64,000 nt of DNA from Actinomycetota bacterium. Lineage in GTDB: Bacteria > Actinomycetota > AC-67. The stretch spans positions 26,383-90,382 of the forward strand of contig JBBDRM010000100.1 of assembly GCA_040905475.1 (NCBI GenBank), in the 5' to 3' direction. Made by a program: the position numbers and the translations under genes. A model generated the notes under the pieces. It saw nothing but the letters and a program-made list of their open reading frames with translations. It was not told the DNA's origin and made no database searches. Of the stretch, positions 1 to 64,000 are shown in pieces. How positions within the stretch are numbered: position 1 is the stretch's first letter; each line of letters opens with the position of its first letter.

Positions 1-1002
1 CCCGGACGATCGTCACAGTCCCCTCCTCGAGCGGGCCGCGCAAGGCTTGCAGGGCGTCTCGCTTGAACTCGGCGGCCTCGTCCAGGAAGAGGACGCCTCG
101 ATGGGCGAGCGACACCTCTCCCGGTTGCGGCACCAGGCTTCCTCCGCCGATCAGTCCCACGGTTGACACGGATAGATGCGGCGCCCGGATCGGCCGTTGG
201 GTGATGAGGCCGGCGTCCTCGGGTAACAGCCCGGCAACGGAATAGATCCGGGTCACTTCGAGAGCCTCCCCGTGCGTCAGCGGCGGCAAGATGCCCCGCA
301 GACGCCGTGCGAGCATGGTTTTGCCGCCGCCGGGACTTCCCCTCAACAGAAGGTTGTGGCCGCCGGCGGCGGCGAGCTCGAGCGCCTGCTTCGGCAAGGT
401 CTGACCGCGCACATCGGTGAGGTCGGCGTCGTCGGCCTCCACGGGAGCCGGCGGTTCGGCCGCACCCTCGGTAACCCCGTCGAGCGTGCATTCGCCCCGA
501 AGGAAGTGCACCGCCTGCGCGAGGTGGTCGACCGGAAGCACTTCGATGCCGCCGACGAGCCCCGCCTCGGTCGCGTTCGCCCGCGGCAGCAGGATCGCGC
601 GCTTCCCTGCCTGCGACGCCGCCATCGCACTCGCGAGCGCGCCGCGTACCCGCCGGATCGTCCCGTCGAGCGACAATTCGCCGAGCAGACACATCTCGCG
701 GAGGCGATCCTGCGCGATCCGGCCGTCGGCGGCGAGCACGCCGAGCGCGATCGCCAGATCGAAACCGGGACCGGCCTTGCGCAGATGGGCCGGCGACAGG
801 TTGACCGTGATCCGCTGCATCGGCCACTTCTCGTTGCTCGACAGAACGGCGGCGCGAACACGCTCGCGCGCCTCTTGGATCGACGCGTCCGGCAGACCTA
901 CGAGCGTGAACTGTGGAAGGCCCGAGGCGAGCGCGACCTCCACCTCGACGGGGTAGCCGTCGAGCCCGACGATCGCGACCGTTTCGGCCTTGGCGACGCT
1001 CA
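1..1002 (-). CDS. comM: Mg-chelatase-like ATPase ComM/YifB, N-terminal part; the gene runs off the window
   Basis: My reverse-complement translation from the ATG at 1000-1002 gives [23 protein letters not shown]...[10 protein letters not shown]...[13 protein letters not shown]. Walker A and the YifB-type N-terminus are present. It lies immediately downstream of yraN, as in actinobacteria. The ORF track does not list it because no stop falls in the window. Confidence 0.85.
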
Positions 1003-1007
1003 TCGGC

Positions 1008-1361
1008 TCAGAACGCTCCCTCGAGGTGCGTGACCAGCGGGCCGGTCCCGCCGGTGCGCACTTCGACGACGTCGAAGCGGATCGCGGCCGCGGTCGGCCG
1101 CTCGTGCATCAAGAAATGGCGTGCGAGCCCGCGGATGCGATTCTGCTTGCGCCACGTGACGGCCTCACCGGGCGTGCCGAACCGGTCGGACCTTCGGGTC
1201 TTCACCTCGACGAATGCCAACACCCCGGCGCGCTCGGCGACGATGTCGATCTCACCGGCGCGGCCGCATCGAACGTTGCGGCCGACGATCCGCCACCCCT
1301 GTTCGGCGAGGAACCGCGCGGCGATCTCCTCGCCGGCCCGTCCGAGTTCGCCGCGTCCCAC
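1008..1361 (-). CDS. yraN: UPF0102 family endonuclease YraN
   Basis: The 117-aa ORF reads [35 protein letters not shown]...AFVEVKTRR, which is typical YraN. It is syntenic with comM. Confidence 0.85.
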
Positions 1362-1704
1362 CGCGCGACGATAACGGGATGGAGACGAAGGATCGGGCTT
1401 TCAGGACCGTCTTGCGCGAAGAAGGAAGAGTTTCACGATCCATCTGTACGAGAACAGAGCCTCGTCAAGAACGTCATCAGGGCTGGGCGTCGATCCGAGG
1501 ACACCGTGCTGTGATCGGGCGACCATCGCGATCTTTCGCCCCGGCCGATTCTCGTATCGATCGAGCGTCACATGTGGCGGCGGTCATTCCATACGAGTTC
1601 TCGATACTGCTCCTGACTCGGGGCGATGATCACCAAACCCGCCAAAGCACGCGGGAGAAACAGGAGCCGATCGGGAATCGCCGAGCCGCAGGCTCCTTCT
1701 GAGG

Positions 1705-1815
1705 TCAACGCGTGGCCCAGATGACGAGCAGCGCGACGACGATCATCGTGATCGCGAAGATCGTGATGTCGGCGGTCTTGCCGCCGCGGTACTTCCGGAG
1801 CGGGTTGTAGCCCAT
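1705..1815 (-). CDS. Possible 36-aa single-TM micro-protein (MGYNPLRKYRGGKTADITIFAITMIVVALLVIWATR)
   Basis: ATG lies 8 nt after the DUF2469 stop. There is a hydrophobic helix. It is below the 60-aa cutoff of the track. There is no homology evidence. Confidence 0.25.
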   Translation of the reverse strand: MGYNPLRKYRGGKTADITIFAITMIVVALLVIWATR

Positions 1816-1825
1816 CGCGCTCAGC

Positions 1826-2152
1826 CTAGCTCAAGGCCGCGGGCCCGGCCGCCGCTTCCGGGCCGTCCTCCTTGCGGAGCTCTTCGATGTTGACGTCCTC
1901 GAACGTGATCACGCGAACCTGTGGCACGAACCGGCTCTGCCGGTACATGTCCCAGACCCACGCGTCGGACAATGTGACCTCGAACCAGATCTCATCGCCC
2001 CGACGTTTCTCCGCGACGTCGACCTTGTTCGCGAGGTAGAACCGGCGCTCGGTCTCGACCAGGTAACGGAACATCTGGAAGACGTCGCGGTACTCTCGAT
2101 AGAGCGCGAGCTCCATCTCGGCCTCGTACTTCTCGAGATCGTCGATGCTCAC
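1826..2152 (-). CDS. DUF2469-family conserved actinobacterial protein (Rv2901c-like)
   Basis: The sequence SIDDLEKYEAEMELALYREYRDVFQMFRYLVETERRFYLANKVDV is present. The GTG start was inferred at VSIDD, and the track ORF is N-terminally over-extended. It sits next to lepB/rnhB as in mycobacteria. Confidence 0.7.
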   Translation of the reverse strand: MSIDDLEKYEAEMELALYREYRDVFQMFRYLVETERRFYLANKVDVAEKRRGDEIWFEVTLSDAWVWDMYRQSRFVPQVRVITFEDVNIEELRKEDGPEAAAGPAALS

Positions 2153-2904
2153 GCCGCCCGCCTCCTCAGTCGTACGGCACCGATAACAAGAAGCATCGCC
2201 GAAGCCGCCTCCGGACCGCCGCCGTAGGCCGGCACGTCGAACAGATCCCATCGCTTCGGCGGCCACACCTTCACGAACGCTTTCCCGATCATCTGCGTGC
2301 GCTTCACCGGCCCGAGCGAGAAGCGGCTGTCTTCCGAGTGCGGCCGGTTGTCCCCCATCATGAAGTACGAGCCCTTCGGCACGACGAACGGCGCGAACGG
2401 ACGCAGGTCGCGCTCCTCGGCGATGTAGGGCTCGTCGAGGGTCAGCTTCGAGCCGTCGACTCGGGTGACCGTCACGATCCCGTCGGTCATCTCCACCGTC
2501 TCGCCGGGCAGGCCGACGATCCTCTTGATCAGATCCTCCTCGCCCGGTGACGCCGCGCCGATGCCTTCGGTGAGGAAATCGATCGCCCGTCGCACGATCC
2601 CGCGCGGGGGCTGGACGGTCTCGCGAGCGAAGACGACCACCTCACCGCGGCGCGGCTCGCGGAACCGGAACGCGAGCTTGTTGACGAGCACGCGATCTCC
2701 CTTGATGAGCACCGGCTCCATCGACTCCGACGGGATCCAGAACGCCTGGAGCAAGAAGGTCTTCATCAGGAGCGCGAGCCCGAAGGCGATGAGTACGAGG
2801 ACGGGAAGCTCCTTGAAGAATCGGAGCCGTTCGCGCTTGGGCGGAACGCCCGCGGGCTTGTCCGGCCACTCCGCTTGCAGCGGGGAGCCCTCGAGCGGCC
2901 GCAT
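2149..2904 (-). CDS. lepB: Signal peptidase I (copy 1)
   Basis: The sequence MRPLEGSPLQAEWPDKPAG...FFKELPVLVLIAFGLALLMKTFLLQAFWIPSESMEPVL...KRIVGLPGETV...GDNRPHSEDSR carries the S26 catalytic Ser/Lys boxes. The start overlaps the rnhB stop (ATGA). Confidence 0.85.
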   Translation of the reverse strand: MRPLEGSPLQAEWPDKPAGVPPKRERLRFFKELPVLVLIAFGLALLMKTFLLQAFWIPSESMEPVLIKGDRVLVNKLAFRFREPRRGEVVVFARETVQPPRGIVRRAIDFLTEGIGAASPGEEDLIKRIVGLPGETVEMTDGIVTVTRVDGSKLTLDEPYIAEERDLRPFAPFVVPKGSYFMMGDNRPHSEDSRFSLGPVKRTQMIGKAFVKVWPPKRWDLFDVPAYGGGPEAASAMLLVIGAVRLRRRAA

Positions 2905-3590
2905 CACGGCGAACCCGACGGAACCAGCTCCTGGCCCAGCGCGGTCAGCTCGTCGAGCTCCGCCTCCAGCAGCTCGGCTTCGATCGTTCCCCCCGCGCCG
3001 ACGCCCTTGAACGACATCCGGTGGACGGGCGTCGGGCCGTGCGCCCGCAGCGCGGTCCAATGCTCGCGCGTGCCGTACCCCTTGTTCGACGCGAACCCGA
3101 ATTCCGGGAAACGGCGATGCAGCCGGCGCATCGTGCGATCACGCACGACCTTCGCGACGATCGAGGCCGCCGCGACCGACGCCGCGACACGGTCGCCCTT
3201 CCGGATCGAAAGCGTCGGCACCGGCATCCTCGGCACCGAGAAGCCGTCCGAGAGCGCGTAGTTCGGCCTCGGCTCCAAACGAGCGATCGCGGCGCGCAGT
3301 GCGCGGATGTTCGACTTGTGCAGCCCGCGACGGTCGATGATCGCCGGCGTCACGCGCACAAGCGTAAGCGCGACGGCCTGCGCCCGGATCTTCACGGCCA
3401 GGACGTCCCGCTGCTTGGGGGTTAGGAGCTTCGAGTCATTGAGGCCGGGGAGGTCGAAATCGTCGGGCAGGATCACGGCTCCGGCGACCAGCGGCCCGGC
3501 GAGGGCGCCGCGGCCGACCTCGTCGACCCCGGCGACCAGCGCGAACCCCTGATCGTGGAGCTCACGTTCGATGGCACCGTCCGGCCGCAT
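2904..3590 (-). CDS. rnhB: Ribonuclease HII
   Basis: The sequence LVAGVDEVGRGALAGPLVAGAVIL...DSKLLTPKQR...SDGF is present. The start was inferred at MRPDGAIERELHD. Confidence 0.9.
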   Translation of the reverse strand: MRPDGAIERELHDQGFALVAGVDEVGRGALAGPLVAGAVILPDDFDLPGLNDSKLLTPKQRDVLAVKIRAQAVALTLVRVTPAIIDRRGLHKSNIRALRAAIARLEPRPNYALSDGFSVPRMPVPTLSIRKGDRVAASVAAASIVAKVVRDRTMRRLHRRFPEFGFASNKGYGTREHWTALRAHGPTPVHRMSFKGVGAGGTIEAELLEAELDELTALGQELVPSGSP

Positions 3591-3663
3591 CGAGCTGAGG
3601 ATAACGCGGCCGGACGACGCCGGCGGGTCCCGCCGTCCGGTTCGGGTGCCCGGTCTGCTCCGC

Positions 3664-4458
3664 TCATGCAGCTCTGTCGTGGCGTTGCCGCCGTTTCCTG
3701 ACGCGAGCGGCGCCGAGGAAGACCACCGGGACGACAACCGCGACCGAACCCAACGCAGCCGCCTCGTACTTCGGGGTTCCGAGGATGCCGATGCGGCTCA
3801 ACGGCCATACCTTGACGAAGGCTTTACCGACGATGTCGGAGCGCTTGATCGGCCCGAGCCTGGTGCGGCTGTCTGCGGAGTTCGGCCGGTTGTCCCCCAT
3901 GACGAAATACGACCCCGCGGGAACCTTCGAAAGACCGAACGGCGACGTGTCCTTGTCCTCCGCCAGGTACGGCTCCTTCAAGGCGATCTTCGTACCGTCG
4001 GTCTTGGTGATCGTGACGACGCCGTCTTTCATCTCCACCGTCTCACCGGGCAGGCCGATGATGCGCTTGATGAAGTCGCGGTCCGACGGAGCCGACACGC
4101 CGAGCCCCTCGGTGAGCGTGTCGACGATCTTGCGCAACAAACCCCGATCGTCGGCCGTGGGGTCGCGTTCCGCCACGAAGACGATGACCTCACCCCGGCG
4201 TGGTTCGCGGAATCGATACACGAGCTTGTTGACGAGGACCCGGTCGCCGATCTCCAGCGTCGGCACCATCGATTCGGAGGGGATGAAGAAGGCCTGGATC
4301 AAGAAGGTCTTTATGAGCAGGGCCAAGCCGAACGCGATCAGGATGAGGACCGGGAGCTCCTTGAAGAACGACAGCGCGCTTCGCTTCTTCGGGGGCGGCC
4401 CGGCGGGTTTGTCCGGCCAGTCCGACTGAAGGGGGGAATCCTCGAGGGGCGGACGCAC
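3664..4458 (-). CDS. lepB: Signal peptidase I (copy 2, paralog)
   Basis: The sequence MRPPLEDSPLQSDWPDKPAG...IPSESMVPTL...KRIIGLPGETV...GDNRPNSADSR is about 65% identical to copy 1 by eye. Confidence 0.85.
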   Translation of the reverse strand: MRPPLEDSPLQSDWPDKPAGPPPKKRSALSFFKELPVLILIAFGLALLIKTFLIQAFFIPSESMVPTLEIGDRVLVNKLVYRFREPRRGEVIVFVAERDPTADDRGLLRKIVDTLTEGLGVSAPSDRDFIKRIIGLPGETVEMKDGVVTITKTDGTKIALKEPYLAEDKDTSPFGLSKVPAGSYFVMGDNRPNSADSRTRLGPIKRSDIVGKAFVKVWPLSRIGILGTPKYEAAALGSVAVVVPVVFLGAARVRKRRQRHDRAA

Positions 4459-4467
4459 GGGCGCGTC

Positions 4468-4959
4468 CTAGGCCTGCGCCGGAGTCTCGGTCTCGTCGGG
4501 TGCAGTCGCCTCGGTCGTTTCCTCGGCGGCCGCCTCCGGCTCTTCCGGCACCTCGGGCGCGGCAACTTCGACGGTCTCGGCCGTCACAACGGCCGCGATG
4601 CCCTCTTCGGGAACCGCAACACGCCGCTCCTTGATCTTGGCCTTTCGGCCGGTGAGCTCGCGCAGGTAGTAGAGCTTCGCGCGGCGCACCTTGCCGTGCT
4701 GGACGATCTCGAGCTTGGAGACCGTAGGCGCGTGGATGGGGAACGTCCGCTCGACGCCGACCCCGAAAGACATCTTTCGAACCGTGAACGACTCCCGGAG
4801 CCCACCGCCGCGCCGCGAGATCACGACACCCTGGAAGACCTGGATGCGTTCGCGACCGCCCTCGGAGACCTTGACGTGCACCTTGACGGTGTCGCCCGGC
4901 CGGAAGGCCGGGACGTCGGTACGCAGCCGCGACCGCTCGACGAGGTCGACCTTGTTCAC
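4468..4959 (-). CDS. rplS: 50S ribosomal protein L19 with an acidic Ala/Glu/Pro/Thr-rich C-terminal extension
   Basis: The sequence [53 protein letters not shown] is present. The GTG start at 4957-4959 is preceded by GGAGGAG. Confidence 0.9.
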
Positions 4960-5049
4960 GGCGCGCTCTCCTCCTGAGGTGGCCTGCTCGGCCGGATCGG
5001 CGAAAGGCCCATGGTACGGGCGGAGCACTTCCCCTGCAACGACGCCCAG

Positions 5050-5745
5050 CTAGGGCGCGATGTCGAGGTCCGGCCCGAGCAGATCCGGCCGCCGCCGTTT
5101 GGTCCGCTCGAGCGCTTCCCGCCTCCGCCAGGCCGCGATCTCGGCGTGGTCGCCCGACAGCAGCACGTCCGGCACGGCCATGCCGCGGAAGTCCGCCGGC
5201 CGCGTGTACTGGGGAAAGTCGAGGAGGCCGTCGGGGCCGAACGACTCCTGTTCGACCGAGGCCGCCTCCTTCACCACACCGGGCACCAGCCGCGTGACTG
5301 CCTCGACGACGAGCAGCGCCGCCGACTCGCCACCCGCCAGGACGTAGTCGCCGACGGACAGCTCATCGGTCGCGAGCCCTTCGGCGACCCGTTCGTCGAT
5401 CCCTTCGTACCGGCCGCACATCAAGATCAGATGCGGCGCAAGCGCGAGGTCACGCACAAGATCTTGGTCCAGCCGACGTCCGGCCGGCGTCAGCAAGACA
5501 CGGCGGGCCGTCTCCCATCCCTCGATCGCCTCGACCGCGGCGAACCACGGATCCGGCTTCATCACCATCCCCACCCCGCCGCCGTACGGCTCGTCGTCGA
5601 CGGTGCGATGCGGATCGGTCGTGTGCTCGCGGAGGTCGTGCAGGCGAACGTCGACCACACCGCGCTTCCTGGCTTTGCCGAGCAATGAGGCGTTCATGGG
5701 CCCGGTGAAGAACTCCGGGAAGATCGTCACCACGTCGATCCTCAT
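5050..5745 (-). CDS. trmD: tRNA (guanine37-N1)-methyltransferase
   Basis: The sequence MRIDVVTIFPEFFTGPMNASLLGKARKRGVVDVRLHDLR...YGGGVGMVMKPDPW is present. The track ORF is over-extended upstream. Confidence 0.9.
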   Translation of the reverse strand: MRIDVVTIFPEFFTGPMNASLLGKARKRGVVDVRLHDLREHTTDPHRTVDDEPYGGGVGMVMKPDPWFAAVEAIEGWETARRVLLTPAGRRLDQDLVRDLALAPHLILMCGRYEGIDERVAEGLATDELSVGDYVLAGGESAALLVVEAVTRLVPGVVKEAASVEQESFGPDGLLDFPQYTRPADFRGMAVPDVLLSGDHAEIAAWRRREALERTKRRRPDLLGPDLDIAP

Positions 5746-6146
5746 CAGGCGTCCATGATGAGCTGCGTGCAGGTGAAGATCGCGATCAGGCGCCCATCCT
5801 CTCGCGTCACCCGCGCCTCCCAGACGTGCGTCCGCTTCCCCTGATGTATCGGGAGGGCTTCCGCGATGATCCGCCCTTCCGACGCCGACGCGATGAGATT
5901 CGCTTTCAGCTCGACGGTTATGAAGGTCTTCCCCGGCTCGAGCGACGCCGAGCAGCCCTGGCCGCACGCGGTGTCGGCGAGCGACACGACGGCGCCCGCG
6001 TGCACGCCGTCGATGTGCGGACGCAGATGCTTCTCCTGGACCTCCATCTCGGCCCGGCAGTAGCCCGGCCGCCGCTCGACGATCTCCAGGCCGAGCAGGC
6101 CGGGGAATCGCCGCGCCCGCCGGGCGGCGAGCTCGTCGGAGCTCAT
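5745..6146 (-). CDS. PaaI/4HBT-type hotdog thioesterase
   Basis: This 133-aa protein has a hotdog fold pattern (HGGAVVSLADTACG...). It is inserted between rimM and trmD, with overlapping start and stop codons. Confidence 0.7.
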   Translation of the reverse strand: MSSDELAARRARRFPGLLGLEIVERRPGYCRAEMEVQEKHLRPHIDGVHAGAVVSLADTACGQGCSASLEPGKTFITVELKANLIASASEGRIIAEALPIHQGKRTHVWEARVTREDGRLIAIFTCTQLIMDA

Positions 6147-6661
6147 TCGAAAAGTCCCGGAATCACGTGGATCACGATCCTCCCCGACCCGAGGTCGACC
6201 GACCGGATGAACTCCTCCACCGCCGGGACCATGGCTTCACCATCTCCGGTGTCTATCACCCAGACGTCGTTCCCCGCTCGCTCGATCACCCGGTCCAACG
6301 TGCCGAGAACTTCTCCCTCCTCGTCGACCACCTCGAGCCCCCGGATCTGCCATTCGTAGTAGGTGCCTTCCGCGGGGGCGGCGACCTCGTCGGCCGGGAT
6401 CGACAGGAGCGCGCCGCGCATGCGCTCTGCCGCTCCGCGGTGGGGAACCTGTTTGAACGTCACGAGCAGCAGGCCGCGATCCCTGCGTGCCTTCCGCACC
6501 GTGAGCGGAGAGCGCTCCCCTTCGGGGTCACCGGCCTCGAGACTTGCTCCGGCGGCGAACCGGTCGGGGGCGTCGCTCAACACCTCGACGACGACTTCGC
6601 CGGTGGTCCCGTGGGGTTTGACGATCCTGCCGACCACGATCCGCTCGGGAGCGGAGCCCAC
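6143..6661 (-). CDS. rimM: 16S rRNA processing protein RimM
   Basis: The sequence VGRIVKPHGTTGEVVVEVLSD...PRB-like C-term is present. The GTG start is at VGSAPER after a GAGG RBS. The track ORF is artificially long. Confidence 0.85.
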   Translation of the reverse strand: MGSAPERIVVGRIVKPHGTTGEVVVEVLSDAPDRFAAGASLEAGDPEGERSPLTVRKARRDRGLLLVTFKQVPHRGAAERMRGALLSIPADEVAAPAEGTYYEWQIRGLEVVDEEGEVLGTLDRVIERAGNDVWVIDTGDGEAMVPAVEEFIRSVDLGSGRIVIHVIPGLFE

Positions 6662-6672
6662 TGGGGACCTCG

Positions 6673-6948
6673 CTACTCGACGATCTCGATGAGCACGTGG
6701 ACGCCGGCTTTCGCCGCTGCGGCCCGAGTCACCTGACGGATCGCGCGCGCCGTGCGCCCGCTGCGGCCGATCACGCGGCCCATGTCCTCGGGATTGACGC
6801 GCAGGCGGTAGACGGTCAGGTCGCCCTCGCCGGAGGAAGACGAAACCTCGACGTCGTCGGGATGCTCGACGATTGATTTGGCGAGATAGGTGAGCGTGGC
6901 CTCTACGAGGCCTTCGTCGCCTTCGTCGCCTCGAGGTGTTTCTTCCAT
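6673..6948 (-). CDS. KH-domain RNA-binding protein (YlqC/Rv2908c-like)
   Basis: The sequence LVEATLTYLAKSIVEHPDDVEV...VIGRSGRTARAIRQV is present. The start is uncertain and may lie downstream. Confidence 0.7.
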   Translation of the reverse strand: MEETPRGDEGDEGLVEATLTYLAKSIVEHPDDVEVSSSSGEGDLTVYRLRVNPEDMGRVIGRSGRTARAIRQVTRAAAAKAGVHVLIEIVE

Positions 6949-7184
6949 GTGCCCGTTGCCCGCAGCAAGGCGACGACGCTCGCGGACGGCTGGGCCCCTT
7001 TGGCCAGCCAGGCGAGCGCCTTCTCCTCGTCGATGCGGATCTCAGAGGGATCGGTGAGGGGGTTGTAGGTGCCGAGTTGCTGGACGGGGCGCCCGTCGCG
7101 GGGAGCGCGCTGATCTGCGACGACGACGCGATAGAAGGGCTGCTTGCGCTTGCCCGTCCGCATGAGTCTGATCCGCACCGACAT
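6903..7184 (-). CDS. rpsP: 30S ribosomal protein S16
   Basis: The sequence MSVRIRLMRTGKRKQPFYRVVVADQRAPRDGR is present. Confidence 0.9.
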   Translation of the reverse strand: MSVRIRLMRTGKRKQPFYRVVVADQRAPRDGRPVQQLGTYNPLTDPSEIRIDEEKALAWLAKGAQPSASVVALLRATGTWKKHLEATKATKAS

Positions 7185-7241
7185 GTGGAGGCACAGGCTA
7201 CCAGGCTGACCGATGCTCGTCGCACCGGGCCGGGGCGCCGC

Positions 7242-8657
7242 TCAGCGCCGCTTCTTCTTCTTGCGCTTGGCGTGCTGCTTGGGGCGGTGGGGGCGTTGCT
7301 TCGGTTTGGGACGTCCCCCGGCGCCCGGCACGCGCGGCATCGTCATCCCCGCCGGCATCCCCGGCATGCCGCCGCCGCCGGCCATCGCTTTCATCATCTT
7401 CTTGGCCTGCTCGAACTGACGCAGCAAACCGTTCACGTCGCCGGTCGTCATCCCGCAGCCGCGCGCGATCCGCGAGCGCCGCGAGCCGCCGATGATCGAG
7501 GGGTCACGCCGTTCCCCCGGCGTCATGGAGCAGATGATGGCCTCGGTCCGCGCCATGTCCTTCTCGTCGAGCTCCATCCCCTTGAGCTGCGAGCCGAGTC
7601 CCGGGATCATCCCGAGGATGTTCGTGAGCGGCCCCATCTTCTTCAGCTGGCGCATCTGGTCTAGGAAGTCCTCGAGGGTGAAGGTCGCCTCGAGCATCTT
7701 CTTTTCCATCTCGCGCGCTTGATCTTCCTCGTAGACCTCCTCGGCCTTCTCGATCAGCGTGAGCACGTCGCCCATGCCGAGGATCCGCGACGCGATCCGG
7801 TCGGGATGGAACGGCTCGAACGCATCGAGCTTCTCGCCGGTGGAAGCGAACTTCACCGGCCGGCCCGACACGTGCGCGATCGACAACGCGGCGCCGCCGC
7901 GCGCGTCGCCGTCGAGCTTCGACAGGACGATCCCCGTGAAGTCGACGTGCTCGAGGAACGAGGTCGCCACGTTCACCGCGTCCTGCCCGGTCATCGCGTC
8001 GACGACGAGCAGGGTCTCCGTCGGCTTCACGCGATCGCGGATCGCGGCGGCCTCGGCCATCATCTCCTCGTCGACGTGGAGCCGGCCGGCGGTGTCGACG
8101 ATCACGACATCGCGCCCGAGCCGCTCCGCCTCTTTGACGCCCTCCGCCGCGACCTCGATCGGCGTCATACCCTCACGCGCGACCACCGGGACTCCCGCCT
8201 GCTCCCCGAGCAGGACGAGCTGCTGCACGGCGGCCGGGCGGCGAAGGTCGCACGCGACGAGCAGCGGCTGTTTCCCTTTGGCTTTCAGCCACGTCGCGAG
8301 CTTCCCCGCGGCCGTCGTCTTCCCCGAGCCTTGCAGGCCGGCGAGCATGATCACCGTCGGGGGCTTTGGGGCGAAACGCAGCGGCTTCGAGGAGCCGCCG
8401 AGGATCCCCACGAGCTCCTCGTTCACGATCTTGATGACCTGTTGCGCCGGGGTGAGCGCCTTGAGCACTTCCTCGCCGACGGCACGCTCTCGGACGCGCG
8501 TGACGAATGCCCGCGCGACCTCCAGATGGACGTCCGCCTCCAAGAGGGCCATGCGGACCTCACGCAGGGCCTCGTCGACCTGCTCTTCAGAGAGCCGGCC
8601 ACGCGAGCGCAGCCGCTTGAAAACGGCCTCGAGGCGATCGGACAGGGTGTCGAACAT
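7242..8657 (-). CDS. ffh: Signal recognition particle protein Ffh
   Basis: The sequence MFDTLSDRLEAVFKRLRSRGRLSEEQVDEALREVRMALLEADV...GLQGSGKTTAAGKLA is present, with a Met-rich M domain and a basic tail. Confidence 0.9.
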   Translation of the reverse strand: MFDTLSDRLEAVFKRLRSRGRLSEEQVDEALREVRMALLEADVHLEVARAFVTRVRERAVGEEVLKALTPAQQVIKIVNEELVGILGGSSKPLRFAPKPPTVIMLAGLQGSGKTTAAGKLATWLKAKGKQPLLVACDLRRPAAVQQLVLLGEQAGVPVVAREGMTPIEVAAEGVKEAERLGRDVVIVDTAGRLHVDEEMMAEAAAIRDRVKPTETLLVVDAMTGQDAVNVATSFLEHVDFTGIVLSKLDGDARGGAALSIAHVSGRPVKFASTGEKLDAFEPFHPDRIASRILGMGDVLTLIEKAEEVYEEDQAREMEKKMLEATFTLEDFLDQMRQLKKMGPLTNILGMIPGLGSQLKGMELDEKDMARTEAIICSMTPGERRDPSIIGGSRRSRIARGCGMTTGDVNGLLRQFEQAKKMMKAMAGGGGMPGMPAGMTMPRVPGAGGRPKPKQRPHRPKQHAKRKKKKRR

Positions 8658-8697
8658 CCGGCGCATGGTATCGCGGCACGTGAGAGCCGGCCGGGCC

Positions 8698-8760
8698 GGG
8701 GAAACTGGGCGGAACCTCCCGAAACAGCGAGCCGAACGCGGCGGAAAATGGTCGGAACAG
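8698..8760. promoter_or_regulatory. Array of six GGAAC/GAAAC-type direct repeats at about 10-13 bp spacing in the ffh/kinase divergent promoter region
   Basis: GAAAC is at 8701. GGAAC is at 8711. GAAAC is at 8721. GAAC is at 8734. GGAAAA is at 8744. GGAAC is at 8755. Confidence 0.3.
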
Positions 8761-8791
8761 GCTACCGACCGGCCGTTTCGGCGCCGATACA

Positions 8792-10627
8792 TTGGGCGAG
8801 ATGCCTGGGGACATCGCCGGCCGGGAGATCGCGCGCCTTCGCGGGATCGAGCGCAAGCTCGTCTGGATCCGCTGGTTCGGGGTCGTCTTCGGCGTGTTCC
8901 AGGTCTGGCAGCTCGCCGGGCCGCAGACGCCCGATTACGTCGTCCCGATCTCGTATCAGACCATCGTCGTGCTCGGGATCGGGAACCTGATCATCGGCGC
9001 ACTCTCCGGACGCGCGAACACCGTCCGGGCCCTCAAGCGGATCGGGTACGCGGCCTTCGCGCTCGACATCGCGCTCGTGTTCGCGAACATCTGGCTCGGT
9101 TCCTACGATCGCAATTCAACCTCTTGGACGCTGGCATACGTCCTCCCGCTCGAAGGCGCGATCCGGTACCAGATGCGAGGTGCGGCCTTCAGCATCGCCG
9201 CGTTCTCGATCTCCGAGCTCGCGCGTGAGATCTACCGGCTCGGATTGTTCGACGACCTGCACTTCGAGATCTCTTCCGTCACCTACCGGGTGGGACTCTT
9301 CTCGATGATCGCCCTCATCGCCGGGATCATGGCCCGCAACCTCGAGCACGAGCGTAACGCAGCGGAATCACGCGCCGACGAGCTCGAGCAGATGGCCCGG
9401 CGCGAAGCAGCTTCCCGCGGCGAGATCCAAGCGTTCCACGACGTCGTTCTCGCCGGGATCGGCTCGGGCACGCTCGAGCAGACCCTCTCCGACGTCGCCG
9501 CCGCGATGGGTCGGGCGTTCGATTGGGAAGCGTTCGCGATCGGCTTGATCAACGAGGAGAACGACGACGTGCGGCTGCTGGGCTCCTACGGCTTTCCGGA
9601 GAAGGTGATCGACCAGGTCATGCCCGCCGGGCAAGGCGTCGTGGGCCGCTGCATCGCGACGGGTGAACCGCAGCTCGTTCCGGACACCGGCACCGATCCC
9701 GACTACGTGCCGTGGAACCCGCTCGTCCGCTCGGAGATGACCGCCCCGATCCGTTACGAGGGCAAGATCATCGGCGTCGTCGACGTCGAGGCTCGCGAAC
9801 CGGGGCGGTTCACACCCGCGGACGTCGAAGGCCTCGACCGGCTCGCCACGCAGATCGGCCTCGTCGTCTCCAACGCGCGATCGCTCGCGTCACAGCGGGC
9901 TATGGTCGAGCGTCTCCAGGAACTCGACACGATGAAGAGCGACTTCGTCGCGGTCACCTCGCACGAGCTCCGCACCCCGTTGACGGCGGTCCAAGGATTC
10001 ATCCGCACGCTCCGCCGCCCGGACGTGCGCCTTTCCCAGGGTGAGATGGAGGAGTTCCTCGCGATCGTGGACCGGCAGGTCGAACGCCTTTCCCGGCTCG
10101 TCGAGGAGCTCCTGTTGACCGCCCGCATAGACGCCGGAGCGATCGACCTGCTCATGGACTCGGTCGACGTCGCCGAGGTGCTGGAGGAAACGCTCGTCGA
10201 GCTGGGCGACGGGCGCGCTCGCGTGCAACTCGCGATCGATCCGTCGCTGCCGCGGATCGCGACCGACGCACAACGACTCGGGCAGATCGCGCGGAACCTG
10301 ATCGAGAACGCACTGAAGTTCTCCGGCGACGACGAACCCGTGCGGGTTACGGTCGTGCGCGACGGCTCCGTCCTGCTCCTCGAGGTAGCCGATCGGGGCC
10401 CGGGTATCCCCGAAGATCAGCTTCCCCAGATCTTCGAGCGCTTCCATCAGCTTGGGGGATCCCTTCGACGACGCGGTCAGGGCCTGGGGCTCGGCCTCTA
10501 CATCGTGCGCAACCTCGTCGACGCGCTCAACGGCACGGTGCGCGTGCGATCGACGGTGGGCGAGGGAACGACCTTCTCGGTAGGGATCCCGCTCGTGCCG
10601 GCGGCGGTTCGCTCCTCGAGCGCGTAA
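8792..10627 (+). CDS. Membrane sensor histidine kinase (multi-TM N-terminal domain + GAF + HisKA + HATPase_c)
   Basis: There are 5-6 predicted TM helices in the first 200 aa. A GAF-like region is present. The H-box is SHELRTPLTAVQGF, and the G-boxes are GLGLGLYIV...GTVRVRSTVGEGTTF. Confidence 0.85.
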   Translation: MGEMPGDIAGREIARLRGIERKLVWIRWFGVVFGVFQVWQLAGPQTPDYVVPISYQTIVVLGIGNLIIGALSGRANTVRALKRIGYAAFALDIALVFANIWLGSYDRNSTSWTLAYVLPLEGAIRYQMRGAAFSIAAFSISELAREIYRLGLFDDLHFEISSVTYRVGLFSMIALIAGIMARNLEHERNAAESRADELEQMARREAASRGEIQAFHDVVLAGIGSGTLEQTLSDVAAAMGRAFDWEAFAIGLINEENDDVRLLGSYGFPEKVIDQVMPAGQGVVGRCIATGEPQLVPDTGTDPDYVPWNPLVRSEMTAPIRYEGKIIGVVDVEAREPGRFTPADVEGLDRLATQIGLVVSNARSLASQRAMVERLQELDTMKSDFVAVTSHELRTPLTAVQGFIRTLRRPDVRLSQGEMEEFLAIVDRQVERLSRLVEELLLTARIDAGAIDLLMDSVDVAEVLEETLVELGDGRARVQLAIDPSLPRIATDAQRLGQIARNLIENALKFSGDDEPVRVTVVRDGSVLLLEVADRGPGIPEDQLPQIFERFHQLGGSLRRRGQGLGLGLYIVRNLVDALNGTVRVRSTVGEGTTFSVGIPLVPAAVRSSSA

Positions 10628-10633
10628 CTTGAT

Positions 10634-11260
10634 TCAGCTCGCCGAGCGCGTCCTGCGCGGCGGCGCGGCGTGAACCTGTTCGACCTCAGGCTTGTCGGCG
10701 AACATCCTCTCGGCGCGGATCACCGAGTCCGCGATTTCGCGCATCTTTCGGTTCTCGTCCTGGCTCGCCTTCTGGAGCTTGCGGAACGCGTCGGGCTCGG
10801 ACAGCCCGAGCCGGTCCATCAGGATGCCCTTGGCACGTTCGACGAGCTTCCGCGTCTCGAGCTGATCTCGAAGGTCGTTCGCCTCGCCCCGTGCTTTCGC
10901 GAGATCGGCCGCGCGTGCGACCGCGGCGCGCACCTGGGCGTGGAACAGCGTCCCGTCGACGGGGAACGGCACGAACGAAGACGCGCCGTGCTCGACGGAT
11001 GGACCGATCGCGACATCGGAAAGCCGATCGGTGACGACGACGACGGGGCGATCGCCCGAGCAGATGTCATACAGGAGCTTCGGATCCTCGCCGGCGACCA
11101 CCACGAAACCGTCCACCGAGCGGGCGTTCGCCTGGTCGGCGAGCGTCGCCCAGTCCGAGCCTTCCGCGACCACGTCGACATCGAGTGATTCGAGGACGCG
11201 TCGCAACGAACCGTGTGAGAACGTGCCGTCCTCTACCAGAACGACGCGGAGACGAGCCAT
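10634..11260 (-). CDS. ANTAR-domain response regulator (REC-like + ANTAR RNA-binding antiterminator)
   Basis: The REC-like N-terminus reads MARLRVVLVED. The C-terminal sequence LETRKLVERAKGILMDRLGLSEPDAFRKLQKASQDENRKMREIA is an ANTAR signature. It is convergent with the kinase. Confidence 0.8.
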   Translation of the reverse strand: MARLRVVLVEDGTFSHGSLRRVLESLDVDVVAEGSDWATLADQANARSVDGFVVVAGEDPKLLYDICSGDRPVVVVTDRLSDVAIGPSVEHGASSFVPFPVDGTLFHAQVRAAVARAADLAKARGEANDLRDQLETRKLVERAKGILMDRLGLSEPDAFRKLQKASQDENRKMREIADSVIRAERMFADKPEVEQVHAAPPRRTRSAS

Positions 11261-11426
11261 GTCTCCCTCCCGCAGCAACGGCACCCAACTCCGAGCGCCT
11301 CTTCTTCCGGCCTTCTGTGACCGTTTCGTCGGCCACCGAAAGGAGCATCGGCATTCGTCGCGAACCGCTTAATCGGCTCGGATAAGGACGCCCGATTCGT
11401 TGCTGTTCGTCCAGGCGAAACGGCTG

Positions 11427-12572
11427 CTATCCGACGAGCGCGTCGACGAAAGCAGCGGGGTCGAAGGGCTCCAGATCCTCGGGTCCCTCCCCCACCCCGA
11501 CCAGCTTGACGGGGATCCCGAGCTCCTGCTGGACGGCGATCACGATGCCGCCCTTGGCGGTGCCGTCCAGCTTCGTCAGCACGATGCCGGTCACCTCGGC
11601 GGCCTCGGCAAAGGCGCGAGCCTGAGCGATCCCGTTCTGACCCGTCGTCGCGTCGAGCACGAGCAGCACCTCGGTCGGCGGGCCGGCTTCGCGCTCTATC
11701 ACGCGGCGGATCTTGGAGAGCTCCTCCATCAGGTTCCGTTTGGTGTGCAGACGTCCGGCGGTGTCGATGATCAACAGATCCGCTCCCCGCGCCTTCGCGG
11801 CTTTGACGCCGTCGAACGCGACGGCCGCCGGGTCGGCGCCGGGCACCTGCTTTATGACCTCGGCGCCCGCGCGCTCAGCCCATCGCTCGAGCTGCGTGTC
11901 GGCCGCGGCGCGGAAGGTATCGGCCGCGGCAAGGATCACCCGACTCCCCTTGAGGCGTTCACGAAGCGCGAGCTTTCCGATCGTCGTCGTCTTTCCCGTG
12001 CCGTTGACGCCGGTGACCAGCCAGATCGTGACCCCGTCCGCCGTCCGAAGCGACCGGTCGGTATCGCCGATTATCTGCAGGAGCTCTTGGCGCAAGACGC
12101 CGAGGAGCTGCTCGGGCGCGACGTCGCGAGATCTCGCGCGCAGATCGTCGACGATCCGCGCCGTCGCCGCGACGCCGACGTCGGCCTGAAGCAGCAGCGC
12201 TTCGACCTCCTCCCAGTCCGCGTCGTTCAGGGTCTCGCGCTTGAAGACGCGCACCAGCGCCTGGCCGAAGGACGACCGTGCCCGACCCAGACGCTCGCGG
12301 AGCGGGCGGGGAGGGGCAAGGTCTTCGGGCTCGGGTGCCGGCGCTTCGGGGGGCGCAGCGACCGGAGGAGCCTCGACGGCGGGAGCCGGTGGTGCGTCGA
12401 CGACGGGTGACGCTGCCTCGCCTATCTGCGCACCTTCCGGCGGACGTTCCGGCGCTTCGACCCCGCCGCGACCGGATCGACGGCGCGACACGACCACGCT
12501 TCCGGCGATCGCACCGAGGAGTACCAGGACGATCAGGACGTAGAGCAGGACGAATCCGGGACCCTCCGACAT
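11427..12572 (-). CDS. ftsY: SRP receptor FtsY with N-terminal membrane anchor and Pro/Ala-rich linker
   Basis: The sequence LVTGVNGTGKTTTIGKLA...DTAGRLH...TKLDGTAKGG is present. Confidence 0.9.
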   Translation of the reverse strand: MSEGPGFVLLYVLIVLVLLGAIAGSVVVSRRRSGRGGVEAPERPPEGAQIGEAASPVVDAPPAPAVEAPPVAAPPEAPAPEPEDLAPPRPLRERLGRARSSFGQALVRVFKRETLNDADWEEVEALLLQADVGVAATARIVDDLRARSRDVAPEQLLGVLRQELLQIIGDTDRSLRTADGVTIWLVTGVNGTGKTTTIGKLALRERLKGSRVILAAADTFRAAADTQLERWAERAGAEVIKQVPGADPAAVAFDGVKAAKARGADLLIIDTAGRLHTKRNLMEELSKIRRVIEREAGPPTEVLLVLDATTGQNGIAQARAFAEAAEVTGIVLTKLDGTAKGGIVIAVQQELGIPVKLVGVGEGPEDLEPFDPAAFVDALVG

Positions 12573-12621
12573 CGAGCCGCGAGACTACCGCACGGATCGC
12601 ACGGGGCGCACCGAGGCAGGG

Positions 12622-15600
12622 TTAGGCGCCGACCGGCTCGTTCTCCTCGAGCCGTTCGCTGAGGACCCGAGTCACCCCGTCGCCGCCCATGGAGATGCCG
12701 TAAAGGGCGTCGGCGATCTCCATCGTGCGCTTCTGGTGCGTGACGATCAGGATCTGTGAAGCGTTCTTGAACTCCTTGGCGAGCTCGAGGAAGCGGTGCA
12801 GGTTAACGTCGTCGAGCGCGGCCTCTACCTCGTCCAAGAGATAGAAGGGAGACGGGCGGGCACGGAAGATGGACGAAAGCAGCGCGATCGCAGTCAGCGC
12901 GCGCTCCCCACCGGATAGGAGAGAGATCCGCTTCACGCGCTTTCCGCCGGGCCGCGCTTCGATCTCGACCCCGCTCTCGAGCAAGTCGTCGGGCTGGGTC
13001 AGCGTCAAGCGCCCCTCCCCACCGGGGAACAGACGGAGGAAGACCTCCTCGAACTGCCGGGAGACATCCGAGAACGCCCCGCCGAAGATCTCCACGATCT
13101 TGCGATCGACTTCGCCCACGACCGAAACCAGGTCGCGCCGGCTCTTGCGCAGGTCCTCGACCTGCTCGCTGAGGAAGGCGTGACGATCGACCATCCCTTG
13201 GTACTGCTCCATCGCGATGGGGTTGACCCGCCCGAGTAGTCCCAGCTTGCGGTCCAGGGTGGCTGCGCGGCGGCGGAGCTCCTCGAGCGCCTCGCCGGTT
13301 GGGGGTTCGCCCACGCGTTGCATCGCTTCGTCGGGCGCCAGATCCTGATCGGCGCGAAGGCGCTCGACGAGCGACGAGATGCGATGCGATCGCTCGGCGC
13401 GCGCGAGATCGCTGCGATGGGCGGTCTCGCGGAGCTCCTCAAGGCGCGACTCCGCTTGGCGGCGATAGCGGCGGACGCTTCCGAGCTCCTCTTCGAGGCC
13501 GGCGCGTTCGGACTCGCGACGCTGTCGCTCAGCACGCGCCTCGGAGAGCCAGCCGTCCATCCGCGACTCGACGGTAGCCGCTGCGCGCGCGATCTCTTGC
13601 GAGCGCAGCGCGGCGCTCGCGCGCTCCGCACGGCTCGCTTCCCACGTCTCCATCGCGACGCGGACGCGTGCCGCCCTCGCCTCGAGCTCCTCGAGGGCGC
13701 TCCGCGCTGCGCGCTCACGTTCTCGCATTCCACCGAGACGCAGCGCGTTCTCAGCGGCACGGCGCTCCATCGTGGCGAGGGCGGCCGCGTCGAAGGTGTG
13801 ATCGACGCCCATCGCTCTTCCGAGCTGCGCCTCGACGGCGCCAAGCTTCTCGGAGTCCACCGCCAAGCGCTCTTCGACCTCGACCGAACGTCCGGCGAGC
13901 ACCGCCTGCTCGCGATCGGCCGCGTGCTCCTCGCGCTCGAGATGCGCCAGCCGCTCGACGGCGCCGGTGATGAGCGCGTCGAGCTCGTTCATCTGGCCGG
14001 TGAGTGCGTTGACCTCACCGATGCTGGCCTCCGCCAGCGCTCTGGCGCTCCACGCTTCCTTCGTAGCGCCCTCGAGGTCGGACGAAACAACCTGCAACCG
14101 CTCGTCGATCGATGCGACGTCGACGGCGAGATCACCGCGCGGTTCGGCTTCGGCCCCGCCGGCCACGAGGTCGCTCGCGACCCGATCGCCTTCGCGCGTC
14201 ACGATCACGAGGTCCCGGTGTGCGCGGGCGAGCGCGAGCGCGTCGTCCAGGGTGTCGACGAGACCCACCGAGGACAGGATCGCAACCAGCGCCGGCGGGA
14301 TGTCGCGACCGGCTGTCGGCTTGGCCGCCTCGATCGCGCTGCGAACGCCCGGCGGCAGCGCTCTCGCGATCTGACGTCCGGTCACGATGAATGCAGCCCT
14401 GCTCCCCATAGCCTTGAGCCGGCCGATCGCCGCGGCCGCGTCGTCGAGGGATCGGGCGAGCAGCGCCCCCGTGTACGGCTCGAGCGCCGCAGCAAGCGCG
14501 CGTTCGAACCCGGGCGCCGGCCGGACCAGCTCGGCGATCCGGCCGAGCAGTCCGGGGAACCGCTCGCGGTCGATGAGGTCGGCGGCGCCTGCAGTTCCCG
14601 CCCGCTCCAGCTCCGAACGCAAGATCGCGCGCCGCGTCTCGAGCTTCTCGACATCGCGCTCGAGTTCGCGAACGCGATCGTCTGCCGTGGCGGCCGAGAC
14701 CTCACGCTCCCGCGCCGATATCTCGAGCTCCTCGAGGCTTCGGCCGAGACTCGTCTCGCGCGTGTCGAGCACCTCGATCTCTTCCTTGACCGCCGAGATC
14801 TCGGTCGCCCGCCGGCGGGACGCTTCGGTGAGCGCCGCCTGTTGGTCGGCGATGTGACGGCGTTCGTCCTCCGCGGCTTCGACGGCGGCGCGGAGCGCCG
14901 CCCGCTCGCCGTGGAGGTGCACGACGGCCTCGCGCGCCCGTGCGGCTTCTTCGCGCGCACCCGCCGCGCGAGCCCACTCCTCCTCGGCGGTGCGCGCATC
15001 GCGTTCGATCGATGCGCGCTCGGAGGCCGCTTCCTCGAGCGCGCGACGAGCGGCGGCGATCATCTCCTCGCCCGGCGCTTCTCCTTCCGGGGCGCGGTCG
15101 GCGAGGTCGGAGAGGTGCCGCCCTCGCTCTTCTGCCAGCCTGGCGAGCCCGACGAACCGCTCTCGCAGCGAGGCGAGGCGATACTCGGCGCCGAGGGCCT
15201 CTTGCGCGTCCCGGCTCGCGCGAGCGCTGCCGTCCTCGATCTCCTCACCGCGGACCTCGAGCGCGCTCACCTGCGCGGACAGCGCGTCGAGCTCCTCGGA
15301 GAGCCGGCGTTCGGCGTCGACGTCGGCCTCACTGACGACGGCGGAGTAGTCGGCCGCCCAGACGGCGAGGCGTACCTCCTTCAGCTCGCCTTCGATCTCC
15401 GATGCGCGCTTCGCGACCTCGGCCTGCCGCTCGAGGGGCCGGATCTGACGGCGAAGTTCCGAGATGAGATCACCGATGCGCTCGATGTCGGCGTCCACGC
15501 GCTCGAGCTTGCGTATCGCACGCTCCTTGCGACGTCGATGCTTGAGGATGCCGGCAGCCTCTTCGATGTACGCGCGGCGGTCCTCGGGCCGTGCGTTCAG

Positions 15601-16047
15601 GATCTCGTCGAGCTGGCCCTGCCCCACGATGGTGTGCAGCTCGCGGCCGACACCCGTGTCGGAGAGCAGCTCTTGGACGTCGAGGAGACGGCAGGTGACG
15701 TCGTTGATCGCGTATTCGCTGTCGCCGTTGCGGAAAAGCGTCCGCCGTATCGTCACCTCGGTGAACTCGATCGGGAGGATCCCCGACGAGTTGTCGATCG
15801 TCAGAGCGACTTCCGCACGCCCCGCGCCCGGTTTTTTCGGCGTGCCGGCGAAGATGACGTCTTCCATCTTGCCGCCGCGCAACGTCTTCGGGCCTTGTTC
15901 ACCGAGAACCCACGCGATGGCGTCTACGAGGTTGGATTTTCCGGACCCGTTCGGTCCGACGATGACGCTGACGCCGGGAGCGAACTCCAGCACGGTCCGC
16001 TCGGCGAACGACTTGAAACCCCGGATCTCAAGGGATTTGAGAAACAC
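12622..16047 (-). CDS. smc: Chromosome partition protein Smc
   Basis: The 1141-aa protein starts MFLKSLEIRGFKSFAERTVLEFAPGVSVIVGPNGSGKSNLVDAI. It has long coiled coils and a C-terminal LSGGE signature motif followed by the Walker B aspartate. Confidence 0.9.
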   Translation of the reverse strand: MFLKSLEIRGFKSFAERTVLEFAPGVSVIVGPNGSGKSNLVDAIAWVLGEQGPKTLRGGKMEDVIFAGTPKKPGAGRAEVALTIDNSSGILPIEFTEVTIRRTLFRNGDSEYAINDVTCRLLDVQELLSDTGVGRELHTIVGQGQLDEILNARPEDRRAYIEEAAGILKHRRRKERAIRKLERVDADIERIGDLISELRRQIRPLERQAEVAKRASEIEGELKEVRLAVWAADYSAVVSEADVDAERRLSEELDALSAQVSALEVRGEEIEDGSARASRDAQEALGAEYRLASLRERFVGLARLAEERGRHLSDLADRAPEGEAPGEEMIAAARRALEEAASERASIERDARTAEEEWARAAGAREEAARAREAVVHLHGERAALRAAVEAAEDERRHIADQQAALTEASRRRATEISAVKEEIEVLDTRETSLGRSLEELEISAREREVSAATADDRVRELERDVEKLETRRAILRSELERAGTAGAADLIDRERFPGLLGRIAELVRPAPGFERALAAALEPYTGALLARSLDDAAAAIGRLKAMGSRAAFIVTGRQIARALPPGVRSAIEAAKPTAGRDIPPALVAILSSVGLVDTLDDALALARAHRDLVIVTREGDRVASDLVAGGAEAEPRGDLAVDVASIDERLQVVSSDLEGATKEAWSARALAEASIGEVNALTGQMNELDALITGAVERLAHLEREEHAADREQAVLAGRSVEVEERLAVDSEKLGAVEAQLGRAMGVDHTFDAAALATMERRAAENALRLGGMRERERAARSALEELEARAARVRVAMETWEASRAERASAALRSQEIARAAATVESRMDGWLSEARAERQRRESERAGLEEELGSVRRYRRQAESRLEELRETAHRSDLARAERSHRISSLVERLRADQDLAPDEAMQRVGEPPTGEALEELRRRAATLDRKLGLLGRVNPIAMEQYQGMVDRHAFLSEQVEDLRKSRRDLVSVVGEVDRKIVEIFGGAFSDVSRQFEEVFLRLFPGGEGRLTLTQPDDLLESGVEIEARPGGKRVKRISLLSGGERALTAIALLSSIFRARPSPFYLLDEVEAALDDVNLHRFLELAKEFKNASQILIVTHQKRTMEIADALYGISMGGDGVTRVLSERLEENEPVGA

Positions 16048-16099
16048 GCGGAACCCTAGCAGAGCGTTTCACGCGCCCCGCGTAGCAACGAAGCCCGCC

Positions 16100-16134
16100 A
16101 TGAAAGAAAGAAACGACCACCCCCGCGGGGTGGC
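16100..16134 (-). terminator. Intrinsic terminator downstream of the small ORF and upstream of smc
   Basis: A perfect palindrome CCACCCCCGCGGGGGTGG (16118-16134) is followed on the minus strand by UCGUUUCUUUCUUUC. Confidence 0.5.
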
Positions 16135-16157
16135 CGTTGGAGTCGAAGCGCTTCGCG

Positions 16158-16337
16158 CTACGCCAGCGCCTTGACCTCTTCGCGGGTCTCCGCGATGGCG
16201 CGGAGAGCGATGATCTCTGCCTCGGACGACTCAAGTGCCTTCTCGAGCTCTGCGACTCGAGCCTTCAGATCGGCGATCTGCTTCAGCAATACATAGGCGC
16301 GTGGTTCCCCCAGATATCCGAACAGCGCTTTCGACAT
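16158..16337 (-). CDS. Hypothetical 59-aa coiled-coil protein (MSKALFGYLGEPRAYVLLKQIADLKARVAELEKALESSEAEIIALRAIAETREEVKALA)
   Basis: ATG at 16335-16337 follows a GAAGGGGG RBS. It has heptad-like charge periodicity and its own terminator downstream. It is preceded by a 260-nt unusually AT-rich leader. The track ORF (116 aa) is over-extended. Confidence 0.35.
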   Translation of the reverse strand: MSKALFGYLGEPRAYVLLKQIADLKARVAELEKALESSEAEIIALRAIAETREEVKALA

Positions 16338-16600
16338 ACCCGTGCCCCCTTCGTCAACAGGGGGGCGGATCCCGCCTGCTGGGCCGCCCAACTCCTCGAC
16401 GCGTTGCCGCCGAGGCCGTTCTTCTCTTGCCTCTTCCCTGGTCGTGGCTGGATCTTGATCCGACAAGGCTTGGGACAAGGCTCGGGAGGGACCTTGGTCC
16501 CTCTTCACGAGAGCACTTTAACGTAGCGTTCGGCTCCTGAAAAGGGGTTGAAGGCGATCCGCTCAGAAAATGTCTGGAAACTCTTAGGAAACTGCGGGCG

Positions 16601-16876
16601 CTAAATCGTTGAAAATACGGAAAACTCACGAGTCGCAGGCTCCCACGAGACCTCTACGTGCTCGACGGTCGCGTGCGGTGGACCCGACCTGCACCAGTCG
16701 ACGACCGCCCCGACGTCGGATTCCTCGCCCTCCACAACGGCCTCGACGCGGCCGTCGTCGAGGTTGCGCACCCATCCGCTCACGCCCAGGTCTCGAGCCC
16801 GCTTGGCCATCGAGTGCCGGAAGAAGACCCCCTGGACGTAGCCGGTGACGTAGACGTGCGCCCTCATGACCGCCAC
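16601..16876 (-). CDS. acyP: Acylphosphatase
   Basis: The sequence VYVTGYVQGVFFRHSMAKRARDLGVSGWVRNLDDGRVEAVVEG is present. Confidence 0.85.
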   Translation of the reverse strand: MAVMRAHVYVTGYVQGVFFRHSMAKRARDLGVSGWVRNLDDGRVEAVVEGEESDVGAVVDWCRSGPPHATVEHVEVSWEPATREFSVFSTI

Positions 16877-16887
16877 GGCGGCCGGCC

Positions 16888-18078
16888 TCAGTAACGCGGG
16901 ATGGTCGGATCGATCTGCGCTGCGTAGGACTCGATCCCGCCGGCGAGATGCTTCGTGTTCGTCAGGCCGACCTGGTGCAGGAACTTGAGCACTTCCGCCG
17001 ACCGTGCACCTACCTTGCAGTAGACGAGGACGTTCCCGGATTGGGGGATCTCACTGATGCGTGCCGGCACGTCGTTCATCGGGATGAGCTGTGCTCCGGG
17101 GATCCGCGCGATCTCCCACTCGTGGGGCTCTCGGACGTCGATGAGCACGATCTCGTCTCCCCGGTCGCGCATCTGCGCGAGTTCGCGCGGGGTGACCGAC
17201 AGCTGCGAAGCGAACTGGGCGATCTCGTCGGTGACGCCGCAGAACGCCTCGTAGTCGATGAGCTCCTTGACCGTCGGGTTCTTCCCACACACCGGGCACT
17301 CGGGATCCTTGCGAACGCGAAGCTCCTTGAACTTGAGTTCGAGGGCGTCGTAGATGAGCATCCGGCCGATCATCGGGTCGCCGATCCCGGTGATCAGCTT
17401 CACGGCCTCGGTTGTCTGCAGCGATCCGATCGTGCCGCAGAGCATCCCGAGGACGCCGCCCTCCGCGCACGACGGAACCATCCCAGGCGGCGGGGGCTCG
17501 GGGAACAAGCACCGGTAGCAGGGCCCGTGCTCCGCCCAGAAAACGGAGAGCTGGCCGTCGAAGCGGAAGATCGAGCCCCATACGTACGGCTTGCCGAGCA
17601 GGACGCACGCGTCGTTCACGAGGTAGCGCGTCGGGAAGTTGTCGGATCCGTCGACGATGAGGTCGTACGGTGCGAACAGCTCCATCGCGTTCTCACTCGA
17701 GACCATCGTCTCGTGCTTCACCACGTTCACGAAGGGGTTGATCTCGCCGATCCGGTCGGCGGCCGAATCGAGTTTCGGCCGGCCAACGTCGCTCGTCCCG
17801 TGGATGACCTGACGCTGGAGGTTGGTGTCGTCGACGACGTCGAAGTCCACGATCCCGAGCGTGCCCACGCCCGCCGCCGCCAGGTACATGGCGACCGGGG
17901 AGCCGAGCCCGCCGGCGCCGATGCAGAGGACCTTGGCGTTCTTCAGCCGCTTCTGCCCGGCCATCGCGACGTCGGGGATGATGAGATGCCGCGAATAACG
18001 TCGGATCTCCTGGAACGAGAGCTCATCGGCGGGCTCGACCAAGGGTGGAGGCCGCAGTATCTCGCCGTCCCGCGTCAT
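16888..18078 (-). CDS. moeZ: MoeB/ThiF-type adenylyltransferase fused to a C-terminal rhodanese domain (MoeZ-like sulfur-carrier activating enzyme)
   Basis: The sequence YSRHLIIPDVAMAGQKRLKNAKVLCIGAGGLGSPVAMYLAAAGVGTLGIVDFDVVDDTNLQRQ...CAEGGVLG is present. The rhodanese Cys loop is YCKVGARS. Confidence 0.85.
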   Translation of the reverse strand: MTRDGEILRPPPLVEPADELSFQEIRRYSRHLIIPDVAMAGQKRLKNAKVLCIGAGGLGSPVAMYLAAAGVGTLGIVDFDVVDDTNLQRQVIHGTSDVGRPKLDSAADRIGEINPFVNVVKHETMVSSENAMELFAPYDLIVDGSDNFPTRYLVNDACVLLGKPYVWGSIFRFDGQLSVFWAEHGPCYRCLFPEPPPPGMVPSCAEGGVLGMLCGTIGSLQTTEAVKLITGIGDPMIGRMLIYDALELKFKELRVRKDPECPVCGKNPTVKELIDYEAFCGVTDEIAQFASQLSVTPRELAQMRDRGDEIVLIDVREPHEWEIARIPGAQLIPMNDVPARISEIPQSGNVLVYCKVGARSAEVLKFLHQVGLTNTKHLAGGIESYAAQIDPTIPRY

Positions 18079-18235
18079 AAATCTGCTTCCTTCGCTCGCG
18101 CCGATCGAGTGATACGCCCCTCTGAACGCTCCGGATGAGCCCGACATTCCTGGTCAGCGGGTCGCCGGAGCGACTCGGGAGCGTCCGCGCTGGATACTAG
18201 CGCGCGCCAACCGACAGAAGCACCGGCGCGGAACC

Positions 18236-19480
18236 GTGGCGCAACTGGGGCGAAAACGACCCGATGCTTGCCGGGGAAGGAGCGGGTATGAATGGGGTCG
18301 AACGGAATTGATGATGATGTTAGGGACTTCCAGGTTGACGAAGGCACATGCGGCACTCATAGCGATCTTGTTGGCCGCGGCGACCGCGGCTCTCGTCGTC
18401 GTCGGCCCCGGATCCACGCCGGCGAGCTCGAGACCGCAAACAGCAAGTCAACCTCCGGCGCGCTCGCCGGTCGTCCCGGACGCCCCGGCGGTGGTTCCGC
18501 CGGCACCCGCCAAGGCTCCGGGGAAGGCGAGCGGCGCCGGCTCGGCGCGCCTCGTGGCCACCGACGAGAGCAGTGTGGCGGCCGCGTCGACGACGACTTC
18601 GTCGTCCTCGTCGGGTAGTTCCTCCTTCGCCCAGAAGTACCCGGCCCAGGCGAACGCGTCGGTGGATCCCTCGGTCCCGGCCACCAACTATTGGGCGCTT
18701 CTCATCGGGATCAACGACTACGCGGGCTCGACGCGAGACAACGTCGGGTCGTATCAGGATGCTCGGGATCTGAGGATGCATCTGTTGTCGCTCGGGTGGC
18801 ACTCCGACCACATCGTGCTCATCGGGAACCGTGACGCGACCGCTTCGCGCATCCTCCAGGGGATCCGATGGCTGGCCTCGAAGACGAACTCGTCTTCCGT
18901 CGTGGTGTTCCACTATTCGGGGCACGAGAAGCCGCTCAAGACCTCTGCCGATGGCGACAACGAGAGCCGGGATGTCGCGCTGTGGGTCGCGGACAACAAG
19001 CTGATCGTCGATGGGGTGCTCGGGCGCGAGATGGGCAAGGTCGCCGCCGCGAAGATGTGGATCGATCTCGCCGTATGCCGTGCCGGAGGGTTCAGCGACG
19101 TCGGGATGGTAAAGGCGGGGCGGGTTCTCACCTTCTCCTCGCCAGAGAGCGAGCTGTCATACGAGGATCCGGGCCTCCATCACTCAGTCTTCGGCTGGTA
19201 CGTGATCATGGAAGGGATGCGCCAGCACCTCGGCGATTTGAACGGCGACGGCGTCGTCACGGTCGAGGAGGCGTTCGTTTACGGCAGACCGCTTGTCACC
19301 GATCGCACGGGTGGTCGGCAGCACCCGAAGATCTCCGACAAGCTCAGCGGGGAGCTGAACCTGACCCCGCCGGAGCCGGCGCCCCCACCCGAACAGCCTT
19401 CGCCGGACGACGGCTCCGGTGGCGGATGCGGGATCGTCATCTTCTGCACCGAGGGCTACCGCTCGGAGTACTGGGCCTGA
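18236..19480 (+). CDS. Membrane-anchored caspase-like (peptidase C14/orthocaspase) protein with a dockerin/EF-hand-like Ca loop and Pro-rich tail
   Basis: A TM helix (AHAALIAILLAAATAALVVV) is followed by a Pro/Ala/Ser linker. The C14 p20-like core has ALLIGINDYAG, FHYSGHE (His) and IDLAVCRAGGF (Cys). The Ca loop is DLNGDGVVTVEE. The start is ambiguous: GTG at 18236 or the ATG cluster near 18311. Confidence 0.65.
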   Translation: MAQLGRKRPDACRGRSGYEWGRTELMMMLGTSRLTKAHAALIAILLAAATAALVVVGPGSTPASSRPQTASQPPARSPVVPDAPAVVPPAPAKAPGKASGAGSARLVATDESSVAAASTTTSSSSSGSSSFAQKYPAQANASVDPSVPATNYWALLIGINDYAGSTRDNVGSYQDARDLRMHLLSLGWHSDHIVLIGNRDATASRILQGIRWLASKTNSSSVVVFHYSGHEKPLKTSADGDNESRDVALWVADNKLIVDGVLGREMGKVAAAKMWIDLAVCRAGGFSDVGMVKAGRVLTFSSPESELSYEDPGLHHSVFGWYVIMEGMRQHLGDLNGDGVVTVEEAFVYGRPLVTDRTGGRQHPKISDKLSGELNLTPPEPAPPPEQPSPDDGSGGGCGIVIFCTEGYRSEYWA

Positions 19481-19502
19481 GCCGCTCCTCCCCGGATCGG
19501 CG

Positions 19503-20336
19503 TCACACCTGGCATTGCGGGCAGTAATACGTGCTTCGGTTCGACCAGCGCGCTCGTTCGATCGGGGTGCGACAGCGCCTGCAGGGTTGGCCTTCGCGGC
19601 CGTAGACCTTCAGGTGGTCCTGCATCTCTCCCGTCTTACCGTAGAGATCCTTGTAGGTCTCGTCCTCGAGCGTGACGCCGCGGAACCGCACGCCCTCCTG
19701 CAGCACCTCTTGCATCGCGCGATACAGCCGCCGCACCTCTTGCGCGCTGAGCGAATCGGAGGGCCGGTCGTGTCGCAACCCCGCGGCCCAAAGGATCTCG
19801 TCCGAGTAGATGTTGCCGAGGCCCGAGATGAACTTCTGGTCCATGAGGAGCGCCTTGAGCTTCGTTCTGCGGCTGTTGAGCGACTCCGAGAAGTGCTGCC
19901 ACGTGAACGAGTCCTCGAGCGGGTCGATCGCGATGTGCTGCAACTCCTTGACGCCCGAGATCTGATCGCCGGTCGTGACGAAGAGCTCGCCGAACTGTCG
20001 CATGTCGATGAACCGCAACTCGCCGCCGACCTGGAACCTGATAACGGCGTGGGTGTGCTTCTCCAGCGCCTTTCGGCCGGTCGACCGCTCGACGCGACCG
20101 CTCATCCCAAGATGCATCACGAGGACGTCGCCAGAATCGAGCGACAGCAAGACGTACTTCCCACGGCGGTCGACCTTGGTGATCTTGCGACCCACCAGGG
20201 GTGCGGTGAACTCCTTCTTCGTCTTATGACGACGGATGATCCGCGGAAGACGGACGTCGACGTCTTTGATCTTCTTGCCGACGACATCGCGTTCCAGATC
20301 CTTGCGAACGACCTCGACCTCGGGCAGCTCCGGCAC
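19503..20336 (-). CDS. fpg: Formamidopyrimidine-DNA glycosylase
   Basis: The sequence MPELPEVEVVRKDLER is followed by the H2TH region and the C-terminal zinc finger CPQCQ. Confidence 0.9.
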   Translation of the reverse strand: MPELPEVEVVRKDLERDVVGKKIKDVDVRLPRIIRRHKTKKEFTAPLVGRKITKVDRRGKYVLLSLDSGDVLVMHLGMSGRVERSTGRKALEKHTHAVIRFQVGGELRFIDMRQFGELFVTTGDQISGVKELQHIAIDPLEDSFTWQHFSESLNSRRTKLKALLMDQKFISGLGNIYSDEILWAAGLRHDRPSDSLSAQEVRRLYRAMQEVLQEGVRFRGVTLEDETYKDLYGKTGEMQDHLKVYGREGQPCRRCRTPIERARWSNRSTYYCPQCQV

Positions 20337-20337
20337 G

Positions 20338-21093
20338 CTATCGCCCGGCCCTGGGTCGGGAACCGGACCGCAAGCTGGGACCCGGCGACGCGCGAAGGCG
20401 AGCGATCGCCTCGCTGGCCGCCGCTTGCTCGGCTTCCTTCTTCGAACGTCCCTCGCCTGATCCGTGATCCTCTCCGGCGAGGAAGACCGAGGCCTGGAAT
20501 CGCTTGGCGTGATCGGGCCCGCTCTCCGTGATCCGGTACTCGGGCAGCGTCCCGAGGCGTGCGGCCGCCAGCTCTTGGAGCGAGGTCTTGTAGTCCTGCA
20601 CGGTGCCGCCCTCGACCTGCCCGCGGATGCGCGGCAGGAACAAGCCGAGGATCACACGCCCGGCCCCGCCGATCCCGCGGTCGAGGTATATCGCTCCGAA
20701 GACGGCTTCGAGCGTGTCGGCGAGGATCGACGGCTTGGTGCGTCCGCCGGTCATCGCTTCGCCGCGGCCCAGCAAGACCGCATCGCCGAGCCCGACCTCG
20801 CGCGCGACGTCCGCGAGGATCGTCATGTTGACCAGCGCGGCGCGCATCTTCGCGAGATCCCCCTCGGGCAGCGTCGGATACTCCTTGTAGAGGGCGTCGG
20901 TGACGACGATGCCGAGCACCGCGTCGCCCAAGAACTCCAGGCGCTCGTTCGTCTCGAGCTTGCCCTTCTCGTACGCGAACGAGCGATGGGTAAGGGCCAT
21001 CTCGAGGAGACGGCGGTCACGGATCCGTACGCCCAGACGGCGCTCGAGCGGCGTCGCCCGGCCCACACGGCTCCGGACGCGGCCCAGAAGCAT
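20338..21093 (-). CDS. rnc: Ribonuclease III
   Basis: The sequence ERLEFLGDAVLGIVVTDALYKEYPTLPEGDLAKMRAALV is followed by the dsRBD region. Confidence 0.9.
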   Translation of the reverse strand: MLLGRVRSRVGRATPLERRLGVRIRDRRLLEMALTHRSFAYEKGKLETNERLEFLGDAVLGIVVTDALYKEYPTLPEGDLAKMRAALVNMTILADVAREVGLGDAVLLGRGEAMTGGRTKPSILADTLEAVFGAIYLDRGIGGAGRVILGLFLPRIRGQVEGGTVQDYKTSLQELAAARLGTLPEYRITESGPDHAKRFQASVFLAGEDHGSGEGRSKKEAEQAAASEAIARLRASPGPSLRSGSRPRAGR

Positions 21094-21096
21094 GGT

Positions 21097-21279
21097 CTAG
21101 GAGACCGGAAGTACCTGACGACCGTCGTAGGTCCCGCAGTTGGCGCAGGCGTGGTGCGGCAGCACCGGCTTGTGACACTGCGGACACGAGGCGTACGGCG
21201 GCGACTTCGCGGTCGCTTTCCACTGCGCCTTGCGCGAACGGGTTCGCGACCGCGGCTTCTTCCTCTTGGGTACGGGCAT
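21097..21279 (-). CDS. rpmF: 50S ribosomal protein L32
   Basis: The sequence MPVPKRKKPRSRTRSRKAQWKA...CPQCH...CANCG is present. The track ORF is over-extended. Confidence 0.9.
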   Translation of the reverse strand: MPVPKRKKPRSRTRSRKAQWKATAKSPPYASCPQCHKPVLPHHACANCGTYDGRQVLPVS

Positions 21280-21281
21280 CT

Positions 21282-21824
21282 CTATTCCCCCATCCGTTCT
21301 TTCAGCTTCTCGAGTGGCGCCCAGCGAAGGTCTACGCGCTCCGAGCCGTGCCCGCAATCGACCACGTTCCGGTCGGCGCCGCACACCGGACACAGCCCCT
21401 TGCAGTCCGGTCCGTGCAGCGGGTTGCCGGGCATGGCCAGCAGGACCGCGTCCCGGATCACCGGTTCGAGGTGGGCATGGTCGCCGTCGATCTCGTAGCC
21501 CTCTTCGGCTCCGGGCTGCCCCGGGTAGGCCAGGATCTCGTTCAGCTCGAGGGCGAAGGGCAGCTCGAACTCCTCCAGGCAGCGGATGCACTCGAGCAGG
21601 TACGAGCCTCGGACCGTTCCACCGACTAGGACCCCTTCGACCAGGCTCTCGAGCAGCAGATCGAAGCTGAGCGCCGGGTCGACCCGCCCGATATCCAGCG
21701 CGAGACCGGCGACCTCTTCGGTGAACTCGAGACGCTTGGAGGTTCCTGGATCGCGGAGAAGCTCCGAGACTTCTACGGAGAGTTTGCTTACTTCACGCAG
21801 CGCGTTCAACCCCTTGGAAGTCAT
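21282..21824 (-). CDS. DUF177 (YceD-like) protein
   Basis: The sequence MTSKGLNALREV...GSYLLECIRCLEEFELPF...CKGLCPVCG is present. It lies upstream of rpmF as usual. Confidence 0.8.
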   Translation of the reverse strand: MTSKGLNALREVSKLSVEVSELLRDPGTSKRLEFTEEVAGLALDIGRVDPALSFDLLLESLVEGVLVGGTVRGSYLLECIRCLEEFELPFALELNEILAYPGQPGAEEGYEIDGDHAHLEPVIRDAVLLAMPGNPLHGPDCKGLCPVCGADRNVVDCGHGSERVDLRWAPLEKLKERMGE

Positions 21825-21888
21825 TCGCGCGAACAATAGCACAGCGACATTTAGGGGGTCTGACCTGGGGAAACAGAGCGTTGAAGGG

Positions 21889-22491
21889 TTAGTTTCCCGC
21901 CTTGTCGCCCTCGGATTCGTCGGTGGACAACTCGTCGGCCTCGAGCCGACCGGCGAGCCGCCGACGACCTCGCTCCACCGCCTGCAGGGTCTTCTGGAGG
22001 ACGACCTCGAAGTTGGCCAGCTTCGACTCGACGTATACCTCCGCCTCGGCTCGGATCCTCTTGGAAGTGGACTCGGCCTCGGCGACCAGCCGGTCGGCTT
22101 CACGAGCGGCGGCCTGGACGATCTCCGTCTTGGAAAGCAGGCGCTCGCGCTCCTGGCGCGCCCGTTCCAGGACCCGCTGGGCCTCGTGGCCGGCACGTTC
22201 GAGCACCTCCTCGCCGTCCTGGAGGATGGAGCGGGCCCGGGTGATCTCCGATGGCAGCGACCTGCGAAGGAGCTCGATCAGGTCGAGTACCTCCTGGCGG
22301 TTGACCAATGCCGAAGAGGACAAAGGCATCGAGCGGGCGTCGGCCACGATCTCCGCGAGCTTCTCGATCAAGCTCTCGGGTCCTCCCGCCGGAGGCGGGA
22401 CGGCCGGCTCGGCGTCCGGCGGCGCGAGCTGCTCCCCGGACCGGATCACGACCGGCCCGGAGGACGCGGGAGCCTCGTCAGCCTTGGCCAC
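21889..22491 (-). CDS. Coiled-coil protein, possible DivIVA-domain protein (Rv2927c/SepIVA-like by position)
   Basis: The 200-aa protein is predicted to be helical/coiled-coil with a Pro-rich N-terminus. The assignment is from synteny only, not a motif match. Confidence 0.4.
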   Translation of the reverse strand: MAKADEAPASSGPVVIRSGEQLAPPDAEPAVPPPAGGPESLIEKLAEIVADARSMPLSSSALVNRQEVLDLIELLRRSLPSEITRARSILQDGEEVLERAGHEAQRVLERARQERERLLSKTEIVQAAAREADRLVAEAESTSKRIRAEAEVYVESKLANFEVVLQKTLQAVERGRRRLAGRLEADELSTDESEGDKAGN

Positions 22492-22963
22492 CGATACGCT
22501 CCTTCAGCCGGCGCGCGACCTCGGAGGGCACCAGTCCTTCGACCGATCCCCCGAAACGCGCGACTTCTTTCACGATGCTGGAAGACAGGAAGCTGAATGC
22601 CGGGTTCGCGACCATGAACAGCGTCTCCACACCTGCCAGCCGATGGTTCATCTGCGCCATCTGCATCTCGTACTCGAAGTCGCTGACGGCTCGCAGCCCC
22701 TTGACGATGAGCCGGGCGCCCCGACCGAGCGCGTAATCCACAAGCAGCCCCTCGAACGAGTCCACCTCGACGCCGTCGACGTCGTTGAGAACCTCCTTCA
22801 CCGTCGCGATCCGCTCATCGAGCGTGAACATCGGCTGCTTGCCGGGGTTCTGGGATACCGCCACGACGAGGGTCGACACGTGCAGCCGGGCCCGCTCGAT
22901 GATGTCGAGGTGGCCATGGGTGATCGGGTCGAAAGTGCCGGGGTAGACCGCGATGTCAGGCAT
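22478..22963 (-). CDS. coaD: Phosphopantetheine adenylyltransferase
   Basis: The sequence MPDIAVYPGTFDPITHGHLDIIERA is present. Confidence 0.9.
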   Translation of the reverse strand: MPDIAVYPGTFDPITHGHLDIIERARLHVSTLVVAVSQNPGKQPMFTLDERIATVKEVLNDVDGVEVDSFEGLLVDYALGRGARLIVKGLRAVSDFEYEMQMAQMNHRLAGVETLFMVANPAFSFLSSSIVKEVARFGGSVEGLVPSEVARRLKERIGGQG

Positions 22964-23507
22964 CGTCCCGCACCGCGATGCTCAGCTGGGTCCGTCCGAA
23001 GCGCCGGGTCCGCGTTTCGCGGAACCCCGGTGGCCATTCCACCGACCCTGAGGCAGCTTCCACGACGACCGTTCCCCCCGTCCGGATCCACGCTCCGGAC
23101 CCCAGTTTCCCCAGGATACGAGCCACGAATCGTAGTCCGCGTGCGTAAGGAGGGTCAAGGAAAGCCAGGTCGAACGGCTCGGTGGCCGGGCGCGAGAGGA
23201 ACTTCTCGGCGTCGCGCCTCCGGACGACCCCTTTCGCTCGCAATGCAGTGGTGCCGAGATTCGCAAGGATCACGCCGCACGCCTCTCGGGACGACTCGAC
23301 GAACACCGCTTCCGCGGCCCCCCGGGACAGCGCCTCGATGCCGAGCGCCCCGCTCCCCGCGAACAGGTCCAGCACCCGAGCCCCGTGAACGCCGGGACCC
23401 AAGATGTCGAAGATCGCCTTCCGGGCCATGTCGGTGGTCGGGCGGGTCTCCGGACCCGGAAGTGTGCGGAGCCGGGCTCCTTTCGCCTCGCCGGCAGTGA
23501 CACGCAT
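22956..23507 (-). CDS. rsmD: 16S rRNA (guanine966-N2)-methyltransferase RsmD
   Basis: The sequence VLDLFAGSGALGIEALSRGA...FLDPPY is present. The start MRVTAGEAKG overlaps the recG stop. Confidence 0.85.
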   Translation of the reverse strand: MRVTAGEAKGARLRTLPGPETRPTTDMARKAIFDILGPGVHGARVLDLFAGSGALGIEALSRGAAEAVFVESSREACGVILANLGTTALRAKGVVRRRDAEKFLSRPATEPFDLAFLDPPYARGLRFVARILGKLGSGAWIRTGGTVVVEAASGSVEWPPGFRETRTRRFGRTQLSIAVRDDA

Positions 23508-25696
23508 CAGCCGGCGAACAGCCAATCGAGCCGCTCGCCGAATCGGCGCCTGACCTCCTCGCGAAGCAGCCCGTGTGCCGGATCGGTGAGGCGGGGGTCG
23601 TCCTCGACGAGCGCGAAGGCTTCCCGGCGGGCGGCGGCGAGCAACTCGACGTTACGCACGAGCGGGCTCGCGAACCGAAGATCGCTCTGCCCGGCCTGAG
23701 CCGGGGCGCCGGTCCCGTCCTCGGCGGTGACCGCTCCTCGCCCGAACAGCTGCCCCTCTCCGCGGATCTCCAGATCCTTCTCCGCGAGCACGAACCCGTC
23801 GGTCGTCGCTGCCATCGCCGCGAGGCGCTCTCGCGCGGCTCGGCGCTGCTCCGTGTCCGCCTGGTCGAGCGACGTCAGCAGGAAGCAGGTCGACGGGTGC
23901 TCGCCTCGGCCGATCCGACCTCGGAGCTGGTGCAGCTGCGATAGTCCGAAACGGTCCGCATCCTCGACGACCATGATCGAGGCGTTCGGGATGTCGACCC
24001 CGACTTCGATCACCGTCGTCGCCACGAGGACGTCGATCTCGCCGTCCCGCAACGCCTGCATCACGCGTTCCTTCTGAGCCGATCTGAGGCGACCGTGGAT
24101 CAGCCCGACGCGCAGGTCGGGGAAGACGTCCTTCGCGATCCGCTCGTACTCGGTCGTCGCGGCCTTCGCCTCCAGCGTTTCCGAGTCGGATACGAGCGGA
24201 CAGACGATGAACGCCTGTCTCCCGGCCACGGCCTCTTCCCGGATCCGCTCGTACGCCTGGTCGCGCTCCGCCGGGCCGAGCACGTGCGTGCGAACCTTGA
24301 TGCGCCCAGAGGGCATCTCGTCGAGCACGCCGACGTCCAGGTCGCCGTACAAGGTCATGGCGAGCGTCCGTGGGATCGGCGTCGCCGTCATGATCAGCAG
24401 ATCGGGTTCCGCGTCGTCCGAGCCCTTGGCTCTCAGCGCGATCCGTTGATGCACGCCGAAGCGATGTTGTTCGTCCACGACGGCGAGCCCGAGTCGCTTG
24501 AACTCGACGCCTTCCTGGATCAGCGCGTGGGTGCCGATGAGCATTGTCGCCCGTCCGCCGGCGGCTTCCTCTAAGGTGCGCTGACGGGCCTTGCCTGTTA
24601 CCGCCGACGTGAGCAGCTCGACGCCGAAGCCCTCACCGAACAGCCGGCCGTCTTCTGCGGGCGCAGCGCCGGCCAGCGGCTCGAGCAGGCGGCGCACGGT
24701 GAGGAAGTGCTGCTCCGCCAGAACCTCGGTGGGAGCCATGAACGCGGTTTGTGATCCAGACCCCGCCGCGACCAGGGCGGCGGCCACCGCGACGACCGTC
24801 TTGCCGCTCCCTACCTCACCCTGGAGAAGACGGTGCATCGGCCGCGGCTCGGCCATGTCGGAAGCGATCTCTTCGATCGCCCGTCGCTGTGCGGCCGTCG
24901 GACGGAACGGCAGCGATCGCAAGAATCGCTCGACCAGGTCGGCGCCACCCGGGTGCGACAGACCACGGACCTCACGCTCGAACCGGTGCTTGCGGACGGC
25001 GAGACCCGCCTCGAGCACGAACAACTCCTCGAACGCGAGCCGTCGTTTCGCGCGGCTCGAGGAATCCGACGCCGTCGGGAAGTGCATCTCTGCGATCGCA
25101 TCGGACCGCGGCATGAGTTTGAGCCGCTTGACCAAGGCCGGAGGAAGGGGTTCTTCGATCAGGCGGCCGTACTTGCCCAATGCCGAGTGCACGTAGCGAC
25201 GGATCATCATCGTCGTCACGCCCTCGGTCGCGGGATGGATCGGTATCCTGCGGCCCGTGTGAACCCCTTCATCATCGCCGCGGATCGCCTCGATGAACGG
25301 ATTGCCCGAGACCTGAAATCTCCCGGCTCGCCGCTCGAAGCGGCCGGCGACGGCGACTTCCATCCCGGTTGCGTAGTTCTTGGCCCGGAACGGCTGATTC
25401 CAGAAGACGACCTCGATGTAGCCGGTTCCGTCCCCGATCTTCACGCTCAGCATGTGCTTGCGGCCGCGCAGGTAGCGGCCGTCGACCTTGTGGATCTTGC
25501 CGAGCACGGTCGCCTGTTCGCCGATCTTCAGATCGACGATCCTCTTCGTCTTCGAGAGATCGATGTAGTCGCGCGGGACGTACTCGAGCAGGTCCCGAAC
25601 CGTGTGTACGCCCTTCTTGGCGAGCTTCGATGCGACCGCCGCCTGGAGCCCGGCGATGCCGGCCTTTGAGAGTGGAAGGTCGAGGGGCGAGCTCAC
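23507..25696 (-). CDS. recG: ATP-dependent DNA helicase RecG
   Basis: The 729-aa protein carries a wedge/OB domain, a GEVGSGKT Walker A motif, a DEQHRFG motif and helicase C motifs. Confidence 0.9.
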   Translation of the reverse strand: MSSPLDLPLSKAGIAGLQAAVASKLAKKGVHTVRDLLEYVPRDYIDLSKTKRIVDLKIGEQATVLGKIHKVDGRYLRGRKHMLSVKIGDGTGYIEVVFWNQPFRAKNYATGMEVAVAGRFERRAGRFQVSGNPFIEAIRGDDEGVHTGRRIPIHPATEGVTTMMIRRYVHSALGKYGRLIEEPLPPALVKRLKLMPRSDAIAEMHFPTASDSSSRAKRRLAFEELFVLEAGLAVRKHRFEREVRGLSHPGGADLVERFLRSLPFRPTAAQRRAIEEIASDMAEPRPMHRLLQGEVGSGKTVVAVAAALVAAGSGSQTAFMAPTEVLAEQHFLTVRRLLEPLAGAAPAEDGRLFGEGFGVELLTSAVTGKARQRTLEEAAGGRATMLIGTHALIQEGVEFKRLGLAVVDEQHRFGVHQRIALRAKGSDDAEPDLLIMTATPIPRTLAMTLYGDLDVGVLDEMPSGRIKVRTHVLGPAERDQAYERIREEAVAGRQAFIVCPLVSDSETLEAKAATTEYERIAKDVFPDLRVGLIHGRLRSAQKERVMQALRDGEIDVLVATTVIEVGVDIPNASIMVVEDADRFGLSQLHQLRGRIGRGEHPSTCFLLTSLDQADTEQRRAARERLAAMAATTDGFVLAEKDLEIRGEGQLFGRGAVTAEDGTGAPAQAGQSDLRFASPLVRNVELLAAARREAFALVEDDPRLTDPAHGLLREEVRRRFGERLDWLFAG

Positions 25697-27282
25697 TCCA
25701 GCGCGAACAGGTATCGATGGACCGGCTGCCCGCCCTCACGGATCTCGATCGCGACGCCGGGAAGTCGTTCCGCGAGCGCGCGTTCCAAGGCTTCCACTTC
25801 GGTGGGAGGAGCGTCGGCTCCCACGAGCACGGTGAGGGCCTCACCCTGACCCAAGGCCTCGGCCACCGCGAGCGCGACTGCCAGTGGGTTCTGGTCGGTC
25901 GCGACCACGTCTCCTCCGGCGAAGCCGATCGCGTTCCCGGCTTGGACGGGTCCGGCCGGCGTGACGCCGTCGCGCATCACGAGCGTGACCGTCCCGGTGC
26001 GCGTGCCGGCCAGCGCGGCGCGGATGTCCGCCAGGTTGTCGTCCATCCCTCGGCCGTCGGAGAAGGCGACTGTGGCCGCGAACCCCTGCGCGAGATCCCC
26101 GGCGTCGATCAGCTCGACACGCTTGTCCCCGACCTGCTCGATCGCCGCACGGGCGGCCGTCATCGCATCCTCGTTGTTCACGAGAAGGATGACGTCGCGT
26201 GCAGGAGCTCGCTCGATCGCTGCGATGAGCTCCCCCACCGACGGGTTCATCGTCCGCCCTCCGTCGATCAGCACACCGGCGCCGAGCTCCGCGAACACAT
26301 CCCGGATCCCATCGCCCGAAACCACTGCTACCAGGGTGACGGCGGCTTCCGGCAACGCAACCGGGATGGAGCGCGCCCCGGCGACCCCGGCGATCTGGTC
26401 GGCGAACGCCACGACCGAGATGTCGTGCGGCCGCCCGGCCGCCATGCCCATCTCGATCGCTCGACCGACCTCGTTCGTGTGGACGTGCACGTTCCACAAG
26501 CCGGCGCCTCCGATCACCGCCACCGAGTCGCCGATGCTACCCAGACGCTGCCGCAGCGCGAGCGCCTGCTCGTCGTCCGCTTCCTCGAGGAGGTATTGGA
26601 CCTCGTATGCGAAGGCGCTCGACCCGGCCTCGCGGCGACGGACGACCGGCCGAAGCGTCCGCGGGGCCACCGGAAGCGGACGGCCCGCGACCGATGCCGC
26701 GAACGCGTCGAGCACGACGCATAGCCCCATGCCGCCGGCGTCGACCACGCCGGACTGCCTGAGCACCGGCAAAAGCTCGGGAGTCCGCTCGAGCGCTTCG
26801 TGCGCCGCCCGCCCGGCTGCGTCGAGGATCACCGAGCAGTCGTCGTCGGAGAGGTCCGCGACCGCGTCGGCTGCCTCGCGCGCGACGGTGAGCATCGTCC
26901 CCTCGACGGGTGTGAGCATCGCTTCGTACGCGAGCTCCGCGCCGCGCGCCAGCCCCTTCGCGAGCGATCGGGCGTCGAGCCCCGCTTCGTCGACCGCATC
27001 GCAGAGCCCTCTCAGCACCTGGGCCAGGATGACGCCGGAGTTTCCTCGCGCACCCATCAAGGAGCCTCGCGCGATCGCGTCGGCCAGCGCGCGGGGCTCA
27101 TCGGGGACGCCTGGGAGCGCCCCGGCGACGGCGGTCATGGTCAAGACGAGGTTGGTGCCGGTGTCCCCGTCCGGAACGGGATAGACGTTGGCGGCGTCGA
27201 TCTCGTCTTGGCGGGCTCGGAGCGCCTCGAGAGCTGCGAGACAGGCACGCCGCAGCTCGGACGCGCCGAGGACCGTTATCAC
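25693..27282 (-). CDS. DAK2-domain fusion protein YloV
   Basis: The DAK2 sequence PVPDGDTGTNL and a C-terminal DegV-like uncharacterised domain are present. It lies between recG and rpmB, as in Mtb Rv2974c. Confidence 0.8.
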   Translation of the reverse strand: MITVLGASELRRACLAALEALRARQDEIDAANVYPVPDGDTGTNLVLTMTAVAGALPGVPDEPRALADAIARGSLMGARGNSGVILAQVLRGLCDAVDEAGLDARSLAKGLARGAELAYEAMLTPVEGTMLTVAREAADAVADLSDDDCSVILDAAGRAAHEALERTPELLPVLRQSGVVDAGGMGLCVVLDAFAASVAGRPLPVAPRTLRPVVRRREAGSSAFAYEVQYLLEEADDEQALALRQRLGSIGDSVAVIGGAGLWNVHVHTNEVGRAIEMGMAAGRPHDISVVAFADQIAGVAGARSIPVALPEAAVTLVAVVSGDGIRDVFAELGAGVLIDGGRTMNPSVGELIAAIERAPARDVILLVNNEDAMTAARAAIEQVGDKRVELIDAGDLAQGFAATVAFSDGRGMDDNLADIRAALAGTRTGTVTLVMRDGVTPAGPVQAGNAIGFAGGDVVATDQNPLAVALAVAEALGQGEALTVLVGADAPPTEVEALERALAERLPGVAIEIREGGQPVHRYLFALE

Positions 27283-27293
27283 CAGATCATCCT

Positions 27294-27307
27294 AGCAACG
27301 CGTTGCT
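27294..27307. promoter_or_regulatory. Perfect 14-bp palindrome AGCAACGCGTTGCT in the yloV/rpmB divergent promoter region
   Basis: I checked the self-complementarity by hand. It lies about 35 nt upstream of the rpmB ATG. Confidence 0.3.
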
Positions 27308-27340
27308 CCCCGTTCGGGCGGCCGGTACCATGTCCCGGCC

Positions 27341-27532
27341 ATGGCAGCCGTCTGTGAGATCTGTGGGCGCAAGCCCGGCTTCGGCATGCAGGTTTCCCAC
27401 TCTCACCGCCGCTCTCCCCGCCGCTGGGACCCCAACATCCAGCGGGTACGGGCGGTCGTCAACGGCTCGCCGAAGCGGCTGAACGTCTGCACCCGCTGCA
27501 TCAAGGCGGGCAAGGTCCAGCGCGCCGGCTAG
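27341..27532 (+). CDS. rpmB: 50S ribosomal protein L28 (Zn-ribbon C+ form)
   Basis: The sequence MAAVCEICGRKPGFGMQVSHSHRRSPRRWDPN...CTRC is present. Confidence 0.9.
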   Translation: MAAVCEICGRKPGFGMQVSHSHRRSPRRWDPNIQRVRAVVNGSPKRLNVCTRCIKAGKVQRAG

Positions 27533-28332
27533 CCGCTCCCGGTAGCCAGCCGCCAGGACGGATTCACCGGGCCGATCCCTTTGCCGATCGCGAGCGAGTG
27601 CTCGATCGCGCCGGTGACGAACTCCTTCGCATCTCCCACGGCGACCTCAAGTGCCAGCCCCTTCGCGAGCCCGGCGGCGATCGCAGCCGACAGCATGCAA
27701 CCGGTCCCGTGCGTGTTGGGCGTGTCGAGGCGACGCCCGGCGAACTCGCGGATCCCCTCCGAAGTCACGAGCACGTCCACCGCGTCGGCTCCTTCGACGT
27801 GGCCGCCTTTCACGAGAACCGCGCGGGCGCCGAGCGCCAGGATCGCTTGCCCGGCCGAGACCTGATCGGCGTGCGTCTTGACCACCGGCATCCCGGCCAG
27901 CCCGGCCGCCTCGTGGGCGTTGGGCGTCACGACGAGCGCCAGCGGCACGATCCACCGGCGAAGCGCGTCCACCGCGTTCTCGTTCAGCAACGGGTCGCCG
28001 TGCTTCGAGACGAAGACCGGATCGACGACGAGCCGATCGATCTCGACCTCGCGGATCGCGCGCGCGACCGCATCGATTATCGGCTCGCCCGCGAGCATGC
28101 CGGTCTTGGCCGCATCAACGCCGATGTCGGACGCCACGGCGGTGATCTGCTCGGCAACGGTCTCGGGCGGCAACTCGACGAAGCCGCTCACGCCGACGGT
28201 GTTCTGCACCGTGACGGCGGTGATGGCCGTCATCCCCCACACACCCAACGCTTGGAAGGTCTTGAGGTCCTGCTGGATCCCCGCACCGCCGCCCGAGTCG
28301 GAACCGGCGATCGTGAGCACCCGATAGATCAC
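27529..28332 (-). CDS. thiD: Hydroxymethylpyrimidine/phosphomethylpyrimidine kinase
   Basis: The sequence [31 protein letters not shown]...TPNAHEA...[15 protein letters not shown] is present. The GTG start at 28330-28332 follows a GGGAGG RBS. The track ORF (534 aa) is over-extended. Confidence 0.85.
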
Positions 28333-29351
28333 GCGTCCTCCCCGAAATGATCCCAGCCGAGCCCGGCGAGCGGTGATCGCGCCCCGTCCGGTTCGATCAA
28401 GACCCGATCGTCCCCCACCAACTCGCCGATCGGGGTCACGGGTGTTGGAGCAAGGGCCTCGGCGAGCGCACGCACCTGAGCCGCCGGGATGGCGATCGCG
28501 AGCTCGTAGTCGTCCCCGCCCCCAAGGACGAGCCGGTTCCGGTCGGCGCCGGCCCAGGCCGCTACATCGGTGACCCCCTCCGCCATCGGGACGGACGCCG
28601 CGCGCATCTCGACTCCGATTCCGGACGCATCGCACAGGTGACCGACGTCTGCCGCCAGCCCGTCCGAAACGTCGATCATCGCGGTGGCCCCCACGGCCGC
28701 CGCCGCGAGGCCTTCCGGAACGCGCGGCTTCGGGCGGCGATGCGCGGCGACCAGTGCCGGGAACCGTTCGAGGAGCGCAACCGCTCGTTCGTCCTCGTGC
28801 GCTGCGCGGAGGAGCCACAGTCCGGCCGCAGCCCCGCCGACCGATCCGGTGACGCAAACGACGTCTCCCGTCCGCGCGCCTCCACGGCGCACGACACCCG
28901 ACGGCCCGGCGTCGCCGAGCACCGCAACGGAAACGATCAGACGGTCCGAACCCACCGTGTCGCCGCCGACCACCGAAACGCCGAACGTACGCGCGCACTC
29001 CCCGAGCCCGTCGTACAACGCCTCGAGCGTGGCGACCGGCGTCGACGCCGGCGCTCCGAGCGACACCAGCGCGTAGCGGGGCACGCCACCCATGGCCGCG
29101 ATATCGGAGAGGTTCACCGCCAGCGCCTTCCAACCGATGTCGCCTGGCGAGGAGAACGCGAAGTCGAAATGAACCCCCTCGAGCAGCAGGTCCGCCGTCG
29201 CCAGCGCCGTACCCCCGAACCTCAGCGCCGCCGCATCGTCCCCAGGCCCGAGGACGACGTTCTCGCCCGGGGGTCCGAGGCGGGATACGAGCCGCGCGAT
29301 GAGACCGAATTCGCCGAGGTCACGCGCGTCCTCACCCACGCTCGCCAGCAT
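28329..29351 (-). CDS. thiL: Thiamine-monophosphate kinase
   Basis: The sequence LGEFGLIARL...AADLLLEGVHFD...GGDT is present. Start MLASVGEDARD. The stop overlaps the thiD start. Confidence 0.85.
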   Translation of the reverse strand: MLASVGEDARDLGEFGLIARLVSRLGPPGENVVLGPGDDAAALRFGGTALATADLLLEGVHFDFAFSSPGDIGWKALAVNLSDIAAMGGVPRYALVSLGAPASTPVATLEALYDGLGECARTFGVSVVGGDTVGSDRLIVSVAVLGDAGPSGVVRRGGARTGDVVCVTGSVGGAAAGLWLLRAAHEDERAVALLERFPALVAAHRRPKPRVPEGLAAAAVGATAMIDVSDGLAADVGHLCDASGIGVEMRAASVPMAEGVTDVAAWAGADRNRLVLGGGDDYELAIAIPAAQVRALAEALAPTPVTPIGELVGDDRVLIEPDGARSPLAGLGWDHFGEDA

Positions 29352-29439
29352 AGCCCCGGTCGTCGGGGGCTTCGCCGGGCTTGCCCCCGGTCGCCGCGTC
29401 GGGAGAGAATCCGTCGCAAGACGAGTCGGGAGGCAGGGA

Positions 29440-29649
29440 ATGGGCGTCATCAACACCATCGAGCTCGAAGGCGTTTCCAACGAATCCTGGGGCGCCGCCG
29501 CCCGCGAGGCCCTGCGCGAGGCCGCCAAGACGATCCGCCACATCCAGAAGATGGACGTTCTCTCGACCGCCTGCTCGGTCAAAGAGAACAAGCTGACCGA
29601 ATATCGCACCCAGGTTCGGCTCTATTTCGAGGTCGAGCCGAGCCGATAG
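29440..29649 (+). CDS. Dodecin-family small flavin/CoA-binding protein (69 aa)
   Basis: The sequence MGVINTIELEGVSNESWGAAAREALREAAKTIRHIQKMDVLSTACSVKENKLTEYRTQVRLYFEVE is present. ATG follows a GGGAGG RBS. Confidence 0.55.
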   Translation: MGVINTIELEGVSNESWGAAAREALREAAKTIRHIQKMDVLSTACSVKENKLTEYRTQVRLYFEVEPSR

Positions 29650-29722
29650 CAACCGGCCCACGAAACACTTCCGAAACTTCCGATTCTTGTTTTGTCTGCT
29701 CAGCGGCCCGGCCGGTATCATT

Positions 29723-29738
29723 TGTGAACGCTTTCACA
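29723..29738. promoter_or_regulatory. CRP/GlxR-type binding site TGTGA-N6-TCACA upstream of pckA
   Basis: The sequence TGTGAACGCTTTCACA is a perfect consensus half-site pair. It lies 54 nt upstream of the pckA GTG. Confidence 0.5.
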
Positions 29739-29791
29739 ACGGGGTGGGCGCGCGTCGTCGGCGTCCTGCCGATGACGCAAGGAGCCCGGCC

Positions 29792-31357
29792 GTGACCCAG
29801 AAGAAGCTCGAAGGGCCTTCTTACCTTCTCGAAGCGAGATCGTTCCTCGTCGACCCCTCGCAGGATGAGCTCATCGAGCTCACCGCGAAGATGCCCAACG
29901 CGAAGTGGACCAGTTACGAGAACCTGAACGTGACGACGCGCGTCGACTCGCGCAGCGCCGCCTCGACCTTCATCGCGACCGACTCACCCGACGCTCACAA
30001 GGGTCACAAGACGATCACGCGGGAGGAGTACGCGCGCGTCGCGGAGATGCAGGAGGCGTACATCCGCGACCAGGACATGGTCGTGATCAACGGCTACATC
30101 GGCAACGACGAAGCCTTCCGTGTGCCCGCGCGACTCGTGATCGAGGCGCGCAACGCGAACGTCGCCGGCTCGCAGGACCTCCTCTACTTCCACGAGGGCC
30201 AGTCGCCCGACCACGAGCCCGAGGTCACGGTCATCTACACGCCGAACCTCCAGGCGCCGGGCTATCCGAACGAGCGCCTGATCGCGGTGGACCTCGAGAA
30301 CAACGTCACCCGCGTCATCTACTCCGACTACTTCGGTGAGTCGAAGAAGGGTGGCCTGCGGATGTGGAACAAGATCGTCTTCGACCGCGGCGGTCTCGGC
30401 CTGCACGCGGGCGGCAAGGTCATCCCGACGCCGAACGGCGACAAGACGTTCTTGATCATCGGCCTGTCGGGGACCGGCAAGACGACGACGACGTTCACGC
30501 GGCAGAACGACTCCAAACCCGTGCAGGACGACTTCATCGCGCTGATGCCGGGCGGCAAGATCTACGGGACCGAGAACGGCTGCTTCGCGAAGACCTACGC
30601 GCTGTCGCCCGAGTACGAGCCGACGATCCACAGCGCAGTCACTTCACCCGGCTCGTACCTAGAAAACGTCTCGCAGAAGAACGGCGATCTGGACTTCTTC
30701 GACGAGTCGTTCACGGCCAACGGCCGCGCGGTCTTCGCGATGGAGAAGCTGGGCTGGTTCAAGGACGCGCGTGAGGCCGGCACGGTCGACTACCTGCTCA
30801 TCCTCAACCGGAACAACAACATCATCCCTGCCGTCGCCAAGCTCAGGCCCGAGCAAGCCGCTGCCTACTTCATGCTCGGCGAAACGCAGGGCACGAGCGC
30901 CGGCGGGAAAGACGAGGCCGGCAAGGCGCTCCGCGTGCCCGGAACGAACCCCTTCTTCCCGCTCCCGCACGAGCTGCAAGGGAACCGCTTCCTCGAGCTG
31001 CTGAACACGCACTCGATGGAGGTTTTCCTGATGAACACGGGGTGGATCGGCGGGGACGACGCCGACGAGAAGGAGGGCCGCGCCAAGAAGGTCAAGATCC
31101 CCATCTCGAGCGCCGTCGTGAAAGCGGTCGCCGAAGGCACGATGACCTTCGAGGAGGACCCCGACTTCGGTTACGGACTCGCGACCGCGGTGCCGGGCAT
31201 CGACGACCCCGAGTTCCTGAAGCCGTGGCTCCTCTACGAGCGTCAGGGCCGCGCCGGCGAGTACGGGGAACAGGTCGCCCGATTGAAGAAGGAGCGCGCC
31301 GAGTTCCTGGGCGGCTTCACAGGCCTCGGCTCTTCGATCGCGTCAGCCGTGTCCTAG
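29792..31357 (+). CDS. pckA: Phosphoenolpyruvate carboxykinase (ATP-dependent type)
   Basis: The sequence LIIGLSGTGKTTTTFT...DDFIALMPGGKIYGTENGCFAK is present. GTG follows an AAGGAG RBS. Confidence 0.9.
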   Translation: MTQKKLEGPSYLLEARSFLVDPSQDELIELTAKMPNAKWTSYENLNVTTRVDSRSAASTFIATDSPDAHKGHKTITREEYARVAEMQEAYIRDQDMVVINGYIGNDEAFRVPARLVIEARNANVAGSQDLLYFHEGQSPDHEPEVTVIYTPNLQAPGYPNERLIAVDLENNVTRVIYSDYFGESKKGGLRMWNKIVFDRGGLGLHAGGKVIPTPNGDKTFLIIGLSGTGKTTTTFTRQNDSKPVQDDFIALMPGGKIYGTENGCFAKTYALSPEYEPTIHSAVTSPGSYLENVSQKNGDLDFFDESFTANGRAVFAMEKLGWFKDAREAGTVDYLLILNRNNNIIPAVAKLRPEQAAAYFMLGETQGTSAGGKDEAGKALRVPGTNPFFPLPHELQGNRFLELLNTHSMEVFLMNTGWIGGDDADEKEGRAKKVKIPISSAVVKAVAEGTMTFEEDPDFGYGLATAVPGIDDPEFLKPWLLYERQGRAGEYGEQVARLKKERAEFLGGFTGLGSSIASAVS

Positions 31358-31381
31358 CTCCGATCCGTTAGGCTTAGTTTC

Positions 31382-32101
31382 ATGGTCGACAGAGCTGCCC
31401 TGCGAACGTACATCCGGTCGATCTACGAGTCCGAACGCGTGGTGAGCGACAATGGACGGGAGTTTCCCCTCTCCCCGACCGGCATCTCCGAGGAACAAGG
31501 CGAAGCGATCCGCGACTCGGTCATGGCCGAGGGCGCGACGCGCACATTGGAGACCGGATTCGGGCTCGGGCTGTCGGCTCTCTTCCTCGCGGAAGGCCTC
31601 CTGGCTTCGGGCGATCCCAGCGCGAGACACGTTGCCGTGGATCCATTGCAGAAAGCGCTGTTCGACGACGTTGGCCTCCGCGTCATCCACGAAGCCGGCC
31701 TCAGCGAAGTGGTAGAGCTCGTTCGCGAGCCGTCTTCGCTCGCGCTTCCCCGGCTCGTAGACGACGCGCTCAACCACGGGGGCAAGATAGAGCTCGGGAT
31801 CGGCTCGGTCGGCGCCTTCGACGTCGCCTTCATCGACGGCGATCACCATTTCGAGAACGCTTTCCTCGATATCTATTACTCGTTCGCCCTCGTGAAGCCA
31901 GAAGGGCTGATCATCATCGACGATGTCCTCTTGCCCGCCGTGGGGAAGGCGCTGAGCTACTTCGAGAACAACCTCGTGCTCCATCGGCTCCCGTCACCGA
32001 TCGGCTCGCGCATACACAAGGGGAAGATCCTCCGAAGGGGGGGGGCAGCGGGAAGAGGCCGTGGCGTTCCTGCGCCGGCCCTCGGAAGCGATCGTCCGTG
32101 A
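31382..32101 (+). CDS. Class I SAM-dependent O-methyltransferase (Methyltransf_24-like)
   Basis: The sequence TLETGFGLGLSALFLA...VAVDP...FIDGDHHFENAFLDIYYSFALVKPEGLIIIDDV is present. Confidence 0.7.
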   Translation: MVDRAALRTYIRSIYESERVVSDNGREFPLSPTGISEEQGEAIRDSVMAEGATRTLETGFGLGLSALFLAEGLLASGDPSARHVAVDPLQKALFDDVGLRVIHEAGLSEVVELVREPSSLALPRLVDDALNHGGKIELGIGSVGAFDVAFIDGDHHFENAFLDIYYSFALVKPEGLIIIDDVLLPAVGKALSYFENNLVLHRLPSPIGSRIHKGKILRRGGAAGRGRGVPAPALGSDRP

Positions 32102-32122
32102 CTGGGATCAATTCGTAACGTT

Positions 32123-32752
32123 CTAAGCGCCTTCGGCCCCGAGCGCGACGAGCACCTCGGCGTCGCTCACCTGAGGGAAGTGCGCGTACCACTGCCCCAC
32201 GGCGGCGAAGGGCTCCGGCGTCGCCAGGCACACGACCTCATCAGCGACGGCGCTGAGTCTTTCGATCGATTCGTAAGGCGCGACCGGAACGGCCAGCACG
32301 ACCGACCGCGCACCCTGCGCCCGGAGCGATCGAACGGCCACCTCGGCGGTTCCGCCGGTCGCGATGCCGTCGTCGACGACGATACAGTCCCTGCCGGATA
32401 CCGAGAGTCGGGGACGTCCCGCACGATAGAGCGCGAGCCGCCGCTTGATCTCCTTGAGCTGACGGGCGACCTCCGCGGCGATGTACTCCTCCGTCACGCG
32501 AAGCGCGTTGACGAGCCGTTCGTCGAGGACGGTCGTCCCGTCGGCCGCGACCGCGCCGATCCCCAGCTCCGGGTTGGCCGGCGCGCCGAGCTTGCGGGGC
32601 ACCACGACGTCGAGCATCCCACGGGTGACTGGGGCAACCTCCACAGCGACGATCACGCCGCCTCGCGGGATCCCGAGCACGAGCGCTCCCGCCCGCTCCC
32701 CCAGCGCCTCACCGAGCATCCGGCCGGCCTCACGCCGATCCGAGAAGATCAC
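32123..32752 (-). CDS. Phosphoribosyltransferase-family protein
   Basis: The PRTase fold sequence IVVDDGIATGGTAEVAVRSL is present. Confidence 0.7.
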   Translation of the reverse strand: MIFSDRREAGRMLGEALGERAGALVLGIPRGGVIVAVEVAPVTRGMLDVVVPRKLGAPANPELGIGAVAADGTTVLDERLVNALRVTEEYIAAEVARQLKEIKRRLALYRAGRPRLSVSGRDCIVVDDGIATGGTAEVAVRSLRAQGARSVVLAVPVAPYESIERLSAVADEVVCLATPEPFAAVGQWYAHFPQVSDAEVLVALGAEGA

Positions 32753-32858
32753 CGTTCGAGTCTACGCCGTGGGCCGAGTTGTCCCGGCCTCGGACGCCCC
32801 GTATAGAATCCCGGCTCTCATGGCTGCGACAAAGACGCGTCCCAAGGAGGTGAGGTCC

Positions 32859-33092
32859 GTGGTAAACGCGTACATCCTTATCCAGACCGAGGTCGGCCGC
32901 GCCGCGCAGGTCGCCAAGGAAGTGGCGCGGATCAAGGGCGTGAAGTCGGCCGAGGACGTGACCGGTCCCTACGACGTCATCGTCCGCGCCGAGGCCCGAA
33001 CGGTCGACGACCTGGGCAAGCTGGTCGTCGCGAAGATCCAGGGCGTTGAAGGGATCACGCGTACCCTCACCTGCCCCGTGGTGCACCTCTAG
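32859..33092 (+). CDS. Stand-alone Lrp/AsnC ligand-binding (RAM) domain protein (77 aa)
   Basis: The sequence VVNAYILIQTEVGRAAQVAKEVARIKGVKSAEDVTGPYDVIVRAEARTVDDLGKLVVAKIQGVEGITRTLT is present. GTG follows the strong SD AAGGAGGTGA. The alternative ATG at 32820 is less supported. Confidence 0.6.
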   Translation: MVNAYILIQTEVGRAAQVAKEVARIKGVKSAEDVTGPYDVIVRAEARTVDDLGKLVVAKIQGVEGITRTLTCPVVHL

Positions 33093-33108
33093 ACTCCGCA
33101 ATAACGGC

Positions 33109-33140
33109 GAGCGGGCCACGAGCCCGCTCGTTTCGTTCTC
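33109..33140 (+). terminator. Intrinsic terminator after the Lrp-like gene
   Basis: GAGCGGGC-cacga-GCCCGCTC is followed by GTTTCGTTCTC. Confidence 0.5.
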
Positions 33141-34251
33141 AGCCGGGACTCCCGTGCCGCTCGAGCGCCAGCTCTATGAGCCGGTCGATCAGCTTCGCGT
33201 AGGGGACGCCGCTCGCCTCCCACAGCTTGGGATACATCGAGATCGGCGTGAAGCCCGGGATCGTGTTGATCTCATTGAGGTAGAGCGTCCCGGAATCGTC
33301 CTCGTAGAAGAAGTCGACGCGGGCCATCCCCACGCAGTCGATCGCGCGGAACGCTTCGATCGCGACCCGGCGGACCTCATCGGAGATCTGCTCCGGGATC
33401 GGCGCCGGGATCCGCAACTCGCTCCCCTCTTCGAGGTATTTCGCTCCGAAGTCGTAGAACTCGTGGTGCGGGACGACCTCGCCGACGATCGACGCTTCGG
33501 GCTCGTCGTTGCCGAGCACGGCACACTCGAGCTCCCGCGCGGGGATCGCGCGCTCGACGAGCGCCTTCCGGTCGAACGACAGCGCCGTCTCGAGCCCGGC
33601 GCGGAGCTCGACAACGTTGCGACATTTCGAGATCCCGACGCTCGAGCCCATATTCGCCGGCTTCGTGAAGCACGGGAAGCCGATCTCTCCTTCGGCCAGC
33701 TCCACCAGACGAGCGGGGCTTCGCCGCCAGTCTTCGACGTGGACGTGGATATGCGGCACGACGCGAAGCCCGCGCGATGCGAAGAGCTGCTTCTGCATCT
33801 CCTTGTCCATCCCCAGCGCCGATGCGAGCACCCCAGCGCCCACGTATGGAACGCCGGCGAGCTCGAGCATCCCCTGCACCGTGCCGTCCTCCCCATACGG
33901 ACCGTGGAGCACGGGGAAAACGACGTCGACCGAGCCCGATCCCTTCGCGCCGGAAGCGCCCTCCAAGGGCCGGAGCGTCGCCTCACGGCCTTCCCTGACG
34001 AGCGCGACGCCGGTACCCTCTTCGCCGGTGCCGGGCAGCGCCCCCGGCGTCGCCTCGAGCTGCTCGAGAGTCTTGGCAGGGAGAAGCCACCGTCCTTGCT
34101 TGGTGATGGCGATCGGGACCACGTCGTACTTATCGAGATCGATCGCGGCCATCATCGAGCGCGCGCTCACGACGGAAACCTCATGCTCGGCCGAACGGCC
34201 GCCGTACAGGATCGCCAGCCGGATCCTCCTTGCCGGTTCACGCCCACTCAA
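33139..34251 (-). CDS. ddl: D-alanine--D-alanine ligase
   Basis: The sequence RIRLAILYGGRSAEHEVSVVSARS...VLHGPYGEDGTVQGMLELAGVPYVG plus an ATP-grasp domain is present. Confidence 0.9.
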   Translation of the reverse strand: MSGREPARRIRLAILYGGRSAEHEVSVVSARSMMAAIDLDKYDVVPIAITKQGRWLLPAKTLEQLEATPGALPGTGEEGTGVALVREGREATLRPLEGASGAKGSGSVDVVFPVLHGPYGEDGTVQGMLELAGVPYVGAGVLASALGMDKEMQKQLFASRGLRVVPHIHVHVEDWRRSPARLVELAEGEIGFPCFTKPANMGSSVGISKCRNVVELRAGLETALSFDRKALVERAIPARELECAVLGNDEPEASIVGEVVPHHEFYDFGAKYLEEGSELRIPAPIPEQISDEVRRVAIEAFRAIDCVGMARVDFFYEDDSGTLYLNEINTIPGFTPISMYPKLWEASGVPYAKLIDRLIELALERHGSPG

Positions 34252-35432
34252 GAAAGGGCCTCCACCAAGTCGGCGATCAGATCTTCGGGGTCTTCGATCC
34301 CAACGCTCACCCGCATGAGCCCGTCGGTTACCCCGGCCGCCTCACGGTCCTCACGCGAGAGTTGCGTGTGCGTGATGCTGGCCGGGTGGACGATCAGCGT
34401 CTTCGTGCCGCCGAGCGACGCCGCCGGCGACGCCAGCCGCACGCGCTCGAGCACGCGCCTTCCCGCCGGGATGCCGCCCGATACCTCGAACGTGAGCATC
34501 CCGCCGAACCCATTCGGGAACTGCTTCGCAGCGAGCTCGTGCTGCGGATGGGACGCCAGCCCCGGATACGTGACGCGCTCGACGGACGGCAATCGCTCGA
34601 GCGCCTTCGCGACCGCCTTGGCGTTGGAACAGATCCGATCCATGCGCAGTGCCAGCGTCTGTACGCCCCGGATCGTCAGCCACGCCTCCAACGGTGCGAG
34701 GCACCCGCCGTAGTCGATGCCGAGGTGGCGGATGCGTGCGATCGCCTCCGCGGTTCCGGACACGACGCCGGCGGTCACGTCCGAGTGACCGCCGAGATAC
34801 TTGGTGGCCGAGTGCACCACCAGGTCCACGCCGTGCTCGACGGCCGTGAACAGATACGGCGTCGTGAACGTCGCGTCGACGATCACCGTCACCCCTCGAT
34901 CGCGAGCGATAGCAACGAGTGCGTCCACGTCCGCGACCGGAAGCGAAGGGTTGCCGATCGTCTCGAAGTACAGCACGCGGGTGTTGTCGCGGAAGGCGCC
35001 GGCGACCGAGTCCGGGTCGGTCACGTTCACGAAGCTCACGTCGACGCCGGTTCGGGCCAGGATCTCGTTGAACAGCCCGAACGTTCCTCCGTAGATCTGG
35101 CGGGCCGACACCACGTGCTCTCCGGCCCTCACGCACGACGCGACCGTGCCGTGGATGGCTCCCATGCCGCTCGCGAACGTCGCGCTCGCTTCGGCGCCCT
35201 CCAGAGAGGCGATCGTCCGGGAAAGCGCGTCGACGGTCGGATTCGCCCAACGGGAGTAGAGATACCCACCCGAGATCTTGGATTTCCCGACGGCCGCGAA
35301 CTGTTCCATGTCCGAGAAGATGAACGGCGCGGACTGGTAGATCGGCACGCTTCCCGGCTCCTCCACCACCGGCTCGGTGGCTCGGCTCGCGTGCACGGAT
35401 CTCGTCGTGAAGCCTCGCCGTTCCTCGACCAC
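34248..35432 (-). CDS. PLP-dependent Cys/Met-metabolism enzyme (O-acetylhomoserine sulfhydrylase / cystathionine gamma-synthase family)
   Basis: The sequence VHSATKYLGGHSDVTAGVV...LGGTKTLIVHPASITH is present. Confidence 0.8.
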   Translation of the reverse strand: MVEERRGFTTRSVHASRATEPVVEEPGSVPIYQSAPFIFSDMEQFAAVGKSKISGGYLYSRWANPTVDALSRTIASLEGAEASATFASGMGAIHGTVASCVRAGEHVVSARQIYGGTFGLFNEILARTGVDVSFVNVTDPDSVAGAFRDNTRVLYFETIGNPSLPVADVDALVAIARDRGVTVIVDATFTTPYLFTAVEHGVDLVVHSATKYLGGHSDVTAGVVSGTAEAIARIRHLGIDYGGCLAPLEAWLTIRGVQTLALRMDRICSNAKAVAKALERLPSVERVTYPGLASHPQHELAAKQFPNGFGGMLTFEVSGGIPAGRRVLERVRLASPAASLGGTKTLIVHPASITHTQLSREDREAAGVTDGLMRVSVGIEDPEDLIADLVEALS

Positions 35433-35445
35433 GAGGGCTCGCCTC

Positions 35446-36417
35446 CTACCAGGAATGGATGTCGTTCAACGCGCGGTTGAGCACGTGCCACGGAAGATTT
35501 CCGCCGGACAGTACCGTGCCGACGATCCGCCCGGCCAGCTGTTCCCGGAGCTTCACCACACCCGCGAGGCCCGCCGCGCCGGCGCCTTCGGCCAGGTTGT
35601 GCGTCTTCTCGAGGAGCAAGATGATGGCGCGCCGCATCTCCTCTTCGGTCACGGTGATCACGTCGTCGACGAGGTCGCGCACCATCTCGAACGTCAGGGC
35701 CGGAGGTTGCCGGACGGCGATCCCTTCCGCGAACGTCGAGTTCGGCGCGCACTCGACGATCTGTCCGGCGTTCAGCGACTCCACGAAGCCCGGCGTGCGC
35801 TCGGCCTGAACGCCGATGACTTCGACCTCCGGTTTCAGGGTCTTCGCGACGAGCGCCGAGCCGCTGATCAATCCGCCGGCGCCGATCGGGAACACGATCG
35901 TGTCGAGCGTGGGCTCATGGGCGAACATCTCGAGCGCCACGGTTGCGTGACCCGCCACGATCAACGGATCGTCGGCGGCATGCAGATAGGTCGCCTTCCG
36001 CTCGGCCGCGATCTCCCACGCCTTGGCGACCGCCGCCTCGAAATCCTTGCCGTAGGTGACCACCTCCGCGCCGAGGTTGCGCATGGCTTCGACCTTGTCG
36101 GGGTTGGCCTTCTCGGGCACCACGACGGTCGCATGCGCTCCGACGATCCGAGCCGCGTAACACACGCCCTGCCCGTGGTTCCCTTGCGAGGCGGTGACGA
36201 ACCCTCTCGCCCGCTCCTCATTCGCCGCTCCCAGCATGCGGTTCAGCGCGCCGCGGACCTTGAAAGACCCCACCGGCTGGTGGTTCTCATATTTGATGAA
36301 CAGCCGGAGTCCGAGCATCTTGCCCAGCGAGATCGACTCGTAGAAGGCCGTCGGCGTGATGTACGGCCTGATCGTCCGCGCCGCAGCGAGGACGTCCACG
36401 AATGCGGGCCGGTCCAC
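35446..36417 (-). CDS. ilvA: Threonine/serine dehydratase (PLP, short catabolic-type)
   Basis: The sequence FIKYENHQPVGSFKVRGALN...ASQGNHGQGVCYAARIVG is present. The GTG start overlaps the gpsA stop. The track ORF (653 aa) is over-extended. Confidence 0.8.
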   Translation of the reverse strand: MDRPAFVDVLAAARTIRPYITPTAFYESISLGKMLGLRLFIKYENHQPVGSFKVRGALNRMLGAANEERARGFVTASQGNHGQGVCYAARIVGAHATVVVPEKANPDKVEAMRNLGAEVVTYGKDFEAAVAKAWEIAAERKATYLHAADDPLIVAGHATVALEMFAHEPTLDTIVFPIGAGGLISGSALVAKTLKPEVEVIGVQAERTPGFVESLNAGQIVECAPNSTFAEGIAVRQPPALTFEMVRDLVDDVITVTEEEMRRAIILLLEKTHNLAEGAGAAGLAGVVKLREQLAGRIVGTVLSGGNLPWHVLNRALNDIHSW

Positions 36418-37448
36418 TATCCGCTCCCTGGCAGGATGCCCAGGAACTCGGGCTCCGGGTCGCGGGTCAGCAGCTCCTCGACCATCGCCGCCGGGTCGGC
36501 GCCTTCGTCGACGATCCGTCGAACGCGCGTGGCGATGGGCATGTCGACCGCGTTGCGCCCGGCGAGGGCGGCGATCGAACGCGACGACTTCACGCCTTCG
36601 GCCACCATGTTCATCGAAGCGATGATCTCGTCGAGGGTTCGGCCCTTGCCGAGCTCCTCGCCGACGTGCCGGTTGCGGCTCTGCCGGCTCATGCACGTGG
36701 CCACCAGATCGCCCACGCCGGCGAGCCCCGCCATGGTGAGGGGGTTCGCTCCCAGCTTCACGCCCAAGCGCGTGATCTCGACCAGCCCGCGGGTGATGAG
36801 CGCGGCCTTGGAGTTGTCGCCGTACTCGAGCCCGTCGGCGATCCCGGCCGCGATCGCCACGACGTTCTTCGCCGCGCCGCCGATCTCGACCCCGCACACA
36901 TCGGTGTTGGTGTAGACGCGGAACGAGCGGCAATGGAAGAGTCGCTGGAGCCGCTCGGCGCGGGCGATGTCGGCGCACGCGATGACGGTTGCGCCGGGCA
37001 GATCGCGGGCGACCTCCTTGGCCAGATTCGGTCCCGAGACGGCCCCGGTCCTTTCCGGATCGACGTTTCCCGCCTCCGATATGACCTCGGTCATGCGTAG
37101 GAGCGATCCTTGCTCGACGCCCTTCGTGAGGCTCACGACCGAAGCATCCGGCGAGATGAGCGGACCCATCTCCTTCATCTTCTCGCGCAGGGCGTGCGAT
37201 GGGACGGCGACGACGACGACGGAAGCCCGCCCGACTGCTTCCTCCAGATCCGCGGTCGCCCGCAAGGTCGTGGGCAACGCGCAACCGGGCAGGTAGGACT
37301 CGTTCGCGTGGCGCGTGTTGATCTCGCGGGCGAGCTCGGGCCTGCGGGCCCACAAGAGCGTCGGCAGGTGGTTCCGCGCGAGCACGGTCGCGAAGGCGGT
37401 CCCCCATGATCCGGCGCCGACGACGGCGAGGTGCCCCCGCTTACCCAT
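36417..37448 (-). CDS. gpsA: Glycerol-3-phosphate dehydrogenase [NAD(P)+]
   Basis: The sequence LAVVGAGSWGTAFATVLARN...GAAKNVVAIAAGI is present. Confidence 0.9.
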   Translation of the reverse strand: MGKRGHLAVVGAGSWGTAFATVLARNHLPTLLWARRPELAREINTRHANESYLPGCALPTTLRATADLEEAVGRASVVVVAVPSHALREKMKEMGPLISPDASVVSLTKGVEQGSLLRMTEVISEAGNVDPERTGAVSGPNLAKEVARDLPGATVIACADIARAERLQRLFHCRSFRVYTNTDVCGVEIGGAAKNVVAIAAGIADGLEYGDNSKAALITRGLVEITRLGVKLGANPLTMAGLAGVGDLVATCMSRQSRNRHVGEELGKGRTLDEIIASMNMVAEGVKSSRSIAALAGRNAVDMPIATRVRRIVDEGADPAAMVEELLTRDPEPEFLGILPGSG

Positions 37449-38178
37449 CCTGGCCGATCAGCTCCGGGACGGCACCGCCGTCGGGGTGGATCTTGTGCAA
37501 CTCGCGCACGAGCCGGTCCAGCTCCCCCATGACGCGGTCGGTAACCTCGCGCGCGGCTTCGGCGTCATCACGCCCCTTGAGGTCGTCGAACCGCATCGGC
37601 TCACCGGCTTTGACCGCCATCAACCGCCGCATCTTGTTCGAGCGCCTGCGCCTCTTCGGCCGCACCCACTGCGAACCCCACACCGCGATCGGGACCACCG
37701 GCGCACCGGTCGCGAGCGCGACGCGTCCCACGCCGGTCTTGCCCTGCATCGGAGTGAGGTCCGGGTTGGTGGTGATGGTTGCCTCCGGGTAGATGATCAC
37801 GAGCTCGCCCCGCCCGAGCCATTCGATCGCTTTCTCCACCGGGCCCGTCTCGCCACTCCCCCGCTCCACGGGGATCTGATGCGCGTGCGTGAGCACCAGC
37901 CGGAGGAATGGGTTCTTCCACAGCTCGGCCTTGGCGAAGAAGCGACACTTCCGCCCCGCCCGGTCGATCATGTACGCGTGGCAGAGCGGATCGAAGTATG
38001 AGATATGGTTGCAAGCCACGATGACGGGGCCCGACGTGGGGATGTTCTGTGCGCCGAGCAATCTCCATCGACAGAACAGCTTCAAGAACGGCAAGAGCAG
38101 CGCCCGCGCGAACGCATACATCGGTTCCACGTACGACCTCCTGAGCCCGTCGCCGGGAAGACGCGCCCATCCTAGCAA
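37441..38178 (-). CDS. plsC: 1-acyl-sn-glycerol-3-phosphate acyltransferase
   Basis: The sequence NHISYFDP (HX4D) ... IIYPEATI is present. Confidence 0.85.
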   Translation of the reverse strand: MLGWARLPGDGLRRSYVEPMYAFARALLLPFLKLFCRWRLLGAQNIPTSGPVIVACNHISYFDPLCHAYMIDRAGRKCRFFAKAELWKNPFLRLVLTHAHQIPVERGSGETGPVEKAIEWLGRGELVIIYPEATITTNPDLTPMQGKTGVGRVALATGAPVVPIAVWGSQWVRPKRRRRSNKMRRLMAVKAGEPMRFDDLKGRDDAEAAREVTDRVMGELDRLVRELHKIHPDGGAVPELIGQDG

Positions 38179-38208
38179 CGGCCCCTACGGGCTCGAAGGT
38201 GCTTCCCG

Positions 38209-38850
38209 ATGAGGATCTGCCTCGTTCCGATGAAACCGCTCGCCGGAGCGAAGGAGCGCCTCGCACCGGCCCTCGACCCCGACGAACGACGCCGCCTGTC
38301 CCTCGCCATGCTTGCCGACGTGATAGCTGCAGCACACGGCTTCGACCGGGTGTGGGTACTTCAGTCCGACAACGACGCAGCGGTAGTCGCACAGCGCTTC
38401 GGCGCCGATCCGCGCCCCGACCCCGCGCCGGGCCGCGGCCTCAACGCTTCGCTCGACGCAGCGACCGCGGACGCCGTGTCGGCCCGCGCGACCGGCGTGC
38501 TCGTCGTGGCGGCGGACCTCGCGGCCGCGACGGCGGAAGACCTTCGCGCGCTCGCGCAGGGGGACGGCGTGGCGCTCGCCCCAGACGCCGGCGGCTCGGG
38601 AACAAACGCCCTCTGGCGCCACCCGGCGGACGTCATCGGGGCGGCGTTCGGTCCGGCCAGCCGCGCCGCGCACGAAGCCGCCGCCGCCGCGGCCGGCGCG
38701 GCGTTCCGCACCCTGAACTCGCCCCGGCTGGCCGCCGACGTCGATACTTCAGAAGCCCTCGCCGCGGTGTGGGCCCTCGGGCCGGGGCCCGCGACCCGTC
38801 GTGCGCTCGAGGACATGGGCATCGCGGCGCGCTTGCGGCTCGCCGGCTGA
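38209..38850 (+). CDS. cofC: 2-phospho-L-lactate guanylyltransferase (F420 biosynthesis CofC/FbiD)
   Basis: The sequence MRICLVPMKPLAGAKERLAPAL...GTNAL is present, with typical CofC N-terminus and size. Confidence 0.7.
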   Translation: MRICLVPMKPLAGAKERLAPALDPDERRRLSLAMLADVIAAAHGFDRVWVLQSDNDAAVVAQRFGADPRPDPAPGRGLNASLDAATADAVSARATGVLVVAADLAAATAEDLRALAQGDGVALAPDAGGSGTNALWRHPADVIGAAFGPASRAAHEAAAAAAGAAFRTLNSPRLAADVDTSEALAAVWALGPGPATRRALEDMGIAARLRLAG

Positions 38851-38877
38851 ACGGTTCGCGAGAACGAGGAGACGTCA

Positions 38878-40006
38878 TATGACGTTGGAGATCGGTGCTC
38901 CCGGAAACATCATGCCGCCCATCGAGGGCGTACTGAGGACGGCGATGCGCAACGAACAGAAGGGCTACGACGCTCTCTGGTGGCCCGACCATCTGATGGG
39001 CTGGCATCCAGAGTCGATCTGGACGGCGGACGTCACGCCGCTGGCGAACTTCCAGTCGAACCCGCACATCTACTTCGACCCGGTCGCATGTATCGCGGCG
39101 GCCGCGACCCACACCGACCGCATCCGCCTCGGCACGAGCGTGACCGAGCCGGTCCGGCGGCATCCGGCCATGCTCGCGAATGAATGGCTGACGCTCGATC
39201 ACTTCTCCAAGAGCCGCGTGATCCTCGGGATCGGAGCCGGCGAAGGCGAGAACATCATCCCCTACGGCATGGACTTCTCGAAGCCGGCGTCGCGATTCGA
39301 GGAGGCCCTAACGATCATCCGCTTGTTGTGGGAGAACGACGAGCCGGTCGACTTCGACGGGGACGTCTGGACCATGCGGCGCGCCGTCTGCGGCATGGGC
39401 CCGTACACGCCCGGCGTCTTCCCCCCGATCTGGACGGGCGCACACGGCCCGCGGATGCTCGAGATCACCGGCCGTCTCGCCGACGGCTGGCTCCCGACCC
39501 GGATGTCGCCCCAGGAGTACGGTCATCGCCTCGGGGTGATCCGCGCCGCCGCCGAGAAGGCGGACCGCGACCTCTCCACGTTCACGCCCGGCTTGTGGGC
39601 GTACACGGTCGTCGCGAACGACCACGAGGAAGCACACCGCATCCTGAACGAGACGCTGCCGAAAGGCTTCCAGTTGGTGCTGCCGAGCGAGGAGTACGAG
39701 AAGCGCGGTTTCTCCCATCCGCTCGGCTCGAAGTTCCAAGGCCTCCGCGACTACATCCCGACCCATTTCGCGAAGGACGAGGCCCTCAAGGCGATCGGCC
39801 AGATCCCAGACGAGATCTCGCACGAGTTCACGCTGCACGGCACGCCCGACGATATCGTGGCCGAACTCCGGGAGTTCGAGGCCGTCGGCGTGCGACACGT
39901 GGTGCCGTGGAACATCACGTTCCTCGGCGACGCGACCAAGGTCCGCGAATCGTTCCATCTGCTCGACGACGTCCTCGCGTCGATCAAGTCCCGTTCGGTA
40001 TCGTAG
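38878..40006 (+). CDS. LLM-class (luciferase-like) F420-dependent oxidoreductase
   Basis: The sequences LGTSVTEP, LGIGAGEGEN, VDFDGDVW and GRLADGWLP are present. It is adjacent to cofC. Confidence 0.65.
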
Positions 40007-40025
40007 CCGCGCCCAAGGAGGACGC

Positions 40026-40232
40026 ATGGCACAGGGAACCATAAGGACGTACAACGCCCAGAGCAGGAGCGGGCTCATCCTGGACGACGCGAAGAACGAG
40101 ATCCCGTTCGACCACCAAGCCTTCCGCGATACCGGGATCCGCGAGTTCCGGATCGGCCAGCGAGTGAAGTTCAACCTGGAAGGCGACCGGTCGCAACCGA
40201 AGGTCCGCGACCTCACCATCGTCAGCTTCTGA
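40026..40232 (+). CDS. Cold-shock protein (CSD)
   Basis: The sequence MAQGTIRTYNAQSRSGLILDD...IGQRVKF is present. Confidence 0.9.
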   Translation: MAQGTIRTYNAQSRSGLILDDAKNEIPFDHQAFRDTGIREFRIGQRVKFNLEGDRSQPKVRDLTIVSF

Positions 40233-40251
40233 CGATCCGTCCGGAGGACCT

Positions 40252-41043
40252 ATGCCGCAAGGTGAACTGAACGGCTGGCGTTACGCCTACACGGACGAAG
40301 GATCGGGCCCCGCCGTCCTTCTGCTGCACGGCCTGCTGATGGATCGTTCGATGTGGGATGGTCAGATCGACGAGCTCAAAGACCACTACCGGCTCGTCGC
40401 GATCGATATGCCCGGACACGGCGAGAGCGCCGGGGTCGAGCTCGGCATCGACTTCTGGCAGTACGCAGACATGGTCGCAGCGATCTGCGATCAGCTCGGG
40501 ATCGGCTCCGCATACTGGTGCGGTCAGTCGACGGGCGGATGGACGTCCATCCGTGCTGCGATAGCGCATCCCGATCGCGCAATGGGTCTGGTTCTCATCG
40601 ACACCCAGGCGCATGAGGAGGACCGTGACAAGCTCGCGCAGTACGAGGCGTTCCTTCAGGTCGCGCTCGCCGACGGAGTCAGTGAGGATCTCGCGTCGAT
40701 CCTCTTGACGCTCCTGTTCAGCGGCACCTACGCGGCGAAGCCGGAGTCCGACGCGTGGCGCAAGAAGCTGATGTCTGCCGACATCGAGGGCGAGCACGCC
40801 ATCGTTCGCGCGGTGTTCGATCGAGAAGACGTTCACGACCGGCTGGGCGAGATCAACTGTCCCGCGGTCGTGATCCATGGGCTCGAGGACATCGCGATCG
40901 AGCCGGAGCGCGGCGAAGAGCTCGCGCGAGCGCTCGGAGCCCCGTACGTCCCGATCGAGGCCGCGGGCCACGCGTCTCCGGTGGAGCAACCCACACCAGT
41001 GACGGCGGCCATCCGGGAGTTCCTGGACTCCCAGAAGACGTAG
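40252..41043 (+). CDS. Alpha/beta-fold hydrolase
   Basis: The sequence LLLHGLLMDRSMW...WCGQSTGG (nucleophile elbow) ... IHGLEDI ... GH is present. Confidence 0.8.
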   Translation: MPQGELNGWRYAYTDEGSGPAVLLLHGLLMDRSMWDGQIDELKDHYRLVAIDMPGHGESAGVELGIDFWQYADMVAAICDQLGIGSAYWCGQSTGGWTSIRAAIAHPDRAMGLVLIDTQAHEEDRDKLAQYEAFLQVALADGVSEDLASILLTLLFSGTYAAKPESDAWRKKLMSADIEGEHAIVRAVFDREDVHDRLGEINCPAVVIHGLEDIAIEPERGEELARALGAPYVPIEAAGHASPVEQPTPVTAAIREFLDSQKT

Positions 41044-41063
41044 CTCATGTGCGGAATAGGTTG

Positions 41064-41087
41064 AGGGCGGGACTGGGTCCCGCCCTC
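41064..41087. terminator. Bidirectional terminator hairpin between the hydrolase and hupB
   Basis: GAGGGCGGGAC-tgg-GTCCCGCCCTC is a perfect 11-bp stem. Confidence 0.5.
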
Positions 41088-41103
41088 AGTGCTACCCAGC
41101 CGT

Positions 41104-41529
41104 CTAGCGCTTGCGCTTGGCCGGGCCCTTCTTCGCAGCGGCCTTCTTGGGCGCGGCCTTCTTCGCCGTCGCCTTCTTGGGCGCTGCCGTAGCCTTCTGC
41201 GCGGGGAGCGCCGGGAGCTTCAGGCTGCCCGACACGTACTCTTTGAACTGCTTCGCCGGCGAGAAGCGCGGGAGGCGCCGCTCGGGGCGCGCCGCGATCT
41301 TGATGCTCTCGCCGGTGAAGGGGTTCTTCCCCATGCCGGCCTTGCGCGCTGCCTGCACGCGCTGGGTGAACCGACCGAAGCCGGTCAACGCCACCTTCCG
41401 CCCCGACTTCACCGCGTCCTGGATGGTACGCACGGTGTGCTCGTAAACCTGCTCTACCTCCTTGCGGGCCATGCCGGTCCGCTCAGAGACGGTCTTGAGC
41501 AGTTGCGAGCGATTCAGTGTGTCTGCCAC
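41104..41529 (-). CDS. hupB: Histone-like DNA-binding protein HU with a Lys/Ala-rich (AKKA/PAKK repeat) C-terminal tail, Hlp/HupB type
   Basis: The sequence MADTLNRSQLLKTVSERTGMARKEVEQVYE...GFGRF...PAKQFKEYV plus AAPKKATAKKAAPKKAAAKKGPAKRKR is present. Confidence 0.9.
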   Translation of the reverse strand: MADTLNRSQLLKTVSERTGMARKEVEQVYEHTVRTIQDAVKSGRKVALTGFGRFTQRVQAARKAGMGKNPFTGESIKIAARPERRLPRFSPAKQFKEYVSGSLKLPALPAQKATAAPKKATAKKAAPKKAAAKKGPAKRKR

Positions 41530-41735
41530 TAACCACCTCCCGGTATCGATGCCGTCGGAACGCTAACCGAGGAGAGGGCAAGAGTCAAAGAACCCCGTGT
41601 TTTCTAGGGGAAACCGCGCTTGGTTAACCAACGGGCATTTCTCCTCCGATGTACCAACGGCCATGTCCGGCCATCTGCCTGCACGGCGACCCTGGTGGAA
41701 GCAAGCCCTACCCGGGCGGACGGTGGGAGGTAGAG

Positions 41736-43085
41736 ATGACCTGGTGCGCGAGATGCGATGTGCTCACGACGGTATCCGTGGGCGACCCGTGTCCGGCGTG
41801 TGGCGTCCCAACTCTCGACGCGGCACCGGTGAGAGGCAAGGCACGTTCGCCGATCCAGGTGCTCGAGCTTGAGGAGGCACCGATCGTTCATATCCCGGAC
41901 GCTGGTCTCGACACCACCGACCCATCCGTCGAGCCGAGCAAGCCGCAGAGCCGACGACGCGCCGTGTTGTCACGTCTCCGCGCTCATTCGCGGCTCATCG
42001 CGATCGCGCTCACGACGGCGCTCGTCGGCGCGGTGTACGTAGGGACGCGGCCAGATCCGGAGGCGGGATCCAGGGCGCAACCGACGGGGACGCCGACCGC
42101 GTCTCCGGCTCCCCAAGGACCCGTTCTTAGAGAGCCGGCCAACGGCTGGGCGGTGTTCGCGCTCGAGCACGGCTTCACGCTGCTCGATCTGCCGACCGGA
42201 GCGGAGCACAGCATCGAGGTGGAGGGCTCGATCCTCGAATTCGCGCCATCACCCAGGGGCGGGCGCATCGCATACACCGACGAAGTTCGTGTTCTCTATG
42301 TCACGACGGCCCAAGGCCGAGCTCCCGTCACCATAGCCACGGAGGTCAGCAGCTTCTCGTGGACCCCAGACGGCGACGCACTCGTCGTCGGTCGTTCGCA
42401 GACGGACGGACAGGGCTCGGAGCGCATGCGAGTCGAGCTGATCAGCTTGGCCGACCGCACGCCGCTCCTCCTCATGGAGAGTCAGTGGTTCGCGGGTCCG
42501 GTGATCTCCTCCGGCTTCACACATCTCGTTACGCTCTACGAGGGTGACACGCCGAGCGTTTTCGACCTTCAGCCGGGCAGCAAGCCGCGGCTGATCCGTA
42601 AGAACGCGGCGCTGCTCGACGCCTCGACGGACGGACGTCATGCCCTGCTCGCGACCAACAACGGCCAGCGTCTGATCATGGTCGACTTGCAGACCAAGAA
42701 GGCCCGCCGGATCGGGCCCGACATCTTCCTCACGGCCGCTGCGAAGTTCTCCCCCGATGGTCGGACGGCCGCCGTCACCGGCACGTCACATTTCACGCTC
42801 GAGGAGAGCCACTGCGAAGCCCCGGAGGCGACGTGCGACCGCTATCCCTACCCGACGGATCAGACGCTGTGGTCGCTGGACGTGAAGACGCTCGAGCTGA
42901 GCTCCATCCGGTCATGGCCGAGTCCCGAGTTCGCGAGCGCGCCGGTCTGGGGTCCGAACGGATGGGTGTTCATGGCCAACTCCCAGGGGCCGGTCGCCAT
43001 CTCCATGACCGACCCATCCAAGACCCCGGTCGAATTCACCACCACGTACGGCGCCGCAGAAACCGCGCCCAAGTACCTGGCTTGA
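41736..43085 (+). CDS. Bitopic protein: cytoplasmic Zn-ribbon + TM helix + extracytoplasmic TolB/PD40-like beta-propeller
   Basis: The sequence MTWCARCDV...CPACG is followed by the TM helix LIAIALTTALVGAVYVG. PD40-like repeats follow (WTPDGDALVV, FSPDGRTAAVTG). ATG follows GGGAGG. Confidence 0.6.
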   Translation: MTWCARCDVLTTVSVGDPCPACGVPTLDAAPVRGKARSPIQVLELEEAPIVHIPDAGLDTTDPSVEPSKPQSRRRAVLSRLRAHSRLIAIALTTALVGAVYVGTRPDPEAGSRAQPTGTPTASPAPQGPVLREPANGWAVFALEHGFTLLDLPTGAEHSIEVEGSILEFAPSPRGGRIAYTDEVRVLYVTTAQGRAPVTIATEVSSFSWTPDGDALVVGRSQTDGQGSERMRVELISLADRTPLLLMESQWFAGPVISSGFTHLVTLYEGDTPSVFDLQPGSKPRLIRKNAALLDASTDGRHALLATNNGQRLIMVDLQTKKARRIGPDIFLTAAAKFSPDGRTAAVTGTSHFTLEESHCEAPEATCDRYPYPTDQTLWSLDVKTLELSSIRSWPSPEFASAPVWGPNGWVFMANSQGPVAISMTDPSKTPVEFTTTYGAAETAPKYLA

Positions 43086-43164
43086 GCCCCCCGCCCGGGG
43101 AAAGGCGGGCCGGCTCAACGGGCCGGCCCGCCGCACGTTCGCGGGCGTCGACCCTTGGAAGGCG

Positions 43165-43190
43165 GGAGCCCGGCCTATTCGGCCGGGCTC
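43165..43190. terminator. Bidirectional terminator hairpin between convergent surface-protein genes
   Basis: GGAGCCCGGCC-tatt-CGGCCGGGCTCC has a perfect 11-bp stem. Confidence 0.5.
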
Positions 43191-43212
43191 CGCGGCTTGC
43201 CAGGGCTTCGCG

Positions 43213-44919
43213 CTACGGCTTCGTGCGGCGCAGCGACCTGATGCTCACACCCGCGAGGCTGAGGAGGCTCAGGGCGCCCACGTAGAAGGCTCCGCTGGTC
43301 CCAACACCCGTCTCGGGGAGGAACTTGGCCTTGAGCACGACCAGCACCTTGAGCGGAGGCGAGTTGCCCACGACCGTGCTGCCGTCGCCCTCACCGTCGC
43401 AGTTGCCGAGCACCGCGGCGGCGGTCGCGATGTCTTCGATGATGCCACCGCCGCCCTGCGCGCGAAGGGTCACGGACACGGTCTTGCTTCCGCCCTTCGC
43501 GATCGGACCGATGTTGTCCCATACCACGGTCCCCGAATCGAGATTCGATCCCGCGGGAACCTGGTTGGCTGTCGGGCTCGTGCTGAGCACCTGGAACTTC
43601 GCGTCACCTTCGGTCGTGATCTTGTCGACGACCTTGACGACCGTCATGTCGCAGCCGAAGGGGTTGTCGACCTTGATCGACGTGGTGAACGCCTGGCCGA
43701 CCGTGACGCCGTTCAGGTTCGAGGTCTTCGAGACCGGAATGCCGCAGTCGATGCCGCCCACCGGAACCTGCGCTGCGACCTCCATGTGACCGAAGCGGAG
43801 GTCCAGTGCCTCACCGTCGAGCACCTTGACGCGGACGACGTCCAGCGCCGCCGAGGCGCTGGTGCCGTTCGCCGCGACCGAAGGCTCGGTCGTGTCGTCG
43901 CCGCCGATCGCCCGCGGGTTCTCGCCGATGACGAGCTCGAGGACGCCGGGGATGATGATCGGGAGACCCTCGTCACCGAGGATGTCCTGGAACGTGATGA
44001 TGTCGGTGATCTCCCCGTCCTGGATGATGCGCAGGATCGGCGTCGAGGGGCTTGCCTCGCCGGGACCGAAGTGGATGTGCGAGCTGCCGGGGATGCCCCC
44101 GGCCGTCGCGCGCAGGACCCACTCACCGAGGAAATCGAGCGTCAGTGCGCCGTCCGCCAATGTCACCGGAGCGATCGTCATCCGTACCTCGGACGAGAGA
44201 CCGAACCTCAGACCGAGCGGGTTGCCGGCCGCGTTCTGCTGAACGTCGAGGAACGTGTGCGAGAACGACTGAGCGACCCGCCGGTCGGCCGGAAGCTCGG
44301 AGTTAACCGAGATCAGCGGCGCGTCCAGGTTGCCGTCGCCCTCGGGATCGGTCGTGCCCGTCTCGACAAGCTCGACGTTGGCCGCGTAGCCGAGGCCGTT
44401 GCTGAGGTCCTTGCCGAGCACGCAGGTGCTGGAGTTGCTCCAGTTCGCTTCCGCTGCGCCGCGGAGCAGCGAGGCGTACGCGATCGGCGAAGCGGGGAGG
44501 CCGAGAAGCTCGTCCATCGTCGAAGTGTTCGGCGGAGCAGCCGCTTCGGCGATCTGGATCTGGAGATCGTTCGCCGTGTCGTCGTCGACACCAAGCCCGA
44601 GCTCGAGGCCCGAGCCGCGGCCGGCCGTCTTCTTGGTCGGCTGCGCCGCGATCACGGTCCGGTCGAGGCCGGCTTCGTTCTTGATGGCGCTCGTCAACCC
44701 CTTCGAGTCGACGGCCGCGCCGGTCCAAGCCTCTTCCACGTTGGCGACGTTCACGCCGGTAGCGTGAAGCGCGTCTGCGTGGAGCACTTGACCGGTTGCG
44801 TAGCCGGAGAAATCCGCCTCATCGAACGGGACTGCCGATGCCGGGATCGCCACAACCGCGATAGCGAGTAGGGCGACCAGCAGGGCGGCTACCAACCGTC
44901 CGCTCCTGTGTACTGCCAT
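43213..44919 (-). CDS. Secreted cell-wall-anchored surface protein with a sortase sorting signal (LPETG + hydrophobic segment + RSLRRTKP) and a DUF11-like C-terminal repeat domain
   Basis: The signal peptide is MAVHRSGRLVAALLVALLAIAVVAIPASA. LPETG lies 35 aa from the C-terminus. A DUF11-like block (NGVTVGQAFTTSIKVDNPFG...GSKTVSVTLRA) is present. ATG at 44917-44919 follows GGGAGG. Confidence 0.7.
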   Translation of the reverse strand: MAVHRSGRLVAALLVALLAIAVVAIPASAVPFDEADFSGYATGQVLHADALHATGVNVANVEEAWTGAAVDSKGLTSAIKNEAGLDRTVIAAQPTKKTAGRGSGLELGLGVDDDTANDLQIQIAEAAAPPNTSTMDELLGLPASPIAYASLLRGAAEANWSNSSTCVLGKDLSNGLGYAANVELVETGTTDPEGDGNLDAPLISVNSELPADRRVAQSFSHTFLDVQQNAAGNPLGLRFGLSSEVRMTIAPVTLADGALTLDFLGEWVLRATAGGIPGSSHIHFGPGEASPSTPILRIIQDGEITDIITFQDILGDEGLPIIIPGVLELVIGENPRAIGGDDTTEPSVAANGTSASAALDVVRVKVLDGEALDLRFGHMEVAAQVPVGGIDCGIPVSKTSNLNGVTVGQAFTTSIKVDNPFGCDMTVVKVVDKITTEGDAKFQVLSTSPTANQVPAGSNLDSGTVVWDNIGPIAKGGSKTVSVTLRAQGGGGIIEDIATAAAVLGNCDGEGDGSTVVGNSPPLKVLVVLKAKFLPETGVGTSGAFYVGALSLLSLAGVSIRSLRRTKP

Positions 44920-45226
44920 CTGCTCCAACCTCCCTCGACGAACCAATCCGACCTTTGTTTCTACCCTCGCCGGAACCACACTAACTTCACTCAAGTTCCC
45001 AAAGCAGAGCCTTTCGCCGAAACCGCTCAGGACCCTGCTACTTACCTAATGCGAATGCATGAGGAAACTCTTACGCGACTGGTTTCCCCTCTTAACGACG
45101 TGACTCCTCTCAGTGGCCGTCAGGTTACCCGCTCTGGTTGCTTTTGAACCGGAACGTAACCATTGCGCGAACACGGTAGGTGATGGTAGGACTTCGCAGA
45201 TTTGGCCTGGGACGAAAAACCCGTCC

Positions 45227-46420
45227 TTATCGGCGCAGCGACCCGAACGGGACGTCCTTGTCGGGTGCGGAATCACGCGGCAGACCAAGCACTCGCTCTC
45301 CGATGAGGTTGCGCTGGATCTCGTCGGTCCCCCCGCCCAGCCGGAATGCCGGCCATCCCAGAAACGCCCGTTGGACTCCTTCTTCTCCCATAACGCTTCC
45401 ATCGGGCCCAAGGACACGCATACCCACCATCGCGGTCTGTCCAACGAGGTTCGCAAGGACGAGTTTCGCGATCGACCCTTCAGCGTCGGGGATCTGCCCG
45501 CGGCCGAGCTTCGAGAGGATCCGGGCGTTCAGCAGTGCAAGTATCCGACCCTGCGTGTAGACCCGGGCGAGCGCGTCCCGTGTTAGCGGATCGATCCCGT
45601 CCGGCGCCCGCTCCCGCGCCAGCTGCACGAGACGTTCGAAGGGGAACGTGTAGCCGCCGCTCGCACTGCCGATCGACATGCGTTCGTGCATGAGGGTAGT
45701 GATGGCGATCCGCCAGCCGTCGCCCGGCTCGCCCAGCCGGTCGGCGTGCGGCACGCGGACGTCGTTGAGGAAGACCTCGTTGAAGTGCGAGTTGCCGTCC
45801 ATCTGCTTGAGGGGGCGAACCTCGACGCCGGGCGACGACATGTCGACGATCAGATAGACGAGGCCCTTGTGCTTCGGCACGTCGAAGTCGTGCCGCGCAA
45901 GGAGCAGGCCGTAGTGCGCCTCGTGAGCGAGCGAGGACCAAACCTTTTGACCGTTGACGACCCACTCGTCGCCGTCACGGACCGCTCGTGTCGACAGCGA
46001 CGCGAGATCCGAGCCGGCACCGGGTTCGGAGAAGAGCTGGCACCAGATCTCGTCGCCGTTGAGCAGCGGCGGAAGGTACCGCGCTTTCTGCTCGGGCGAG
46101 CCGTGCGCGATGACGGTAGGCCCGGCCATCCCGAAGCCGACCACGTTGAACGGGATCGTCGCACCGATGCGAGCCTTCTCCTCGCCCCAGATGGTGGATT
46201 CGAGTGGGCCGAAGCCGCGCCCCCCGAACTCCGCCGGCCACGAGGGCGCACCCCATCCGGCTTGCGCAAGGCGGTGCTGCCATGCGCGCGACCGTGCCGG
46301 GTTCGGCACGCCGGTGTCGGGATGCTCGGCGTTGAACGCCGGCCAATTCTCCTCCAGCCAGGCGCGCGCCTCGGCGCGTACCGCTGCGAGATGCTCGGGC
46401 TCGTCGAAGCGCATCATCAC
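45227..46420 (-). CDS. Acyl-CoA dehydrogenase
   Basis: The ACAD N/M/C domains are present (LFSEPGAGSDLASLSTRAV...NGQKVW). It is the last gene of the long operon. Confidence 0.85.
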   Translation of the reverse strand: MMMRFDEPEHLAAVRAEARAWLEENWPAFNAEHPDTGVPNPARSRAWQHRLAQAGWGAPSWPAEFGGRGFGPLESTIWGEEKARIGATIPFNVVGFGMAGPTVIAHGSPEQKARYLPPLLNGDEIWCQLFSEPGAGSDLASLSTRAVRDGDEWVVNGQKVWSSLAHEAHYGLLLARHDFDVPKHKGLVYLIVDMSSPGVEVRPLKQMDGNSHFNEVFLNDVRVPHADRLGEPGDGWRIAITTLMHERMSIGSASGGYTFPFERLVQLARERAPDGIDPLTRDALARVYTQGRILALLNARILSKLGRGQIPDAEGSIAKLVLANLVGQTAMVGMRVLGPDGSVMGEEGVQRAFLGWPAFRLGGGTDEIQRNLIGERVLGLPRDSAPDKDVPFGSLRR

Positions 46421-47577
46421 TCCCTCGATAGAACGATCCCGCTCGTCGGCACGCCGACGCCGGCGGTGACGAGCACGTTGGACACGTCGGGCACTTGATT
46501 GGCCGCGGCGCCGCGGATCTGCCGAACGCCCTCGGCGACGCCGTTCATGCCGTGGATGTATCCCTCCCCCAGCTGGCCGCCGTTGGTGTTGATCGGAAGC
46601 CTGCCGCCCGGGCCGATGCCCGTGTCACGCACGAAGTCCTTCGACTCACCCGGGCCGCAGAAGCCGAACTCCTCGAGCTGCAAGAGCACGAACGGCGTGA
46701 AGGGGTCGTAGATGACCGCTGTCTGGATGTCGGCCGGCGTGAGGCCCGACTGCCGCCAGAGCTGCCGCGAGACGGCGGCTACCTCGGGGAGGTGGGTCAG
46801 GTCGTCGCGGTAATAGGACGTCATCTCCTCCTGGCCCGCGCCGGAGCCCTGCGCGGCTGCTCGGATGATCGCCGGGGTCTGGCGGAGGTCTTTCGCGCGC
46901 TCGGCGCTCGTGACGACCACGGCCACGCCGCCGTCGGATTCCTGACAGCAGTCGAGCAGGCGGAGCGGCTCGACGATCCAGCGGCTGGACTGATGATCCT
47001 CCAAGGTGATCGGCTTCCCGTGGAACCAGGCGTCCGGGTTCGTTGCCGCGAACGCGCGATGCGCGACGGCGACGCGCCCGAGGTCCTCGCTCGTCGCGCC
47101 GTAGGTGTGCATGTATCGCTGCGCGAACATCGCGACCCAGCTTGCCGGCGTCGTGAGGCCGAACGGCGTGTACCAGCTGTAGTGGATGAGCTCGGCCGTC
47201 GGCTTGTCGTGGATGCTCAAACCGAATCGGCGCCAGGAGCGGCCGTTCAGTGCCCGGTACGCGATCACGACTTCGGCCGAGCCGGTCGCGACGGCCATCG
47301 CCGCCTGGTGGATAACGGCGCATGCTGCTCCGCCGCCGTAATGGATCCGGCTGTAGAAGCTCAGGTCGCCGCACCCGAGGTTCCGGGCGAGCTCGATCTC
47401 TTCGTTCGAGTCCATCGTGAACGTGCAGAACCCGTCGACGTCGGCGGGGCTGAGCCCGGCGTCGGCGAGCGCGGCGGAGGCCGCCTCGACGGCGAGGCGC
47501 ATCTCGGTGCGGCCGGACTCCTTGGAGAACTCGGTCTGGCCGATCCCGGCGATCGCGGCGCGTCCGGCGAGGCTCAT
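46417..47577 (-). CDS. SCP-x/Ltp-type thiolase-like protein
   Basis: The sequence MSLAGRAAIAGIGQTEF is present on a thiolase fold. The track ORF is over-extended. The start overlaps the MaoC stop (ATGA). Confidence 0.8.
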   Translation of the reverse strand: MSLAGRAAIAGIGQTEFSKESGRTEMRLAVEAASAALADAGLSPADVDGFCTFTMDSNEEIELARNLGCGDLSFYSRIHYGGGAACAVIHQAAMAVATGSAEVVIAYRALNGRSWRRFGLSIHDKPTAELIHYSWYTPFGLTTPASWVAMFAQRYMHTYGATSEDLGRVAVAHRAFAATNPDAWFHGKPITLEDHQSSRWIVEPLRLLDCCQESDGGVAVVVTSAERAKDLRQTPAIIRAAAQGSGAGQEEMTSYYRDDLTHLPEVAAVSRQLWRQSGLTPADIQTAVIYDPFTPFVLLQLEEFGFCGPGESKDFVRDTGIGPGGRLPINTNGGQLGEGYIHGMNGVAEGVRQIRGAAANQVPDVSNVLVTAGVGVPTSGIVLSRE

Positions 47578-47996
47578 GCGCGGTCCTTGCCCGCCAGCGT
47601 GAGCCGGACGGTTCCGGAGACATGCTCCCCGAGGCCGGTCGTGCCGCGGATCGAGACCTCGACGTCGTCCCCTTCGACGAGCGTGACATGGCCGGCGAGG
47701 CGCATCACGTCGCCGGGGTAGTTCGGGGAGCCGAGCCGGATGGCGACCTTGCGCAGGATGGCCTCGGGTCCGGCCCAGTCCGTGACGAAGCGTCCGACCA
47801 ATCCGTTGGTCGTCAGGATGTTCATGAAGATGTCGCCGGCCCCGCGCTGCCGCGCCAGCGCGGCGTCGTGGTGGACGTCCTGGAAGTCTCGCGACGCGAG
47901 CGCGCCCGCCACGATGAGGGTCGCGGTGATCGGGATCTCGCTCGCGGGAAGCTCGTCGCCGACCGTCACGTCGCTCGGGCTGAGCGTGCGCATCAC
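47574..47996 (-). CDS. MaoC-like (R)-hydratase hotdog protein (ChsH1-like)
   Basis: The 140-aa hotdog protein carries DFQDVHHDAALARQ. Confidence 0.8.
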   Translation of the reverse strand: MMRTLSPSDVTVGDELPASEIPITATLIVAGALASRDFQDVHHDAALARQRGAGDIFMNILTTNGLVGRFVTDWAGPEAILRKVAIRLGSPNYPGDVMRLAGHVTLVEGDDVEVSIRGTTGLGEHVSGTVRLTLAGKDRA

Positions 47997-49117
47997 CGCT
48001 CCCCTCCCGAAGCCATCCCGGCACCGAGCCGCGCGAGCTGCCGGCCGGCGCCGCCGAGCATCAGCTCGACATGTTTCGCGCCGAGCGTGTAGCGATGCAA
48101 CGGGTACTCCATGTCGACGCCGATCCCGCCGTGAAGGTGCTGCGCGGCGGCGAGCACGCGGTGTCCGCCGTCGGCCGCCCAGAACTTGGCGATCGCGACC
48201 TCATCCGTCGCCGGCAGCCCCTCGTCGAGGCGCCACGCGGCTTGCCACATCGTCCACCGCATCGCCTCCACGTCGATGTAGGCGTCGGCGGCCCGCTGCT
48301 GGACCGCTTGGAACTTCGCGAGCGGCCGCCCGAACTGCTCGCGGCCGGACAGGTACTCGGCCGTCATGTGCAGCGCGCGCTCGGCCATGCCGACCTGAAG
48401 CGCGCAGAGGCCGGTGAGCGCCGCGTCGTGGAGCCACCCGAGAGCGGCGGGGTCGGTTCCCGGCTCGACCAGGACGTCGTCCTCGGGCACCGAGGCGCCG
48501 TCGAGGGTGAGCATCGACAGGATCTCGCCGCTGGTTGCGGACTGCCGCTCGAGGGTCAGTCCCCCCGAGCGCGGGTCGAGCAGGAAGATCCCGACGCCGC
48601 CGTTCGACCGCGCGGGGACGAGGACCCGCTCGGCGAGATGTGCGGCGGGCACAGCGATCTTCGCGCCTTCGAGTCGCCACGCGTCGCCCTCCCAGGTCGC
48701 GGTCGTCGCCGGCCGTAGCGGGTCATCTGAGTCGGGCTCGGCGAGTGCGGCGGTTAGGACGGCGTCCCCGGAGACAACACGCGGCAGCAGCGAGGATCGA
48801 AGCGACGGCGACCCGTAGCGGGTGATCGTTCGCGCGCCGAGGACGAGGGCGGGCCACAGCGGCACGGACGCCGCCGCCGCGCCGGCTTGCTCGAGCAGAA
48901 GGCAGACCTCGGTGAGGCCGCCGCCGATCCCGCCGTGGTCTTCGGAGATGCCGACGCCGAGGAGGTTCGCGCGGGCGAGCTCGGCCCAAAGTGATCGGTC
49001 GAAGCGATCGGGATCGGCCTCGACCTGCTTCAGCCGGTCGGTCGTCGTGTGCGCGCCGAGGATCTGACGCGCGAGGTCCCGCAGCGCCTCCTGGTCCTCG
49101 CTGAAACCCAGATCCAC
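47993..49117 (-). CDS. Acyl-CoA dehydrogenase
   Basis: The ACAD family protein lacks the usual FAD-binding Arg pattern and may be a heteromeric-type subunit. Confidence 0.8.
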   Translation of the reverse strand: MDLGFSEDQEALRDLARQILGAHTTTDRLKQVEADPDRFDRSLWAELARANLLGVGISEDHGGIGGGLTEVCLLLEQAGAAAASVPLWPALVLGARTITRYGSPSLRSSLLPRVVSGDAVLTAALAEPDSDDPLRPATTATWEGDAWRLEGAKIAVPAAHLAERVLVPARSNGGVGIFLLDPRSGGLTLERQSATSGEILSMLTLDGASVPEDDVLVEPGTDPAALGWLHDAALTGLCALQVGMAERALHMTAEYLSGREQFGRPLAKFQAVQQRAADAYIDVEAMRWTMWQAAWRLDEGLPATDEVAIAKFWAADGGHRVLAAAQHLHGGIGVDMEYPLHRYTLGAKHVELMLGGAGRQLARLGAGMASGGER

Positions 49118-49120
49118 GGC

Positions 49121-50080
49121 TCAGCTCCTTTGCTTGAAGACCGGCAACGTGACCGCGTCGTCGATGGTGAGGAAGTCCAGCTCGACCGGCATGCCGATGC
49201 GCACCTCGCCGGGCTCTACCCCGACGATGCTCGTGACGATCCGCGTCCCTTCCTCCAGGGCCACGAGCGCGACGACGTAGGGCATCTCGAACCCCGGCAC
49301 CGGCGGATGGTGCACCACGACGTACGAGAAGACCTCTCCTCGGCCGCTCGCCCGGACCGCATCCCATTCGAACGAGCCGCAGGCGCCGCACATCGTCCGC
49401 GGCGGATGCCGGAGGGTATTGCACGCGGAGCAGCGCTGGATCAGGAGCTCCCGTCGCGCCGTGCCGTCCCAGAAGAACCGGGTGTCCTGGTTCATCGCCG
49501 GCCGCGGGCGCCGCCCGGTTCGCGGCGGGACGGCCGCGGCCTCCGGCCGGAACTTCAGGTAGCGCTGCATCATGCGCCCGACGACTTCGCCGGTCGCGTC
49601 GCAGCAGGTCGTCAGCGTCGTGAAGAAGTGGCCGGGCCCAAGACCGGTGCGCTTCTCCTCCGAGACCGACTCGATGATCGTGGTCGACGTGATGAGGTCG
49701 CCCGGCCGCAGGTAGCGGAGGTACTCCTGCTCGCAGTTCGTCGCCACGATCGAGGTGAATCCGGCCTCGTCCAGAGCCGCGATCAGCTCCGCCTGCGCGT
49801 TGTCGGGCGACGGCGGAGGCTTGAGACCTTTCATCGTCCAAACCTGCAGCATCGTCGGAGGCGCGACGATGCTGCCGTGGACCGACCATTTCGCGAACGT
49901 GGGATCGGTGTAGGAAGGATTGGCGTCACCGAGCGCCTCGCACCAATGGCGGATCATCGACTCGTTCACCGGGTCCGGCGAGGTGAACTGCGGCCCGGCC
50001 CGCCGCCCGACGAAGGACCGCAGCCGCTCGACGAGATCCTCGCGCTCGGACTCGGTGCGGCGGTCCGCGGTCTTGCTCAC
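49121..50080 (-). CDS. MaoC-like hotdog fused to a DUF35 OB-fold/Zn-ribbon domain (ChsH2-like)
   Basis: The N-terminal hotdog is followed by the C-terminal Zn ribbon CSACNTLRHPPRTMCGACGS and an OB fold. Confidence 0.7.
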   Translation of the reverse strand: MSKTADRRTESEREDLVERLRSFVGRRAGPQFTSPDPVNESMIRHWCEALGDANPSYTDPTFAKWSVHGSIVAPPTMLQVWTMKGLKPPPSPDNAQAELIAALDEAGFTSIVATNCEQEYLRYLRPGDLITSTTIIESVSEEKRTGLGPGHFFTTLTTCCDATGEVVGRMMQRYLKFRPEAAAVPPRTGRRPRPAMNQDTRFFWDGTARRELLIQRCSACNTLRHPPRTMCGACGSFEWDAVRASGRGEVFSYVVVHHPPVPGFEMPYVVALVALEEGTRIVTSIVGVEPGEVRIGMPVELDFLTIDDAVTLPVFKQRS

Positions 50081-51258
50081 CGGCCGCTCCTCGGCATCCC
50101 GAGCCCGGCGGTCGCGATGATGTCGCGCTGGACCTCGTTGACGCCGCCGCCGAACGTAACGACGTATGCCCAGCGGTACATGATCTCGACGCGGCCGCCC
50201 AGCACCGCGCCCGGAGAACCGTGACGGATCTCGCCCGCTTCGCCCAGGACCTCCATGAGGCTGCGATAGACCTCGACGAACAGCTCTGTGCCGTAGACCT
50301 TGACGACCGACGCGTCGGCCGCGTTAAGGATCCCTTTCGTCAGCTCCCAGGCGAGACGCCAGTTCAGCAGCTTCAAGGCCTCGAGCCGAGCGCGCGTTCG
50401 GGCGAGCGTCATCTGCACCCAGGGGCGGTCGATGATGCGGCCGCCGTCGGACGCGGTGGTCTGGGCCGCCCACGCGAGCACGTCGTCGAGGAGCTGCTCG
50501 GCCTTGCCCGAGCATGCCAGCGCGACGCGCTCGTGGTTGAGCTGCGTGGTGATGAGCCCCCACCCCTCGTTCTCGCCGCCGACGATCGCGTCGGCCGTGG
50601 CGCGCACGTCCTCGAAATAGACGGCGTTCGTCCGCCCGTAGTCGATGGTCTCGATCGGGGTCATCTTCACTCCGTCGTGTGACGTCGGGACGATGAAGAT
50701 CGTGAGGCCCTTGTGCTTCGGAGCCTCTGTGTCGGTGCGCGCGGCGAGCCATATGTAGTCCGAGTCGTGCGCGCCCGTCGTGAAGATCTTCTGGCCGTTG
50801 ATCACGTAGCCGGTGCCGTCCTTGACCGCGCGGGTACGGAGCGACGCAAGGTCGGTTCCCGCGCCCGGCTCCGTGTAGCCGATCGCGAAATGCATCTCAC
50901 CGCGAAGGATCGGCCGGAGGAAGCGCTGCTTCTGCTCCTCGGTGCCGTACTGGATCAGCGTGGGGCCGACGGTGTTTAGGGTTACGAACGGGAACGGCAT
51001 GTCGGCGCGGCGGCACTCGTCGATGAAGAGCTGGTGCTCGATGAACGAGCGACCTTGCCCTCCGTACTCCTTCGGCCATCCGAGGCCGAGCCAGCCGTCC
51101 TCCCCCATCTGCCGGACGACGCGGCGGTAGGCGGGCCCCATCTGCTCGCCGGCGCGCGGGCCCAGCTCCGCGCGAAGCTCCGGCGTCAGGACCTTCGCGA
51201 AGTACGCACGGAGCTCGTCGCGCAGCGCGATCTGCTCGTCGGAATAGGCGACGCGCAC
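50077..51258 (-). CDS. Acyl-CoA dehydrogenase
   Basis: The sequence IGYTEPGAGTDLASLRTRAV...NGQKIFTT is present. Confidence 0.85.
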   Translation of the reverse strand: MRVAYSDEQIALRDELRAYFAKVLTPELRAELGPRAGEQMGPAYRRVVRQMGEDGWLGLGWPKEYGGQGRSFIEHQLFIDECRRADMPFPFVTLNTVGPTLIQYGTEEQKQRFLRPILRGEMHFAIGYTEPGAGTDLASLRTRAVKDGTGYVINGQKIFTTGAHDSDYIWLAARTDTEAPKHKGLTIFIVPTSHDGVKMTPIETIDYGRTNAVYFEDVRATADAIVGGENEGWGLITTQLNHERVALACSGKAEQLLDDVLAWAAQTTASDGGRIIDRPWVQMTLARTRARLEALKLLNWRLAWELTKGILNAADASVVKVYGTELFVEVYRSLMEVLGEAGEIRHGSPGAVLGGRVEIMYRWAYVVTFGGGVNEVQRDIIATAGLGMPRSGR

Positions 51259-51264
51259 GTCCGG

Positions 51265-52044
51265 CTACCCAAATCGGGGCACGTGTCCGCCCCACCCCAC
51301 GAAGGACGTCGCGCCGCCGTCGACGACGAACTCGGCGCCGGTGCAGTAAGAGCTTTCGTCGGACGCGAGGAACAAGACCATGTTCACGATGTCGTCGGGG
51401 ACCCCTGCGCGACGGAGCGGGATACCCGACTCGAACAGCTTGTCGACGTCGATGTCTTGCAGGCCCTGCGCGCGGGTCATCGGCGTATCGATGAAGCCCG
51501 GGTGGACGGAATTGACGCGGATCTTGTGCCGGCCGAGCTCCACCGCGGCGGACTTGCTCATCCCGCGGACGGCGAACTTGCTGGCCGTGTATGCGGTGAG
51601 ACGCGGAAGGCCGCGCAATCCCTCGACCGAGGAGATGTTGATGATCGAGCCGCCGCCGGCGCGCTTCATGGCCGGCACGGCCGCCTTCATGCCGAGGAAC
51701 ACGCCGACCTGGTTCACGTTGATGATCTGCATGTAGTCCTCGAGGGTCGAGTCCTCGAGCTTGCCGAACTTGAGGATGCCGGCGTTGTTGAGCAGGACGT
51801 CGAGGCGGCCGAACGACTGCTCGGCGTCCTTGACGGCCGAAACCCAGTCGTCCTCCTTCGTAACGTCGAGATGGGTGTAGATCGCGGCGTTGCCCAGCTC
51901 CTGGGCGAGCGCCTTGCCCTCGTCGTCGAGGATGTCCCCGAGCGCGACCCGGGCACCCTCGGCGACGAACCGGCGAGCAGCGGTGGCGCCCTGGCCACGC
52001 GAGCCACCGGAGATCAGCGCGACCTTGCCGTCGAGCCGTCCCAC
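51265..52044 (-). CDS. SDR-family oxidoreductase (3-hydroxyacyl-CoA / hydroxysteroid dehydrogenase-like)
   Basis: The sequence GKVALISGGSRGQG ... NNAG ... YTASK is present. Confidence 0.85.
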   Translation of the reverse strand: MGRLDGKVALISGGSRGQGATAARRFVAEGARVALGDILDDEGKALAQELGNAAIYTHLDVTKEDDWVSAVKDAEQSFGRLDVLLNNAGILKFGKLEDSTLEDYMQIINVNQVGVFLGMKAAVPAMKRAGGGSIINISSVEGLRGLPRLTAYTASKFAVRGMSKSAAVELGRHKIRVNSVHPGFIDTPMTRAQGLQDIDVDKLFESGIPLRRAGVPDDIVNMVLFLASDESSYCTGAEFVVDGGATSFVGWGGHVPRFG

Positions 52045-52055
52045 AGCTTGTCCTT

Positions 52056-53162
52056 TCAGATCCCGAGCCGGGTTGCCAGCAGCTCCCGATGGTAGACGGG
52101 GTCGCCGAACAGCAGTTCGGAGGACTTCGCACGCTTGAAGTACAGATGCGCGTCGTGCTCCCAGGTGAATCCGATGCCGCCGTGGACCTGGATGTTCTCC
52201 GAGGCGGCGAAGAAGTAGGCGTCCGAGGCGACCGCCTTGGCGAGCGGCGCGCTCAGACGGAGCTCGTCGTCATCCTTGGCCGCGACCCACATCGCGTAGT
52301 AGGCGGCGGTCTTCGCCGACTCGATCTGGAGGAGCATGTCGGCGCACTTGTGCTTGATCGCCTGGAATTGGCCGATGGGGCGACCGAACTGAACCCGGTT
52401 CTTCGCGTAGTCGACGGCCATGTCGAGGCAGCGCTGCGCGCCGCCGACGATCTCGGCCGCGATGCAGACGGAGATGTGGTCGAGCAGCTTGTCGAGCGAC
52501 GCGGGGATGTCCCCAAGCGCGGTTCCGCGCACGTTCTGGAGCTCCAGGCTGGCCTGCTTCCGGGTCTGGTCGAGTGTCGGCAGCGCCTCGCGGGTCAGCC
52601 CGCCCGCGTCGCCGGGGACGACGAACAGGCCGACGCCCTCGGGCGCCCTGGCGGCGACGATCAGCAGGGAAGCGATCCCGCCGTCGACCACGAAGCGTTT
52701 CGTGCCGTTCAGGATCCAGTCGGAGCCTTCTTTGCGCGCGGTCGAGGAGACGCCGGTCGCGTCCCAACGGCCGTTGGGCTCGGCGAACGCGAGCGCGGCG
52801 ATCGTCTCGCCGGACGCGATACCGGGCAGCAACTCCTTGCGTTGCGCGTCGGAGCCGAGATCGAGGATCGCGTTGCCGGCCAGGCACACGCTCGACAGGA
52901 ACGGCGCGGCGAGCAGCGACCGGCCCATCTCCTCGAGCACGATCCCGAGCTCGACGAACGAGAAGCCCTGTCCCCCGTACTCCTCGGGGATGTGGAGGCC
53001 CTGCAGGCCGAGCTCGGCGGCCATCTGCTTCCAGACAGACTCGTCGTAACCGCCGGGCGTCTCCATGAGGCGGCGGACTTCGGTCGTCGGCGACTTGTCC
53101 TCGAGGAAGCGCCGCATCGTTCGGCGAAGCTCTTCCTGCTCGTCGGTGAAGGTGAAATTCAT
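52056..53162 (-). CDS. Acyl-CoA dehydrogenase
   Basis: The start MNFTFTDEQEELRR is at 53160-53162. The ACAD fold is present. Confidence 0.85.
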   Translation of the reverse strand: MNFTFTDEQEELRRTMRRFLEDKSPTTEVRRLMETPGGYDESVWKQMAAELGLQGLHIPEEYGGQGFSFVELGIVLEEMGRSLLAAPFLSSVCLAGNAILDLGSDAQRKELLPGIASGETIAALAFAEPNGRWDATGVSSTARKEGSDWILNGTKRFVVDGGIASLLIVAARAPEGVGLFVVPGDAGGLTREALPTLDQTRKQASLELQNVRGTALGDIPASLDKLLDHISVCIAAEIVGGAQRCLDMAVDYAKNRVQFGRPIGQFQAIKHKCADMLLQIESAKTAAYYAMWVAAKDDDELRLSAPLAKAVASDAYFFAASENIQVHGGIGFTWEHDAHLYFKRAKSSELLFGDPVYHRELLATRLGI

Positions 53163-53166
53163 ATGG

Positions 53167-54321
53167 TTACGGCCTTTCGCTCGAGACCATCCACATCGCG
53201 AAGAACTGCGAGCCACCACCGTACGCGTGACCGAGGGCGAGGCGCGCGCCGTCCACCTGATGCTCGCCGGCCTGGCCGCGGACCTGCATCGCAGCTTCGG
53301 CGAAGCGGAGCATGCCGGACGCGCCGATCGGGTTCGACGAGAGCACGCCGCCGGACGGGTTGATCGGCAGGTCGCCGTCCAGAGCGGTCACGCCCTTGTC
53401 GGTGAGCTGCCACCCGGTCCCTTCATCGGCGAAGCCGAGGTTCTCGAGCCACATCGGTTCGAACCACGAGAACGGAACGTAGACCTCGGCGAGGTCGATC
53501 TGGCCGCGAGGGTCGGTGATCCCGGCCTGCGCGTAGACGTCGGCGGCGCAATCCCGGCCGGCGCGCGGGTTGACCTCGTCTCGCCCGGCCATCCCGAGCG
53601 GCTCGCTGCGCACGGCCGTCCCGCGCACCCAGGCCGCCGGGTTCTTGCCGGTGGCCGCGTACCGCTCGCTGGTGAGCACCATCGCGCATGCGCCGTCCGA
53701 GGACGGGCAGCACTCGAGGAAGCGGATCGGATCCCATAGCATCGGCGACTCGGCGACCTTCTCGAACGAGATGTCGGGGATCCGGAGGTGCGCGTAGGGG
53801 TTGCGCATGCCGTTCACGCGGTCCTTGACGGCGACCTCGATCCCGATGTGGTCGGGGGCCTTCGCACGGCGGATGTACTCGCGGATGTGCGGCGCGAAGT
53901 AGCCGCCGGCTCCGGCGACGAGCGTCGGCTGGAACGGGATCTTCGGCGCGAGGGCCCACATCGCGTTGGACTCGGACTGCTTCTCGAACGCGACCGTGAG
54001 GACCCGCTCGTAGAGACCCGACGCGACGTGGTGCGCGGCAACGACCGCGGTCGACCCGCCGACGCTGCCGGCCGTGTGGACGCGGAGCAGCGGCTTTCCG
54101 ACGGCGCCGAGCGCGTCGGCCAGGTAGAGCTCGGGCATCATGACGCCCTCGAACATGTCCGGCGCCTTTCCGACGACGACCGCGTCGATGTCGGACCAGC
54201 CCATGTTGGCGTCGTCGAGCGCGCGGGTGGCAGCCTCGCGCACGAGCCCGGCGATCGAAAGGTCCTCGCGCGCGGTGTCGTGCTTCGTCTGGCCGATCCC
54301 GACGATCGCGGTGCGCTCCAT
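53167..54321 (-). CDS. Thiolase-like protein (SCP-x/Ltp type; active-site Cys position appears occupied by Ser/Thr)
   Basis: The sequence MERTAIVGIGQTKHD...RVHTAGSVGGSTAVV is present. The track ORF is over-extended. Confidence 0.75.
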   Translation of the reverse strand: MERTAIVGIGQTKHDTAREDLSIAGLVREAATRALDDANMGWSDIDAVVVGKAPDMFEGVMMPELYLADALGAVGKPLLRVHTAGSVGGSTAVVAAHHVASGLYERVLTVAFEKQSESNAMWALAPKIPFQPTLVAGAGGYFAPHIREYIRRAKAPDHIGIEVAVKDRVNGMRNPYAHLRIPDISFEKVAESPMLWDPIRFLECCPSSDGACAMVLTSERYAATGKNPAAWVRGTAVRSEPLGMAGRDEVNPRAGRDCAADVYAQAGITDPRGQIDLAEVYVPFSWFEPMWLENLGFADEGTGWQLTDKGVTALDGDLPINPSGGVLSSNPIGASGMLRFAEAAMQVRGQAGEHQVDGARLALGHAYGGGSQFFAMWMVSSERP

Positions 54322-54323
54322 CG

Positions 54324-55385
54324 CTACTCGCCCTCCAGGACGCAGATCAGATTTTGCTGCAGGCACGGGCCGGAGGTCGCGTGAGCGAGCGCGCGGTTCG
54401 CTTCGCCGTTCGAGATCCGCGTCGCCGCCTCGCCGATCCGGATCAGCCCGGCGGCCATGATCGGGTTCGCCGCGAGCGCGCCGCCGGAGGGGTTGATCTT
54501 GGTTCCGTTCGGCTTCGCGAGCCCGAGCGCGTCGCGCAGGATCAGCTCTTGGTGGGTGAACGGCGCGTAGAGCTCGGCGACGTCGATCTCTCCTTCGAGC
54601 GCGCCGGCCACCTCCGCGGCCTTGCGGGTCGAGGGGGAGCGGGTCAGGTCGCGCACGCCCGGATAATGCGGCTCGATGCGGTGGTCGATGCCGCGGATCC
54701 ACGCGGGTCGATTCGAGACCTTCCGCGCCAGGTCCCCCGCGGCGAGCACGACCGCCGCGGCTCCGTCTGAGATCGGCGCGCAGTCGTGTTTGCGGAGCGG
54801 CGACACGATGTAGGGATCGGCCAGGATCTGCTCGGCGTCGAAGTCGCCGGTCACTTGCGCGTTCGGGTTGGCCTTCGCGTCGCGGCGGCTACGCGCGGCC
54901 ACCTCGGCCATCTCTCGCTCGGTGTGGTCGGTCGACTCGAGCAGCGCGCGGGCCTGCAGCGCGGCGAGCGAGATCGCGTCGGGCCAGAGCGGCGCGAGGT
55001 AGTACGGGTCGAGCTGTCGGGTCAACACGTCGCGCACCTGCCCCGGGGAGGACTTTCCGAAGCCGTAGACGAGCGCGGAGTCGATCACGCCTTCTTGCAA
55101 TAGCACCCACGCCTCGTACAGCGCCCACGCGCCGTCGGCCTCCACGTGTGACTCGCGGACGGGCGGCCAGGCGCCGATCGCCTCGAGGCCGTACACGAAC
55201 GCGAACGGCTGACCGGCGAGGTAGTCGGCCGAGCCCGAGCACGTGAAGCCGATCTCCTTCGATGGGATCCCCGAGTCGGCGACGGCTTTCTGGATCACCG
55301 GCATCAAGATCTCGACCTCGTTCTGGACGGCGTTGTTCCGCACGCTCGTCGATTGCGCGAAGGACACCACGGCGACGTCACGCAT
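54324..55385 (-). CDS. Thiolase-like protein
   Basis: The sequence MRDVAVVSFAQ...FTCSGSADYLAG is present on a thiolase fold. Confidence 0.75.
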   Translation of the reverse strand: MRDVAVVSFAQSTSVRNNAVQNEVEILMPVIQKAVADSGIPSKEIGFTCSGSADYLAGQPFAFVYGLEAIGAWPPVRESHVEADGAWALYEAWVLLQEGVIDSALVYGFGKSSPGQVRDVLTRQLDPYYLAPLWPDAISLAALQARALLESTDHTEREMAEVAARSRRDAKANPNAQVTGDFDAEQILADPYIVSPLRKHDCAPISDGAAAVVLAAGDLARKVSNRPAWIRGIDHRIEPHYPGVRDLTRSPSTRKAAEVAGALEGEIDVAELYAPFTHQELILRDALGLAKPNGTKINPSGGALAANPIMAAGLIRIGEAATRISNGEANRALAHATSGPCLQQNLICVLEGE

Positions 55386-55881
55386 CGGCGCGCATCCTCT
55401 TCAGCACGTCGTCGATCGGCGCGTCGGGCTCTCCGGTCGGGCGCCAGTAGCGGATCGAGTCCCCCGTCGGTCCCCGTTCGGCGTCGGGCACCCAGACCGC
55501 CTCGACGCGCATCCCCATGCGGACGTCGGCCGCCTGGACCTCCTGCAGCAAGGCCGTCAGCGGGATGTCGGCGCCGTCGAGCAGGATGGCGGCGGTCGTG
55601 TAGGGGATCTCGACGGTCGAGCCGGCGAACGGCACGTTGACGACGCAGAAGGTCGTGACGGTCCCGACGTGCGGGAGCTCCACGACTTCGGTCATCGGGA
55701 TGCCGTCGCGCGGGCACGCCCCGCTGCCGCCGCCCACGTACACCTTGTGGCAGCGCTCGCAGCGCTCGCCGAGGATGCGGCCCTCCGCGAGGCCGTTCAA
55801 GAATCGCGACCGCGCGACGCCGGGGGTGTAGTTGTACTCGAGCCGGATCGGCGTCTGGATGATCTCGACCGGATCGGACAT
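55378..55881 (-). CDS. DUF35 OB-fold/Zn-ribbon protein (thiolase partner)
   Basis: The sequence MSDPVEIIQTPIRLEYNYTPG...CERCHKVYVGGGSGAC is present. The start overlaps the stop of the next gene (ATGA). Confidence 0.7.
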   Translation of the reverse strand: MSDPVEIIQTPIRLEYNYTPGVARSRFLNGLAEGRILGERCERCHKVYVGGGSGACPRDGIPMTEVVELPHVGTVTTFCVVNVPFAGSTVEIPYTTAAILLDGADIPLTALLQEVQAADVRMGMRVEAVWVPDAERGPTGDSIRYWRPTGEPDAPIDDVLKRMRADA

Positions 55882-56336
55882 CACGCCTCCGGCTCGAAGC
55901 ATTCGATGTCGAGGATGTGGCCGGTGCGCTCCTCGCGCCAGCGCGGTTTCACGCGCATCCCGGTCGTCATCTTCGTCTCGTCGCCGGCGTCCACCGCGTG
56001 CAACAGCGCCGTGTCGGCGCCGTCGAGGCGGATCAGCGCCCACGCGAACGCCTTCTGCAACGGATTGTTGGGGCGCGGCTCGGCGATCCAGGCCCACGTC
56101 GTCACGACGCCGGACGGGCCGACCGCCACGAACTCACTGAGCTCGGCGGCGGTCTGCGGGTCGTACTCGACCGGCGGGACGATCACGCGGCCGTCGCTCC
56201 CGCGGATGCCCTCGAGCTTCTTGTCGCGCAGGCCGGTCAGGAACCGACCGATCACCCGGCCGACGCTTCGCTTGTACGGATACTCGAGGACGTGGAGCGC
56301 CGTGAGGACCTTGGTGTCGCCCGCCCCCGCTCTCAT
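55881..56336 (-). CDS. DUF35-like OB-fold protein (no Zn ribbon)
   Basis: The 151-aa protein resembles the C-terminal OB part of DUF35 proteins. Confidence 0.55.
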   Translation of the reverse strand: MRAGAGDTKVLTALHVLEYPYKRSVGRVIGRFLTGLRDKKLEGIRGSDGRVIVPPVEYDPQTAAELSEFVAVGPSGVVTTWAWIAEPRPNNPLQKAFAWALIRLDGADTALLHAVDAGDETKMTTGMRVKPRWREERTGHILDIECFEPEA

Positions 56337-56339
56337 GGC

Positions 56340-57893
56340 TCAGATCGCCCGTTCGCGTCCGGCCCAGTACGGGTCGCGCAGCTTGCGCTTGTAGAGCTTG
56401 CCGTTGGGATCGCGCGGAATCTCGGCGATGAAGTCGATCGTGCGCGGGATCTTGTACTTCGCGAGACGGTCGGAGAGGAACGCGGTCAGCTCTTGCTCGA
56501 GCGCCGGGCCCGGCTCGATGCCGGCCGACGGCTCGACGACGGCCTTGACCTCCTCGCCCCAGTCGTCGTGCGGGATGCCGAACACGGCGGCATCGCCGAC
56601 CTTGGGGTGCTGGTGCAGCGTTCCCTCGATCTCGGCGGGATAGATGTTGACGCCGCCCGAGATGATCATGTCGATCTTGCGGTCCATCAGGAACAGGTAG
56701 CCGTCCTCGTCGAGGTAGCCGATGTCCCCGACGGTGAAGAAGCCCTCATTCCAGGTCTTGTCGGTCTTCGCCTTGTCCTTGTGGTACTCGAAGGTGTAGT
56801 CGCCCATCTTCATCCACACGGTGCCTGGCGTCCCCGCCGGGACGGGCTTGTTGTCGTCGTCGAGCACCGAGACCTGCGAGATCGGCCACGGCTTCCCGAC
56901 CGTGCCGGGCTTCTTCAGCCACTCCTCCGGCGTGACGAGCGTGCCGCCGCCCTCGGTGGCGGCGTAGTACTCGTAGATCACCGGGCCCCACCAGTCGAGC
57001 ATCCTGCGCTTGGTCTCGATCGGGCACGGCGCGGCCGAGTGGATCATGTAGCGCAGCGAGCCGAGATCGCGGGTGTCCTTCGCGTCGTTCGGGAGCGCGA
57101 GCAGACGGTGGAACTGCGTGGGAACCATGTGCGAGCTCGTCACCTTGTAACGCTCGATGCGCTCGAGCGTGCCCTCGGGGGTCCACTTGTCCATCAGCAC
57201 GACGTTGTGACCCATGTGCAGGGAGCTCGACGCGAAACGCAGCACGGCCGTGTGGTACAGCGGCGAGACGACGAGGTGGGTGTTGTTGTCTTTCGGCTGG
57301 ATGCCGAACAGCATCAGGAACAAGCCGTTCAGCTCGGCGTTGGTGTCGGGGTCGAAAGGGCTCCCCGGACGGCGAACGCCCTTTGGGCTGCCGGTCGTTC
57401 CGGCGGTGTAGTTCATGATGTCGCCGGTCGCCCGGTCCTCGGGCATGGCGTCCGGCCGGCCGGCCTTCACGTCGGCGTAAGGACGAAAGCCTTCGATGTC
57501 TCCGGCGACCGCGAAGCGCGCGTCCGTCGGGAAGCTCGCCTCCTCGGCCGCGGCGTGCGCGGCGTCGGCGTATCGCGCTTCGGAGATGAAGGCTTTGGCC
57601 TCGGAGTCCTCGAGGATGTACGCGATCTCCGGCGCCGTGAGGTGGTAGTTGATCGGCACGAGGTACCAGCCCGCCTGCATGACGGCGAGGTAGGCCTCGA
57701 CCGCGGCGATCGAGTTCGGGAGCAGGATCGCGACGGTGTCGCCCTTGTTCAGGCCGAGCGCACGCAGCCCGTGAACGAGGCGGTTCGTCTCGGCGAGCAG
57801 CTCGCCGGCCGTGACCTCGACCCCCTCGGGATCGACGAGCGCCAAGCGCGAAGGATCGGCCTGCGCGAGGTTCCAGAACCCGAGTTCGCCCAC
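56340..57893 (-). CDS. Acyl-CoA synthetase (AMP-binding, FadD family)
   Basis: The sequences TAGTTGSPKGV, GDIGYLDEDGYLFLMDRKIDMI and YPAEIE are present. The start is either GTG at 57893 (preferred, because it places the operator upstream) or GTG at 57953. Confidence 0.8.
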   Translation of the reverse strand: MGELGFWNLAQADPSRLALVDPEGVEVTAGELLAETNRLVHGLRALGLNKGDTVAILLPNSIAAVEAYLAVMQAGWYLVPINYHLTAPEIAYILEDSEAKAFISEARYADAAHAAAEEASFPTDARFAVAGDIEGFRPYADVKAGRPDAMPEDRATGDIMNYTAGTTGSPKGVRRPGSPFDPDTNAELNGLFLMLFGIQPKDNNTHLVVSPLYHTAVLRFASSSLHMGHNVVLMDKWTPEGTLERIERYKVTSSHMVPTQFHRLLALPNDAKDTRDLGSLRYMIHSAAPCPIETKRRMLDWWGPVIYEYYAATEGGGTLVTPEEWLKKPGTVGKPWPISQVSVLDDDNKPVPAGTPGTVWMKMGDYTFEYHKDKAKTDKTWNEGFFTVGDIGYLDEDGYLFLMDRKIDMIISGGVNIYPAEIEGTLHQHPKVGDAAVFGIPHDDWGEEVKAVVEPSAGIEPGPALEQELTAFLSDRLAKYKIPRTIDFIAEIPRDPNGKLYKRKLRDPYWAGRERAI

Positions 57894-57902
57894 GTCGGCG
57901 AA

Positions 57903-57919
57903 ATTAGAACACGTTCTCG
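57903..57919 (-). promoter_or_regulatory. KstR-type TetR operator-like site (sense of fadD: GAGAACGTGTTCTAATT)
   Basis: It matches the TnnAACnnGTTnnA consensus and is identical to the 17-mer at 60468-60484. It lies about 10 nt upstream of the preferred fadD start. Confidence 0.5.
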
Positions 57920-57968
57920 TTATTGGGCGCAACCTGCCCGGCAGCCAGGGCACGAGCCCCGCGCCACG

Positions 57969-60362
57969 TCATTCCGTCCGGAGGATCACGGCCGGTTGGA
58001 GGCGTGCCGCCGTGCGGCCGGGGATCGCCGCCATCAGGTTCGCGAGGAGGATCGCCGCCGGAGCGATGAGCAGGACGACGATCACCGGTACCACCGCGCG
58101 CGGCACCACGCTGATCTGGGCGGCGAGCAGATGCCACGTCCAGCGTCCGAGCGCGATCCCGCCGGGCACCGCTGGGCAGATCGACGCGACCGTCAGCACC
58201 GTCGCCTGCCAGGCGACGGTCGCGCGGAGTTGCCGCCCCTCGAACCCGAGGGTCTTGAGGATCGCAAGGTCCCGGCTCCGGCGCCGCACGCCGCTCGCCA
58301 TCGTGTGCGCGAGGGTGGCAGCGGCGACGACCGCGAGGATCGACCCGAGGACGAGCGGGAGGCTGCGGACACGACCGAAGCTGACGACGTCCGCCGGGGT
58401 CTCGCTGGGTCCTTCGCCAAACTCTTCCGCCGTCCGTCCGAAGAGGGGGGCCAGGGAGCTGATCACCTCCTCACGGTCGGCCCCGGGGGCGAACCGGATC
58501 ATCGCGTCGCTCACGAGGCCGGTCAGGTCGATGCCGGGAGGAGCCAGCCGGAACGCTCCGTCCAGGGTCAACAACGCGCCCTCGCCCGGCTCGGCGTTCA
58601 CGAATCCGAATGGTGGGATCACCGTCTGTCCGACGATCGTGTAGGCGGCGGGCTGAGCTTCGCCGATGGGGATGCGAACCCTGATCGTGTCTCCTATCCG
58701 GGCGTGAACGCGTCGCGCGGTCTTGGAAGTGAGCGCGATCTCGTTCGGGTTGCCGGGCTCGCGGCCGTCCACGATCGGCGGCCCGGCGGCGCCGCGCACC
58801 GGTTCGATGCCGAGCGCGAAGACCTGCCGGCCGCCGACCTCGAGCGGGATATCGGTTCCGATCGTCACGTCGGTGACGCCGGGATTGGCGAGGAACCCGG
58901 CCGTGTTGTCCCGGAGGTCGGGCCCGTCGCCGTAGTGGGTAAGGAACGCGTCCCAGCCCACGCCGTACAGGGGCGGGGAGGCGATCAGGTGGTTGAGGCT
59001 CGCGCCGAACGTCACCGTCGCGATGAGCACCGCGAGGCCGAACGCGGCACCGACGACCGACGACCGAACGGGGACGGCCGTGCCTCCGCGCCCCATCTCG
59101 AACGCGAGGCGCGCTCCGGCGACGCCGGAGGCGGGCATGGACGCGCGGGCGAAGAATGCCGCGACGCGCGAAGGGCGGAGCGCGAAGCTTTCCCGCAACG
59201 AAGACGCCGAACGCATCCGGGCCGACCTCCACGCGGGATACGCCGTCAGCAGGACGGTCACGAGGAGCAGGCCGGCGGCGCCGAGGCCGACGACCGAGAC
59301 GTCGAACGCGAGGCCGGGAGAGGGCTCCGCGAAGCGCGCGTCCCCGACGGGAGTCAGCGGCGATAGCGCGAACGCGACGAGGACGGCGAGCGCGGCCGAC
59401 GCGATCCCGACGATCCCGGCCCGAAGGACCCCGATCGACGCGAGCCATCCGCGTCCGAAACCCAACGCCGAAAGCGTCGGGAAATCTCCCGAGCCGAGGA
59501 ACGTCTGCCGTGCGAGCGCTTGTCCGCCGATGAGGATCGTCGCGATGCCTCCGAACAGCGCGAGGAACCAGAGGCCGGTGGCCTGGAAACGGAACGAGCG
59601 TTGCGTGCCGAAGCCGAGCTCCTCGGCCGTGGTCGGGAAGAGCGGCAGCTCGGGCGCGAGCTGGTCGAGGGCGGCGCGAAACGCGGGAACGTCCGCGGCG
59701 CCGTTCTTCAGCTTGAGGAACAGCGTTCCGCGCTCCGGCGCCCCGTCCCCCGAGGAGAGCCTGTTCCCGTAGACGCGGAACAGCGCGGGCGTCAGGTGGA
59801 TCGAGGGGTAGAGCCCAACGTATTGGGGAGGGAAGTCGCCGGGCCCGGCGACGATCCCCACGACCTTCAACATCGCATTGGGCAGTCCCTCTGCCGCCAG
59901 GTCGTCGTCGAACTCGTCCTCGACGAGCGGGAATTCGCTTCCGACTTTCAGATCCAGGACGCGCGCGATCCCGATGCCGACCACGACTTCCTCCACTCGC
60001 GAGGAGTCGTACATGCGCCCCTCGATGATCTTGAAGCGGTTGATCGTCCGGCCGAGCCGATCGTCCACGGACGCCACGGCAGCGTGGTCGCGCTCGAGGA
60101 ATATGACCAGCGACCCGCGGGCGTACGCGGAGACCTGGGGCAAGCGGATGATCTCGTCGAGGGGGACGTCGATCCCGAAGCTCCCGTCGTCGAGGATGAT
60201 GAGATCCGCGGCGGTCTGCGCCTCCAAGAACCGGTCGTGCGCGCTGTCGGTTCGTCGCGCGCCGGCGGCGGCCGCGATCACGATCCCTCCGGCGAGTCCG
60301 AGCAGCAGCACGATCCCGGTAAGCGCCTTCCAGCGAGCACGAAGCTCGGCTCGTAGCCACAT
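57969..60362 (-). CDS. FtsX/MacB-type ABC-transporter permease with two FtsX-like domains; no ATPase gene in the window
   Basis: The likely start is MWLRAELRARWKALTGIVLLLGLAGG. There are multiple TM helices and two large extracytoplasmic loops. The first 48 codons of the track ORF are probably not coding. The exact start is +/-1 nt. Confidence 0.7.
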   Translation of the reverse strand: MWLRAELRARWKALTGIVLLLGLAGGIVIAAAAGARRTDSAHDRFLEAQTAADLIILDDGSFGIDVPLDEIIRLPQVSAYARGSLVIFLERDHAAVASVDDRLGRTINRFKIIEGRMYDSSRVEEVVVGIGIARVLDLKVGSEFPLVEDEFDDDLAAEGLPNAMLKVVGIVAGPGDFPPQYVGLYPSIHLTPALFRVYGNRLSSGDGAPERGTLFLKLKNGAADVPAFRAALDQLAPELPLFPTTAEELGFGTQRSFRFQATGLWFLALFGGIATILIGGQALARQTFLGSGDFPTLSALGFGRGWLASIGVLRAGIVGIASAALAVLVAFALSPLTPVGDARFAEPSPGLAFDVSVVGLGAAGLLLVTVLLTAYPAWRSARMRSASSLRESFALRPSRVAAFFARASMPASGVAGARLAFEMGRGGTAVPVRSSVVGAAFGLAVLIATVTFGASLNHLIASPPLYGVGWDAFLTHYGDGPDLRDNTAGFLANPGVTDVTIGTDIPLEVGGRQVFALGIEPVRGAAGPPIVDGREPGNPNEIALTSKTARRVHARIGDTIRVRIPIGEAQPAAYTIVGQTVIPPFGFVNAEPGEGALLTLDGAFRLAPPGIDLTGLVSDAMIRFAPGADREEVISSLAPLFGRTAEEFGEGPSETPADVVSFGRVRSLPLVLGSILAVVAAATLAHTMASGVRRRSRDLAILKTLGFEGRQLRATVAWQATVLTVASICPAVPGGIALGRWTWHLLAAQISVVPRAVVPVIVVLLIAPAAILLANLMAAIPGRTAARLQPAVILRTE

Positions 60363-60467
60363 CAGCACCGCGCTCACGCGCCGAACATACCGCCACCGTG
60401 GTCTCGGCTCGATGCAGCCCGCCACCGTGTCCACGGGGGTGCCAGCACGGCGGTTGAGCCCGCGAGG

Positions 60468-60484
60468 GAGAACGTGTTCTAATT
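60468..60484 (+). promoter_or_regulatory. KstR-type TetR operator-like site GAGAACGTGTTCTAATT in the permease/ADH divergent region
   Basis: It is about 35 nt upstream of the ADH ATG and an inverted copy of the 57903-57919 site. Confidence 0.5.
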
Positions 60485-60517
60485 CTTGTCCAACCAGTCC
60501 GAGCACGGAGGTCGACG

Positions 60518-61597
60518 ATGCGAGCAGCTATCCTTCCTGGTCTCAACGAGAAGCTCGAGGTACGCGACGACGTGAGCGTCGTCGGGCCGGGCCCCGGCGA
60601 GGTCCACATCCGGATCGTCGCCAGCGGCGTCTGCCACTCCGATATCTCGGCGCAGAACGGGACGCTGCCGTCGCCGATGCCCGGCGTGCTGGGGCACGAG
60701 GGTGCCGGCGAGATCCTCGCCGTCGGCGACGGCGTGACGACCCTTGCTCCCGGCGATCACGTGATCGTGTCCTGGGTCCCGCCGTGCGGATGGTGCCGCT
60801 TGTGCCTCGAGGGACAGCCCAACCTCTGCCAGACGTATCTGTTCGATGCGCTCACGGCGCAGCGGTTCACGATGGGCGACACACCGATCGGCGCGATGGC
60901 CGGGACCGGCACGTTCGCCGAGGAACTCGTCGTCCCGCAGGTCGCAGCGATCAAGATCCCCGACGACGTGCCGCTCGACGTGGCCTCGCTGGTGGGGTGC
61001 GGGGTGATGACGGGCGTCGGCGCCGCGCTTAACACCGCCAAAGTAAGGCCCGGCTCGTCCGTGGTCATCTTCGGCTGCGGTGGCGTGGGAGTGAGTGCGA
61101 TCCAAGGCGCGCGCATCGCCGGCGCGGCGGAGATCGTGGCGGTGGACCTCCTTGACCACAAGCTCGAGTCCGCGAAGAAGTTCGGCGCGACGCACGCGGT
61201 GAAGCCGGGCGATCTCGCGGCGTTGTCCGCCGACCTGACCGGCGGGCTCGGCTTCGACTACGCGTTCGAGGTGATCGGGCTCCCCGACACGATCCGCAGC
61301 GCGTGGGATGCAACCCGGCGCGGCGGGACGACGGTCGTCGTCGGAGCCGGCCGGGCCGAGGCGATGGTGTCGTTCAGCGCGTTCGAACTGTTCTATTTCG
61401 AGAAGAAGCTGCTCGGCTGCTTCTACGGCTCGGCGGACGTCCGCACGGACTTCCACCGGATGTTGCGGCTGTGGCGGGCCGGAAAGCTCGACCTCGAGGG
61501 CATGATCACGCGACGGATCGACCTGTCGGAGATCAACGACGCGTTCGACGCCTGCAAGAACGGCGACGTGATCCGCACGGTCATCGAGTTCAAGTAA
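60518..61597 (+). CDS. Zn-dependent alcohol dehydrogenase (MDR family)
   Basis: The sequences GVCHSD, GHEGAGEI, and the Rossmann motif GCGGVG are present. Confidence 0.85.
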   Translation: MRAAILPGLNEKLEVRDDVSVVGPGPGEVHIRIVASGVCHSDISAQNGTLPSPMPGVLGHEGAGEILAVGDGVTTLAPGDHVIVSWVPPCGWCRLCLEGQPNLCQTYLFDALTAQRFTMGDTPIGAMAGTGTFAEELVVPQVAAIKIPDDVPLDVASLVGCGVMTGVGAALNTAKVRPGSSVVIFGCGGVGVSAIQGARIAGAAEIVAVDLLDHKLESAKKFGATHAVKPGDLAALSADLTGGLGFDYAFEVIGLPDTIRSAWDATRRGGTTVVVGAGRAEAMVSFSAFELFYFEKKLLGCFYGSADVRTDFHRMLRLWRAGKLDLEGMITRRIDLSEINDAFDACKNGDVIRTVIEFK

Positions 61598-61601
61598 CCG
61601 C

Positions 61602-62438
61602 GTGTCGACGGTCGTCGTCACCGGATCCGCCTCCGGGATCGGTGCCGCCTGCGCCGCGCGCCTCGCGAGCGAAGGCCATGAGATCATCGGCGTCGACATG
61701 CGCGACGCGGATGTGATCGCGGATCTGTCGACCGTGGACGGCCGCCGCTCGGCGATCGACGCTTGCGGTTCGGCGCCTGGAGGGTCGATCGCGGGCCTGG
61801 TGACGTGCGCCGGCCTTGCGGGGATGCCCGACCGGCCGGGGTCGCTGCTGACGGCGGTGAACTACTTCGGCACCGTCGAGCTGCTGGAAGGGTTGCGGCC
61901 GCTGCTCGGCGGCGGAGCGGCGGTCGCGATCAGCTCCAACTCGACGACCGTGCAGCCCGGTGTGCCGATGGACGTCGTCGAGGCATGCCTTTCCGGGGAC
62001 GTCGAGCGCGCGGCCGCAGCGGCCGACGCGACGCCCGGCGGATCGATCGCGACCTACCCCGCCACCAAGATGGCGGTCGCCCGTTGGGTACGGCGGCAGG
62101 CGCCGCGGAAGGCGTGGATCGGAGCCGGGATCCGGCTCAACGCGGTCGCGCCGGGGTTGATCACGACTCCGATGACCGACGAGCTTCGCTCCGATCCCCT
62201 CCTCGGCCCGGCGCTCGACCTGTTCCCCGTGCCGATGGGCCGGCCCGGCACGCCCGAGGAGGTCGCAGCGGTCGTATCGTTCTTACTCGGACCCGACGCG
62301 AGCTTGCTGGCCGGCTCGATCGTGTTCGCCGACGGGGGCTCGGACGCGAAGATCCGCGCCGACGACTGGCCGGCTCCATGGGTCGTGGACGATCCAGCCG
62401 CCGCGTGGTTCGGCGATCGGGAAGAGCCGGACGACTAA
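61602..62438 (+). CDS. SDR-family oxidoreductase (hydroxysteroid dehydrogenase-like)
   Basis: The sequence VVVTGSASGIGAA ... YPATK is present. Confidence 0.8.
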   Translation: MSTVVVTGSASGIGAACAARLASEGHEIIGVDMRDADVIADLSTVDGRRSAIDACGSAPGGSIAGLVTCAGLAGMPDRPGSLLTAVNYFGTVELLEGLRPLLGGGAAVAISSNSTTVQPGVPMDVVEACLSGDVERAAAAADATPGGSIATYPATKMAVARWVRRQAPRKAWIGAGIRLNAVAPGLITTPMTDELRSDPLLGPALDLFPVPMGRPGTPEEVAAVVSFLLGPDASLLAGSIVFADGGSDAKIRADDWPAPWVVDDPAAAWFGDREEPDD

Positions 62439-62459
62439 GCCCTGGGGTCGGGTACCTCT

Positions 62460-62504
62460 TTCCCGAAGCGTCAGACACGTCAGACACGTCAGACACTTCG
62501 GGAA
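62460..62504. repeat. Hairpin with a 9-bp stem (TTCCCGAAG/CTTCGGGAA) whose loop is three tandem copies of GTCAGACAC
   Basis: It sits between the convergent SDR and P450 genes. Confidence 0.4.
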
Positions 62505-62538
62505 GAAGGTCCTGACCCCTGCCGAGCTCAGACCGCGG

Positions 62539-63732
62539 CTAAAGGCGCTCGGGGGTGAACTTCACCGGCAGGTGCTTCAGGCCGTTGATGAAGTTGGAGC
62601 GCAGACGTGAGGGCGGGCCCGTCATGGCCATATCGGGCAGCCGCGCGAGCAGCTCCTCGAACATGATCTTGATCTCGAGCTCCGCCAGCGAGAAGCCCAG
62701 GCAGAAGTGCGCTCCGCCGCCGCCGAACGTCACGTGCTCGCACTCGGGCCTGCCGACGTCGAAGCGGTGCGGGTTCTCGAACACCTCGTCGTCGCGGTTC
62801 GCGGAGATGTACCAGAGGATCACCTTGTCGCCGGCCTTGATCTCCTGGCCGCGCATCTCGAAATCGCGCGTCGCCGTGCGGCGGAAGTGCATGACCGGCG
62901 TGGCCATGCGCAACATCTCGTTGATGGCGGTCGGGAGCAACGACTGGTCGTCGAGGAGCCGGTCGCGCTGCTCCGGGTTCTCCATCAGGAAGTGCATGCC
63001 GTGCGAGATCAGGTTGCGTGTCGTCTCGTTCCCGGCGACCGCGAGCAGCAGGAAGAACACGTCGAACTCGAGCTGGTTGAGCTTCTCGCCCTCGACCTCC
63101 GCCTCGAGCAGGAGGCTCAGCAGGTCGTCGCGACGCTCCTCGCGACGCTCCGCAGCCAGCTTGTCCCAGTAAGCGAACATCTCGGACGCGGCGTTGGTCG
63201 CGATCTCCATCGAGCCGCCGTACTCGGGGTCCGCCCCCATCGCGATCATCGTGTTCGACCAGTCGAAGATCTTGCGATGGTCTTCAGGCGGCACCCCGAT
63301 CATCTCGGAGATGACGGCGAGCGGCAGCTCGGCGGCCACGTCGACGACGAAGTCGCACTCCCCTTTCGTCGCGACCGAGTCGACGATCTGCCGGGCGATG
63401 TCTCGGATGTGCGGCTCGAGCTTGGCGATCATCTTGGGGTGGAAGCCGTGGCTCACGAGCTGACGCAGCCGCGTGTGTTGCGGCGGATCCATGTTGACCA
63501 TCATCAGATCGGCGCCGCCTTGCGGGTCCTCGATATTGGTTCCGTGCGCGGAGGAGAACGCCTCGTGATGCCGGGACGCGTCCACGACGTCGGCGTGCTT
63601 CACCAGGTTCCAGAAGCCCGTCCCGTACGGCTGCGGGTTGAACGAAACCGGCGCGTTCTCGCGCAGCCAGTCGAAGACGTGATGCGGGACGCTCGGGACG
63701 AAGAGATCGAGATCGTCGAGGTCGACGTTCAT
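62539..63732 (-). CDS. Cytochrome P450 (CYP125/CYP142-like steroid-hydroxylase family)
   Basis: The heme loop FGGGGAHFCLG and the EXXR motif are present. The C-terminus is ...LKHLPVKFTPERL. Confidence 0.9.
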   Translation of the reverse strand: MNVDLDDLDLFVPSVPHHVFDWLRENAPVSFNPQPYGTGFWNLVKHADVVDASRHHEAFSSAHGTNIEDPQGGADLMMVNMDPPQHTRLRQLVSHGFHPKMIAKLEPHIRDIARQIVDSVATKGECDFVVDVAAELPLAVISEMIGVPPEDHRKIFDWSNTMIAMGADPEYGGSMEIATNAASEMFAYWDKLAAERREERRDDLLSLLLEAEVEGEKLNQLEFDVFFLLLAVAGNETTRNLISHGMHFLMENPEQRDRLLDDQSLLPTAINEMLRMATPVMHFRRTATRDFEMRGQEIKAGDKVILWYISANRDDEVFENPHRFDVGRPECEHVTFGGGGAHFCLGFSLAELEIKIMFEELLARLPDMAMTGPPSRLRSNFINGLKHLPVKFTPERL

Positions 63733-64000
63733 CCGCGCTCTGGGGTGAACTTCACCGGCATGTGCTTGATGCCGTTCACGAAGTTCGACGCGAGGCGCTG
63801 CACCGGGCCGGCGAGCGCCATGTCGGGCAAACGGGCGAGCAGCTCCTCGAACATGATCTTGATCTCGACCTCGGCCAGCGAGAAGCCGAGACAGAAGTGC
63901 GCACCGCCCCCGCCGAACGTCACGTGCTCGCCGGGATTGCGGCCGACGTCGAAGCGGTGCGGGTCGGGGAACGCCTCCGGGTCGCGGTTCGCCGCCACGT
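63729..64000 (-). CDS. Cytochrome P450, C-terminal part; near-identical paralog of the downstream P450, and the gene runs off the window
   Basis: FGGGGAHFCLGFSLAEVEIKIMFEELLARLPDMA is about 85% identical to the neighbour over 90 aa. The stop overlaps the start of the next P450 (ATGA). Confidence 0.85.
   Translation of the reverse strand, partial: VAANRDPEAFPDPHRFDVGRNPGEHVTFGGGGAHFCLGFSLAEVEIKIMFEELLARLPDMALAGPVQRLASNFVNGIKHMPVKFTPERG

What the first reader, a model, noticed from the sequence alone, without database searches (positions are those of the whole stretch)
57903..60484. Two inverted copies of a 17-mer that matches the KstR (cholesterol-catabolism TetR repressor) operator consensus
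GAGAACGTGTTCTAATT occurs at 60468-60484 on the plus strand and as its reverse complement at 57903-57919. Both are intergenic. The first lies between the divergent FtsX permease and the ADH-SDR genes. The second lies just upstream of fadD, the first gene of the 13-gene beta-oxidation operon. The core TAGAACACGTTCTC / GAGAACGTGTTCTA fits the published mycobacterial KstR motif TnnAACnnGTTnnA at 13 of 14 positions in either orientation. That predicts one TetR-type repressor controlling three transcription units, and it ties this island to sterol or steroid catabolism. No TetR gene is in the window.
Basis: partly seen in the sequence, partly recalled or inferred. Interest (0 to 1): 0.8.

Follow-up and report, generated by a model that had tools for sequence, protein, structure and literature searches.

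The report
KstR-type repressor sites, steroid side-chain genes
The two inverted 17-base copies are almost certainly binding sites for a KstR-type (TetR-family) repressor sitting on the promoters of a steroid side-chain breakdown operon and of a neighbouring alcohol dehydrogenase operon; this is an ordinary new instance of a well-known control system, in an uncultured actinobacterium.

Summary
No shuffle of 100 gave two matches.

A weight matrix built from the 47 published mycobacterial KstR sites scores the copies 30.6 and about 19 bits. Published sites score 16.8-35.5, and the next-best window hit scores 12.4.

Each copy points at a gene start. One ends 8 nt before the GTG of a fadD-like CoA ligase that heads a 12-gene minus-strand operon. 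The other ends 33 nt before the ATG of a Zn-ADH/SDR pair.

The site is a phylogenetic footprint: 44 of 79 fadD orthologs carry a matrix hit within 250 nt upstream (expected 0.027 per locus). In seven relatives ADH and fadD are direct divergent neighbours sharing 1-2 such sites, so the window's two copies look like one compact divergent control region split by an inserted FtsX permease gene.

The operon encodes close homologs of Ltp2, ChsH2 and ltp3/ltp4; tandem CYP125-like P450s lie adjacent in the window, outside the operon.

No TetR gene lies in the window, but KstR-like genes sit next to the orthologous clusters in 14 relatives. The source genome's regulator could not be examined.

Verdict: known kind, new instance, low interest.

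The parts
57902..57918 (-). Operator copy 1: 14-bp palindrome core 57905-57918 plus AAT(T). It ends 8 nt upstream of the fadD GTG.
   Evidence: Exact 17-mer. The 20-mer ACGAGAACGTGTTCTAATTT scores 30.6 bits on the KstR matrix. GAACGTGTTCTA is invariant in 7 aligned orthologous upstream regions, at the same -25 position in L002, L003 and L004.
60468..60484 (+). Operator copy 2: core 60468-60481 plus AAT(T). It ends 33 nt upstream of the ADH ATG, whose GGAGG Shine-Dalgarno sequence is at 60507-60511.
   Evidence: Exact 17-mer. Scores 18.8-19.2 bits. Conserved upstream of ADH orthologs in L002, L003 and L004.
57903..57932 (-). Inferred fadD promoter: -35-like TTGCGC (57932-57927), 18-nt spacer, -10-like TCTAAT (57908-57903), or alternatively TAATTT. 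The start codon follows 8-10 nt later, so the mRNA would be leaderless or nearly so.
   Evidence: Read by eye. A TTGC element sits at a conserved distance in L002, L003, L004 and L028. The consensus scanner did not call it because position 2 of the hexamer is C. This is inference only.
60454..60483 (+). Inferred ADH promoter with the same geometry: TTGAGC (60454-60459), 18-nt spacer, TCTAAT (60478-60483).
   Evidence: Read by eye; L002 has the same TTGAGC-18-TCTAAT arrangement. Not called by the scanner. Inference only.
56340..57893 (-). fadD-like acyl-CoA ligase, first gene of the operon.
   Evidence: Pfam AMP-binding plus AMP-binding_C. Orthologs at 60-80% identity in 80 genomes. No specific NCBIfam family reaches its cutoff.
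45227..56339 (-). Eleven further tightly packed genes: two DUF35/OB proteins, ltp4-like and ltp3-like thiolase-fold proteins, four acyl-CoA dehydrogenases, an SDR, a ChsH2-like MaoC-DUF35 hydratase and an Ltp2-like aldolase.
   Evidence: Pfam. Ltp2 matches 6ok1_A at E 4e-163. ChsH2 DUF35 matches 6ok1_B at 1e-49 and the MaoC domain matches 4wnb at 5e-33. PRK07937 and PRK08313 lipid-transfer/thiolase families score above cutoff. No further matrix hit inside the cluster.
60518..62438 (+). Zn-dependent alcohol dehydrogenase (60518-61597) and SDR (61602-62438): the second operator-controlled unit.
   Evidence: Pfam. Class I/III ADH-like. ADH orthologs are the direct divergent neighbours of fadD in L003, L004, L019, L028, L042, L062 and L065.
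57969..60362 (-). FtsX/MacB-type permease lying between the two operators. It is a lineage-specific insertion, and its regulation by the site is not established.
   Evidence: Pfam FtsX plus MacB_PCD. Absent from the orthologous position in all relatives. L002 has an unrelated 394-aa gene there instead. A Logan gene call starts it at about 60281.
62539..64000 (-). Two tandem CYP125-like P450 genes: P450a 62539-63732, and P450b from 63729 to the window end (truncated). They are context only; their promoter lies outside the window.
   Evidence: P450a's best solved relative is the CYP125 ancestral reconstruction 8vxi at E 1.7e-154, followed by CYP124, CYP125 and CYP142. Paralogy shown. P450 orthologs in L002, L003 and L004 carry their own upstream site.

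Best explanation
The two copies are operators for a KstR-type TetR-family repressor encoded elsewhere in the genome.

Each 14-bp palindrome (GAGAAC GT GTTCTA) overlaps the -10 region of a promoter. One drives a probably leaderless 12-gene operon for CoA activation and beta-oxidation/aldol cleavage of a steroid-type branched side chain (fadD, DUF35, ltp3/4-like, ChsE-type ACADs, SDR, ChsH2, Ltp2). The other drives a Zn-ADH/SDR pair.

A repressor dimer bound there would exclude RNA polymerase. By analogy with mycobacterial KstR, an acyl-CoA thioester of the partly oxidised sterol would release it.

The copies are inverted because they are the two halves of an ancestrally compact divergent ADH<>fadD control region, later split by insertion of an FtsX permease gene. 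The identity reaches 17 bases because the AAT(T) after the palindrome belongs to the shared -10-like hexamer and to the extended KstR motif.

Shown: the sequence match, the conservation, the gene homologies and the synteny. Inferred: the promoter elements, actual binding, the ligand, and the presence of the regulator in this genome.
For: - Chance is excluded.
- A matrix of 47 published sites gives 30.6 and about 19 bits, against 12.4 for the best other window hit. The fadD site differs from the EMSA-positive Rv0940c site ATTAGAACGTGTTCTAATTT at only 2 of 20 positions.
- 44 of 79 fadD orthologs have a hit of at least 15 bits within 250 nt upstream, against 0.027 expected per locus. The core is invariant while the flanks diverge.
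- The exact 16-17-mer recurs only at the orthologous fadD and ADH promoters of L002 and L004, and at single sites in L003 and L050.
- A divergent ADH<>fadD pair with 1-2 sites occurs in seven relatives.
- KstR-like TetR genes lie within 10 kb in 14 loci. The L021 protein matches M. tuberculosis KstR 5aqc at E 8e-29 over its full length, with the next family near 1e-9. Several of these regulator genes are themselves preceded by a site.
- The operon encodes Ltp2, ChsH2 and ltp3/4 homologs, and adjacent P450s are CYP125-like. These are the gene classes listed for the mycobacterial KstR regulon.
- The published operator also overlaps a putative -10 region.
- The KstR ligand is 3-hydroxy-cholest-5-en-26-oyl-CoA, according to the review PMC6678751.
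Against: - No TetR gene is in the 64-kb window, and the rest of the genome could not be searched.
- The outer base of the distal half-site is G rather than the consensus T. The one published M. tuberculosis site that combines this G with a second deviation (Rv0223c) was EMSA-negative. However, MSMEG_2645, which has the same G, was de-repressed in the kstR mutant, and 18 of 44 orthologous sites carry G.
- No consensus promoter was called by the scanner.
- No ring-degradation genes are in the window, so the substrate could be another methyl-branched lipid.
- fadD and ADH have no steroid-specific family assignment.
Confidence: 0.85

Rival explanations
1. The sites are operators of a different repressor, either a TetR paralog or another family, that happens to recognise a KstR-like palindrome. 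It would control a general branched-chain or fatty-acid beta-oxidation cluster that has nothing to do with sterols.
For: No regulator is seen in the window. fadD and ADH are not assignable to steroid-specific families. No ring-opening genes are in the window. The mycobacterial KstR regulon itself includes non-cholesterol lipid genes.
Against: The 20-bp match to the experimentally derived KstR matrix is as good as that of bona fide sites. The only TetR family recurrently linked to the orthologous clusters is KstR-like. Ltp2/ChsH2(DUF35) at E 4e-163 and 1e-49, and a CYP125-like P450, are steroid side-chain enzymes.
Confidence: 0.1
2. The 17-mers are terminal inverted repeats or a dispersed repeat of a mobile element that brought in the FtsX gene lying between them.
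For: There are two inverted identical copies 2.5 kb apart flanking a gene that is absent from the same position in relatives.
Against: No transposase lies between them; the gene is a permease. Identity ends at 17 bases. The same sequence sits at the same distance from fadD and ADH in genomes that lack the FtsX gene, including genomes where the two sites are only 45-60 bp apart. There are no further copies in 64 kb.
Confidence: 0.02
3. The palindrome acts at the RNA level, as a hairpin, terminator or attenuator, or it is a chance palindrome.
For: It is a perfect 6+2+6 inverted repeat.
Against: Both regions fold worse than their shuffles (z +2.0 and +1.4). A 2-nt centre cannot form a stable loop, and there is no T-run. 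Chance is excluded by the shuffles and by conservation.
Confidence: 0.01

Closest known systems
KstR (Rv3574 / MSMEG_6042) operator and regulon of Mycobacterium and Rhodococcus (Kendall et al. 2007, PMC1995591)
   Same: - The same 14-bp palindrome TnnAACnnGTTnnA with the same extended flanks (CTAATT); scores fall within the range of published sites.
- Placement over the -10 region, and frequent occurrence in divergent intergenic regions, sometimes in pairs.
- Target genes of the same classes: fadD, fadE/ACAD, ltp2, ltp3, ltp4, cyp125 neighbourhood.
- KstR-like regulators in relatives have KstR as their best solved homolog.
   Different: - The host is an uncultured Actinomycetota lineage. The best fadD relative is 80% identical, a MAG labelled only 'Actinomycetota bacterium'.
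- The regulator gene is not in the window.
- The outer base of the distal half-site is G.
- The fadD operator sits 8 nt from the start codon, implying a leaderless mRNA.
- Gene order differs from the mycobacterial Cho region, with one long operon headed by fadD.
- A Zn-ADH/SDR unit and an inserted FtsX permease are present, while mce4 and ring-degradation genes are not seen here.
KstR2 (Rv3557c) operator AnCAAGnnCTTGnT
   Same: A TetR-family palindromic operator of the same pathway.
   Different: The sequence differs. The only one-mismatch hits in the window lie inside coding sequence, and two of them merely reflect P450 paralogy. This is not a KstR2 site.
ChsH1-ChsH2-Ltp2 and ChsE steroid side-chain enzymes (M. 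tuberculosis, Thermomonospora curvata; PDB 6ok1, 4wnb, 4w78)
   Same: The operon encodes a 547-bit match to Ltp2, a ChsH2-type MaoC plus DUF35 protein, and alpha/beta-type ACAD pairs.
   Different: No separate ChsH1 was recognised. Additional DUF35 and ltp3/4-like genes and the fadD sit in the same operon. The substrate has not been determined.

Membership tests
KstR operator / KstR regulon | 14-bp palindrome TnnAACnnGTTnnA with the extended 20-bp profile of the published sites | tested here: met
   7 of 8 specified positions match. Matrix scores are 30.6 and 18.8-19.2 bits, against 16.8-35.5 for the 47 published sites.
KstR operator / KstR regulon | Site lies in the promoter region of the regulated gene, overlapping or near the -10 region | tested here: inconclusive
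   The sites end 8 nt and 33 nt before the start codons, and -35/-10-like hexamers with identical geometry can be read by eye. The consensus scanner calls no promoter, and no transcription start data exist.
KstR operator / KstR regulon | Site conserved upstream of orthologous genes (phylogenetic footprint) | tested here: met
   44 of 79 fadD orthologs carry a site of at least 15 bits within 250 nt, against 0.027 expected. The core is invariant in alignments. ADH and P450 orthologs also carry sites.
KstR operator / KstR regulon | A KstR ortholog is encoded in the same genome | not testable with these tools
   None in the 64-kb window. The source genome is not in the collections. Indirect evidence only: KstR-like genes lie within 10 kb of the cluster in 14 related loci, one of them verified against PDB KstR at E 8e-29.
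KstR operator / KstR regulon | Regulated genes belong to lipid/steroid catabolism classes known for the regulon | tested here: met
   Ltp2, ChsH2, ltp3/ltp4-like, ACADs and fadD in the operon, with a CYP125-like P450 next door. Regulon list from Kendall 2007.
KstR operator / KstR regulon | Repressor dimer binds the site and is released by a sterol-CoA thioester; genes are de-repressed in a regulator mutant | not testable with these tools
   Needs EMSA/ChIP and expression data. The ligand is known only for mycobacterial KstR.
IS / MITE terminal inverted repeats | Inverted repeats flanking a transposase or a short non-coding element, present in multiple copies with target-site duplications | tested here: not met
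   The intervening gene is an FtsX permease. There are only 2 copies, and the same sites are present in relatives without the insert.
KstR2 operator | Palindrome AnCAAGnnCTTGnT in intergenic DNA | tested here: not met
   There are only one-mismatch hits, none of them at the two sites under study; two merely reflect P450 paralogy.

The most novel reading that the evidence does not exclude
In this uncultured Actinomycetota lineage the KstR-type regulon may have recruited an orphan FtsX/MacB-type permease, inserted exactly between the two operators, as a sterol or lipid transporter. This would stand in place of, or beside, the Mce4 system. A distant FtsX homolog in an Acidimicrobiales MAG likewise ends just upstream of a KstR-type site followed by an enoyl-CoA hydratase. 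Alternatively, the regulon here may serve a non-steroid methyl-branched lipid, since no ring-degradation genes are seen.
Probability: 0.1. Interest if true: 0.45.

Novelty: new member of a known kind. Interest (0 to 1): 0.25.

Why it matters
The finding gives a confident regulatory annotation: two promoters, one predicted repressor, and a steroid side-chain catabolic operon in an uncultured soil actinobacterium.

It also shows that a matrix trained only on Mycobacterium sites transfers to distant Actinomycetota, Acidimicrobiia and even Myxococcota-labelled MAGs. That makes the matrix useful for predicting sterol-degrading potential and regulons in metagenomes.

It does not reveal a new mechanism. 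The only mildly new points are the split divergent promoter with an inserted FtsX permease and the apparently leaderless fadD arrangement.

Tried and rejected
- **RNA hairpin or terminator reading.** Both regions fold worse than their shuffles, and there is no terminator pattern.
- **KstR2 motif.** There are only one-mismatch hits, none at the two sites; two merely reflect P450 paralogy.
- **Mobile-element inverted repeats.** Rejected by synteny and copy number.
- **TetR gene in the window.** Pfam on all GC3-supported ORFs, plus two home-made HMMs (generic TetR N-terminus and KstR-like), found nothing even at E<=10.
- **Recovering the source genome to look for kstR and ring-degradation genes.**
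  - Exact look-up of ADH found only a 2.8-kb Logan contig.
  - P450a is not on record.
  - The best genome relative is 80% identical.
  - The metagenome scan found a 97%-identical but 2.6-kb contig that does not extend past the window.
- **Is the gene inserted in L002 related to the FtsX gene?** No similarity.
- **Steroid-specific assignment of fadD and ADH.** None was found.
- **Literature on KstR outside Mycobacteriales.** Two searches gave nothing specific.
Full report
**1. The observation**

GAGAACGTGTTCTAATT occurs exactly twice in the 64-kb window, even when three mismatches are allowed. The copies are at 60468-60484 on the plus strand and 57902-57918 on the minus strand.

Dinucleotide-preserving shuffles give a mean of 0.01 matches, and none of 100 shuffles gave two. 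Identity ends at the 17 bases; the flanks are unrelated. The loose consensus TnnAACnnGTTnnA with one mismatch is not rare (9 hits against 4.2 expected).

**2. A better test of the KstR resemblance**

I took the 47 sites (20-mers) of Table 3 of Kendall et al. 2007 (PMC1995591), built a log-odds matrix and scanned both strands of the window.

| Sequence scored | Score (bits) |
|---|---|
| fadD-side site, ACGAGAACGTGTTCTAATTT | 30.6 |
| ADH-side site | 18.8-19.2 |
| Published sites | 16.8-35.5 (median 27.2) |
| Next-best window hit (in coding sequence) | 12.4 |
| 99.99th percentile of window scores | 5.6 |

The fadD site differs at only two of 20 positions from the EMSA-positive M. tuberculosis Rv0940c site ATTAGAACGTGTTCTAATTT. 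The AATT that extends the 17-mer beyond the palindrome is typical of the published extended motif (CTAATT/CTAGTT).

**3. Anatomy**

The window has about 68% G+C, and third-position G+C identifies the genes.

- **fadD side.** The AMP-ligase ORF has a conserved N-terminus starting at GTG 57893 (VGELGFWN...). Orthologs align from residue 1, while the DNA upstream diverges apart from the site. The 17-mer therefore ends 8 nt before the start codon. That leaves no room for a ribosome-binding site and suggests a leaderless or near-leaderless mRNA.
- **ADH side.** The 17-mer ends 33 nt before ATG 60518, with GGAGG at 60507-60511.
- **Orientation.** Both copies have the same orientation relative to the gene they precede.
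- **Promoter elements.** By eye, both have the same geometry: a -35-like TTGCGC/TTGAGC, an 18-nt spacer that contains most of the palindrome, and a -10-like TCTAAT (alternatively TAATTT/TAATTC). TTGC/TTGA elements sit at the same distance in L002, L003, L004 and L028. The consensus scanner calls no promoter here because the hexamer lacks A at position 2, so the promoter assignment is inference. Kendall et al. likewise describe the KstR palindrome as overlapping a putative -10 region.

**4. The genes**

*Minus-strand operon.* Twelve tightly packed or overlapping genes run downstream of the fadD site on the minus strand (45227-57893; I count 12, not 13). By Pfam they are:

- fadD
- two DUF35/OB proteins
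- two SCP-x/thiolase-fold proteins, which pass the NCBIfam cutoffs of PRK07937 and PRK08313 (lipid-transfer/thiolase-domain families). I read these as ltp4- and ltp3-like.
- four acyl-CoA dehydrogenases
- an SDR
- a MaoC plus zinc-ribbon plus OB protein
- a further thiolase-fold protein

The last two match the solved steroid side-chain aldolase complex. Ltp2 (6ok1_A) matches at E 4e-163, ChsH2 DUF35 (6ok1_B) at 1e-49, and the M. tuberculosis ChsH2 MaoC domain (4wnb) at 5e-33.

*Plus-strand unit.* This is a class I/III-type Zn-ADH and an SDR.

*P450 genes.* Two tandem P450 genes run convergently beyond the ADH-SDR unit. The best solved relative of the complete one is an ancestral CYP125 reconstruction (8vxi, E 1.7e-154), followed by CYP124, CYP125 and CYP142, which are steroid C26-monooxygenases.

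*Comparison with the known regulon.* ltp2, ltp3, ltp4, fadE26-29 and fadD17/19 are listed as members of the mycobacterial KstR regulon, and sites lie before Rv3521 and Rv3545c. I identify Rv3545c as cyp125 and Rv3521 as the first gene of an Rv3521-ltp4-ltp3 unit from my own knowledge of the M. tuberculosis annotation.

*Rest of the window.* Positions 1-40 kb are housekeeping genes (ffh, ftsY, smc, fpg, rnc, coaD, recG, ddl, gpsA and others). No ring-degradation genes and no mce genes were seen.

**5. Phylogenetic footprint**

A scan of one genome per species with the FadD protein returned 80 loci at 60-80% identity. They are mostly MAGs of Actinomycetota, Acidimicrobiia, Frankiales/Mycobacteriales and Myxococcota, plus some Streptomyces. 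The source genome itself is absent; the best relative, L002, is 80% identical.

- With the mycobacterial matrix, 44 of 79 loci have a site of at least 15 bits within 250 nt upstream of the fadD ortholog. The expectation is 0.027 per locus, even at the enriched overall density of these loci.
- In the four closest loci the core begins at -25 or -23, as in the window.
- In a 7-genome alignment GAACGTGTTCTA is invariant while the flanks vary.
- The consensus of the 44 sites is AnnAGAACnTGTTCTAGnnT. The distal outer base is G in 18 of 44 sites, so the window's G is a common natural variant.
- The Streptomyces homologs lack the site.
- The exact 16-17-mer recurs at both the fadD and ADH promoters of L002 and L004, and singly in L003 and L050. 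It is not a dispersed repeat.

**6. Why there are two inverted copies**

In L003, L004, L019, L028, L042, L062 and L065 the ADH ortholog (60-69% identity) is the immediate divergent neighbour of fadD. In L003 and L004 the 116-125-bp intergenic region holds two sites in inverted orientation, one next to each gene. L028 has one perfect site and one degenerate site.

In the window, an FtsX/MacB-type permease gene (57969-60362) lies between the two sites. In L002 an unrelated 394-aa gene with no Pfam hit sits there, on the other strand. The simplest reading is an ancestral compact divergent control region with two operators that has twice been split by gene insertion.

There is no transposase, there are only two copies, and the same sites exist where no insert exists.

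**7. The regulator**

No TetR-family ORF exists in the window. This rests on Pfam scans of all supported ORFs, a generic TetR N-terminal HMM, and a KstR-like HMM at E<=10.

In the related loci, 14 carry a KstR-like TetR within 10 kb of fadD. The L021 protein's best solved relatives are M. tuberculosis and M. smegmatis KstR (5aqc at 8e-29; also 5cw8 and 3mnl) over the full length, with the next family at about 1e-9. The recognition-helix region is nearly the same (...GGYEAVQMR.V...VA.GT.YRYF.SK...).

Four of these genes have a strong site directly upstream (L014, L016, L046, L079; 24-30 bits). In L037 matrix sites lie just upstream of the regulator's ORF. In L021, L022 and L037 the simple pattern search also finds TAGAACACGTTCTC a little further upstream; in L021 this lies beyond an intervening acyl-CoA dehydrogenase gene. 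That is the autoregulation expected of KstR.

In mycobacteria KstR sites are scattered over the chromosome, so the absence of kstR from a 64-kb window is not evidence against it. Whether this genome has a kstR could not be tested. Exact-protein look-ups found only a 2.8-kb contig or nothing, and the metagenome scan found a 97%-identical but short contig.

**8. Mechanism**

Shown:
- two high-scoring, conserved KstR-type palindromes immediately upstream of two gene starts;
- steroid side-chain-type enzymes downstream;
- KstR-like regulators linked to the orthologous clusters.

Inferred:
- A KstR-type dimer binds each palindrome and occludes the -10 region and transcription start.
- A sterol-derived acyl-CoA releases it. 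For mycobacterial KstR this is 3-hydroxy-cholest-5-en-26-oyl-CoA, according to the review PMC6678751.
- The CYP125-like P450s and the FadD ligase would make that inducer, giving the usual product-induced loop.

Control of the FtsX gene is open. Its start is at least 106 nt from the site, and it is a recent insert. I therefore support two, not three, controlled units.

**9. Rivals**

- **A different regulator with KstR-like specificity, or a non-steroid substrate.** This remains possible at about 10%.
- **A mobile-element repeat.** Effectively excluded.
- **An RNA structure.** Effectively excluded; both regions fold worse than their shuffles.
- **KstR2 sites.** Absent.

**10. Verdict**

It is an ordinary new instance of the well-described KstR operator/regulon in an uncultured actinobacterium. 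Minor points of interest are the split divergent promoter, the leaderless geometry, and the transferability of the mycobacterial matrix to distant MAG lineages. Novelty: new member of a known kind. Interest is low, at 0.25.

Noticed in passing
window 62539-64000 (-): Two tandem CYP125-like P450 paralogs with an ATGA stop/start overlap at 63729-63732. Their C-terminal 88 aa are about 78% identical. The repeated 20-mer CCTCGAACATGATCTTGATC at 62655 and 63845 is a consequence of this paralogy. Their promoter lies beyond the window end.
   Followed up: partly
window 57969-60362 (-); L035 18498-20804: The FtsX/MacB-type permease has no ABC ATPase gene nearby and is absent from orthologous loci. A distant homolog (32% identity) in an Acidimicrobiales MAG also ends just upstream of a KstR-type site (about 20-22 bits) followed by an enoyl-CoA hydratase. 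This hints at a recurrent association with the regulon.
   Followed up: partly
L014, L016, L025, L046 (loci labelled Deltaproteobacteria/Myxococcales/Gammaproteobacteria): KstR-like TetR genes occur next to fadD orthologs in MAGs outside Actinomycetota; three of them (L014, L016, L046) have a strong KstR-type site directly upstream. This is consistent with the reported horizontal spread of the actinobacterial cholesterol pathway.
   Followed up: partly
L023 (CAMAQM010000006.1): This contig is labelled 'Bifidobacterium breve' MAG but encodes a 64%-identical FadD and a 62%-identical ADH of this cluster. It is probably mislabelled or mis-binned.
   Followed up: no
fadD-upstream sites in 44 related loci: The promoter-distal outer base of the palindrome is G instead of T in 18 of 44 sites, whereas the proximal outer A is kept in 42 of 44. 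This asymmetry may reflect overlap of the proximal half with the -10 element.
   Followed up: partly
window 8684-11368: A GAF-domain histidine kinase (+) is adjacent to an ANTAR-domain regulator (-). This possible antitermination system sits among the housekeeping genes.
   Followed up: no
window 18113-19477 (+): A caspase-like (Peptidase_C14) protein is encoded between the ThiF/rhodanese gene and fpg.
   Followed up: no
L002 7998-9179 (-): A 394-aa protein with no Pfam hit occupies the position between the ADH and fadD operators in the closest relative. It is unrelated to the window's FtsX gene.
   Followed up: partly
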